NCBI GenBank assembly: GCA_951406725.2
Contig: OX597843.1
Coordinates: 18,724,001 to 18,788,000 of the forward strand
DNA from: Octopus vulgaris
Lineage: Eukaryota
Length of the DNA: 64,000 nt
Direction: 5' to 3'
The stretch's first letter is position 1, and each line of letters starts with the position of its first letter. Positions 1 to 64,000 of the stretch are shown here, piece after piece. The notes under the pieces are model-generated. The model saw only the letters and a program-made list of their open reading frames with translations, ran no database searches and was not told the DNA's origin. The translations under genes and the position numbers were made by a program.

Positions 1-62
1 ATAAATTCCTCTATTTACATAATACTGAGGTCCCATTCATTCATTTGTTGGCATACCGCTAC

Positions 63-64
<2 letters not shown>

Positions 65-122
<58 letters not shown>
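65..122. repeat. (TA)n microsatellite, one of many in the window
   Basis: Pure TA run seen directly. Confidence 0.95.
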
Positions 123-126
<4 letters not shown>

Positions 127-557
127 TGTAAGAGAAGGGTAATAATATCAAAGCAGATAGCGAATGGCAAGGCTGGATCCTTCAGATGGTAGGTTTTACG
201 CTGAAAGTCCTTTAGGTCCCAACCGATGTAACAGTTTATTTTTTGGCAACGTAGATATACAGTCTAATAATGATAATAATGGGATTGAGTTTGTATATTC
301 AAATTCTTAATTCTCTCTGTCTCTCTCTCACTCGTTCTTTCTTTCTTTCTTTCATTCTTTCTTTCTTTCTCTCTTTCGCTTTCTCTCTATATATATATAT
401 AAATTGAAGATATATAAATTGAAGATATACTCGTTAAAATGTTATTTGCTATAAACATTTATATATGTATTTGTTAGGGATCTTTGATGATCTTACTAAT
501 GGGCAGAAAAGACACATTAAACGTAGAAAAAAAACCCTATGAATAAATTATGTAAAT

Positions 558-640
558 GTCCCGCCCTGTGATTTTTATTTGTTCCTCAAGCTGAAGAAGT
601 TGAAGGAGACTGTAACAAGAGTCCTGGAGACATTTCCTTT
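558..640 (+). mobile_element. Tiny mariner transposase C-terminal remnant
   Basis: Translates VPPCDFYLFLKLKKLKETVTRVLETF, resembling the mariner (YSPDLA)PCDFxLFPKLK motif. Very short. Confidence 0.4.
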
Positions 641-1070
641 CAGATGAGATTTCAGCTTAGGTCTGTAGATTATTTTTCGAAAGCTGCACCGTGAGAGGTT
701 CCTCAGTTTAATGTGCCCCTTGGTTATCCAAACGATAATCGATGCGAGATGAAGAACTGATTTTAGTATAAGTCATTTACGCAATTCGGTAGCTTAATAA
801 CACCTACGTTTTCTAGGTCCGAAGACGTCAGTAGTAATACTGTTTGGAAACATGGTGGTTCTGTCCACTGACATGACACAAGTTCCTCTGCCAAGCATCA
901 TGTCTATGTTACCGTTGGTGAATGAATGAGGTTCAAACTAAGACTACGCCTGTCATATTGTTTCCTATGGCTTCAACTCAATGCGTAAATTGAATGAAGT
1001 ATGGGTGTTATGTCTTGCCAAAGTGCAATCCATGTTTGGTCCAGTACAATGTTTTATCCATATTCAGCAT

Positions 1071-1100
1071 ACCCAAACCCTAACCCTAACCCTAACCCTA
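1071..1100. repeat. Short interstitial telomere-like (TAACCC)n run
   Basis: acccaaaccctaaccctaaccctaacccta. Confidence 0.7.
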
Positions 1101-1359
1101 TATTTGGAGGCTGTTCCCCATTCTATCGTGTACAGTATACTCTCTCAAAGCACACATATTCATAGCTGGGCATAATTCGCTATGGATTATGACTTCATAA
1201 CATGCACCTTAATTTCACTAAGTGTTTTAGCTATCGAAGTAGTCGCGAGTTGACATTGACATCCTTTCGTATTGCCCACCCTTGTATCTAACTATCACAA
1301 CAAAGTCTCGGTTGATACATTATTTAAAGTTCAGTAGACTGATGCAACGTGAAATGAAA

Positions 1360-2180
1360 TGACTTGATCTAAGTAATAACGTCACTCATTTCAGGAATTG
1401 ATCCCGGGATATTATTATCATCAGCTGAACTTCCAAAACAAGAATGCCATATAACTTCATACATGCTCCACCACACAATCTTCTTGAGATACTCCGACCA
1501 GAAATTGAAATCAAGCCCTCATATGCAACAAGCTATAGAAGAGTACCTCTCTATTAAATAATTTTGCTGAAATCAAATGTGGAATCCATTTTTTAGCATC
1601 ACATCTAGATTTCAAGATACCCAAACCCTCGATTTTCACTATTTTCCTCATATTTCAGGGAAATATATTGTGAAAGGTAGTACGAATGTCTATTATGGTT
1701 TATCGATTATTTTATTAAAGGTCTGGTGTAAACATGGGGTATGAAATAATGGCCGCAGCGAGCATTAGTCCCAGGGTATTTTAATATGAATGAACAGATT
1801 TTAGTTCAGCCGGAGAAAATCATCCAACATCCACTTCTTATCAAGGCAGATTGCAATTAAATACGATGCTGGGCTATTGAGCTTCAGCACTAAAGAAAAC
1901 CATTCAAACACAAATTCATGAAAAATAGGCATGAACAATAATGTAAACTGTCTGTAGAAATTTAGAGATATTGCTAGCTTTTCAGTAGAAGTTCAAAAAA
2001 TCCTAGCTTTGAAGACAATGCAATTTCTATGTATATTAGTACGTTCTTCTTAAGCTGGTTTATTCAAAAACAAAACAAAGACATTCTGTGGATCCAGTAT
2101 TTTAAAATTCTGATGTGATCGTATTAAATTGATGTCCGTTTCGGATTCTGTGTGTCAAAAGACTCCCAGTTCGTCTCAAA
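1360..2180 (+). repeat. Dispersed duplicate of ~43920-44905 (degenerate reverse SINE piece plus probable DNA-transposon remnant)
   Basis: gacttgatctaagtaataacgtcactcatttcaggaattgatcccgggat ... tcggattctgtgtgtcaaaagactcccagttc is collinear with 43921-44905. The latter carries ~175 bp extra. Confidence 0.85.
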
Positions 2181-2382
2181 TGGTCAAAACGTTCCAAATT
2201 TGTTGACAAATGGGACTGATCGAATGAATCGATCCACTTTAGTATTTGAATATTTGATTAAAACTTGAAGTGATTAATGCTGTGATGCAAGCCATTTAAT
2301 TGGAAATAATCGCCTAGACCATAAATTAGTTCTTATGATTTTCATGAGCATCTAATAATAATTCTGCTTATTCCTCCATCAG

Positions 2383-2520
2383 TAGGCGGTGACATGGCTG
2401 TGTGATAAGAATTTTGCTTCTGTATTCAGTCCTTCTGCGTGTACTCTGGTCTCCAACCGAACAAACTCGTTTATGTTAGATAAATATGTACACGGTAACT
2501 GAAGGAAACCTGTCGTATAT
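2383..2520 (+). mobile_element. tRNA-derived SINE head (degenerate)
   Basis: ggcggtgacatggctgtgtgataagaattttgcttc ... acggtaactgaaggaaacctgtcgtatat matches the SINE at 23672. Confidence 0.75.
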
Positions 2521-2521
2521 A

Positions 2522-3049
2522 TAATGTTCCTGAACGAGTAATGTTTAATAAAAATAACTTATATTACCTGAGCAATAATACAACTGTCCCAGCCTGGAAT
2601 CCGGCCTGGACTTAGTTTAGCATAGGCGAGTCGAGGACCTCTTGATCTCGACGACGGCGTTAAATTCGCTCTTGATCTAGACCTCTGAGCTGATTTTTCA
2701 TCTTGAGGAACAGATGCAAGTCAGCAGGTGTTAAATCTGGCGAATAGGGCAGGTGCAAACTTACGAGTGAGGTGATAGGTGCATTGTTGTCGTGAAAAAT
2801 TCAATACTTCGGGAATCACAGATCCGGTCATTTTCCCCGAACGTCCTCCCTGAAAAATCTCCCGATGCACAATACCGAGGATGTCGGAAACAATTGATAA
2901 AGATGGTCTTGATTAAGCCGTGATTTTTTCGTGCGCCGTACACTCGAAACATTACATACGACCCACTATCTCACCGCGCATAAAATCGTATGCAGCCATC
3001 TGTTGGCGCGCTAAAGAACTCGTTCGTGAAATTTTGAAATGAACACGTA
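2522..3049 (-). mobile_element. Internally deleted mariner element
   Basis: Inverted terminal motifs ttcctgaacgagt (2527) and actcgttcgtgaa (3018). Reverse-strand copy of the 38055-38835 element, including HDNA and PYSPDL-like segments. Confidence 0.8.
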
Positions 3050-3051
3050 CA

Positions 3052-3123
<72 letters not shown>

Positions 3124-3671
3124 CCCTCATAGATATGTATGCATTTCATACATACATACATATATATATATATAGATGTATATATACTAATAAATATTCA
3201 TACATGCATACATCTATCTCATATACATATATCTGCCTTTATTTGTGCATTTATATATAGATATGTAAATATATATCTACATATATATTATCTCTCTCTC
3301 TCTCTCTCTCTTTCTATTTCTCTATCTATTCGTCGTCTACGAGGCGACAATACTGCCATTTAACCACAGTAACACATCAGTTGATTTATTCAGTTCGCTT
3401 CGATATTCACTCGATATTTAGTGCAATCGGGAGATAACACCTGCTTCCCTAGCTTCAAGACTCTACCCCACAGGTCTCGATCTGTATTTGATCTCCTTGG
3501 AGGTGGGTAGTCGTTGCCAGGCATGTCAAGAGTTTACTTCGATTGCAATATATAGAAAATAGTGTCATTGATTGTGTGACTAGGACACTAATATGTTAGG
3601 AAATCTCTGTTCATGAAAGAAGCAGTATAAGAAGCAAAAAATATTGCCCATGATCACTTTACAGTGGCTAT

Positions 3672-3719
<48 letters not shown>

Positions 3720-4193
3720 TGTATGTATTAATACATTATACACATCAAATTACACCTAAACACATACCTTTAGTTATGTACATATATGTGTGTGTGCGTG
3801 TGTTTGTAGTGCTTTCTTGTGTGTGTGTATATATATGTGAGTGTGTGGGTGTGGGTGAGTGTGGGTGTGTGTGTGTGTGTGTGTGTGTGTCAGAAAAATC
3901 ATACTTAGAAACGTAAATTTATGATATTATAATCTAATAAATTGCATTTTTTTTGCATTACCGTGTCGCCTTAATGAAATTCCTCACACACATGCATACA
4001 CACACACTGACAAACACAAATACAAACACTAAGACTAAGCGATAAATTCACAGAGTGGAACATTTTGCGTTGAGAAAATGAAAAACATAGGCTGAGAGAG
4101 AGAGAGAGAGAGAAAGGGAAATCTTTCTTTGCTCCTGTCACAGATTTTTGACCCATGTATCTAACTGTATATATATATATATATATATATATA

Positions 4194-4257
4194 CTAACTT
4201 AAGGTGACCCACTCTACGTGCGGTTAAGTGTGTGGTATATATGAAAATGTATAAAAT

Positions 4258-4309
<52 letters not shown>

Positions 4310-4362
4310 CAAATATATACACATTGTATATATATATATTATATATACATGTTTATATATAG

Positions 4363-4403
<41 letters not shown>

Positions 4404-5390
4404 TAACCCAATAAATATCTGATTCATAATATTTTTTCTCATGATTGTGTGGTGATTGTGGCGATGATAATTCTCTCTATGAATGCAGACAGACGTAGAG
4501 AGAGAGAGAGAGTGAAACCGCTGTCGAAGCGGTGAGGGAAGATAGTAGACGCTGTGAAACGACGTTATAGAGAGAAGATGAAGGGAAGGGAAGAAAGAGA
4601 GAGACATGGAGGAAGACAGGCAGATAAGAGAATGAGAGGAGACTTGTCAAAGTGTGGAGTATTTGTCATTGCAAAGGAGAGTTTTGGTAAATGACGACTA
4701 CCAACTCAACACTTCATGTAATTGTTTTTGGCTATGCATAATCTATAACACCGTTTCTCAACCTTATCATTTCGGGTCTCCTGTTCCGATTGAAGCCTCC
4801 AGCTATATGAAAATTTCTTTCCATCTCCACCCGTCCCGCTGTCAGAAAACAGCTTCAGGAATTGTGAAGAAAGAATTTGTACGTAGTCTGTTTCTGAGAG
4901 CTATTGTATTGGACCACTGTTTAATCATTAAAACATTTATTTAATTATGAAGATAGAAAGAAATTATACATTAATCCCTATTTTTGTAAGCAGTTGTATC
5001 CATAAACATTTTCTTTGCAGAGAGGAGAAGAGGGTGAGAAAGAGAGATAGGGTGAGTGAGTGATGGTGTGTGTCATTGAGTTACATTGGCTGGCACGGCG
5101 GCTACGAAGCTTTTGGGGCGGCAGATGACTGGGGTGTTTTGAAAGATGTGAAGAAATGCCATCTTTTCAGAGGAGCGCTTCTTTGTAGGCAACATTTCTC
5201 GTTTTCCCTTCTGATGCGCAAAAGTCTAGACTTTGTGTGCTGCCAATATGGGAGCAGCCAACGAAGAGTTGACCGTGCGAGAACACTTGCTCTGTGAGAT
5301 TTAAACCAACCCTTTGCAATGATTGACCCACTACCTTATTTATTGTCATTGCAAAGGAGAGTTTTGGTAAATGACGACTACCAACTTCAG
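4194..5390 (-). mobile_element. Helitron 3' fragment (Pif1-like helicase C-terminus plus 3' end)
   Basis: 5167-5349 minus reads (FA)MTINKVVGQSLQRVGLNLTEQVFSHGQLFVGCSHIG, nearly identical to 35215-35400. A hairpin acccac-tctac-gtgcggt (4207-4224) is followed on the minus strand by TTAG|T, a CTAG variant. Confidence 0.65.
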
Positions 5391-5397
5391 CACGACA

Positions 5398-6258
5398 TGT
5401 AATTGTAGTTTAAAATAACAAATATTATTGAATCAGTATCTCAAAAACGTGAGCATGAATATATTTCTATACGTTCTTTTCTTGAAGTGAGTATAACTCT
5501 GCATAAAAATATATTTCATAATATACCCACCTATAAACACAAATACAAACATACATATTCACGTACAATCGTGCACTGATACACAAAATGTTAGACATTT
5601 ATGCAGACACATAGAGACACAAACACTCATAGACACCTTCATAACACTCTAACATGAAAATAGTAGCAGAACATTAGTTAGAGATACAGAGAGAAAAAGG
5701 AAGATGAGAAAAATTTCGTAAATAGAATATGAAAAAACATAACCCACTTACAAGAAATTTAAACTTGGAAGGTTTTGAAAGGATCCTTGGGTGATGGTTG
5801 TGATCTTATTCCCAGTGAGACTTCTGAAACATAAAACACGGGTCAGAAGAAAGAGTATTAAAAAGATTTCTTATAAAATATTAAATCTTGTATCTTAAGA
5901 ATGATATTAATACAAAGAGGACGATGATGAAGAAAATGGCCACGATGATGCTGATGATGATGAGGAGGAGGATTGCGATGTTGATTGTAAATGTTGTAAT
6001 AATGACGGTGAGAAGGAAAAATGATGAAGATTATTATCGAAAACGATGACAAACGCTACCGATTAATTGGTGATGACGACGTTGATTATTATGATGTTCA
6101 GAATGAAGGTGATGATGATTCTGCATGCTAGAAATAGCAGAGAAAATGGTGGAAGGAAATAGCTATGATGATAAGATAAATTATAACGATTAGTGAATAC
6201 GAAAATATGATTAGCAGAAGGACGATAAATATGATAGCGCTGAAGATGATGATGATGA

Positions 6259-6300
<42 letters not shown>

Positions 6301-7040
6301 ATGTTGATAACAACATTAAAACAACAATAAGAGAAGTGGCAGAAAATGTAGGAGCTGAAGAAAAGAATGATGTAAAAAATAAGGAGGAAACGAAGGAGTC
6401 TGTCATGAAGAAAACTTAAATATAATATTTCTGATCTTATAATAACTTCTGCTTGTCATTATGTTAATTAGTCCGTCATGATTAGAGAAGAAGAGGGAGA
6501 ACAGAAAAGAGCGAAAAAGAAATGTCCATGACCTGAGGTAGAAGGAACGTGACTGTAATGCTTTCACGTTATTAGCTGAATGGAATGAGAGACCAAGAGA
6601 AAGAAAAATGAATGAGAAAATGAAAGTAAGTCGAAGAGAGGGGAAGAAAGAGAGGGAGAAGGAGAAAAGGGGAGAGAAAAAATATTTATGACGTGTAGAA
6701 AAAGTTAGTTGAAGGTAGTGATATTGAGGAGGGTTAAAAATATAATTTTAGCAGAGCGGTGATGTTCTGATGGTGAGATTAAAGGAAGGCTGATACGTCG
6801 ATAAATAGATAGATAGATAAACTGAGAAAATGAGAGAAGAGAGGTGAGAGACGGTGGTAGTGGTGGTAGTGGTGCTGATGTGTGCATAATGCAAAGTCAC
6901 TTTTGAATTGAATTAAGTATTTTATATCCCCTATCACTTAACGCATGCTCATAAATGCCATTCTGTTAAATATTCACACTTATTTTCAGTGTCATATGTA
7001 AGGCGTATATATATATATATATATATATATATGTTACAGT
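5398..7040 (+). repeat. Low-complexity dispersed repeat module (Helitron-associated). Related copies at ~15445-16740, 31490-33160 and 39130-41050, partial at 22520-23000 and 46440-47500
   Basis: Shared strings such as gaatatatttctatacgttc, ttgaaaggatccttg, attattatcgaaaacgatgacaaac and ctgatggtgagattaaag. Confidence 0.85.
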
Positions 7041-7239
7041 TAAGAAATATACACATTATAATTAAAAAATATATATTTCAATTAAAATCAAGGTGGACAC
7101 ACAGTAAATTCCGTCTCTACAAAATCCCGGTTGATGTTGTTACTGCTTCTCATACATTCTGCCGTTGGTTGTGCTTCTGCTACGGCGAGATAGAAATTCG
7201 AAGTTTACGGTTATTTGATCCTTGTTCCAAAGCTGTGCT

Positions 7240-10200
7240 TATGAAATAAGCAAATTACAAAACTTGACTGAACAATGGATAAAGGAGATTAGAAGCTACT
7301 CGTGAGAGGGTTAGGAACTACAGTATTGCGGATAAGAGAAGAACGGCGGTAAGAAACAAGAGAAAGGGACAAATGGTACCAACAGATGAGAGGATCTGCT
7401 ATAGATGAAGAGCAACGCAAGGCACAATTGTAGTGAGAGAGAATGCAAGACAAAGGTAGAAGACAGGATGAGGAAGAACGAACTCAGTACAAGGAACAAC
7501 AAAGATTGATATTTCAGCGGAGAATGGAAATCATGAATGATATGCAGCGTCCGCAGTATCAGGACCAACAGAAAAGCGTAATGTAACAGAGAAGGGAGAA
7601 TATGGATGATTTGGAAAGGGCTGCTTGTCTCCAAGGTCAAACAGAGAGACATCAAGATGGAGTTGCAAGTATGAATGCTGAACAGGCGTTACGTTTGCGA
7701 GGTGAACAGGTGTAACGAAAGCGTGAGGGAAGACATGGACTACCACTGAACAGACACAATAATCCTAAACGAACTTATCGTATTGGTGATATGTACTTAT
7801 ATTGCGAGTATTGTGGAGCACTGAACTTTAAATATGAAAACTTCATGTTCTGTCACAATAATAAAGTGAATTTTCCTCCACTGCAACTAAACCCTCAGAT
7901 ATTGAAGCGTTTGTCTGAGAAAATTACCAAGAGTCTGCTTCATTTCGAAAAAAACATCAGCAATTACAACTGCATATCTTCCTTTACGTCATTTGGTGTG
8001 AAACTCTCTGTGCCGCAAAGAAGAGGTCTACATTGTTTCTGTATTGTTGTGGAAGGATTTCGACCACCTTCCAATTGACTAAAAGGGAACTGACACATTC
8101 TTATTAAATAGACAACTGTCGAGTCTTCAGCAATTATTTGGTAAATAGTTCACTGTGAGCCATTGACAGAGAGCGTTGGGTAATCGATTCGCGTCGTGTA
8201 AACACTTTCTTTCCCCCTGATTCCTTAAATCATACGTTCCAAACCAGGGTATAAAAGTGGCGCACAGTTCTTCGAAGTTTGCATTGGACGTTTAAATTTG
8301 TTTGGGATGGGTATGAAACCAAAGAATATTCGTTTAAGATAGAAGGCTTATTGGCGTCTGTGGTGCAGTTGCAACAGCAACAATAGTAACAACAACAAGA
8401 GCAACTACAACAGCAACAACAACAAAACCAATAGTTGCTGGAATTTATGTTAAAGAAGTCTAAAAATACTTCAGGTGCGAACTTACTAGACAGCGTAGCA
8501 ATCTCTATTGAAGTATTCAGTTATAATCCAGAAAATGGGATTACCTTCTCTGCATATTTTCGAAGATACGAGGAAATTTTCAAGACGAATTTAAAAATTG
8601 ATCTGAGAGGAAAAATAGTACGACTACTTGTAAGAAAGGTATCCCTTGCCGAATACAAAAAATATAGTAATTATATTCTGCCGAAGAAGCCAGGTGAGAT
8701 TTGTTTCAATAAAAACAATTAACACTTTATCAAATGATTTAGAACTGGACAAAAATTAACTCTCCAGACACTAAAGGAATGCCAGGGGACACGATGCAGA
8801 AAAAAATGAAAAAAAAGATTGATCGCATATTCCAGTGTCTCCACCGTAACGGATAAGAAATAAGACAAAAAATGTCAAGATCGAATCCATGTTGTGGTCT
8901 ACATTTTTAAAGTAATTGCCCGTTTAAAAATATAAAAGGCGTCAAATGTGGCAAGAGAGATCATAAAAAATCACACTGTGGAACAAACCTGGAAAACAGT
9001 TCAACAGAAAGAAAACACGAAAACAGGTTATCGGGGACCAAAAACCGAACAGCCTCAAAGGAAATTTGTGTACGTAAAGTTTCAACTAGATAAGGGCAGT
9101 GATATCCCGATAATTAACACAGATACATAAAAAGAAACAGAAGACCTAGATTAAAAGACATTTCGAAAATTGCAGGTGGTGTTTCAGGAAAATAATTACA
9201 TTTTAATGGCGTAATGACAAATCACGTTCCACTTCGTGGGAAAACCTTAAAAACCAAATTTATTTGGAACACTGAATAGAATTGTTTAACTTATTGGAAC
9301 TCCCCATAAATCTTTTCAGTAAAAATGTGAATGGTTTTCTTGCCAATACAAATAAATCGTCGGACGATTTGTAAAAATAATTTTAAAAGATTTTTCCTGA
9401 AGTTCTCTCTGATAAATTAGATCTCAACATCACAACGAAAACGAAGTTCCAAGTAAAAGTAAATGCCAAACCGGTATTTAAATATAAAGCGAACTGTAAC
9501 CTTTGCATCGTTGGAACAGGTAAGCTTTTGCAGCGTTAAAAACAAAGAAATAAAATCAGAGTGTATGCTGATTTATTCCACTGGTTTAAATGAGTGTCTT
9601 AAAACGTTCCACTATCAGCTACCTACCCTGGGGGATATATTTGCAAAATTAGACGGTGGCAAGATATTTTCTTAATGGGATCTCTCTGACGCGTACCTAC
9701 ATATTAGAGTAGACGTGAATGCTATAAATACCTAAAAATTAACGCACATATATATATACAACATGTTATTATATGTCTTTAATATAACACCGGTGATTTT
9801 TCAACAGCTTAGGGATGCAGTGTTAGCGGATAGTGAATTTGCATTTCCTTATCTGGATGATATACTCATTAAAAGCGAATCACGGGATCGACATGTAGAG
9901 CACGTAATATATATGTTCGCAAAAATTAGGGATTATATTGAAAAAGAAAGTGTGAATTTTTTTCTTACCGAAAATAAAATTGGAAAACAATTGAAAGAAA
10001 TGGACGAGGACCAGATCCGTTGAAGGCAGACGCAATTAAATACATGCCCCCTCAGACAAACACAACGACCTTACATGATTGCTTTGGAGACAGGCAAATT
10101 ATTACCAAAATTATATTCTAAATATGCATAGGGTAAGTGTTACAGGAGATTATGTATTTAAAAAATGTCAATTGAAATTACTCTGAAAATTGTCAAAGGG

Positions 10201-13135
10201 AATTCGACGAAATTTTAAAATATTAACATCTGATTTGTTGTTAGCACGCTTCGAATCTGTAGCGGAGAATGTTGTAACTTCAGATGCCTCTGAATACTGT
10301 ATCGGGGCAGTAATGCTACATGAATAAAAAGATGGCAACATGAAGGCGGTGGTTCATGATATCAGCAGAAAAAAATTACAGCCAAATCATAAAAGAGGCT
10401 CTTCTAATTATTTATGCCGTAAAAAATTGTATAGATTTTTACAGGGCAGAAGTTTTTGAATACAGACAGATCATCGTCCGTTATTTTCAGTATATGATTC
10501 AAAGAAATAAATATCTAGCCGTACTGCTAATAGGCTGCCACGCTGTGGTACTGTATTATTAAGCTATAAATTTAAGATAGAGTATATACCATCTAAAAAT
10601 TAGGACAATCTAATTGTTTATCAAGACCGATTTCAGAAAATGCAGAAGCATTTGAAGATACCGTGATTGCTACTTTGCGAGCGGAAAATGAAATTAAAAG
10701 CAAACTGTATAACTCCATGCGTGAACTGCTATTTACGTTACAAGACATAAAATTACAATTGGGAAACGAATATTTATTAAAAAATGACAGAAATGCTGAA
10801 GGCTAAAAGAGATAAAAAATACGCGCAACACAAATTCGAGCCTATCACAAGGTGTGACACTGTGTTGATGTATGCACAAAGAGTCGTAGTGCCAGCCACA
10901 CTACAAAAGCAATTACTAAAGGAATTTCATAATGAGTCAAAGGGATTTCGATAATGAAATCGTTAATGAGAATTTAGGTATACTGGCCAACAACGGACTG
11001 TAACATTGAAGACATAGTGATAGTATGCAATACGCTGTTCTGTAGCTCCAAATACACCCGTCACAAATGGCATCCGTGGCCAAAAACACTTAATTTGTGG
11101 GGGACAGTTTTTCAACGTGATCTGAAGTGCATAAATGTAGAAAGCCGACATCTCTGGTTACAGAGATATTTGATGTTTGTTAGAAAGATCAGATCCATCT
11201 TTGATCAACCGATACCGAGTGAAAATATAAAAAAGCAACAAAAAATATTTCAAAATTCTTCAAGTTAGGTGACAAAGTTTATTAAAGACCTATAGATATA
11301 GTAAAGAAGGCTGGGAGGATGGTACAATTGTTAAGTAAATTGCAAGAATGATATTCCTGGTAAAAGGTAAAACAAATATCGAACATAAAAGACTTATTAA
11401 CCAACTTAAAACTTGATTCAAGGAAAAATCAGACAAAAGAAGTGAATTTCTCATGAAAGTATTGCACGACACGTTTGAGGTACCAACACAGAAACAATTT
11501 GTAATTACACGTTCTAGCACCAGAAAACGAAACGAATGGAAATCACAAGAATTGAGCCCTAAGCATAAGAGATATTAAAATTCTGAGCGACTTTAATTCT
11601 CAAGTGGAGAATTTAGGGGAGACTAATTCTATAAAGGGGATATGCTGTGGAAAGATTCTGACAACCTTCCAAGTGACTAAAAGTGGTCTGACACATTTCC
11701 ATTATATGGAGAACTGTCTAGTCGTCAGCAATTGATTGTGAACAATTGATTGGTAAGCATTTCCCTATGATCCGTTGGCAGAGAGCGTCGAGTCTCATGT
11801 AATAGTAATCGTATTGCGTCGTGTAAACAGCTTCGTTAAATCATATAACCAATACCAGGATATAGAACGTATTCAGGGCCAAACTTAGCACAACACTACG
11901 AACTGTCAATGGTCGCCTGCAGTACAGTCAGTTGTATATTATTAATGCATCACACAGTAGAAGCAAGTCAGAACAACCAAAGCTCTTCTGAAAGGATGGG
12001 TGTCATGTGCAACAAGTAAATACTTATGCTGAGTTATATGGGAACATGCACTTAATTGAACAACAAGAGATTGGAGGTGCCAGGAGTGAAAGTGTACAAT
12101 TACGAAAGTGTGAAATACGTTTCAAAAGAACGGTTTATATAACGCGCTACAAGTTTTCCCCTTGCAATGAAATAACTGCACCCTGAAAACACTAATTGCC
12201 ATGAGAGAGAAAATTATCTGCAGCGAAATAAGACTTTTGTAAACCGCTACAATTTTGAATTGGATGACACACATGTATTTGGTGTAAGAGTAACTCATGT
12301 ACGTGTCATCGAGTTTCAAAAGAGAGGACTTCCACACTGCCATATGCTCGTAGACAAAGTGAAAATCAGAGATGATATAGAAAGAATGGTACCAGCAGAA
12401 ATTTCTGATTCAAATGATTTTGCATGATTTAGTTTTAAAAAATTCATGATGCTTAGACGTTGTGGTGTTGATAACTCCTTCCCGCAATACATGGGGAATG
12501 GCTCTTGCCAAACAAAGTTTCCCAAGAACAAGAGAAATAAGACACTACTAAATATTAATGGATATCCAGAATACAGGAGGCACAATAAAGGGATCACATC
12601 ACAAGTTGGATGTCATTCTGTTGACAACTGGTATGTCGTTCCATTCTATGCTTACATATTAAAGAAATTCCGAGCTCATATTAATGTAGAAGTTTGCTCC
12701 TCTGTAAAAGTGTCAAGTATATATGCAAGTATGTCTACAACGATCGTGATAGCGCTTCAGTTGAAGTAAGGAATGAGGCAGTTGCAGAAGGTGGACAGAC
12801 TCAGCAACCCCAAGGTTAAATCAGAAATTATTTTCCGTGTTGATATGTTTCACATTCTGAAGCCATGTGGAGAATATCTAAGTACAAGCTGCATGACTCG
12901 TAACACACTGTCTACAGATTAGCAGTTCACTTTGAAGACCAGCGGAGACTGAGCTTTCACAGAGGTAGCACTTAGCAACCTGATCAAGAACAGAGAGATC
13001 GTGACAATACTCTCACTGCATGGTTCAAACTGAATGAGCACGATTAACGGAAGTACTTGTACCCTAACATTCCTAAAAGTTATGTGTTTAATGAACGTAC
13101 AAAAACTATGAACACTCAGGAGAAGAAACAATAAC
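7240..13135 (+). pseudogene. Helitron A RepHel pseudogene (N-terminal 23-aa repeats, Zn finger, partial Rep), interrupted by a Gypsy element at 8045-11868
   Basis: IGDMYLYCEYCGALNFKYE..FCHNNKVNFPPL Zn-finger; HCFCI|QGQT*H rejoins across the insertion; HUH motif EFQKRGLPHCHML at ~12311; HINVEVCSSVK. Many stops and frameshifts. Confidence 0.9.
8045..11868 (+). mobile_element. Degenerate Ty3/Gypsy (Mag-like) LTR retrotransposon. LTRs ~8045-8256 and ~11643-11868, TSD GTAT
   Basis: Paired LTRs tgttgtggaaggatttcgaccaccttccaattgactaaaag / tgctgtggaaagattctgacaaccttccaagtgactaaaag. PBS-like tggcg at 8258, PPT aaagggga at 11633. Gag FSAYFRRYEEIF, protease FQLDKGSD, RT YLDDILI, RNase H DASEY. GTAT at 8041-8044 and 11869-11872. 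Confidence 0.92.
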
Positions 13136-13174
13136 ATATATTTATATATATATATAATTATATGTTCAGCAAAA

Positions 13175-13262
13175 ATTGGCTGATGAATACTCAACATCTT
13201 TAATCTATTGTAATACTTACAACATTTAATAAAATGATGTAGTACGAAACGATCGTACCAAA
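13175..13262 (+). ncRNA. Type I hammerhead ribozyme motif (Penelope pLTR type)
   Basis: ttgg-CTGATGA-a-tact.caacatc...gatgt.agta-c-GAAAC-gatc-GTA-ccaa. Stem I ttgg/ccaa, stem II tact/agta plus acatc/gatgt, palindromic stem III acgatcgt, GUA cleavage triplet at 13255-13257. The first stem II pair is an A-C mismatch. Confidence 0.75.
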
Positions 13263-13689
13263 TTACCGGAGTCATTCTTGGTGCTTATTTTGAGTATATA
13301 TAATTATATATATTTTATAATTATATATATTTTTGCCTGAGTAATCGTTTTCCTCTCCTCCCTGTTTTCTTCTTTCTCTTCTACTACTTTCTTTTCCCTC
13401 TAAGCAGTTATGAAAGCGAAAGCTCATTAGGTCACTTTATCTAAAGAGGAACGCAAGAGTTCCACGTTCATATTTGAATCTTTTGCATGTCTGCAGTCTT
13501 ATTTGTATTTTATTCGTCCTCCAACTAGATGGCAATATAATAACATGCGAGATGACACTCAAAATCTTTACTGACACTCAACTTTATCGATGTGCCTGAT
13601 GGGATCCAGACTGATCGATGCAGCACAACACGTTGAACCGAGTCCCACACATAAAGGACAATAGCAAGACGGGTCTTGCTACATACATA

Positions 13690-15430
13690 CATATATATAT
13701 ATATAAGTTCAGCAAACAATTTAGATTCAAATGAATATGGTACTTAATTTAGATGCACCAGAATTTTTTATGGTATTACCCATAAAATTATGTGGGATGA
13801 TTATAATCAAAAATAATCAAAAAATAAGCAACAAGAATGGATCCGGTGATTTAGTACAATTGTTTCAGACTATAACATTTTATTAAATCTATAAATATTA
13901 CAGCAGATATAATATGTCAAGTAATCTTCAGCTAATTTCATATAGGCTTTCCAATAATATAAAATTCTCAAATCAATTAGTAACATCCTAGAGAATGTAA
14001 ATATACAGATAAATATGAAGAAATGAATTTCAGGAACATGAGATAATATTGTTAGGATGCCAAACAGACCAAAATTAAGTTCACAACTAACTGCTATAAG
14101 AAAAATGTCCTTAGTTATAAGAATGATTGTAAGGACAGGTTAAGGAATCAAGTTAGTTGAAGAAAAGAAGGGGAAAATTTAGGAGATGTAAAAGACAAAA
14201 CAGATTGACACTAGAATAAAGGGTCAAACTATTTATGTTGTGACAGAAGATTTAGGTCAGTGTGGAAGGAGCACGAAATTCCTAAGAGACTGTGAAGCTG
14301 ACCAGACCTTACTTTCAAATGAAAGCCATCAGAATTTTTCGTATGAATTTAGGGAAGGGAATATAAGAAAAGCTAAAAAAGGTTTAAGTTAGTAGCAGAG
14401 AAAAATACATTAAGGAAATCAAGGTTATCACAAGAATAGAAGGCTATTTATTTTTATTTTTATTTTTATATGGTGAGAAAAAATCTAGGTCAATATTCAG
14501 AGGTCAATAAAATTATTTAGCAAAGGGTAGGGGAACAGCACTTATTCTAATTTATTGTAGATATCGAAATTTATAACTTGGGGAATAGTATTAAATGTTA
14601 AAATTAGAATAGAATTGGGAAAATATGCAATTTCATGATTAAAGTAAGATTAATTTAGTTGACTATAAAAGTCAATTAGAGGTTGGTATAGTATATCTCA
14701 TATTATTATTATATTAAAAAGATACAGTTAGAAAAAGTAGGAAAACCTTAAAATTCCTATTTAAAATATTTGAAAGTTCTAATTGTTGAATGAATGCAGG
14801 ACCGACCTAACTCTAGACGATTATTTAGTAGATTTTTATTACTTCGATACTTTAAAATTTCGTAGGTTTCCATAGAACAGAGTTGGCAGCCTACTCTATT
14901 ATTTCTATAAGGTTTTGCCCTCCTAACTATTTCCCATTTTAGGCTGTGTTCTATGTTATTAGTTTTAAGTTTCCAAATTTTGCTAGATAGTGTAGTGCAA
15001 CCTGCCTTATGTAACAAACGGAAAGAGGAGAGATGATTTCTAATCCTCTATTTAAAATTAATGGAACAACCAATATAAAAGAAGTTACTGTTAGAAGTTA
15101 TTATAGAACATTTATAGATTACATTTTGGACCGAACAACGACCAGATGCCGGACAATTTCATCTAATCTTACAATTGAAACTGGGTGTATAATTTTCAGA
15201 TTTAGAATTATTTAAGGACGGTTCTCTCACATTAGTGTTATTTAAATTATTATAAGTATTATTTTCATTATTAGTGGTCATATGGTTATCAAAAGTGGGG
15301 TTACTATTTACTGATCCATTTACACTAACATTCACATCTAACATACCAATACCTTTATTACCTACATTATTGGTATTGCTATTATTATTATTAATACAAC
15401 CTCTTGTAATTGTAGAGTTAAAAATAACTC
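13690..15430 (-). mobile_element. Penelope-like retroelement 3' part (Neptune-type Zn-linker plus GIY-YIG endonuclease, then pLTR), pseudogenised
   Basis: Minus frame FNCKIR*NCPASGRCSVQNVIYKCSII..FFYIGCSINFK*RIRNHLSSF..TTLSSKIWKLK..KWEIVRRAKPY..CQLCSME..LLNNRLELGRSCIH. Paralog at 62228-64000. Confidence 0.88.
13849..13938 (-). ncRNA. Type I hammerhead ribozyme motif in Penelope pLTR
   Basis: Minus strand: ttag-CTGAAGA-ttacttgacat...atgttatagtct-GAAAC-aatt-GTA-ctaa, with palindromic acaattgt. Confidence 0.65.
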
Positions 15431-16491
15431 ATATCAATGAAGCAGCATCTCAAAAAAAGTGAGAATGAATATATTTCTATACGTTCGTTTCTTTTCTTGA
15501 AGTGTATATATATTTTTCAAACGAACTCTGCATAAATATGTATTTCATAATATACTCAGCTATAGACACGAATACAAACACATATTCTCATTCAATCGTA
15601 CACTCTTACACAAAATATTAGACATTTATGCAGACGCATACAGACACAAACAATTACAGAGACTTTCATACACACTCCAACACGAATATGGTAGCGGAAT
15701 ATACGTTAGAGATACACAGAGGAAAAGAAAGATGAGAACATACGAAATGCCTAGGAAAATTTCGTAAAAAAAATTTCAAAAAACTTAAGCAACTTACAAT
15801 CTCTTTAAACTTGGAAGATTTTGAAAGGATCCTTGTGGGATGGTTGTGATCTGATTAGACCAGAGTATTCTGAAACATAAAACACGGGTCAGAAGAAAAA
15901 GTATTAAAAACATTTCTGATAAAATATTAAATAATCTTGTATCTTTAGAATCATATTAAGAAAAAAAGGACGATAAAGGAGAAAATGGCCGCGATGATCC
16001 TGATAAGAGGAAGGAGGATTGCGAGGTTGACGGTAAATGTTGTAATAAGGACGGTGAGGAGGATTCGGGGGATAATGATGATGATTATTATCGAGAACGA
16101 CAAGAATGGCTTCGATGAATTCGTGATGACGACGTTGATTATTGCGATGTTCATAACGAAGGTGATGACGATCTTATAATAATTCTGCTTGTCATTATGT
16201 TAATTAGTCCGTCGGTAACGCTTTCTCGTGATTAGAGAAAAAGAGGGAAAGTGAAGTGTCCATGATATGAGGTTGAAGGAACGTAACTGTAACGCTTTCA
16301 CGTGATAGGTGAATGCAAAGAGAGACCAAGAGAAAGAAAAAGGAGAGAGAAAAAGAGGAAAAGGGCATGTGGTAGGGAGAACGTAATATTTATTACACGA
16401 TAAAAAACTTAGTTGAATGTAGTGATATTGAGGAGGGCTAGGAATATAATTTAGGTAGAGGGGTGACGTTCTGATGGTGAGATTAAAGAAA

Positions 16492-16576
<85 letters not shown>

Positions 16577-16744
16577 CAGTAGAAAAAAGGGGAGGCTAAG
16601 AGAGATGTTGGGTGTGGTGGTAGTAAGTATTTTATATCCCCTATCACCTGACGCATGATCAGAAATGCAATTCCATGAAATATTCACACTTATATACAGT
16701 GTCATATGTACGACGTATATATATATTACAATTAAATATATATT

Positions 16745-19700
16745 ATAATGAAAGGACCAGGATTGTAAATGTACAATTGCGAAAGAGTGAACTACACTTC
16801 AGAAGAAGGGATTATATAAGGCGTTACAATTTTTCCACAAGCAATGAAAAAGCTGCACCGCGAAAACAGAGACATTCTTCTCTATCCATGGAATACACCT
16901 GCGGAGTGAATCGTGTAGACATTGTGCCATCTAGTCCCAATGAGTTATCCACTTCTAATCCCTCATGGAAAGTCCGGATGGCACTGTGAGATTCTACACG
17001 TGGCTAAACGCAGAACATCCGCTCGCAGACTACTCACGATGTAATTTAGGGTTGTGATTGCAGTACCTTGGGGACCATCAGGCCCAGTTGCTCGTAGAGC
17101 AGTACAGTGGACTTATGGACTACCTGCAGAGAGGAGTTGATGAGAATGTTGAGCCAAGAGCTGTCCTCGGAGTATGCATTAATATAATTAGGATGCAATG
17201 CCGATTGCATCAGAGTATGGTAAACAAGACTTAATTGTCACATATACATCCAACCCTAAGTGCCATGAAATAGAAAATAATATGCAGCGAAATGGGACAC
17301 CAGGAAACCGACCTGATTTGGTTGCAAGAGTGTACAAGTTGTATCTCACTGAACGTCTGAAGGATATAAAGGACAGACACGTATTAGATGTATCAATAGC
17401 TCATGCCCATGTCACCGAGTTTCAAAAGAGAAGGCTTCCACACTGCCATATGCTGGTAGACAAAGTGAATATCAGAGATGATTTAGTTAAGAAATTCATG
17501 ATACATGGCCTTTGTATGTAGAATGGGTATGGCCCCAAAATGTTTCCCAAGAACTACAGAAATGAGATACTACTAAATAATAATGGATATCCATAGAACA
17601 GGAGGCGCAATAATGGGATCGCAGCACAAGTTGAACTCCACTCTGTTGAAAACAGGTATGTCGTACCATACAATGCTTACCTATTAAAGCAATTCCGATC
17701 TCATATTAATAGAGAAGTTAGCTCCTCTGTAAAAATTGTCAAGTACATCTACAAATAAATCTACAAAGATCATAATAGCGATTCAATTGAAGTAAGGAAT
17801 GATACAATGGCAGAAAGCAAACAAATTCAGCAAAACCATGGCGAAATCAGAAGTTATTTTGCATGTCGATACGTTTCACCTCCTGAAGCCATGTGGAGAA
17901 TATCTCAGTACAAGCTGCATGACTCCTCTCACACTGTTTACAGACTACTAGTTCCATTTGAAGACCGGGAGAGACTGTGCTTTCACAGAGGTAACACTCA
18001 GTAACCTACTCAAGAACAGAGATCGATCGTGACAATACATTCAAACTGAATGAGCACGATGAAAATTAACGGAAATACTTGTGCCCTGACATTCCTTTAC
18101 GTTATGTATTTGATGTACGTACAAAATCATGAACACTCAGGAGAAGAAACAATAACATCGGCAGCAGATTGAACACAGTGAGTCCTAAGGACGTAGAAAC
18201 GTTTCATTTACGATTGCTATTTTGTATGTTCCAGGTACTAAGCGCTTTGAAGAAGTGAACACTGTAGGAGGTGAAATCTAAGCAAGATTTAAAGATGCGT
18301 ACATATGACTTGGTCTTCTCCAAAATTATGTGATGTTGGAGCATGCCATACTTAAAGGTGCTGCATACCGGATGGCATTTCAGCCGCGTATCACGTTCGT
18401 TGTCCTTTGCACCTATTCAAATCCTTCAAATGTCCTTCGACTGAGGAACACTCACAAGAATACCATAATAGGAGATTATGCTCAGCGAAGTTTGAATGCA
18501 TACTCTACACTCTGTAAATTCTATGCAAATTGAAAATGGCATTAGCTGCCTTAATATTGGCTTGTCTGAACCAGTTCGAGTGTAACGGGTAGGGCATAAA
18601 CATGACATGAACCACCCCGGCATTGCAACCGTTACCGATGAACAGAGAGTGATCGCTGATGCAGTCATTGAAGACAGTTGATAAGAAAAGGTGAGGTGAG
18701 GTACTGGAATGTTCCTTTTTCTATGCAGATGTTCCTGGAGGTTGGGACAAGGCTTATATATTTAATACACTGATCTCACATCTACGAAGGAGAAACTATC
18801 AAGTGGTGCGTGCAGAGGCATAGCTTCAACATTGATGTCTGGTGGAAGGACGGTGCACAGTTTGCTCAAATTGCCCGTTCCTCTGTTGGAAACTAGCTTT
18901 TGCAGTGTACCACCCATCTCTGACCAGAAATTATTTGAGAAATTTGTATTTGATCATTATAGATGAGGCTTCCATGATCCCTCGTTATGCTTTTCATGCT
19001 AATGACAAAGCTCTGAAAGATATCACTGGGAACAATGAAAGTTTCGGTTGAAAAGTTGTGCTTACTGGTAGAGACTTCAGGCAAGTTCTGCCAATATTGC
19101 CAAGAAGACCTCGTGACGCAGTAATTCAGATCTCCATTAAGAACTCTCCTCTCTGGTTACACTTCAGACAATATAGGTTGAGCCAAAATAGATCAACGAC
19201 AGATCGAAGAGAATTTGCAACATGGCCACTACACTTTGACAATGGCACGACAGCTCTTCTGCAAGATCCAAATGAGACAGTTGATGATGTAGAAGTGCTA
19301 CATGATTCATGCTTTAATGGGTCCCTGATAAATGAGGCTTTTTGGCAATGCCCCTCAAGAACAAAGAACATGTAGAGTGATCCTCTCACCAAAATTTCAG
19401 ACTGCTTAAAGATAAACGAAGGGGTTATGGATAAACTCCCAGGTGACCAGTGCTTTTATTACAGCATGGATAAGGTCTTCACAGATGACCTGCTGAAGCT
19501 GAGCGATATCCACTGGAATTTCTGATTTCAGGGACACCATCTGGAATGCCACCTCCTAGATTGCATTTGAAACCTGACACCATAATCATGCTCCTGAGGA
19601 ATATTTCAATTCAAAATAGTCTCTATAACGGAACAAGACTGGAAGTGGAGGCCCTCCATCAAATCTCGATTGAAGCCTCAATAATAAGTGGCACATTGAT

Positions 19701-19984
19701 CGGAAGACGTATTCTCATTCACAGGATACGGCTGGCACTGAGACACCTATTCCCGTTCGCTTGACAATTGCAATGACTATCAGTAAATCACGTGGGCAGA
19801 CATTTGATAAACTGGAGCTATTCTTGCCTGAAACTGCGTATTAATGGTCAGCTATATGTTGTTTCCCAAGATCTCACAAACATTATCTGATATTAAAGTT
19901 AAAGTTATCAACACTGACAAACAAGGGAAAAGAAGAGGGAGAAGTTACGCGAACAACACAATCTGTAACGAAGTATTGGATTGA
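16745..19984 (+). pseudogene. Helitron B RepHel pseudogene (Rep plus Pif1-like helicase)
   Basis: DAMPIASEYGKQDLIVTYTSNPKCHEI, RPDLVARVY, EFQKRRLPHCHML, CRYVSPPEAMWRI, LIIIDEASM, GRDFRQVLP, MPPPRLHLKPDTIIMLLRN..NGTRL. Frameshifted throughout. Confidence 0.92.
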
Positions 19985-20759
19985 AAGGTGTACGCAAATT
20001 GAAATATATATAATCTCTGATGCATCGCCTTTCTTATGAACTACCAACGATGTGGCTTTCAGACGATGCCATGTTGCATTACATTTTCAACCCTATATTT
20101 TGCCTATAAAATCATTTTTAACTATACTATTTTTGTTTTCATGATATGAATTTGTGACCATGTAAATTTTAAAATGTAATTTTTTTCTCTCTATGGGGTA
20201 TATAGAAAAAATATTAAATATTTATTTTATGATTGCTTTGTATTAAGTCTATAAAATCGTACGTGAAGTATATAAAGTACATATATAAAGTGCATTAAGT
20301 AATCATCGTATTTCAGTTTCCTTCAATTTTCATTGGATAACAGATGAGAAACATTCTTTTCATACACACACAACACAGTCTACGCTTTCAGATATTTTGG
20401 ATAAATTTTTCAGGAGTCACCGAAAAGTTTTATAATTAATTCCGTGGAATATTCATAGATCCTGCTACTGAAGTAATAAATGTTGAGTATTAAGAATCAG
20501 ATGAAGTGAGAAAAGAGGACTATGAGAGAGAAGGGTGAGACGATGATGACAATCAATATTATGATCGTGATGATGATGATGATGATGACAGCGTTAATGT
20601 CCATCATAAATACGATGTTGAAGGCTGTTATGATGATGAGGATGGATATGACGAGAAAGCGGATGAGAATGTTGATATTGATATTATCACTGAATATTCT
20701 AACAATTCAGATGAAAAAAAGAAGAGGTGGAGAACGATTTGCGGAGGATGAAAAGAAGA

Positions 20760-21293
20760 GAATTCCTGCAGATTACTCAATAGTTCAACGAAGGTATTTT
20801 CTCTTTCGTTGATCTTTAGCTTCATGTTAACATCCACTGCGCAGCTGATTTCCACAAGTGTACACAGTTTCTCTCCTCAATCCCAAATCACCATGTCAGG
20901 TCTATTGTGTTTACATTTCATTGAGATTTCCACTGGGACATTCCGGCAACACTCCATTTTATTGGTAGTGGATTTAGCTTGTACCATATTGTGGTATTTT
21001 ATTTCTTTATCTTTGGAATTAATCTTCCGACGGATTTCATTATACAGTGTCCTAGCTACATCATGTCACATCGTTAGATAAAATCATGATGACATTTTCG
21101 GACAACTGCTTTTAATATGGGTGATATCTTCGGTTTTACCGCCACGTAATCTGCATCGGCTGTCACGCTTTACTGTTTTGCCAGCATCTTTGTCCCTTTT
21201 GTGCATCAGGTATTTGGTTGATATTTCCTGTACCTGGATTGCAAACGGATACCCTTCAAAGTAGGAGATAGTAATCCGGTTGTTGGACCATGT
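20760..21293 (-). mobile_element. R4/Dong-like non-LTR retrotransposon fragment (CCHC knuckle plus restriction-like endonuclease)
   Basis: Minus frame FEGYPFAIQVQEISTKYL..SRCRLRGGKTEDITHIKSSCPKMSS*FYLTM*HDVARTLY..KHNRPDMVIWD..LCTLVEISCAVDVNMKLKINERE. Confidence 0.8.
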
Positions 21294-21529
21294 ATTTATG
21301 TATGTACGTATGAACCTAACATTTATCTCTTCCCTGTCCTAGCCAGTAGACGCGTCCATACTGGAGTATCACATTAAAGAGTATTACTCGAACAAATCGA
21401 ACTCATTACTTATTTTTATAATGTTTGCTACTTATTCTATCAGTCCCTTTTGCTGATGCGTTAATTTATAGTGACGCAAACAGATCACCACCTTTGAGCT
21501 TGTGTTTGTCCCCTACCATCCGTTGACAA

Positions 21530-22815
21530 TATATATGTATATATATCTAAAACATCAAATCCGTTCTGTCTGTCTGTTTGTGCGCTTATAACTCGAGTAT
21601 CTTTCATCCGATCGCACTGTAATTTTAAACTTGAAAACTCAACCTTTGCTGGGCATTATTAGCAGTGAAGATCTTTCTTGGCGCAAGTAGATCCTTTGCA
21701 TAGCTAGTACGGTATCTTAAAGTCCAGTCATTATCTTTGCAGCCAAAACTTCAGACCATTTACAATGCTAAAGTGAAGCACACAATGAAGAAATCTTTCT
21801 ACATCTGGAACGGTGATACACATCCGGGATTGCATCGAAAGAAGGGTGACGTGGCTAAATTTTACTCTATCCCTAATAGACATACTCTAACAGCTATCTC
21901 GCAGACAGGATATCTCTTCTCTTTGTTTTGCCACTGTCACTGTCATGCTACAGATTCTTGTAGGAGTTGGCTGAGCTCTTGACCCCACCAAGCAGGTACT
22001 ACCGACTCACTCGTCTATTCCTTTGCTCCTCGATCTTAAACCTCAGTTCGTTTTCAGTACTAACCTCTGTGCTAAACACTTCAACCCCTTCATCATTCCT
22101 GTAAATGTTGGCCTGTAGCACCTTAAATGGAACGTCCATGGTATCTATCTCAGATTTCATTCAATTCGCGCTTAAATTATGAAAGATGAAAATATCTAAC
22201 TTATTAAACGGAACATTGACTCTGCTATTCCACATCTTCAGATTTACGAGGTTTAAAGAATAACATTAACAAAACTTTGTTTTTCACTTTACATTAGGAT
22301 TTCTCAAATGGTCAAAACGTTCCAAATTTGTTGACAAATGGGACTGATCGAATGAATCGATCCACTTTAGTATTTGAATATTTGAAGTGATTAATGCTGT
22401 GATGCAAGCCATTTAATTGGAAATAATCGCCTAGAACATAAATTAGTTCTTATGATTTTCATGAGCATCTAATAATAATTCTGCTTATTCCTCCGTCAGT
22501 AGGAATAAGCAGAATTCTTATTAGATAATAATAGCGCATCTGTAACACTTTTACAAGATGAATTGAAGGGAAATGCGAAGAGCGAGAGAAAAGATGGAGT
22601 AGAGGGAAAAAGCGGGTAAGGTGAAGAGCGAGAGAAAATCAGGCAGAGAGAAAAGGAGGGAGAGAAAAATAGGGTAAGAGAAGCGTCTATGACGTGTGGT
22701 AGGGGGAACGTAATAGTTATTACGTGGTTAAAAAAAGTGATATAGAGGAGAGTGAGAAACAGAATTGTAGCAGAGGATCGATGCTCTGATGGTGAGATTA
22801 AAGAAAGGCAGCGAA

Positions 22816-22846
<31 letters not shown>

Positions 22847-23260
22847 GATGATGCTGAATGTGTTGGTGGTGTTAGTGGTGGTGGTGGTGGTGGTGGTGGA
22901 GGTTGCGTTGGTGAGTGTATGTGAAGAGTATAATGTTTTTAATTGATATATTTTTTTAATACCACCTATTACTTAAAGCATGCGCATAAGTGCAATCGTC
23001 TGCTCGCTTGAAAAATGTTATTTGTTTATAAAACATAGATGAGAGATGATGTAATCGAACAACAGAAAGAATGAAACCAAATGGGCAATGGCACCAAGAG
23101 AAACAGAGGGTCTTATTCAGAAGGACTGAAAGTGTTTTAAAACGACAATTATGTAGAATATACAATTTATAAAGGAGCGCTAATTTTTATGTCTCCACAT
23201 AAACTTACAACCATCTAAAAACTTTCGCATTTGCCGCGGAATTTCTACGGGTGCTGCTAG
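21530..23260 (+). mobile_element. Non-autonomous Helitron carrying captured TE fragments
   Basis: The 5' end resembles Helitron starts (tatatatctaaaacatcaaatccgttctgtctgtctg). 3' hairpin ccgcgga-att-tctacgg, then gtgctgCTAG|T ending at 23260. Confidence 0.65.
21645..22150 (+). mobile_element. Degenerate LINE (CR1/Jockey/I-like) ORF2 3' fragment; paralog at 45365-45850
   Basis: LQTIYNAKVKHTMKKSFYIWNG resembles the post-RT LLTIYKAxVRPxMEYxSxIWxG region. Collinear with 45365-45850. Confidence 0.6.
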
Positions 23261-23597
23261 TGTATTAAAGAATTACTCTGTTTATGCTGCTCCATCTCTC
23301 CAGACGTGAAATCTTTTAAAAACATTTAAAAATTACATAAGTTTTCAGGTGAATCGAGACATATTCATCAGCAGAAACTTCACCTGAACTTGCATAATTC
23401 TTCAGGACTAATAATTGATATGTGTTTACTGTTTGTCATAGCGTAAATTTCACTTATGACATTCTATTACAAATAAAAGTTTCATAAGTTTCGCATTCTT
23501 CATTTACGTATTTTAAGAATTCGACAGTTTGAGCGCATCTCTTTATTATCTGCACTTTAAACCGTTTGTATAACTTTTAATTGCATAAATAATTATT

Positions 23598-23657
<60 letters not shown>

Positions 23658-23671
23658 ATATATATATTTAT

Positions 23672-24072
23672 AGGCGTAGGAATGGCTGTGTGGTAAGTAG
23701 CTTGCTACGAACCACATGGTTCCAGGTTCAGTCCCACTGTGTGGCATCATAGGCAAGTGTCTTCTGCTATAGCCTCTGGCCGACCAAAGACTTGTGAGTA
23801 GATTTGGTAGACGGAAACTGAAAGAAGCCCGTCGTATATAAGTATATATATATATATATATATATTTGTATGTATGTATGTATGTATGTATGTATGTATG
23901 TATGTATGTATGTGTGTGTATATGTTTGTGTGCCTGTGTTTGTCTCCCCAACATCGCTTGACAACCGATACTGGTGTCTGTACGTCCACGTAACTTGGCG
24001 GTTCGGCAAAAGAAACCGATAGAATAAGTACTAGGCTTACAAAGAGTAAGTCCTGGGGTCGATGTGCTCGAT
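23672..24072 (+). mobile_element. tRNA-derived SINE with internal microsatellite (octopus OR/OK-like)
   Basis: A-box tggctgtgtggt, B-box ggttcagtccc, core gatttggtagacggaaactgaaagaagcccgtcg, internal (TA)n/(TATG)n, tail gatagaataagtactagg...ggggtcgat. Confidence 0.85.
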
Positions 24073-24369
24073 GTTTCTTTATTTCTCTCCTCTTAATGTC
24101 ACCCTCTTTATAAAGTCGATCAGCAAAATCTGAAGAAAAGTGTTAAGGTTATATCATAAAACAGAATCCATGTGACCATTTACATGAAAATATTCCATTG
24201 ACACTTAAATCTCAGTACATTATATGAATAACAGATGTTTCATACGTCGAAGTGCTTAATTTTGCTCACGGTTAAAATTTTCTTCAAAATCAGTTCTTTA
24301 TTTTATTGTGAATGATTTGAGGATTTTTGCCTCGCACTAGTTTAATTTTAATTCTTCTACATGTCTCCG

Positions 24370-24960
24370 ATATTAAACTTTACCTAAAAGTCAAAGTTCA
24401 TGAAAATCGGATGAATTCTGTGAAAGTTACTGTATAAAATATTAATCCTATGGGTGATTGCATGCAAAAAGCCTATTGATTTCTTAAAATCCCCGCTCAC
24501 GCGCACATATCGATTTTTCATGTCAACTCTTCATGCTGGCATCAACTGATACACATGAACTATAATCACGTATTAAATTTCTACAAAATCGATAAGAATA
24601 TGTCTAAGAAAATGCTTATTTGCATTTATGTCTATTTCAAGCCATTTTGAATTAAATAGATACCTTTACCGTCTCCCCCACCAAACATTTACCTATATCT
24701 CAAATTTCATTAAAATCGGATAAAAAATATGAAATTTACGGCCAAAAATAAAGCCCCTACGGTATTTGCACGCTAAACACCTATTGATTTTAGAAAACCC
24801 CTGCTCTGGGGCTATTAGGGATTTTTTTCAACGTCATATACTGAGATCAACTTACTGCCGTCAGCCTCGCTCACTCATCGATTTTCATCAAAATCGGACA
24901 AAAAATGCAAAAGCTGCAGAAAAATAACTTCGATATAGGAAAATGCGAGGATACTGAACA
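24370..24960. repeat. Two diverged ~310-bp units with a recurring ttcat.aaaatcgga motif (probable non-autonomous DNA transposon interior)
   Basis: aaaatcgg/aaaatcga at ~24403, 24585, 24712 and 24890. cctattgattt at 24472 and 24780. Confidence 0.55.
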
Positions 24961-25326
24961 AACTATTTAAAATGTCGCCATTGTTCTTAAATTACGTTTC
25001 ACTTTTCGTTTGAAAAGAAATAAATAGTGGATTATAATGGTGGTCGCTGAATTCCCAAATTTTTCATTTAAAACTTTTTTAAATGCGTCGTTCAAAAGCA
25101 TTGGCCAAAATCGGTACCGATCGGGATTGGGGATGTGAAAAAAAGATCAACACACATTAAAACAATTTTTAAAGAGCTTCCTGTCATCATCTGCAACGTT
25201 GAGGTGAAAAAAAATGGAAAATCCTCTCCATAACGTAGAAAAGGTAACTTATGTGGGAATGCTGTACCAAAAGTCTACCAAAATATTCTGTTGTGGGATT
25301 CGCTCGGAAACGAATATTCATCTAGA

Positions 25327-25370
<44 letters not shown>

Positions 25371-26282
25371 GCGCGCGCGCACATGTGTTTGTGTGTGTTC
25401 GATAAGTAGGAAATGGCGTAGATACAATCCAGGCTACATAAGCCTCATAGCTAAGAGAACCACAAAAGTAGCATATTATCCTAACATGGGGTATACAACA
25501 AGCTACTCTTCAGTCAAAGGATATCTTGATTATGTGAAGTTTACATTCTCGTTAGAATCTCCGTGTAAACTCGTTGGGAATTTGATCAAAATGCTAAGAA
25601 AGGACAGTTCGGGAGGAAAACAGTTGAGCAGAAGGAAAATGCAAATAAAATACAAGAAATCCTATGTATAAGAATGAGAACGTTTGTTACTGATTAAGGA
25701 GTGTACGAAGACAAGGATTTGATATGGAAATTGGCTGGCGAGATGCTTTATGCAGGTATTCCGGGGTCATTCACGGGTCTGTTGTAGGATAGATAAGTAA
25801 ACATATTGTAGCATTATATATAGCCATTTAAAACAGAATTATAGGATGAAGATATAGGTGTAGTATTTGAAATGGATAGAGTGGTGTTTGAAGGAGAGGA
25901 AGGCGGAAGATAGTGTATTTACGTTGCAAAATAGTAGACCACGGTTTGCTCGTCGAGTTGGTAGAACTAATTTTGCTTTAAAATCTAAGGACAGCGAGTG
26001 AAGTGGGAGATAGTAGTAGTAGTAGCTTTCATCTGAGATTATTATGTGAGTGCGTATTAGTGCGCTAGCGCATATATGGTGTGCGTCTGTAGAATCTAGT
26101 AGCTGTGTACGCGTGCTTGGGTCCTTGTATATTATCATATACTGAGGGATGTGTGTAGAGAGAGAATAGTTAAGAAAATGTATGACGTATAAACGATAAG
26201 GAAAACAGGTTAGGAATTAAAAAATAAAACAAGAAAATGTTTAGGAAATGTAAAAGTAGATAAAAAGTTGTTTACTGCATAG

Positions 26283-28482
26283 ATATATGGGCTCTCAGAA
26301 CTGGAACCAGTTTTCGAAGCAAAGCGTGCAGCTCTGATGCAATACCAGAGTGATTCTTCTACAAAGTCACTCGAAAAACTCAGAAAGGCAAGAAATATAA
26401 CCCAACTGACAGCAAGATGCTGTGCAAATAGATATTGGCATAAAATCTGTCAGAGTATCCAGTCAGCTGATGACAGTGGCGATACCCGTGGGATGTATGG
26501 CGGTTTGAAGAAGGCCCTCGGTCCATCCGCAACCAAGTCAGCCCCTCTGAAATCAACTACTGGGGATCTCATCAAGGACCAAAGCAAGCAAATGGATACA
26601 TGGGTGGAGAACTACCAGGATCTCTACTCACGGAAGACCACGGTAGCTGAGGCTGCAATCGAGATTGTCAAGATCTTGCCAGTCATATGCGAACTTGACA
26701 GTCCGCCATATATAGCAGAGCTATAGACGCCCTAGAAAGGGTATTGACTTCTTAGCAAGTAACAAGTCTCCGGGAAAAGATGGCATCCCCTCAGAGATCA
26801 TCAAGGCCGGCAAAAACACTATTCTGCTTCGGCTACCTTCATGAGCTTCTGTGTCAGCGCTGGGAAGTGGGTACAGTCTCTCGGGATATGCGGGATGCTA
26901 ACATCATTACGCTTTACAAAAACAAAGGTGACCGTGGTTTATGTAACAATTACCGTGGAATATCTCATCTAAGCACTGTTGGAAAGTCCTTTGCTCGCGT
27001 TATCCTGTCCAGGCTACAACTGCTTGCTTCTCGAATTTATCCGAAATCGCAGTGTGGCTTTAGAAGAAGCAGATCAACTATTGACATGATATTCTCCATA
27101 CGCCAACTTCAGGAGAAGTCCAAAGAGCAGAAAATGCCATTATATATGGGCTTCATTGGTCTGACAGAAGCTTTTGACTTGGTAAATAGAAAAGGCCTCT
27201 TCATCCTGCTCTAAAAATCGGATGTCCACCAAAGCCGCTGAGGATCATCAAATCTTTCCATGATGATATGCAAGGCACCATACAATGGATCAATATCAGC
27301 CGCCTCCCAAATAAAAAACGGGGTAAAGCAAGGTTGTGTCCTTGCTCCTACATTATTTGGCATCTTCTTCTCGCTGCTGCTCTCACATGCCATTCAGGCA
27401 TCAGATGATGGAGTGTTTCTACAGAGTAGAAGTGACGGGAAACTGTTCAATCTCTCGCGCCTTCGTGGCAAGACCAAAATCAGAAACGTCCTGATGATGC
27501 CGCTCTGGTATCACACACAGAATCCCTACAAAGGCTCATCAACTGTTTTGAGCAAGCATGTAATGACTTTGGCTTAGTTATCAACCTCAAGAAGACCAAC
27601 ATCATGGGTCAGGCTACACCGGACATCCCAAACATACATATTGGAGACCACAGATTACAGGAGGTGGAGAAGTTTACCTATCTTGACTCTAGCGTCACCT
27701 ACAACTTACCCCTTGATGCTGAGCTCAATATACGCATTGGCAATGCGCTGTGATGGCCCAAATCTCGAAACGGGCATGGGACAACAATAAGCTGACCAAG
27801 AACACAAAAATGAAGATTTGCCAGGCAAGTGTACTTAGCACTCTACTGCATGGAAGTGAGACCTGGACGCCATACAAACGCCAAGAGCGTCGCCTAAATA
27901 TCTTTCACCTGCGCTGCCTCCAGAAAATCCTTCGTATCAAATGGCAGAATCATGTCCCCAACAAAGATGCCCTCAACCAAGTAGGAATACCAAGCATGTT
28001 TGCACTCCTCACACGTATGAGAGGGCTTGGACATGTTAGCCGTTTGAAGATGGCAGAATTCCCAAGGACATAACCTACTGAGAGCTTGCTAGGGGCACTA
28101 AGTCTGCGGGAAGACTATTCTTACGATACAAGGATGTTTACCAAAGGGACATGAAGGCCTACAACATCAATATTAGCAACTGGGAAGCAGTTGCCAGCAA
28201 CCGTGGAGATTGGCGACGTACCGTAAAAGAGGGAACACAAAGGAGTGATAAAGAGAGGAGAAATGGAAAGACAAGAAAAGACATCAAAAAGAAACTATGA
28301 CATTGCAACCAGCCAGGAAAAGTCTTCGCTACTTTAGCGGCACCTGCCAGAGGGAGTGTTTGTCCAGGATAGGACTACACAGCCACAGCAGGAGATGTAT
28401 TAGGATATGAAATGTAAAAGCCGGACTAGATTATTTTATGCGCAACTCCATTGTCTCTCGAGACAAAAAAGATGCCAACAAC
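26283..28482 (+). mobile_element. 5'-truncated RTE-clade LINE (RT pseudogene)
   Basis: KNKGDRGLCNNYRGISHLSTVGKSFARVIL, PKSQCGFRRSRSTIDMIF, GVKQGCVLAPTLF, damaged xDD motif (PDDAALV), STLLHGSETW, terminal C..SRIGLHSH..RC and a short (CAA)n tail. Frameshifts. Confidence 0.93.
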
Positions 28483-29141
28483 AATTATAATTATCAGTTT
28501 AACAAGTAAATAAGTTTACATTTTTAACGTCTTAAAGTTGATGAACCAACTATTGTTCTCCTCCATTTTCTTATTTGCTATATATATATATATATATATA
28601 TATACATACATACATACATATATATGTATGTATATATGAGGAGGCAAAACTATTGCACCTAAATTTGAAAAACTTGTAATTGTTTTTAAATAACCTTATT
28701 TACATACACACCAAACAACTTTCAACAATATTTTGGGTTTATCAATGGTAAACATTTAAAATAATGAACGAGAAAAAACATGTTTCAATGGTTACAAGTT
28801 TCAGTAATATGAAATATGATTTAAATATTCATAAAGTTCAATAATATAAAAGATGTGGAACATCTTGTTTAAAAGCATAAAATTCAAAAGATCGATAAGA
28901 TATGTGCTATTGTATGGCGATTTGGATTTGCTATTTCGAAACCCGCGTTGAAGACTGTTACTATATATATTTTTGAATTATGTCTGTTGTATCTCGGGTT
29001 TTTATTGTGGAAAAATTGTTTCTTTTTCCTTTTTCTGTTTAGTGTTTAAACAGAGGTGAATAAGCGAGAATGAATTAAACGATATTCCTTATTCCATAAC
29101 ACTGCCATTGTATATTGTTCAGATGATGTAATTAATATATA

Positions 29142-29462
29142 GCGCATGGTTCAGTGGTTAGAGCGTGGAGCTTACAATCGTGATGTTGTGAGTTCGAATC
29201 CCGGACCGAGCTGCGTGTTGTGTTCTTGAGCAAGACACGTTATTTCGCATTGCTCCAGTTCACTCGGCTGTAGAAATGAGTTGCAACATCACTGGTGCCA
29301 AGCTGTATCAGCCCCTTTGCCTTTCCCTTAGATAGAGAGGGGAGGCCGATATGCATGGGCGACTGCTGGTCTTCCATAAACAACCTTGCCCGGACTTGTG
29401 CCTGGGAGGATAACTTTCCAGGTTGAATCCCACGGTCAGTCATGACCGACGGGGGTCTCAGC
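29142..29462 (+). mobile_element. tRNA-derived SINE (second family)
   Basis: tggttcagtggttagagcg (A-box), agttcgaatccc (B-box), followed by ttgtgttcttgagcaagacac..tatttc and a non-tRNA body. Confidence 0.85.
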
Positions 29463-29699
29463 TCAATCCTTACCATCTATCGTAGGTGTAAAATATGTTT
29501 TTAGGTGAGTATTTCAATAAGTTCTACGTTAGATCATACTATCATTTCACAGACACATGTTCCACCTTTGAAGAATGGCAGAGATCACACAAGATATTAA
29601 CCATATCATCTCATCAATGGACTACGGGTGTGATGTATAGACACAATTGCAGGGATATGGAATAAAGAATGTCGTTGAAACCATTCGCTTATTCCTCAT

Positions 29700-29864
29700 C
29701 ATGTATGTATGTATGTATGTATGTATGCATGAATGTATGTATGTATGTATGTATGTATGTATGTATGTATGTGCGTATGTATGTATGTGTGTATGTATGT
29801 ATGAATGTATGTGTGTATATATGTATGTATGTATGTTTGCATGTATGTTATGCATGCATGCGTG

Positions 29865-29898
<34 letters not shown>

Positions 29899-30060
29899 TA
29901 TTTGCATGTATGTATATATGTATGTATATTTGCATGTATGTATGTATATTTGCATGTATGTATGTATATATGTATGTATATTTGCATGTATGTATGTATG
30001 TATGTATGTATGTATGTATGTATGCATGTATGTATGTATGTTTGCATGTATGTATCTATG
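29700..30060. repeat. Compound (TATG)n microsatellite
   Basis: Seen directly. It explains the overlapping VCMY/HTYI ORFs. Confidence 0.95.
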
Positions 30061-30304
30061 TACCAATCTGTCCTCTTTTACTTGTTTCAGTAAGTTGACT
30101 GCTTTGCAGCAGGAGAATCACCCTGAATCGAGCCCACTAACTCTTCTGTTAAACCCTGGTACTTACCCTGTCGGCCGCTTATGCGAAATCGCTAACTGAC
30201 GAGGAATTAAACGCACTAACATAGGTTGTGAAGAAGTAGTGAGTACAAACATAGAGACTAAGTCACATACACACTCGCACACATATGTATATTATATAAG
30301 TATA

Positions 30305-30680
30305 TATTCTCGGTAATATGTATTGGGCTCTTTTTCAGGGAGGACGTTCGGGGAAAATTTTTCACGACAACAATGCGACTATCACCTCACTCGTAAGTTT
30401 CTTGCCAAAACAACATGCTATCGCTTCTGCACCTACCCCATTCGCCAGATTTACCACCTGCTGACTTGCATCTGTTCCTCAAAATGAAAAATCAGCGCAG
30501 AGGTCGATATCAAGAGCGAATTTAACACTGTCGTCGAGATCAAGAAGTCCTCGAGTCGTCTATGGAAAACTAAGTCCAGGCCGGATTCCAAAAGTGTCAG
30601 AAAGGCTGGAGCAGTTGTATTATTGCTCAGGTAACGTAAGTTACTTTTATTAAACATTACTCGTTCAGGAATTTTATATA
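30305..30680 (+). mobile_element. Mariner 3' fragment, followed by a reverse SINE head to ~30800 (same junction as 38460-38960)
   Basis: cacgacaacaatgc, ccattcgccagatttaccacctgctgacttgcatctgttcctcaaaatgaaa (PYSPDLxPxDxxLFxKMK-like), TIR core actcgttcaggaa. Confidence 0.8.
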
Positions 30681-31120
30681 TACGACGGGTTTCCTTCAGT
30701 TACCCAATTAACCAACATAAACGGGTTTGTTCGGCTGGAGACCAAAGTACACGCATAAGGACTGAATACAGAAGCAAAATTCTCATCACACAGCTATGCC
30801 AACGCCTAAGCTTATGTACACACACACACCCACACCCACACACACACACAAACACACACACACACACGCAGGTACCCACACACACATACACACACTACAC
30901 ATACACATATGACGGAAATGGAAAATGGATTTTACGAGATTCGTTAATCATTACTGCCGGTTCAACCCGTCTTCAATCGGCCCCTCACGAATGAGATAAT
31001 GGTCGAGTGGCCGCGGTGCATCATTCTTTGCAGATGTTTCTCATCAGTTGACATTTGAAAAAGGACTCTGCTCAATAAACTCGGTTTCACTTGGTTCGAT
31101 TATAATGTATTTCGTTAGTT

Positions 31121-31480
<360 letters not shown>

Positions 31481-33161
31481 AGCGAAGAAGTTTCCTCGGA
31501 AAATTTCGTAAATAAAGTAATATCAAAAAACTTAAGCAACATACAATCTCTGTAAACTTGGAAGATTTTGAAAGGATCCTTGTGGGATGGTTGTGATATT
31601 ATTCCTACTGAGGTCTCTGAAACATAAAACACAGTTCAAAAGAAAGAGTATTAAAAAGATTTCTTATAAAATATTAAATCTCGTATCTTTAGAATAAAAA
31701 GAGAACGATGAAGGAGAAAATGGCGGAGATGATGTTGATGTTGATGATGATGAGGAGGATTGCGATGTTGATCGTAAATGTTGTAATAATGATAGTGAAA
31801 AGGAAAATGATGATGATTATTATCGAAAACGATGACAAACAGCAACAGGGGGAAGAGATACAGAGACGGCGGAAGGCGATTGGCTTACATTTAAAAGCAG
31901 TTTATAACAATTACGACATCAAATACAATGTGATACATAGCAGAGATACATTAAAGAAAATAACATGCAAGAAAACAACAAAATCAAAGCATTTGAACAG
32001 TTCACGTCGAATCAAAACAAATAATGTTCACGATACAACACAGTCCGGAGACAACAGTCCAAATCAGTTCAATGTTCTACATTAAAGTCTTTCTCTTTCT
32101 TTCTTTCTTTCTTTTCAACAACTCTTTTCACAATGTCTTTACAATCTCATTTATTTTACATTTCACATCAGTTTACAATGTTCCTTATAATCTCAATTCT
32201 TTTCTTCCTCTTTTCCTTCTTCCTTTTTTTTTCACATCAATTCTTTTTTTAGTTCAACATTTCTTTTCTTTTCTTTAACACATCAAAGTCAACAACAAAA
32301 ACAAACATAAACATTACCGAATGTTTTCGAGTCTGCAACTCCTTCCACAATAGCCAATGCCTTCTATGCCGTAACCTCCCTTTCGCTCTCATGTTCCCAA
32401 TGCTATCTATCTCTATTTCTTAACGATGTATTTGCCTCTCGCCATCGCCACCTTCTTGGCTGACCGTCCGTATCACTACTGTCTTTGGCCAAAACTGCCC
32501 CGTTGCCAACTGCCGACTCACTAACAAGCTAACACCGCGTAGCATTTTAAAGGGTGGTTTCTTAAACTTTCCCTGACCGGAACAGGGTCGAAGGTCTCTT
32601 CCAAAGTCGTTACTCTTTCCAGAAAATGGCAGAACAAAGGTTTTACCAGTCTGCTTGATGCCAAATCACAAAACCAGGACTCGAGCACTCTGTTTCCGAA
32701 TGACCTCCATATCAATGTGATTAGCAGGACTATGAATATGATAGCGCGGAAGATGATACTGATGATGATGATGATGATGATGATGAAGATGATACTAATG
32801 ATGATGATGATGACGATTATTACGATGATGATGATGAAAGATGTGATGAAAAATTAGAAATTGATAAGAATAACGAGAAAGGTGAAGGAAAATAAATCAT
32901 AGAACGGATAAATATAGAGAAGTAGAAAAAGAAGAAGCGAAAATGATTCATGAAGAGAGGAGAAAGCAGTTGATTAAAAGCAGAAGAACCAGAATATGAT
33001 GAACATGGTGAATGTAGAGAAAAATTGTGATGAAGATAAATGCAGGAAAACAAGATATATTAAGACAAGAAAAATACGTGGAATATCAGAATGGGGAAAC
33101 AAGTGGGAACAAAAGAATATAAATACAAATACTGTAGTCACACATCAAACAAACACAAACA

Positions 33162-33228
<67 letters not shown>

Positions 33229-33569
33229 ACATACATATATCCACATATATATACCTTATCAAACTCTGATGTATAAACGCACACACTCAACTCCAGGCCA
33301 CACATATATTCCCACTTTCTTACACACAGGCAAACATAAATTGTAAGACAATATGAATTGTAGAAGAATGAGAGTAAATAAACAAGATAAGAGAGATATT
33401 TAGTTTGTGGAAATGACATTGGATGACATATCGTGATCTTATTATGAAGAAGATGACTAACATAAGAGAAAGTCTCCCGCCCCTAAGCCCTAGACCATCA
33501 CCTAACTACCCTTATCCGTCTTGTTGCTTCACAACAACAACAACAACAGCAGCAGCAGAATGCGTTGTA

Positions 33570-35420
33570 GCTTTTGGAAGCCCAAACTGAGCTAAAATTG
33601 ATAATTAAAGCTGACAGGCGACCTGCTGGTGAGCACCTGAGACGTTTCAATGCTCCAACCACCCACAAGGTTGCAGCAATAATAGTCGGCGAAGAAAATG
33701 GCAAGCGTGATATTGTCTTCCAGCACCGCGATAGCCGACTGTCCTTTGTTTCGGAAACCCATCGGTCATACGACTGCCTGCAGTACCCCCTACTGTTTCC
33801 CCTTTGGAGAGGATGGCTACAGCGTTCACCAATGCCATGTTGATCCAATCACGCGTGCTGAATTAACCAAGGCTGTTTCCTACAAGGAATTCTATGCCTT
33901 CCGTCTTATGGTCAGAGAAGAAAAGTTCGAAAAACTACTACGGTACAAGGAAGTCACAAATCAATTCTTGGTTGACATGTTTGCCAAGGTTGAAGGGGAA
34001 AGGTTTCTTTATAGTCGTCAAAATCAAGAAACATTGGATTCGACTTCAATAACGTCATCTACAACACGGCCCTCCTCGATTTGCAATCAGGACTGCAAGT
34101 TATGGGAGTAGTTGGCGTATCAGATTTCATTCTGCCGTCTCCGCGGGACATTCCAAATGCTTTAGCAGCTGAGTACATGCGAGAGTTGAGCTACAACACG
34201 CAGGAAACGGTGGTGCAGGTTGCTCAGGATGAGCCTAGACTTTTGGAAGAACAGAGAATTGAATACAACAGAATCCTCGCAAGTATTAATTCCAACGAAA
34301 GACAACTTTTTTTCTTGGATGCTCCCGGCAGAACCGGAAAAACTTGGGGAATCTTCTCACTGAGTGCAGCCTTATCATCTGGGATGAGGCAGCCATGTGT
34401 CATAAGGCAGCATTTGAGGCGCTCGAGCGGTCTCTTCAAGACCTGAGACGCAATATGAGAGTGATGGGCGGAGTAATTGTACTGCTTGCTGGCAACTTCC
34501 GACAAACTCTACCTGTCATTCCACGGGGGACAAGAGCTGACGAGGTAAATGCTTCCATAAAATCATCCTAGTTATGGCACCACAGCGAGAAACTTCACCT
34601 GACTACGAACATGAGAGTTCACGTGTTTGGCAACGAAAATGCGGCCACATTCTCGGTGCAGCTTCTCGATGTTAGTAATGGAACTGTAGCTGGCGATACT
34701 GATGGTTTCATCCATTTACCATTTGGTAACTTCGTGCCTAACGTAGATGATCTGATTTCTGCAGTTTTTCCTGACATTGCAAGCCAAAGCCTTCACACAA
34801 CTTGCCTACAAGGAATAGCAATTTTGGTGCCTCACAATAAAACAGTCGACGCTATCAATAATAAACTTTTTGATCTGCTTTCTGGAGAAAAACTCTCCTT
34901 CAAGTCCATTGAGACGCATGAAAACCCGGATGATATGACCATTTTCACAACGGAATTTCTTAATTCCCAAACGCCCACAGGACTTCCGCCTCACGAACTC
35001 CATCTCAATGATGGCGCCCCCATCATGCTGCTGCGGAATCTTGATGCTCCAATAATGTGTAAAGGCACGCGGATGATAATAAAAAAAATATATACTCCCG
35101 AGTTCTGCAGGCAACCATCTTGAATGGACCAGCCACTGGTCAAGATGTTCTAATAACCCCAATGTCCCTCACTCCCTCCGATACGATCTACAAGTTTAAG
35201 CGGCTTCAATTTCCTATCAAACTCTCCTTTGCATTGAAAATATATAAGGTACAGGGTCAATCATTGCAAATGGTTTGTTTAAATTTCACAGAGCAAGTAT
35301 TCTCACACGGTCAACTGTTCGTTGGATGCTCCCATGTTGGCAGCACACAAAGTCTAGACATTTCTGCATCAGAAGGGAAAACGATAAATGTTGCCTAGAA
35401 AGAAGCACTCCACTGAAACT
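33570..35420 (+). pseudogene. Helitron C RepHel pseudogene, Rep catalytic core deleted
   Basis: GEHLRRFNAPT..HRSYDCLQYPLLFP..GEDGY and QFLVDMFAKVEGERF, then a direct jump to helicase FFLDAPGRTGKT, IIWDEAAM, GNFRQTLPVIPRGTRADE, LPPHELHL..GAPIMLLRNL, RLQFPIKLSFA, FSHGQLFVGCS. Confidence 0.92.
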
Positions 35421-35564
35421 AGTTCGTTACAAAACCTCGCTAAGTATTTATTTATATTTAAGATCTTTAAATTCTAAATTTTAATATTTTATAAGTCTTT
35501 GGTATAATAATATTTTCCTTATGTAAATATCGTTGTTTATGTAATGATCTAATTATCGTAATTT

Positions 35565-35706
35565 AGGTCGACTTTGCCTTTCATCCTTTCGTGGTCGATA
35601 AATTAAGTACCAGTTACGCACTGGGGTCGATATAATCGACTTAATCCGTTTGTCTGTCCTTGTTAGTCCCCTCTGTGTTTAGCCCCTTGTGGGTAGTAAA
35701 GAAATA
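35565..35706 (+). mobile_element. SINE 3' body fragment
   Basis: gtcgactttgcctttcatcctttcgtggtcgataaattaagtaccag...ggggtcgat. The tail motif is shared with other SINEs in the window. Confidence 0.7.
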
Positions 35707-36497
35707 TATATTATTAGATATTAAATTTAAGTTTATGCGTAAGATATTAGCGATAGATTTGTTGTTTGATAGCAAGTATACGAGGTGTCTAAAGTTAGGC
35801 TTTTGTATATACATGTATTAATAGTATTAATTGTAGTTTTTAATTTCTTATAATGAAAATTAGATAAACTTTGATAAACTTAGATATGTTTCGACTAAAG
35901 ATTGGTCCTGGCCATGTCTAACTTAATAGCATAACTTAGTTATTGTCTTTTTAAATTGACATTCGCTAGTTATTCCCATTGATAATTATATTTATAGTAT
36001 TTATAGTATTTATTCGATACTATATAACTACGAATTGATTATTTCTATAAGTATTTTTAATACGATTTCCGAAAGTTCGTTTAAGTTTGTTTGTTTGTAT
36101 TTTTGAAATTAGCTATTTCATCTTTAAATATGAAAAATTAATTTATTAGGTCTTTATTATATGTGCATATATATTTATTTATAGAGATATTTTAGATCTT
36201 AATTATAATATTTATATACATTTCATATTTTCATTGATAATTTATATATAATAGTCATTTTTTTTAATATTTATGTAATTAGATATAGACTATTACCGAT
36301 ATTAGATTATTGGTGGGTTTCTTACCTTATAAATTAAAACTAATATTTAACATTGTAATCGATTTTGCAATAATCATAATTATTAAGTTTTAAGTTTCTA
36401 GTTTGGTAATAGAGTTTATTATAAGTAAAATTATTGTATTATTTATATCTTAAAAATATTGTTTAAATATTTCTGATTATTTTTTAAATATTTCAAT

Positions 36498-36588
36498 TAA
36501 CCTGAAGATTGACAGTAACCATAACTTATTAATTGAATTTAAATTATTGTTATTCGAATTGGTACAGCCATGAAACGATCGTAGTGTT
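36498..36588 (+). ncRNA. Type I hammerhead ribozyme motif (degenerate, Penelope pLTR type)
   Basis: aac-CTGAAGA-ttgacagtaacc...ggtacagcca-t-GAAAC-gatc-GTA-gtgtt. Stem I is weak. Confidence 0.55.
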
Positions 36589-36973
36589 TTACTCTTTATC
36601 TTTTATTAAACTTTTAATACTTTTGATATTTAAAATAAAAAATAATACATAAATTAATTAATTAATTAATTAATAAAATAATATATAAATATAAAAATAT
36701 ACATACATACATATATATATATATTTGTATATATATATAAAATTTATAAGTTTAAATTATTTAAATAATTTTTTATTTTTTATTTGTAACTTTTATATTT
36801 TAAAATTAATTTTATGCATTGGCTTATGTTTTCCACTGTTTGATTTGCCTAATAGTGGTTTTATCTCTAATTTAATATAATATAATATAATATATTTATA
36901 CTATAAAATTGGATTTAATCCTAAATCTAATTTTTCTCTGTAAGTTTGGATTTATTCCCTAAAATTATTATTA

Positions 36974-37042
<69 letters not shown>

Positions 37043-37044
<2 letters not shown>

Positions 37045-37136
37045 GGTAAATACATGGGTCAAAAAATCGGATTCATTATGAAAGAATTCATCAATATACC
37101 AAATTTCAAAATCTGTGAGAGAAACAAAGAAGATTT

Positions 37137-37191
<55 letters not shown>

Positions 37192-37492
37192 CTTTCATTT
37201 TCTCAACGCAAAATGTTCCACTCAGTGTGTGTGTATGCATGTGTGTAAGGAATTTCATTAAGGCGACACGGTAATGTAAAAACTGTATGCAATATAATAG
37301 ATGTTAATAGCATACATTTCCGTCACTAAATATGATGTTTCTTACACACACACACACATACACACACACTCTCATACACACAGAAGAAAGCACTACGAAC
37401 GAACGCACGCACATGCACACACACATATATGTACATAACTATAGGTATGTGTTTATGTGTAATTTGATGTGTATAATGTCTTAATACATACA

Positions 37493-37526
<34 letters not shown>

Positions 37527-38000
37527 ATATATTTAGCCACTGTAAAGTGATCATGGGCAATATTTTTTGCTTCTTATACTACTTCCTTCATGAACAGAGA
37601 TTTTCTAACATATTAGTGTCCTAGTCACACAATCAATGACACTATTTTCTATATATTGCTATCGAAGTAAACACTTGACATGCCTGGCAACGACTACCCA
37701 CCTCCAAGGAGATCAAATACAGATCGAAACCAGTGGGGTAGAGTCTTGGAGCTAGGGAAGCAGGTGTTATCTCCCGATTGCACTAAATATCGAGTGAATA
37801 TCGAAGCGAACTGAATAAATCAACTGATGTGTTACTGTGGTTAAATGGCAGTATTGTCGCCTCGTAGACGACAGATAAATAGAAAGAGAGAGAGACATAA
37901 TATAGATATAGATATATATTTACATATATATATATAAATACACAAATACAAGCAGATATATGTATATGAGATACATGTATGCATGTATGAATATTTATTA

Positions 38001-38053
<53 letters not shown>

Positions 38054-38970
38054 TGTTCGAGGTCGTTCCAAAATTTCCCGAACGAGTTCTATAGCGCGCA
38101 AACAGATGGCTGCATACGATTGTATGCGCGGTGATAGCTAGCAGTGACCTTAATGAGGCAGCCTGCTGAGTGACATCGCTCTATATATTTCGAAAGATGT
38201 GGCATTTGAACTTTGGTGATATTGTAATCTGCGATTTTTGTCATGAACAGGAAATTGGAAGAAATGAAGAAAGTGTAATTTTGCGTTAAAATTGGGAAGT
38301 CTGCTACAGAGAGATTGAGCATGCTTTGGCAAACTTATGGCGGTGAGATAGTGGGTCGTACGTAATGTTTCGAGTGTACGGGCGCACGAAAATACTACAG
38401 CTTAATCAAGAGCATGTTCATAATTTTTTTCCGATATCCTCGGTATTGTGCAATGGGATTTTTCAGGGCGGACGTTCGGGGAAAATGACCAGATCTGTGA
38501 TTCGCGAAGTATTGAATTTTTCACGACAACAATGCACCTATCACCTCACTCGTAAGTTTCTTGCCAAAACAACATGCTATCACTTCTGCACCTGCCCTAT
38601 TCAACAGATTTACCACCTGCTGACTTGCATCTGTTCTTCAAAATGAAAAATCAGCTCAGACGTTGAGATCAGGAGCAAATTTAACACTGTCGTCGAGATC
38701 AAGAAGTCCTCGACTCGCCTATGGAAAACTACGTCCAGGCCGGATTCCAAAAGTGTCAGAAAAGCTGGGGCAGTTGTATTATTGCTCAGGTAATATAAGT
38801 TACTTTTATTAAACATTACTCGTTCAGGAACGTTATATATACGACGGATTTCCTTCAGTTACCCAATTAACCAACATAAAGGGGTTTGTTCGGGTGGAGA
38901 CCAGAGTACACCCAGAAGGACTGAATACAGAAGCAGAATTCTTATCACACAGCTGTGCCATCACCTAAGC
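37043..38970 (-). repeat. Inverted duplicate of 2383-4170
   Basis: For example, 3341-3660 (gaggcgacaatactgccatttaaccacagtaacacatcag...) is the reverse complement of ~37540-37865. Microsatellite positions are conserved. Confidence 0.9.
38055..38835 (+). mobile_element. Internally deleted mariner element
   Basis: MNRKLEE..*FCVKIGKSATERLSMLWQTYGGEIVGRT*CFE (mariner N-terminus) and LPYSTDLPPADLHLFFKMK. Inverted termini ttcccgaacgagt / actcgttcaggaa. Confidence 0.85.
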
Positions 38971-40019
38971 GTATGAAACACACACACACACACACACGCA
39001 CACACACACACACGCAGGTACCCCACACACACATACACACACTACACACACACGGAAATGGAAAATGGATATTATGAGATTCATTAATCATTACTGCCGT
39101 TTCAACCCGTCTTCAATCGGCCCCTCACGGATGTAATTGTAGAGTTTAAAATAACTGATGTTATTGAACCAGTATCTCAAAAGAGTGAGGATGAATATAT
39201 TTCTATACGTTCTTTTCTTGAAGTGAGTATAACTCTGCATAAATATATATTTCATAATATACCCACCTATAGACACAAATGCAAACATAGATATTCGCGT
39301 GCAATCGTACACTCATACACAAAATGTTAGACATTTATGCAGACACATAGAGACACAAACACTCATAGACACCTTCATACACACTCTAACATGAAATTAG
39401 TAGCAGAACATTAGTTAGAGATAGAAAGAGAAAAAGGAAGATGAGAAGACATCAGGTTCCTATAAAAAAATTCATAAATAAAATTTCAAAAAACTTAACC
39501 AACTTACAAGTAGATTAACCTTGGAAGATTTTGAATGCATCCTTGTGGGATGGTTGTGATCTTATTCCTACTGAGATATCTGAAAAATAAAACACAATTC
39601 AAAAGAAAGAGTATTAAAGAGTATTAAAAAGATTTCTTATAAAACATTAAATCTTGTATGTTTAGAATCATATTAATAAAAAGTGGACGATGAAGGAGAA
39701 AATCGCCGAGATAATGTTGATGATGATGATGATGAGTGTTGCGATGTTGATTGTAAATGTTGTAATAATGACGGTGAGAAGGAAGAGGGCGATAATGATG
39801 ATGATTATTATCGAAAACGATGACAAACGCTACTGATTAGTTGGTGATGACGACGTTGATTATTATGATGTTCATAACAAAGGTGATGATGATTCTGCAT
39901 GCTAGAAATAGCAGAGTAAATGGTGGAAGGAAATAGTTTTGATGACATGATAAATTATAACGATTAGTGAATACGAAAATATGATTAGTAGAAGGACTAT
40001 GGATATGATAGCACGGAAG

Positions 40020-40026
40020 ATGATAC

Positions 40027-40070
<44 letters not shown>

Positions 40071-40097
40071 GTGATAATGATGGTGATGATGATGATT

Positions 40098-40150
<53 letters not shown>

Positions 40151-40151
40151 A

Positions 40152-40198
<47 letters not shown>

Positions 40199-40812
40199 AG
40201 ATATGATGAAAGATTAGAAACTAATAAGAATAACGAAGGCGAAGGAAAATAAATCATAGAACGTATAGATATAGAGAAGAAGAAGAAGAAGAAGAAGAAG
40301 AAGAAGAAAAAGAAGAAGAAGAAGAAGAAGAAGAACAAGAACAACAACAACAACAACAACAAGAACAAGAAGAAAAAGAAGAACAAGAAGAAGAACAAGA
40401 ACAAGAAGAACAAGAAGAACAAGTAGAACAAGAAGAAGAAGAAGAAGAAGAAGAAGAAGAACAAGAAGAAGAAGAAGAAGAAGAAGAAGAAGAAGAACAA
40501 GAAGAAGAAGAACAAGAAGAACAAGAAGAAGAAGAAGAAGAAGAAGAACAAGAAGAAGAAGAAGAACAAGAAGAAGAAGAAGAAGAAGAAGAAGAAGAAG
40601 AAGAAGAAGAACAACAACAAGAACAAGAAGAAGAAGAACAAGAACAAGAAGAAGAAGAACAAGAAGAAGAAGAACAAGAAGAACAAGAAGAAGAAGAAGA
40701 AGAAGAAGAAGAAGAAGAAGAAGAAGAAGAACAAGAAGAAGAAGAAGAAGAAGAAGAAGAAGAAGAAGAAGAAGAAGAAGAAGAAGAAGAAGAAGAAGAA
40801 GAAGAAGAAGAA
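40020..40812. repeat. (GAT)n tract (~40020-40200) and ~540-bp (GAA/CAA)n tract (40275-40812)
   Basis: Seen directly. It explains the poly-M and poly-F ORFs. Confidence 0.95.
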
Positions 40813-41959
40813 GCGAAAATGATTCATGAAAGAGGAGAAAGCAGTTGAAATAATTAAAAGCAGAAGAACCAGAAAATGATGAACAAGATGAATGTAGAGA
40901 AAAATTGTGAAGAAGACGATAAATGCAGGAAAAGAAGATATATTAAGACAAGAAAAATAACGTGGAATATCAGAATGGGGAAACAAGTGGGAATAAAGGA
41001 ATATTAATACAAATACTGTAGTCACACATCAAGCAAACACAAACATATGTATGCATATATATATATATACAACTTATAAACAAGGACAAAAGATAAAAAA
41101 TTCAATACCATATATGCCGAAAATAGACTTAATCGTGTATAACCGTATAATTTATCACCATAATCGCGCGTCCCGATAGCAACACGGTAGAAATTTCCAA
41201 AACATTTGGTTAGAATCGGATCGGTCCCAATTTCTGAATTAATTCATTTAGAATTTTCTCCTCATCAGCGATAAATACGATCAGAAAATAAATGACCCAC
41301 ACACTTGTACCTTTAAAAGCATTATTTTAATATTCTGGCCATTGATAACATTTTTCCAAAAGTTTTATCCTATATTAGATATAAATTCAATACTATTCAC
41401 TTCCGGACTCTCTCAATCTATGAGAATTTTCAGTCCGATCAGACGTTGAAAATAACGCATCTGCTGTGCCACGCATGTTGCGAAATTTCGTCTTTACGCG
41501 GCTCTACAACCTATCTACCGAGTTCGTGTGGACCGTAGGATCGTTGGGGGGTCTACAAAATGAACAGGTAAGAACAAATATGCAAGGCTTCTTTATTCTT
41601 CAAGTTTAAAATTCGACATTGTTGGCATATTTTTGTTATATCTATATTCCACAACAAATAAATACAGAACAGGCACACACACACACACACAAAAACAAAC
41701 AGACAAACAAGAACAAACATGCTCGTACACACAGACAAGAACAAGCACGCACATACACACACACAAACACACACAAAGAAGAAGTACGTACACGCAGACA
41801 GAGGAACAAGCACGCACGTACAACCCATTACCTTTCTTCTCCAATTTCATGAGAGTTGACCACGTGCTTTTCAACTTTTCATGGAAACAGTTGAATTGAA
41901 ATGTTTTGATTTTGTCGAGTCATATCGAAGGAATGCCATATCGTTTATAAATTTTTTTT

Positions 41960-43760
41960 TAAATATATATATATTTTATGGATGTAGTGGAATCAAACGA
42001 GTAATCGCTAATTAAATTATGACAAGGGGTTTCGCCAATTCAGATGCTTGAAAAATAAGAATGAGTCTAGAGAGTGGAACAAGGGAGGTAACAAATGGCA
42101 AGGGAGACAACCAACTCCTCAGTATAACTTTTAAAATGGTCAAGTTTGTGTATTAAGGTGTTGCCTGGACTTTTGTATGAACAGGTTTTCCTTATTCAGC
42201 CATTCTTGTAAGGAGATTAGAAACTTTGCATTGGTATAATGGAAAGATATGGAAATTATGCGTTTTATTTCTTGCGCATCTGTGGATATGTTCACTCAGG
42301 GCCATCCACTTGTATTGATGAAAACTAATCTGTTCTTTATGTAGCGTGACTCTTCGTCTCAAAGTATGGCTCGTTTGGCCCACATAATAATGGGCACAAC
42401 CTGAGCAGGTTAGGACCTATATGAACTTTCGCTACAAACATTTGGACCCCCATTCTACCAGTATATAAGAGAAAACTGGAAAAGGTACCTAGACGATTGT
42501 TTTATCATCTGGAATGAAACCTATGAAAAACTCCTGGATGTCAAATCCACGCTGAACAATATAAACTCCAATATTCTATTTACAATGGAATATAGCAAGA
42601 AATATTTCCTATTTCTGGACATTTTGATTATAACAAAATCCAACAACCAAATTTCAACTGACATCTCCTACAAACCAACAGGCTCAAAACAGTATCTCCT
42701 TTTCAGTTCATGCCATCCTAAATACACCAAAAGGAATATCCCATCCAATCTAGCTAAAAGGATCTGTACAATTGTATCTGACACAACCACTCGGGAACGT
42801 CGCCTACAAGACCTCAAAATAACACTCATTAAACGACAATACCCACCCGCACTTATAGACCATGGAATTGAACGTGCCAAGAAATTGGACACAAACAAAT
42901 TTAGGACAACAAAACAGAACACCACACCCCACTTTAAATCACTCCCATACATATCAACCCACAACTCCGGAAACAATGAAGCATACAACACAATTGTACA
43001 AAATCTTCCTCTGCTCATTCAAGACACGAAAATAAACAACATCCTAACTACACATAAACTCCACATACGCAAAAGACAATACAAATCACTCAAGAGATTC
43101 CTAACAAATGCAAAACTATACTCAATACGTACGATACCAACAGTTCAAAAATGCAGACGACCTAATTGTGGTACATGCCCATACCTAACTGAAGTCTCGG
43201 AATTCACATTCCAGCAAGGAGAAATATTCTCAATTAAGACCAACTTCATATGTGCTTCCCAGAAACTTATCTATGTCCTAATCTGCTCAGATTGTGGCCA
43301 CAATTATGTTGCCCAACGAGCCTTACTTTGAGACGAAGAGTCACGCTACATAAAGAACAGAATCGTTTTCCTCAATACAGGCAGATAGCCCTGGGCGAAC
43401 ATATCGACAGATGCGCAAGAAATAGAAAGCCAAATTTCCATATCTTTCTATTATACCAGTGCAAAGATTCAATCTCCTTACAAGAACGGCTAAGCAAGAA
43501 AACCTGTTCATAGAAAAGTACAGATAACTCCTTACCTACAAACTTGACCACTTCAAAAGTTATACTGAGGTGTTAGTTGTCTCTCTTGCCATTTGTTACC
43601 TCCCTTTGTCCATTCTATAAATTCATTCTTATTTTTCAAGTATCCAGAATGGCAAGACCCATTTGTCACAAGAATTGATTACTTCACAATGTTCCTTGAA
43701 AAGCTAATTTAAATAGCGAAAACGGTTGAATATCACTACATCCATACAATATGTATATAT
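41960..43760 (+). mobile_element. Penelope-like retroelement (RT C-terminus plus GIY-YIG) preceded by an inverted copy of its own 3' end
   Basis: WKRYLDDCFIIW (~42478), FLDILI..TDISYKPTGSKQYLLFSSCHP, C..CGTCP, LIYVLICSDCGHNYVAQ. 41960-42420 minus encodes GQTSHTLRRRVTLHKEQI, matching 43270-43760 plus. Confidence 0.9.
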
Positions 43761-45364
43761 ATTTTGTAATTATTTATAAAAATGTATTAAATTTTGTGAA
43801 ACGAAGGCATTTCTCTTCCACTTTTTATATATGTTTTCCACATATTTTGAACTCATAATTTTGCTACGTCGTGTATACTGAATCTTCAGCGTTTTTGCTC
43901 CTTTTATATATTTTAGTATATGACTTGATCAAAGTAATAACGTCTCTCATTTCAGGAACTGATCCCGGGATATTATGATCATCAGCTGAACATCCAAACA
44001 TGTATGTCATATATCTTTATACACACTCCACCACACAATCTTTTTGAGATATTCCGAGCAGAAACTGAAATCAAATCCTCATATGCAACAACAAGCTATA
44101 GAAGAGTACCTCTCTATTAAAGCATAAATCCTGTTTTATGCCATGGATGGGAACCTGTACAATCAAATTATCTCAGATAAGCTTAAACAAGCAAAACATA
44201 ATTTAAATTTTAATCTATTGGGTGACGCCAAATTCTCAGAAGTGGGACAAGAGACTGTAAAAGATTACTTCCTGATGGATTACACAACCCAACTGGTATT
44301 TTGTTGAATTCAAATGTGGAATCCATCTTTTAGGATTACGTCTAGATTTCAAGATACCCAAACCTCACAATTTTCACTATTTTCCTCACATTTCAGGTAA
44401 ATATATTGTAAAATTTAGCACCAATGCCTATGGATTATTTTGTTAAAGGTCCGGGGTACACATCGGGCAATGAAATAATGGCCGCGGTGTGTATTAGTTC
44501 CAGAGTCACTAAATTTAGTTCAGCCAGAAAAAAAGTCATCCAAATTCCACTTCTTATCAAGGCAGATTAGAATTGCATATGGTGGCGGGTTTTTGAGGTT
44601 CAGCACTAATGACAATCATCCAAACGCAAACTCATGAGAAATAAGGCATGAATAATGGCGTGAATTGTCTGTAGACATTTAGAGATATTTGCTAGTTTTT
44701 TCAGTAGAATTTCAAAAAATCCTTCTAGTTTTGAAGACAATACAATTTCCATGTGTATTAAGTGCGTTCCTCATGAGGTGGTTTATGGAAAAAACACAAA
44801 ACAAAACAAAGAAATTCTGTGGATCAAATATATTAAAGTCCTGACATGATCGTATTAAATCTATGTACTTTTCGGATTCTGTGCGTCAAAAGACTCCCAG
44901 TTCATCTCCAGTTATTTCGTTGGCCTGGCAAGATTTCCAAACTATTATCTTGAATAAAGTTCAACTTATTTATACACCAATAATATACAAATCTTTGAAT
45001 TGTGACAGTTATAAAAATTTCATATTTACTTTTGATTATGAGGAAAGGCACCCTTCAAGAGGCCGAATCTAGTCAGGAGAAAAGATAGTATTTTTTTTAC
45101 TGAAGACCTGATCAGAATGTTTAAGATAATATGGACTTAACTAAAGGCACTCAAAGTACCAGGTGGTGGATTTCAACCGAGATGTGGTTTAAGATTACCA
45201 TTCAAAGAGGCCATTATAATAGAGACATTAGAGACATAGAAAGGATAAATAATACCCGTGGGCCTGGTGTTGAAATACGGCCATTAGTAAAGGACTGAAA
45301 ATTAGCCAAGTGTTCCTCTCAGTGTTACTTGAAACGTTAGCCTTGACTCACTTGTCATTGAAAA

Positions 45365-45850
45365 TGCTGGGCATTATTAGCTACAAGGATCTTTAGCCAA
45401 AAGATATCTCAGTCCGAAACTACTGCTAACCGTTTACAATGCTCACATGATGCCCACAATAAAGAAATCTTTCTACATGTAGGACGGTGCCACGCATAGA
45501 CATCCGGGATTACATCTACAGAAGTTCAACGTGGCTATATGGTACTCTATCCCCAATAGATACGCTCAAATATCTCTTTTACAGATGGGATATCTTCTCT
45601 CTGCGCATCTTGTCTGCTGCTGTTATATTATGGACTCTTCTTTTAGGACCTGAATAACCTTTTGTCCCCAGCAATCAGATACTACAGACTCAGTCGTCTA
45701 TGCCTTTGCTCCTCGCCCTTAAACATCATTACGTTTCCAGTACTAACCACTATGCTAAATACTTTATCCCCTTGGCAGTAACCCTCTCCATCATTCCTGC
45801 AAATGTTGACCTGCAGCAGGTTAAGTGGAGTATTAATGGTATCTATCTCA
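45365..45850 (+). mobile_element. Degenerate LINE ORF2 3' fragment (paralog of 21645-22150)
   Basis: LLTVYNAH..PT and STNHYAKYFIP..IPANVDLQQVKWSIN; collinear DNA. Confidence 0.6.
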
Positions 45851-46667
45851 CCCGTATTGGAGATCTGGCAGGGGTTATAGAATCTGTCAGATCCTTTCTC
45901 TATAATCGGAAAAATAAAACGTGTGAGATTTTAACTCAAATGACTAGAAACTGGACAAAATACTGCAAGGTGTTTTTTGCGACGTCCTTATAATTGCATT
46001 AATTTATTCTTTTGTTATGGTTCTATATTGATCTGGAAATGTATGGGGTAAGGTTGAACTCGGCGAGATTTGAAGTTAGGTTGCCAAGGGTCAGAACAAA
46101 TACCGCAAAATATTCTATTCGATGGTCAAAAGATTTCATTCAATTCGCGCTTAAATTATGAATGATGAAAATATCTAACCTATGAAATAGAACATTGACT
46201 TTGCTATTCAACATCTTGAGATATACGAGCGGTTGGTCAAACTTTTCCAAATTTGTTGAGAAATAGATCTGATCGAATTAATCGATCAAATTTAGTATTG
46301 GAATATTCGATCAAAGCTGGAAGTTTAAAGTGATTAATGTAATGATGCAAGCCATTTAATTGGAAATAACCGCCTAGAACATAGATTACTTGTTAAGGCT
46401 GTAATGAGCATCTAATAATAATTCTGCTTCTTCCTCCGTCAGTTATTTACTTAGTGCGTCTGTAACACTGTCAGGAGATGAGTTGAAGGAAAAGGCAAAG
46501 AGCAAGAGAAAATGAGGGAGAAAGAAGAAGTAGAGGGAAAATGTGTGTAAGGTGAAGAGCGAGAGAAAAATACGGTGAAAGACAGGGAGGGAGAGAGAAA
46601 CAGAGATCGAGAGAAAAATAAGAAAGAAAATGGGGAAAGAGAATGACATACGGTAGGGGTAACGTAG

Positions 46668-47413
46668 TGTAGTGTAGCAAGTCATAAACCTTTATCGGCG
46701 GTAATCTGATGTTGTGGTCATGTTGGCCGAATAGGTATGATTGTTAGTTTCCCATTGGTTAAAATTACTGCCTATATTTGAATTCTAACTTCCACGAAAT
46801 ATGGTTCTTTAGAATTCAGGTATGAGCAGTTATAAAAACCCTGATTTGGGGGAAATTAATCAGTGTTCGTTGGTTCTCACTCAATTCCAAGACACTTACT
46901 CTCTTGAGATATTGGCTATTGCCATATCAAGTCTTTTATCTAATTCAACAAGGCTATTTTGAATTGTTGTTTAAAACTCTTGTAGCTTAGGTACGGAAGA
47001 ATTAGTTAATATAAGTTTTATGTCGTAACTCTCTACGACAATCTTCTTTTGACTTTTAAAAATGCACTGTAAATATTAAATATGCGTAAATAAACTAATT
47101 TAGTAAATCATTTCTTTTTCTTCATTTTCTTCAACCTGTTGAGGAAGTTTATTCTGTAACTATGAAACTGTTATTATAGCAGTGAAAAAGAGCAAACTTT
47201 ATTATCCTCAACATACATGCACGTTCAGCGTTTGGTGTGTATAATTCACCACAACGTTTACGAAGCCTGAGTTAAGATTTATGTATGGTGATAAATACTT
47301 ATGATTAAGTTATAAGTGACGGGTTTATCACCATAGATGCCTACTCAAGACACTGATATATTTATTATCTATTCCAAGTCAAGGCCGTTATAAATTGGTG
47401 ACCCACCGTTATA
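46668..47413 (+). mobile_element. Solo LTR-like insertion with 4-bp TSD GTAG
   Basis: Starts TGTAG, ends TTATA, flanked by gtag at 46664-46667 and 47414-47417. Removing it restores aacgtagtatttatta, as in paralogs at 16380 and 22707. TATA-like tataaaaa at 46831. Confidence 0.75.
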
Positions 47414-47535
47414 GTAGTATTTATTAGGTGGTTAAAACGTTAGTTCAAGGTTGTGATATATTGTGATATAATTGAACTTAAGTTTTTTTTTATATCACCT
47501 ATAGATATATAATTATTAAAGAGGACAACAAACGT

Positions 47536-50052
47536 TAGCGTTTCCCAAACTTTTCGCGCCAAATTGCAATATCGCCCACCTATTAGCCGAAACATGTTCC
47601 ATCGCCCACCTGTGTAAAAAAACCGTGACACAACCCTAACACAAAATTTCCTACGACCCCTCGTGACTGTATCATTTGACACACACATTATATCGTAGAC
47701 CTGTTGCCCGGTTTGTGCTGTTTGGACTAAATATGCGGTTGTTTACAAATCCTTTATTGGGGTTTAGTTTTGCCATTAGTGTAAATAAAATTCTAGCGTT
47801 GACTTATATTATGCAGACAGATTAACTTCTGGAAACTTGCCGCCTTTCTTTTACACTGATTTTCATTTTCCCCAAATGAACCAGTGATCAGAACTACCGA
47901 TGCAAATATAATTAATGATTGTATTATAAAGGAAAATAATAAAACTTTTTAACGAGAACCATGGGTCTGGTGCAATGCAGCTAGTGCAGATACATTCGGT
48001 TTCAAACTTGTCAACTTTAGCCGCAAGTTTCTTCATTGTATCACATCCAGTTCAATTTTTGTATGGGAAAATAAAGTTCCAACATGGTTAAAACCAGATT
48101 CAACCATGTATGTGGTAAGGGATGGAAGGCAAAAGCAATTTCAGATGTTTCCACAGATTGGGGTAGGAATTCGATATACTCTGATGGTACCACAAACCTT
48201 CTTTGACATAGTGTCATTGCTATTTTTTTTATTCTATCAATTCATCCTGAATATCATCCTCGCAATCGACTGCATCGATCTCAAACGGATTGCTATACCA
48301 ATTCGGAATATTCAGCGCAATAACATCTTGAAATCGCTTCACCATATTATCGTGCAATGATTGTAAATAGTTGTGATATGTAGTTAAAAACCTCTTCGAT
48401 CAATTCATCTTTCAAAGAATCAAGTTGTGGAAATTGATGCAATTGACGTTTTGAAATGTTAGTCTTAAACAACACCAATTTCAATGAAGCGGATAGTGGA
48501 GTATTTTCAAAGAAAAAGATATATAAAACAGTTCAACACAGTGTAAAGCAGTTTCCTTTTGACAGCCACCACACTTCGGTATGGTATAAGAGTTTAGTAT
48601 GGTCCTCGTCATTTCTCAGACAGAGTTGACGGCAAATTAAATCAGACAAGAGACTGGACTTCAATTTGTTCACATTCTTGATAACTAACTCTAGCGCATC
48701 ATTCAATCTTATGTTCATATTTTTTGCCACTAAATACTGCTGGTGTGTCAAGTAATGAACAGTTAGTATCTGGTGGGAAATTTCACGCTTTAGCAGACAT
48801 GAAAACCTCTGTATCTTCCTATCATTGAAGGTGCTTCATCAGACGCACAGTCAAGAATATTTTCGTGCATAACTGTCGGCAAAACCTCTTCGATAACTGG
48901 GGGCGAAATATTGTTTCTCCAATTGTGGGAGACGTCCCAGACTTAGCAACAAGCAATGCAATGCTGTACGATGCAATCAACCCGTTATTCTCCTGTTTAC
49001 TAGTTTCCTGAAGTAGCGTGTTGAATGTTTGTATCTGCTTTTTGAAAGAGGAGCTCAGTTATAAAATGTATGATAACGGCTCATCTTTCTTGTCAGAATG
49101 CTTTGCATCAAAGTGATATTTCAAGCATGAAGGCTTCATTGCGTCGTTGGTCAAAGAAGGCACATTGGTGACTGACAGTTCTGAGGAGAGGAAATAAATC
49201 CAAATGATAAATAATCGCTACTGTACTGTCGACAAGTTTCCTTGACTGGAGGCATCAATAAAGTTAAAATGTCAAAAAGAATTTTTATAGACGGCATCAG
49301 AAAGCCAGTATGGTAATCCCAAAGGGAAGAAGAAGTCAGTAGAGCAGAGTCAGATGACACAACTGTACTGGAGCAAATATGGATCTAGTTCGTTTGGCTG
49401 CCAGCATTTCAAAAGTTTATCGAAAATTTGAGAATTTGGTACATTAATATACCTTTCCAAGTTAAATTGCTGGAGTTATTCAACTTTTTCCCGAAAAAAG
49501 TTTTTAGAAAGTTATAGAGGTTTAAAGTTTGATCATTTTCACCCAGTCAAGAAATATGATTTCAAAGCTGTCATTTTGTGCGTGACTGCACATCTTGTCA
49601 ACATCCTGAAAATAGCACTTGTGCTTTGATATGAAACCCCAGAATTACGCACGACATATAACCCATCCTAACTTTTTTTTATTTTTCGGAATTTTCAGAA
49701 AATCTTTGTGAATTTGAATTCTACACACGGGCCTTCAGACGATTATACAAAAAAATTGTAGTGAAGTGTGATTTAAGGTCTAAGCCTATTTGGCTGTTAT
49801 TTTTAGCACGCATGACAATCATCCCCATCCCAATGACTGCGACAAAAATATTCGATCGATAAAGATGTCCGCTTTTTTAATACAAAGGGACGTCTCATGC
49901 GGGTAATCAAATCGATAAAAGTTCATCCTTGTTCTAGGCATGCCTAGATATCAATAAATGCAGACTTAATTTCTAAAAATACATTGTCACCCACAAAATG
50001 TTCATGTCACCCACTAAAATCTCAAATCGCCCACCATTTTCTAGAAAAGCGC
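47536..50052 (-). mobile_element. hAT (Buster/Charlie-like) DNA transposon remnant
   Basis: Minus-strand fragments CRQYSSDYLSFGFI..PMCLL and HQQYLVAKNM..VIKNVNKLKS..LLYHTEVWWLSKGNC. TIR-like tagcgtttcccaaac at 47536, subterminal cgcccac/cacccac repeats at both ends. Right TIR degenerate. Confidence 0.8.
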
Positions 50053-50179
50053 CCATCGTCCACTCTTTGAAGTTATGCGTTAGGGCAAGACAAATATCTC
50101 AAGTCATATACGCTATTATTATTAGAAACTTTCAGTCTTACAGCTGTTTCTGGGATGTACCAAAGTATGGGATGTTCCG

Positions 50180-50229
<50 letters not shown>

Positions 50230-50453
50230 ATGTATGTATATATGTATATGTATACATATATATATATGTATATATATATACATATATATATGTATATATA
50301 TATACATATATGAATGTATGTATATGTATATATATATATATATTGTGCTTAAAGCTATAACATCAACAACATAAGCGTTCAGCTGAAAACATAATCAATA
50401 AGGAATTTAAAACATTGAATGTGGAAAATACGCAGAAAGTGTCAAGTACTTAC

Positions 50454-50656
50454 AAACCCTCAACAGTCGTCGGAATCGGTTGTGGTATTGATGATAATCC
50501 GAGACCTCGACAGTTTACAACTGTGGCAGGTATATTGCAAGAACACTTATTGCATATATCTTCAACAGCATGAACCTCCAAAAACAATATCGTATACAGC
50601 ATCAACACGAAAGTTTGCTTATATGATACTATATAGTGAAACATGTTTTCAGGCAT
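50454..50656 (-). CDS. First coding exon of a secreted or membrane leucine-rich-repeat protein (signal peptide plus LRRNT cap)
   Basis: MPENMFHYIVSYKQTFVLMLYTILFLEVHAVEDICNKCSCNIPATVVNCRGLGLSSIPQPIPTTVEGL. Acceptor ttttctattttcttctcttacAG at 50665-50666; phase-2 donor TT|GTAAGT at 50453, typical of LRR genes. No downstream exon recognised. Confidence 0.82.
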
Positions 50657-50890
50657 AGATTAATCTGTAAGAGAAGAAAATAGAAAATATCTGAGACTTC
50701 AATGTTATTATCCTCACGCTGCAGATTCGTTTAAAGAATTAAAGTTCACCCCTGTTCATTGTGACGAATATATCTTTATTTTCCTTATTTAATACTTAAA
50801 GTTAGAAAACTAAATTTCGATAAATTAGTGTGAAGAATTTTATTATAGATTGATGGGAGATAATCTGTATCTATAAATGCCAGGATGTGT

Positions 50891-50922
<32 letters not shown>

Positions 50923-52214
50923 ACGTGAATGTAATTTATACACGTCTACAAATTAGCACACATGTCGCTCTAATTTTAGGAGGACATTCGTCACGATCTA
51001 TACTAGGTTTTATCAACTTATTTTTCCCGAGGCACCTGCGGATAGCGGTAAAAATCTATTTTCAACCATAACTTTTACCAATTTTGAAGTTTGCTAGCAT
51101 GGGTTAAGTCCCTTCTTGCCTTAGCCAAGTGAAAGTGTGTATATGTGTGTGAGGGAGTGAGAGAAGTTGTGTGTTGCTCTATATGTGTGTGTGTGTGTGT
51201 TGAGGGGGAGAGAGTGTTTGACAGCGTCTAACCAAAAAAAGTAAAGGAAAAGTATGTGTAAGGAAGAGAGGGGGAGAGTTTGACAGTGTCTAAAAAGAAA
51301 AAAGGTAAAATGTTTTATAGTCTTCAAATTTAGGATGTTCTTGAAAGACACTATATTTTATAATCAGATTATGTATACTTTCTCACACAACATTTGAAAT
51401 ATATTTATTTAAAATTATTTATATATTTAAAATCGTTCATGTTCCCCCCCTCTCTCACACATACACACACACACTACTTTGGGCACGAAAGAGTTTTGTT
51501 TTTAATTTACGCCGAGGAAAAATGTGATTTGTTGAGAATCTATTTATTTAACGTACAAACAAAGAGGTAGGTAACAATTTGTCAGTGAAGTACACAATAT
51601 AGATGGATAAAATTTCCGAGGCTTCTACCACACCCCGCCCCGTTTTTCGGACCATAAAATGGGTTTTGTAGCGCGCAAAAAATCCGATTTTTCTCTTAGT
51701 GAAAATCGTGCGTGTGTTAATCTACAAATTTACCAACTTTTTTTCTATTCATTTCTGTTTATGAAATTCTCTGTACGTAATTTCCTTTCTCAGTGATCAA
51801 GGCTAATGATGACTTTGTGCTATAGTTATTTCACTTCCTATGTTATTTAAAGCATTTTTGATATGTGGAATTTCAACATTACAAACGAGTTCAGAACATG
51901 CTACTTAAGTTCGCTGAAACTTATCTCCTGCCATGAAATTTTGAATGTTAGATAATTAGTGATGGTTCATTCAATTAGAAAATAAAACCTATTATTCTGT
52001 TTTATTGCATTTTGATTTATTTTTCATCTGTTTGACAAAAACAAGTTACTGTTGCTTGAAAACAACCGGGTAACGTTGTCTGTGTTTGAAAACAGTTTTG
52101 TTCTCATTGCTGATTTTTCGTTCAGCAGAACCGCAACTTCAGCTTCATTTCTGCCTTCATCTAATCACATTTCCCCATCTCCAGTTACATTTTCTCCCTC
52201 TCCCTATTTCCCAT

Positions 52215-52450
52215 ATGCCATCTAAGAAAAGAATCTGTCTCGGGCGCCGGACGACTGCTGCGTCGGCACAGGGGGCTAGAAGGACCAATGAGACTTCTGA
52301 CGAAACTAAATTGCGATTGGCTCAGACCTCTTTGCGTGCTTCGAGCAGGAAAATCATTGAAAGTGACGACGAAAGGGCTGTGCTACTACAAAGAAGGCGG
52401 TCGTAAAACCGTTCAGTGCGTTTTCCAGAACGAGCTTAGCTCGATCTGCT
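52215..52450 (+). pseudogene. Helitron RepHel N-terminus (basic leader plus first divergent 23-aa repeats)
   Basis: MPSKKRICLGRRTTAASAQGARRTNETSDETKLRLAQTSLRASSRKIIESDDERAVLLQRRRS*. ETxxE..RL motifs lie 23 aa apart. Stop at 52404 and a frameshift before the array. Confidence 0.8.
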
Positions 52451-55400
52451 CGCAATTCAAAAAACGCTGTTGCTACTGCGAAAGGAAGAGCCTCCGAGAC
52501 TGCTGAACAACGGGCACTCCAAAACGGAACGCTGCTGCTACTGCCAAAGCAAGGCCTCCAAGACTGCTGCTCCGTACACAAAACGCTGCCAAAGCCAATG
52601 CGAGAGCCTCCGAGACTGCTGAACAACGGGCAATCCGCAATACACAGAACGCTGCTGCTACTGCCAATGAGACAGCCTCCGAGACTGCTGAACAACGGGC
52701 ACTCCGTAATACACAGAACGCTGCTGCTACTGCCAATGCTAGAGCCTCCGAGACTGCTGAACAATGGGCACTCCGCAATACACAGAACGCTGCTGCTACT
52801 GCCAATGCGAGAGCCTCCGAGACTGCTGAACAACGGGCACTCCGCAATACACAGAACGCTGCTGCTACTGCCAAAGCAAGAGCCTCCGAGACTGCTGAAC
52901 AATGGGAACTCCGCAATACACAGAACAATGCTGCTACTGCCAATGCGAGAGCCTCCGAGACTGCTGAACAACGGGCACTCCGCAATACACAGAACGCTGC
53001 TGCTACTGCCAATGCGAGAGCCTCCGAGACTGCTGAACAACGGGCACTCCGCAATACACAGAACGCTGCTGCTACTGCCAATGCGAGAGCCTCCGAGACT
53101 GCTAAACAACGGACACTCCTCGATACACAGAACGCTGCTGCTACTGCCAATGCGAGAGCCTCCGAGACTGCTGAACAACGGACACTCCTCGATACACAGA
53201 ACGCGGCTGCTACTGCCAATGCGAGAGCCTCCGAGACTGCTGAACAACGGGCACTCCGCAATACAGAGAACGCTGCTGCTACTGCCAATGCGAGAGCCTC
53301 CGAGACTGCTGAACAATGGGCACTCTGCAATACACAGAACGCTGCTGCTACTGCCAATGCGAGAGCCTCCGAGACTGCTGAACAACGGGCACTCCGCAAT
53401 ACACAGAACGCTGCTGCTACTGCCAATGCGAGAGCCTCCGAGACTGCTGAACAACGGGCACTCCGCGATACACAGAACGCGGCTGCTACTGCCAATGCGA
53501 GAGCCTCCGAGACTGTTGAACAACGGGCACTCCGCAATACACAGAACGCGGCTGCTACTGCCAATGCGAGAGCCTCCGAGACTGCTGAACAACGGGCACT
53601 CCTCGATACACAGAACGCGGCTGCTACTGCCAATGCGAGAGCCTCCGAGACTGCTGAACAACGGGCACTCCGCAATACACAGAACGCGGCTGCTACTGCC
53701 AATGCGAGAGCCTCCGAGACTGCTGAACAACGGGCACTCCGCAATACACAGAACGCTGCTGCTACTGCCAATGCGAGAGCCTCCGAGACTGCTGAACAAC
53801 GGGCACTCCGCAATACACAGAACGCGGCTGCTACTGCCAATGCGAGAGCCTCCGAGACTGCTGAACAACGGGCACTCCGCAATACACAGAACGCGGCTGC
53901 TACTGCCAATGCGAGAGCCTCCGAGACTGCTGAACAACGGGCACTCCGCAATACACAGAACGCGGCTGCTACTGCCAATGCGAGAGCCTCCGAGACTGCT
54001 GAACAACGGGCACTCCGCAATACACAGAACGCTGCTGCTACTGCCAATGCGAGAGCCTCCGAGACTGCTGAACAACGGGCACTCCGCAATACACAGAACG
54101 CGGCTGCTACTGCCAATGCGAGAGCCTCCGAGACTGCTGAACAACGGGCACTCCGCAATACACAGAACGCGGCTGCTACTGCCAATGCGAGAGCCTCCGA
54201 GACTGCTGAACAACGGGCACTCCGCAATACACAGAACGCTGCTGCTACTGCCAATGCGAGAGCCTCCGAGACTGCTGAACAACGGGCACTCCGCAATACA
54301 CAGAACGCTGCTGCTACTGCCAATGCGAGAGCCTCCGAGACTGCTGAACAACGGGCACTCCGCAATACACAGAACGCTGCTGCTACTGCCAATGCGAGAG
54401 CCTCCGAGACTGCTGAACAACGGGCACTCCGCAATACACAGAACGCTGCTGCTACTGCCAATGCGAGAGCCTCCGAGACTGCTGAACAACGGGCACTCCG
54501 CAATACACAGAACGCTGCTGCTACTGCCAATGCGAGAGCCTCCGAGACTGCTGAACAACGGGCACTCCGCAATACACAGAACGCTGCTGCTACTGCCAAT
54601 GCGAGAGCCTCCGAGACTGCTGAACAACGGCACTCCGCAATACACAGAACGCTGCTGCTACTGCCAATGCGAGAGCCTCCGAGACTGCTGAACAACGGTA
54701 ACTCCGCAATACACAGAACGCTGCTGCTACTGCCAATGCGAGAGCCTCCGAGACTGCTGAACAACGGGCACTCCGCAATACACAGAACGCTGCTGCTACT
54801 GCCAATGCGAGAGCCTCCGAGACTGCTGAACAACGGTAACTCCGCAATACACAGAACGCTGCTGCTACTGCCAATGCGAGAGCCTCCGAGACTGCTGAAC
54901 AACGGTAACTCCGCAATACACAGAACGCTGCTGCTACTGCCAATGCGAGAGCCTCCGAGACTGCTGAACAACGGGCACTCCGCAATACACAGAACGCTGC
55001 TGCTACTGCCAATGCGAGAGCCTCCGAGACTGCTGAACAACGGTAACTCCGCAATACACAGAACGCTGCTGCTACTGCCAATGCGAGAGCCTCCGAGACT
55101 GCTGAACAACGGGCACTCCGCAATACACAGAACGCTGCTGCTACTGCCAATGCGAGAGCCTCCGGAGACTGCTGAACAACGGTAACTCCGCAATACACAG
55201 AACGCTGCTGCTACTGCCAATGCGAGAGCCTCCGAGACTGCTGAACAACGGGCACTCCGCAATACACAGAACGCTGCTGCTACTGCCAATGCGAGAGCCT
55301 CCGAGACTGCTGAACAACGGTAACTCCGCAATACACAGAACGCTGCTGCTACTGCCAATGCGAGAGCCTCCGAGACTGCTGAACAACGGGCACTCCGCAA

Positions 55401-58400
55401 TACACAGAACGCTGCTGCTACTGCCAATGCGAGAGCCTCCGAGACTGCTGAACAACGGGCACTCCGCAATACACAGAACGCTGCTGCTACTGCCAATGCA
55501 AGAGCCTCCGAGACTGCTGAACAACGGGCACTCCGCAATACACAGAACACTGCTGCTACTGCCAATGCGAGAGCCTCCGAGACTGCTGAACAACGGGCAC
55601 TCCGCAATACACAGAACGCTGCTGCTACTGCCAATGCGAGAGCCTCCGAGACTGCTGAACAACGGGCACTCCGCAATACACAGAACGCTGCTGCTACTGC
55701 CAATGCGAGAGCCTCCGAGACTGCTGAACAACGGGCACTCCGCAATACACAGAACGCTGCTGCTACTGCCAATGCAGAGCCTCCGAGACTGCTGAACAAC
55801 GGGCACTCCGCAATACACAGAACGCTGCTGCTACTGCCAATGCGAGAGCCTCCGAGACTGCTGAACAACGGGCACTCCGCAATACACAGAACGCTGCTGC
55901 TACTGCCAATGCGAGAGCCTCCGAGACTGCTGAACAACGGGCACTCCGCAATACACAGAACGCTGCTGCTACTGCCAATGCGAGAGCCTCCGAGACTGCT
56001 GAACAACGGACTCCGCAATACACAGAACGCTGCTGCTACTGCCAATGCGAGAGCCTCCGAGACTGCTGAACAACGGGCACTCCGCAATACACAGAACGCT
56101 GCTGCTACTGCCAATGCGAGAGCCTCCGAGACTGCTGAACAACGGGCACTCCGCAATACACAGAACGCTGCTGCTACTGCCAATGCGAGAGCCTCCGAGA
56201 CTGCTGAACAACGGGCACCGCAATACACAGAACGCTGCTGCTACTGCCAAGCGAGAGCCTCCGAGACTGCTGAACAACGGGCACTCCGCAATACACAGAA
56301 CGCTGCTGCTACTGCCAATGCGAGAGCCTCCGAGACTGCTGAACAACGGGCACTCCGCAATACACAGAACGCTGCTGCTACTGCCAATGCGAGAGCCTCC
56401 GAGACTGCTGAACAACGGTAACTCCGCAATACACAGAACGCTGCTGCTACTGCCAATGCGAGAGCCTCCGAGACTGCTGAACAACGGGCACTCCGCAATA
56501 CACAGAACGCTGCTGCTACTGCCAATGCGAGAGCCTCCGAGACTGCTGAACAACGGTAACTCCGCAATACACAGAACGCTGCTGCTACTGCCAATGCGAG
56601 AGCCTCCGAGACTGCTGAACAACGGGCACTCCGCAATACACAGAACGCGGCTGCTACTGCCAATGCGAGAGCCTCCGAGACTGCTGAACAACGGGCACTC
56701 CGCAATACACAGAACGCTGCTGCTACTGCCAATGCGAGAGCCTCCGAGACTGCTGAACAACGGGCACTCCGCAATACACAGAACGCTGCTGCTACTGCCA
56801 ATGCGAGAGCCTCCGAGACTGCTGAACAACGGGCACTCCGCAATACACAGAACGCTGCTGCTACTGCCAATGCGAGAGCCTCCGAGACTGCTGAACAACG
56901 GGCACTCCGCAATACACAGAACGCTGCTGCTACTGCCAATGCGAGAGCCTCCGAGACTGCTGAACAACGGGCACTCCGCAATACACAGAACGCTGCTGCT
57001 ACTGCCAATGCGAGAGCCTCCGAGACTGCTGAACAACGGGCACTCCGCAATACACAGAACGCTGCTGCTACTGCCAATGCGAGAGCCTCCGAGACTGCTG
57101 AACAACGGGCACTCCGCAATACACAGAACGCTGCTGCTACTGCCAATGCGAGAGCCTCCGAGACTGCTGAACAACGGGCACTCCGCAATACACAGAACGC
57201 TGCTGCTACTGCCAATGCGAGAGCCTCCGAGACTGCTGAACAACGGGCACTCCGCAATACACAGAACGCTGCTGCTACTGCCAATGCGAGAGCCTCCGAG
57301 ACTGCTGAACAACGGGCACTCCGCAATACACAGAACGCTGCTGCTACTGCCAATGCGAGAGCCTCCGAGACTGCTGAACAACGGGCACTCCGCAATACAC
57401 AGAACGCTGCTGCTACTGCCAATGCGAGAGCCTCCGAGACTGCTGAACAACGGGCACTCCGCAATACACAGAACGCTGCTGCTACTGCCAATGCGAGAGC
57501 CTCCGAGACTGCTGAACAACGGGCACTCCGCAATACACAGAACGCTGCTGCTACTGCCAATGCGAGAGCCTCCGAGACTGCTGAACAACGGGCACTCCGC
57601 AATACACAGAACGCTGCTGCTACTGCCAATGCGAGAGCCTCCGAGACTGCTGAACAACGGGCACTCCGCAATACACAAAACGCTGCTGCTACTGCCAATG
57701 CGAGAGCCTCCGAGACTGCTGAACAACGGGCACTCCGCAATACACAGAACGCTGCTGCTACTGCCAATGCGAGAGCCTCCGAGACTGCTGAACAACGGGC
57801 ACTCCGCAATACACAGAACGCTGCTGCTACTGCCAATGCGAGAGCCTCCGAGACTGCTGAACAACGGGCACTCCGCAATACACAGAACGCTGCTGCTACT
57901 GCCAATGCGAGAGCCTCCGAGACTGCTGAACAACGGGCACTCCGCAATACACAGAACGCTGCTGCTACTGCCAATGAAAGAGCCTCCGAGACTGCTGAAC
58001 AACGGGCACTCCGCAATACACAGAACGCTGCTGCTACTGCCAAAGCGAGAGCCTCCGAGACTGCTGAACAACGGGCACTCCGCAATACACAGAACGCTGC
58101 TGCTACTGCCAAAGCAAGAGCCTCCGAGACTGCTGAACAACGGGCACTCCGCAATACACAGAACGCTACTGCTACTGCCAATGCGAGACTCTCCGAGACT
58201 GCTGAACAACGGGCACTCCGCAATACACAGAACGCGGCTGCTACTGCCAATGCGAGAGCCTCCGAGACTGCTGAACAACGGGCACTCCGCAATACACAGA
58301 ACGCTGCTGCTACTGCCAATGCGAGAACCTCCGAGACTGCTGAACAACGGGCACTCCGCAATACACAAAACGCTGCTGCTACTGCCAATGCAAGATCCTC

Positions 58401-60501
58401 CGAGACTGCTGAACAACGGGCACTCCGCAATACACAGAACGCTGCTGCTACTGCCAAAGCAAGAGCCTCCGAGACTGCTGAATAACGGGCACTCCACAAT
58501 ACACAGAACGCTGCTGCTACTGCGAAAGCAAGATCCTCCGAGACTGCTGAACAACGAGCACTCCGCAATACACAGAACGCTGCTGCTACTGCCAATGCGA
58601 GAGCCTCCGAGACTGCTGAACCACGGGCACTCCGCAATACACAGAACACTGCTGCTACTGCCAATGCGAGAGCCTCCGAGACTGCTGAACAACGGGCACT
58701 CCGCAATACACAGAACGCTGCTGCTACTGCCAATGCGAGAGCCTCCGAGACTGCTGAACAACGGGCACTCCGCAATACACAAAACGCTGCTGCTACTGCC
58801 AAAGCAAGAGCCTCCGAGACTGCTGAACAACGGGCACTCCGCAATACACAAAACGCTGCTGCTACTGCCAATGCGAGAGCCTCCGAGACTGCTGAACAAC
58901 GGGCACTCCGCAATACACAGAACGCTACTGCTACTGCCAATGCGAGAGCCTCCGAGACTGCTGAACAACGGGCACTCCGCAATACACAGAACGCTACTGC
59001 TACTGCCAATGCGAGAGCCTCCGAGACTGCTGAACAACGGGCACTCCGCAATACACAGAACGCTACTGCTACTGCCAATGCAAGATCCTCCGAGACTGCT
59101 GAACAACGGGCACTCCGCAATACACAGAACGCTGCTGCTACTACCAATGCGAGAGCCTCCGAGACTGCTGAACAACGGGCACTCCGCAATACACAGAACG
59201 CTGCTGCTACTGCCAATGCGAGAGCCTCCGAGACTGCTGAACAACGGGCACTCCGCAATACACAGAACGCTGCCGCTACTGCCAATGCGAGAGCCTCCGA
59301 GACTGCTGAACAACGGGCACTCCGCAATACACAGAACGCTGCCGCTACTGCCAATGCGAGAGCCTCCGAGACTGCTGAACAACGGGCACTCCGCAATACA
59401 CAGAACGCTACTGCTACTGCCAATGCGAGAGCCTCCGAGACTGCTGAACAACGGGCACTCCGCAATACACAGAACGCTACTGCTACTGCCAATGCGAGAG
59501 CCTCCGAGACTGCTGAACAACGGGCACTCCGCAATACACAGAACGCTGCTGCTACTGCCAATGCGAGAGCCTCCGAGACTGCTGAACAACGGGCACTCCT
59601 CGATACACAGAACGCGGCTGCTACTGCCAATGCGAGAGCCTCCGAGACTGCTGAACAACGGGCACTCCGCAATACACAGAACGCGGCTGCTACTGCCAAT
59701 GCGAGAGCCTCCGAGACTGCTGAACCACGGGCACTCCGCAATACACAGAACGCTGCTGCTAATGCCAATGCGAGGTTCTCCGAGACTGCTGAACAACGGG
59801 TACTCCGCAATACACAGAACGCTGCTGCTACTGCCAATGCGAGATCCTCCGAGACTGCTGAACAACGGGCACTCCGCAATACACAGAACTCTGCTGCTAC
59901 TGCCAAAGCAAGAGTCTCCGAGACTGCTGAACAACGGGCACTCCGCAATACACAGAACGCTGCTGCTACTGCCAATGCGAGATCCTCCGAGACTGCTGAA
60001 CAACGGGCACTCCGCAATACACAAAACGCTGCTGCTACTGCCAATGCGAGAGCCTCCGAGACTGCTGAACAACGGGCACTCCGCAATACACAGAACGCTG
60101 CTGCTACTGCCAATGCGAGAGCCTCCGAGACTGCTGAACAACGGGCACTCCACAATACACAAAACGCTTCTGCTACTGCCAATGCGAGAGCCTCCGAGAC
60201 TGCTGAACAACGGGCACTCCTCAATACACAGAACGCTGCTGCTAGTGCCAAAGCAAGAGCCTCCTAGACTGCTGAACAACGGGCACTCCTCGATACACAG
60301 AACGCTGCTGCTACTGCCAATGCGAGAGCCTCCGAGACTGCTGAACAATGGGCACTCCGCAATACACAGAACGCGGCTGCTACTGCCAATGCGAGATCCT
60401 CCGAGACTGCTGAACAACGGGCATTCCGCAATACACAGAACGCTGCCGCTACTGCCAATGCGAGAGTCTCCGAGACTGCCGAACACCGGGCACTCCGCAA
60501 T
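52451..60501 (+). repeat. ~116-copy 69-bp tandem array encoding 23-aa STPR-like repeats (ARASETAEQRALRNTQNAAATAN)
   Basis: Unit GCGAGAGCCTCCGAGACTGCTGAACAACGGGCACTCCGCAATACACAGAACGCTGCTGCTACTGCCAAT, 58% GC with 5 CpG per unit. Copy number estimated as length/69. Confidence 0.95.
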
Positions 60502-60502
60502 T

Positions 60503-61090
60503 AAAAAAACTTTCAGCATTGGCAAAAATTCAGAGGAAGCTGAAGTTCTTAGACAGTGCCGTCTCATTGTATGGAATGAATGCACAATGGCCAATAAGGG
60601 TGCCCTTGAAGCACTGGACCGGTCACTGAAAGATATAAGGAATTCTACAGCTTTTATGCTTTCAGGAGATTTCCGGCAAACCCTTCTTGTCATCCCTAAA
60701 GGGTGCAGGGCTGATGAATTGCGAGCATGCCTTAAGTCATTCACGTTGTGACCCCAGGTTAAGACGTTAAGCCTAAGCACAAACATGCGTGTGCACTTGC
60801 TTGGTGATAGCACGTCTGCGGCATTTGCTGAAAACATTTTAACCCTTGGGGAAGGCAAGGTCCCTAGGAATGATAGAGGTGACATATCCATCTCTGAACT
60901 GTGCAACACCGTGGACATCCCTTCCGATCTTTTGGAAACAGTGGTCCTCAATTTGGAAAGTAATTATGCAGACATCAATTGGCTCAGTAAAAGAACCATC
61001 CTGGCCCCTAAAAAGGTAACTTTCAGTGCTATCAACGACCAGCTCCTAAGTCGAATTCCGGGTGAAGAGGGCATCTACAAATCGATTGTT
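60503..61090 (+). pseudogene. Helitron Pif1-like helicase internal fragment
   Basis: AEVLRQCRLIVWNECTMANKGALEALDRSLKDIR..SGDFRQTLLVIPKGCRADE, NMRVHL..FAENILTLGEG, WLSKRTILAPK. Walker A and the C-terminus are missing. Confidence 0.9.
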
Positions 61091-61879
61091 CTCGGTTAAG
61101 CCCTATTTGGGGCGAAAAATCAATAAACTGATAAACCGATTCCTTATAGGATTTCCCACTGAAATTGGCTACACCCCATTTTCAACTATAACTTATGCCA
61201 ATTTTGACATATTTTTTTCAAAATTGATGCCAACATTACCTAGGACTCATGGGATCTTTGAATGCTTTAAGTTCTCAAAAAAAAAATACAGTCGATGAGT
61301 GGAAATAATCAATAAACCAATTCCTTATAGGATCTCCTAATTAATTTGCCTGCAACCCATTTTCAACGAAACGTTCACCAATTTCAACGGATTTCGCTCA
61401 AATTTGATGTCGGTGCAACTTATTTTGGTTTGAAATAAAGCGCTCGATCACTTAATAATCCTAACGTAATCCCGGGCAACGCCGGGCTATACTGCTAGTA
61501 CCAATTACCCCTGAACATCAAAAACACTGACCTACATACACAAACACACATACATACAGAGATAAACACAACTCTACACATTCACACGCAGTAACCATAC
61601 TTAGTGGATCTTCTATAAAATTAATGAACCGTAAATTTTGTGTACTGTAAAAATGTGTTGCCCCTAAACCCAGTTGGGCTGCTAAACCCGATGGGTCCCC
61701 ACAAGCAACTGTATTGTAACGAATGATTTCTTTTTTATGCATCTCGGTTTTAGAAGCGTTCATACAAATTCTTCATCAAATATGCTTTGATGATTTCATT
61801 TTACTAAATTTTTTATCCAAAACGAGAGCAAAGAATGAAGATAGATTTCCATGAAAATAATGTTCCTTCACATTCCTTC

Positions 61880-61881
61880 AT

Positions 61882-61935
<54 letters not shown>

Positions 61936-62045
61936 CACCACCACCACCATCACCACCACCAGCACCACCACTGCTGCTGTTGCTGCTACTACTACTACTA
62001 CTACTAATACTACTGTTGCTGCTGCTACTGCTGCTATTGTTATTA
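61880..62045. repeat. Compound (CTA)n/(CCA)n/(CTG)n microsatellite
   Basis: Seen directly. Confidence 0.92.
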
Positions 62046-62227
62046 TTGTGACGGTGAACTGGAAGAATCGTTATTACGTCGAACGAAATGTTTAATCGCA
62101 TTTCTTCCGACTTTGTACGTTCCAAATTCAAGTTATACTAATACATCTGTTTGATTTCTACACCACCTGTCTTCGTCTTTTGTTTTTTTTTCGTGAATTC
62201 TCCCTGTACATATATATATATATATAT

Positions 62228-64000
62228 AAAATCAAAAATGAGCAACAAGAATGGATCCGGTAATTTAGCACAATTGTTTCATACTATAAAAATTTATTAA
62301 AGCTGCAAATATTACAGCAAATATAATATGTCAAGTAATCTTCAGCTAATTTCGTATAGGTTTTCCAATAATGTAAAGGTCTCAAATCAATTAGTAACAT
62401 CCTAGAGAGTGTAAGTATACCGATAAAGTTGTAGATATGAGTTTCAGGAACTTGAAGTAGGATACCAGGCAAACCAAGATTAAGTTCATATATGTTTTCC
62501 AACAATGTAAAGTTCTCAAATCAATTAGTAACATCCCAGAGAAGGTAAATATACCGATAAAGTTGTGGATATGAATTTCAGGAAACATGAAGAAGGATGC
62601 CAGTCAGAGCAAGATTAAGTTCACATCTAACTGTTGCAAGAAAAAAATTCCTTTAGTTATAAGAATGGTAGTAGGGGAGGTTGAGGAAGCAGATTAGCTG
62701 GAGAAAAGAACAGAAGGGGAAAAAATTGGGTGATGTAAAAGGATAAAGACAGATTGACACTAGAAAGAAGGGTCAGTCTATTTCTATGGTGACAGAAAAT
62801 TTAGGTCAGTGTGGGAGGAACATTAAATTCTTAAGAGACTGTGAGGTTGACCAAACCTTGCTTTCAAATGAAAGCCATCAGAATTTATAGTAGGAGTTAG
62901 GAGAAAGGGAGGTATAAGGAAAGCTATTAGAGGGTCTTAGGTTATCGGCAGAGAAAGAAACAGTAAGAAAATCAAGTTAACACTAGAATAGAAGGCTATT
63001 TATTTTTATTTTTTATTTTATTTTATGGTGAGAAAGAATCTAGGTTACTATCTAGAGGTCAATTAAATTCTATAGCAAATGGTATGGGAACAGTACCTAT
63101 TCAAATTTATAGTGAAAATCAAATTATAACTGGAGGAATAGTATTACATGTTATTTAGAATAGAATTGGGAAAATGTGCAAATCTATGATTAAAGTAAGG
63201 TTAATTTAGTTGACTATAAAGTCAATTAAAAGTTGGCATAGTATGTTTTCTATTTATTATTATATTAAAAAGATACAGTTAGAAAACAATAGGAACACCT
63301 TCAAATTTCTATTTCAAATATTTTAAAGTTCTGATTTTTGAATGAATGCAAGACCGACCTAACTCTAGACGATTATTTAGTAGATTTTTATTTTTTCTAT
63401 ACTTTATAATCTCGTAGGTCTCCATAGAACAGAGTTTACAGCCTACTCAATTATTTCTGTAAGGTATTGCCCTTCTAACTATTTCTCATTTTAGGTTATA
63501 TTTAATATTATTAGTTTTGAGTTCCCAAATTTTGCTAGATAGTGTAGTGCAATCTGCCTTATGATCTAGTCGGAAAGAGGAAAGAGGATTGTTAATTCTC
63601 TGTTTAAAATTAATAGAACAACCGATGTAAAAAAAGTTACTATTAGAAGTTATTATAGTACATTTATAGATTACATTTTGGACTGAACATCGACCAGATG
63701 CCGGACAATTTGATCTAATCCTACAATTGCAAGTGGGGGATAATTTTCAGGTTTGGAATTATTTAAGGACAGTTCTCTCACATTGCTGTTATTCAAATTA
63801 TTATAAATATTATTTTCATTATTATAGGTAAAATTATGTTATCCAAAGTGGGGTTACTATTTATTGATCCATTCACACTATCTTTCACATCTAACATAAC
63901 AATACCTCTATTACCTACATTATTGATATTGCTGTTATTATTATTTGTATTTATATCAAAGTTATTATTACTGCTATAGATATTATTGCTATCATCATTT
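62228..64000 (-). mobile_element. Penelope-like element 3' part (GIY-YIG plus pLTR), paralog of 13690-15430; runs off the window
   Basis: Collinear with 13816-15400 (gaccgacctaactctagacgattatttagtagatt; gaccagatgccggacaattt). Hammerhead motif at 62263-62352 with a GUG triplet. Confidence 0.88.

Follow-up and report, generated by a model that had tools for sequence, protein, structure and literature searches.

The octopus locus described here is a dead copy of a Helitron1 (HLE1) transposon, in which a 69-bp module of the STPR arm, now in about 116 copies, probably multiplied as a non-coding satellite after the gene broke. The original prediction had offered, as one of two readings, a satellite born from a transposase coding repeat. 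This reading is supported because the array shows no coding constraint and the unit is at far higher depth than the helicase in three of the four public runs that we compared. The window is the whole stretch of DNA that was analysed, 64,000 nucleotides in length, and its relevant features are as follows.

50864..52214, + strand: 5′ terminus (A|TC) and 5′ non-coding region with (TG)n tracts, 35% GC
52215..52495, + strand: decayed RepHel leader, with the MPSKKR start and three divergent 23-codon STPR-like units
52290-52358, + strand: leader STPR-like unit 1
52359-52427, + strand: leader STPR-like unit 2, with a stop at 52404-52406
52428-52495, + strand: leader STPR-like unit 3, one base short
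52496..60500, + strand: tandem array of 116 69-bp units, each one STPR module (ETAEQRALRNTQNAAATANARAS)
60485..60511, + strand: array-helicase junction, bridged by one X1 contig (60456-60622)
60501..61088, + strand: Pif1-type helicase remnant from the Walker B region onward (Pfam PIF1, PF05970, E 2.9e-15)
61089..61498, + strand: 3′ non-coding region with a 56-bp direct repeat (61131, 61312), a hairpin (61471-61486) and the CTAG|T end

Helitron1 elements begin with a TC preceded by an A. At their 3′ end a hairpin is followed by CTRR, with insertion before a T and without a target duplication. Judged by these and other sequence features, 50864-61498 is a real but dead Helitron1 relic, made up of a RepHel leader that has decayed, 116 69-bp units and a helicase fragment without either end. 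The predicted termini (A|TC, hairpin and CTAG|T) are all borne out. At the 5′ end the TC follows an A at 50864, a placement made from the letters rather than from reads, and a second A|TC at 50870 is an alternative. The CTAG|T lies at 61495-61498, and the flanks show no target duplication. When contigs of the public runs were aligned to the window, the 3′ end proved to be a sharp family boundary in all four runs: at 61499, 28-39 contigs per listed row diverge into unrelated sequence (agreement 0.44-0.48), with a consensus that begins with T. The RepHel gene is broken by stops, frameshifts and two large deletions. The relic lacks the intact Rep (HUH, Y2) and helicase reading frame of an autonomous Helitron, and no Rep match was found inside the element, whereas the relatives P0006 and P0027 do have Rep. 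Rfam gave no matches over 50300-62000.

The predicted RepHel start (MPSKKR...ETSDETKLRL) is present from the ATG at 52215. The leader is 75% identical to a close relative, P0002, over 52 residues (P0002 53-104) and 71% identical to P0002 102-136; its match to Pfam STPRs (E 0.0022) is under the cut-off. A homolog search with the leader only gave none of 64 candidates at E<=0.1, which is weak evidence because the search missed P0002 itself. In P0002 the same leader is followed by three such units, a Cys-rich region, Rep and helicase. The array unit keeps the register of the three leader units and, at the equivalent position, matches the three coding units of P0002. Because P0002 hosts leader, three units, Rep and helicase together, the 69-bp unit is native Helitron coding sequence, the family's own STPR module.

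The unit translates, as predicted, into a 23-residue module, ETAEQRALRNTQNAAATANARAS, with an ETAEQRALR start. The profile check that had been suggested gave a clear answer: Pfam STPRs matches the ETAEQ frame with an E-value of 7.6e-79, and this is the sole matching frame of the three scanned out of six (the STPR frame, +1 and one minus frame; the +2 frame, which contains stops, and two minus frames were left out). The scores were 260.6 bits for a run of 29 units, 107.2 bits for 10 units and 23.3 bits for 2 units, against a cut-off of 27. A TmcA_N match in the +1 frame had 0 passing stretches and was taken to be repeat noise. The unit shows the 23-residue period, E1, T/S2 and R9 by which STPRs are recognized (PF21107; PMC4856987), and the majority unit is an intact STPR that keeps E1, T2, Q5, R6 and R9. 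Its NAAATAxxRA subtype is also found in cuttlefish and octopus proteins, with a few copies in each. The top Atlas match is an STPR cluster (0.77, a lead only), and an exact 21-base motif of the unit had 0 matches in metagenome contigs, as expected of an animal repeat.

The number of units, put at about 116 and near-identical by the original prediction, was confirmed. We counted 116 unit anchors from 52496, and TRF reports a period of 69, 114.7 copies and 97% matches over 52594-60501. The array spans about 8.0 kb, with a rearranged first unit and a partial last one; 109 units are exactly 69 bp and 46 match the majority unit without any change. The distance from the majority unit is 2.1 bases for edge units against 0.83 for middle units (p 2e-5), and it falls to 0.06 in units 61-78. 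The mean difference between units is level at distances below 45 units and climbs only past 50, therefore the gradient is one of edge versus centre and is not smooth. The uniformity of the centre could partly stem from assembly polishing. Singleton changes are rare, at 23 in 7,521 bases (0.31%). The array has these marks of a satellite: it is long and head-to-tail, and its clustered variants, divergent edges and neutral variation indicate concerted evolution with no coding constraint.

Does the array still evolve as a protein? Silent changes make up 9 of the 41 distinct variants, where 11.6 are expected (binomial p 0.60), and 4 of the 18 recurrent variants, where 5.2 are expected (binomial p 0.80). 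The array pN/pS is 1.29. Synonymous variants had been put forward as evidence of coding, and they are no more frequent than chance. The four that were named are all present, but each is equally silent when read in one of the minus-strand frames. Among the silent changes are the two most frequent variants (15 and 11 units). Stops occur in 10 of the 109 full units, with one stop variant repeated in 8 units. With no excess of silent changes and with stops spread, coding selection on the array was rejected. The repeat frame is indeed without a Met, as no in-frame ATG lies upstream of the first clean run. Contrary to what had been claimed, it does not literally continue the leader: the stop in the second leader unit intervenes, and unit 1 and units 2-30 are each off the ATG frame. 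The array is probably not a new functional system.

At about 60500 the array gives way abruptly to mid-helicase and there is no Rep sequence in the element, in agreement with the original prediction. What follows is a broken middle part, of about 196 codons, of the Pif1-type helicase of Helitron1. Walker A, which lies upstream, is missing, the Walker B D reads as N, six codons are deleted, a stop lies at 60749-60751, and about 168 C-terminal codons are deleted after 61088; this stop and the C-terminal deletion had been overlooked. The remnant is 74-83% identical to its four best matches, three of which are named Octopus bimaculoides. In the helicase frame the junction reads TGHSAIK, where relatives have TAHSAFK, and microhomology may possibly lie behind the deletion of Rep. 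This is a post hoc match at the protein level that needs an extra 11-codon deletion. Exact three-residue matches between the unit frames and 870 residues of P0002 number 14.

The public runs give a view of how abundant the unit is. Each listed run contains at most 0.30 of the 5′-stretch words, therefore none of them represents the window's own locus. The list includes no RNA run, which says nothing about expression. The summed unit depth divided by the helicase depth is 96, 32, 132 and 6.4 in the four runs (lowest in X9), a ratio that is not a copy number, since the unit depth comes from a single 49-bp bin lying at the stretch's edge and bins within the helicase differ up to 6-fold. These ratios suggest that the unit is a genome-scale satellite that varies between organisms. 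The low ratio of X9 could reflect a dropped contig or a diverged unit. In three of the four runs contigs connect the insertion with the same flank, and the array-helicase junction is covered in these three as well. X3, about 80% of which was read, leaves the junction and the first flank bases uncovered, and this gap proves nothing.

We propose the following history. A Helitron copy would have inserted at an A|T site and lost about 1,000 codons, possibly when a unit was joined by microhomology to the HSAFK motif of the helicase. With selection released, three to five near-identical units would have been a ready seed for array growth and homogenisation, with slippage or unequal recombination as the likely mechanism of growth. 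The unit may then have reached thousands of copies in some related organisms, either because the arrays here and in the few duplicates of the locus became much longer or because it came to occupy other sites. For the timing, array singletons (0.31%) can be set against the helicase remnant, which has at least 15 differences from the family in 588 bp (2.6% or more), and against an X1 contig of the 3′ end and flank, which differs at 11 of 391 letters.

An unlikely alternative is that array growth took place in a progenitor that was non-autonomous but mobile, similar to the satellite-bearing DINE-1 or oyster Helentron elements, and that was spread by rolling-circle transposition in trans, which would make this locus one array-carrying insertion among many. 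In its favour, neither terminus is damaged, and 3′ ends reach a very high depth, 20-34 times that of the helicase in X1, X8 and X9. The unit depth exceeds the deepest 3′-end bin about 4-fold in three of the four runs, which many dispersed arrays could yield. However, the junction is about as deep as its own flank, both being low (258 versus 256 in X1; 72 versus 31 in X8 and 42 versus 34 in X9), therefore the array-helicase derivative at this locus has not spread. Nor was a second copy of the element found within the 64-kb window.

It is highly unlikely that the 8-kb length is mostly an assembly artefact of a short array. The identity of 17 of the 18 units among units 61-78 would fit such an error, and five units within units 31-54 carry 1-3 bp indels that resemble uncorrected long-read errors. 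Against this, there are 40 distinct haplotypes in the 109 full units, and variants shared by at least three units are regionally clustered (mean spacing 30.3 versus 39.0 in 2,000 permutations, p 0.001). Furthermore, in every run the unit is covered at least 68 times as deeply as the flank contig of the locus.

We find it very improbable that the array is what remains of a functional transposase or stand-alone protein, in which dozens to a hundred STPR helices wrapped long DNA in a TALE-like manner. The intact majority unit and the run of 29 clean in-frame units could be taken this way, and STPR number is labile among Helitron proteins. The absence of a silent excess, the spreading stops, the broken leader and the lack of an ATG all speak against it. 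Relatives carry three to five units of this subtype and the longest run in the 196 proteins examined is 11, and this counts against the other reading of the original prediction, that of a family whose functional arrays were hyper-expanded. When array-like proteins were searched for, 4 and 73 matches came back, and no run among them exceeds 11 units. The earlier description of STPRs as a few divergent copies in Helitrons stands in softened form, given such runs and neighbours that are often 60-90% identical. We can give almost no credence to an independent satellite that inserted into the Helitron and resembles STPRs incidentally: the array does replace Rep, its 3′ junction is abrupt and its GC (57%) exceeds that of leader (51%) and helicase (45%), but the register with the leader units and with the coding units of P0002, and the STPR match in one frame only of the three scanned, effectively refute it.

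The preferred reading, a satellite grown from a dead Helitron gene, would make this an unusually legible satellite birth, in which one can read the parent gene, the ancestral three copies, the junction left by the deletion and the release from coding constraint. It also points to a possible general route, in which the repeat domains of transposase proteins act as tandem seeds, held short by selection in a living element and able to run away after it dies. Should the 6- to 132-fold range of depth ratios among the four organisms hold true, cephalopods would have in this unit a rapidly evolving satellite of known ancestry, and the timing of its amplification would be testable. A long shot is that somewhere in the octopus Helitron family dozens to hundreds of in-frame STPR modules are still expressed as a TALE-like protein; by likeness to FMBP-1, at 4 bp per module, it may wrap hundreds of base pairs. 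If true, this locus would be a dead sample of a megabase-scale 69-bp repeat, variable between lineages, that serves at once as satellite and as a store of DNA-binding modules.

How does the relic compare with known systems? In the HELIANO survey, STPRs are nearly exclusive to HLE1, and 55,718 HLE1 were counted in Octopus sinensis (PMC11417382). The relic shares termini, leader, N-terminal STPR modules and Pif1 helicase with HLE1 RepHel elements that carry STPRs (P0002, P0027, P0056, P0117). It differs in its non-coding array, in the loss of Rep and of the two ends of the helicase, and in having 116 units, where 30 RepHel proteins of more than 1,300 aa have 0-7.

The STPR domain of silkworm FMBP-1 (PF21107; PDB 5d23) has the same period and the same E1, T2, Q5, R6 and R9, and STPR domains have 3-7 repeats each (PMC4856987). 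A PDB search with four units returned 5d23 as the only match (E 5.7e-4). The DNA-contacting residues of FMBP-1 (L10, M13, S14, Y16, A17, R20 and L21) are replaced in the unit by N, N, A, A, T, A and R. The C-terminal contacts L10, M13, Y16, R20 and L21 are thus not found, and relatives share this subtype. By these residues the unit is a cephalopod Helitron STPR subtype. STPRs bind AT-rich DNA in its major groove, and for this subtype DNA binding is a prediction.

Satellites derived from transposon coding sequence are already known; we found none in the literature that derives from an STPR module. The Chenopodium satellite CficCl-61-40 comes from the tnp2 transposase domain of a CACTA element (PMC7320549), and other satellites have arisen from TE reading frames, namely L1 ORF2, gag and CR1 (PMC9659126). 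CficCl-61-40 likewise has a transposase-coding monomer, in an array begun within a deletion derivative. Its monomer is a domain fragment of about 40 bp, whereas the Helitron unit is exactly one protein module, already tandem and codon-phased.

Central tandem repeats of Helitrons and Helentrons have given rise to satellites in Drosophila (DINE-TR1) and oyster (Cg170) (PMC12628747, PMC6947457), and Helitron satellites are described in Paramecium (PMC13085455). Such elements likewise carry a long array between intact Helitron ends, with no working reading frame. Their arrays are described as central or non-coding repeats or captured satellites, whereas the octopus array is the transposase's own domain repeat.

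The Helitron1 (HLE1) relic at 50864-61498 is bounded by features that we take to be Helitron termini, as originally predicted. It starts with A|TC at 50864, with a second A|TC at 50870 as another possible start, and ends with a hairpin (61471-61486) followed by CTAG|T at 61498. The 3' end is also a family boundary in contigs of four public sequencing runs, where 28-39 contigs per listed row depart at 61499 into unrelated sequence that begins with T. Tandem Repeats Finder reports a single array at 52594-60501, with period 69, 114.7 copies and 97% matches. Cutting at the unit anchor from 52496 gives 116 units, 109 of them 69 bp long, in agreement with the roughly 116 near-identical units of the original prediction. 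The majority unit is matched exactly by 46 units; five central units carry indels of 1-3 bp, unit 1 is rearranged and the last unit is partial.

The proposed STPR identity is borne out by a profile search. ETAEQRALRNTQNAAATANARAS is the one frame, of three compared with Pfam, that matches STPRs. Its E value is 7.6e-79 for 29 units and its score 107 bits for 10 units; two units alone reach 23.3 bits, short of the 27-bit cut-off. The sole PDB match of the unit is silkworm FMBP-1 (E 5.7e-4). Judging by the available part of PMC4856987, the conserved E1, T/S2 and R9, plus Q5 and R6, are kept in the unit, whereas the C-terminal DNA-contact residues of FMBP-1 are not.

The best matches of the helicase remnant are 74-83% identical, and three of the top four are named Octopus bimaculoides, which points to an octopus as the likely host. 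P0002, a close relative, shares the leader (75% and 71% identity), followed by three units of the array's subtype, a Cys-rich region, Rep sequence and helicase. This layout, together with the presence of the subtype in few copies in octopus and cuttlefish proteins, shows that the array is the Helitron's own coding repeat rather than an inserted satellite.

A six-unit query found 4 proteins among 8,000 scored candidates; a four-unit query, in a full HMMER scan, found 73. By a simple motif count, which misses degenerate units, the longest 23-periodic run in 196 proteins is 11 (in P0123), and it is 0-7 in the 30 RepHel proteins of >1,300 aa among the helicase matches. Identity between adjacent units in proteins is often 60-90%, a sign that this domain was already prone to duplication. 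HELIANO, in the part of PMC11417382 available, describes STPRs as almost exclusive to HLE1; in contrast, P0121, P0123 and P0160 have STPR-like runs but are of Helentron type, with DUF6570 and in some cases OTU or an endonuclease. In P0139, an Octopus gene model, a Helitron leader and about three STPR units of the array's subtype are fused to a BTB-domain protein. This may be a gene-model error or a putative exonised DNA-binding arm.

The Helitron gene is dead, and coding selection does not act on the array. The STPR frame had been read as a continuation of the leader, but a stop interrupts the leader at 52404, two frameshifts follow by unit 2, and no in-frame ATG was found upstream of the array. 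Relative to the full-length P0027, about residues 110-1127 are absent, confirming the loss of the Rep domain, as are the last 167 residues. At the helicase-remnant stop (60749-60751), TGG stands instead in 94-100% of the depth in the four runs. Among the 109 full units (seven of other lengths were left out), 9/41 distinct variants are silent against 11.6 expected (binomial p 0.60), as are 4/18 recurrent variants against 5.2 (p 0.80), and pN/pS is 1.29. One minus frame likewise leaves silent the four variants cited in favour of this frame.

Together with the coding origin indicated by P0002, these results favour the suggestion that a satellite was born from a transposase coding repeat, and it has most likely expanded neutrally in the dead element. 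The alternative, a giant functional STPR array, gains something from the two commonest variants being silent and from 29 consecutive clean units. However, ten units contain stops, silent variants show no excess and no counted protein run exceeds 11, and we consider it very unlikely. An independent satellite that inserted is effectively ruled out by the shared leader and same-subtype units of P0002. One stop variant recurs in eight units, mostly alternating with normal ones in units 32-41 (54681-55371) and 57-59 (56401-56607), a pattern that may reflect higher-order duplication of two units together (138 bp).

Shared variants are clustered along the array (p 0.001). The mean difference from the majority unit is 2.1 bases at the edges, 0.83 in the middle and 0.06 in units 61-78. 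Clustering with divergent edges and a uniform centre is the pattern expected from unequal exchange or slippage with homogenisation. Singleton changes amount to 0.31% of the array, whereas the helicase remnant has at least 15 differences from its family in 588 bases and a contig of the 3' end and flank from run X1 differs at 11/391 letters. We infer that expansion or homogenisation postdates the insertion and deletion, a contrast that assembly polishing could inflate. The junction reads TGHSAIK in the helicase frame, where relatives have TAHSAFK, and homology resumes 11 codons downstream. This post hoc match suggests that the deletion may have joined a unit to the helicase by microhomology. Comparing the unit frames with 870 residues of P0002 gives 14 exact 3-residue matches, and the probability of such a coincidence is roughly estimated at about 1%.

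Contigs of the four runs, one per coded organism, were aligned to 60403-61870. These runs contain at most 0.30 of the 5'-stretch words, and therefore represent relatives rather than the window's own locus. Contigs of X1, X8 and X9 connect the 3' end to the same flank. One listed X1 contig spans the array/helicase junction, which X8 and X9 also cover. Depths at the junction are near those of the flank contig (X1 258/256, X8 72/31, X9 42/34), so the deletion derivative is common to related organisms and confined to the locus and a few duplicates. In other family copies normal helicase continues upstream (loose ends 60509 and 60518). The flank at 61499-61870 is multi-copy too: in each of the four runs its contigs reach about 4-6 times the depth seen for single divergent copies, which suggests that the locus sits in a duplicated segment.

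Summed depths on the unit bin are 613,642, 173,795, 74,083 and 2,302 in the four runs. Relative to the median helicase bin, they are 96-, 32-, 132- and 6.4-fold higher; relative to the flank contig, the factors are 2,398, 469, 2,413 and 68. If depths of about 50, 58, 7.5 and 8 represent single copy, these would correspond to ~12,000, 3,000, 10,000 and 300 units, although summed contig depth is not copy number, depth differs by up to 6-fold between helicase bins, and the estimate comes from a single bin at the edge. Such sums are no measurement, but they strongly hint at a genome-scale, lineage-variable satellite.

The window as a whole is a Helitron-rich stretch, and no obvious host gene was seen among 25 stop-to-stop frames of at least 130 aa read by eye. 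Its other features are:

5170-5394 (-), 7467-8075, 12155-13140, 17165-19922 and 33562-35413 (+), five decayed RepHel remnants of other Helitron families, 26-60% identical to P0027
26283-27214 (+), a frame that by eye resembles a LINE reverse transcriptase fragment
42414-43331 (+), a frame that by eye resembles a Penelope-type RT/GIY-YIG fragment
40019-40813 and 31120-31475, very long simple repeats: (GAT)x64, (AGA)x180 and a ~290 bp TAA-type repeat

We found no report of an STPR-derived satellite in the open-licence literature (STPR with Helitron or transposon, transposase-coding arrays, RepHel repeats, octopus satellites), and none of the octopus satellite papers concerned one, judged by title or start of abstract. 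In the parts of these sources available, STPRs in Helitrons are already recorded by HELIANO (PMC11417382), satellites from Helitron central repeats are published (reviews PMC12628747 and PMC6947457; Paramecium, PMC13085455), and so are satellites that arose from the reading frames of transposons (Chenopodium tnp2, PMC7320549; list in PMC9659126). The octopus array is a real and clearly resolved example in which a single module, in codon phase, of a transposase's predicted DNA-binding repeat seeded a satellite. It is probably no new functional system: the process is already known, and it is the STPR-seeded version that is newly described.
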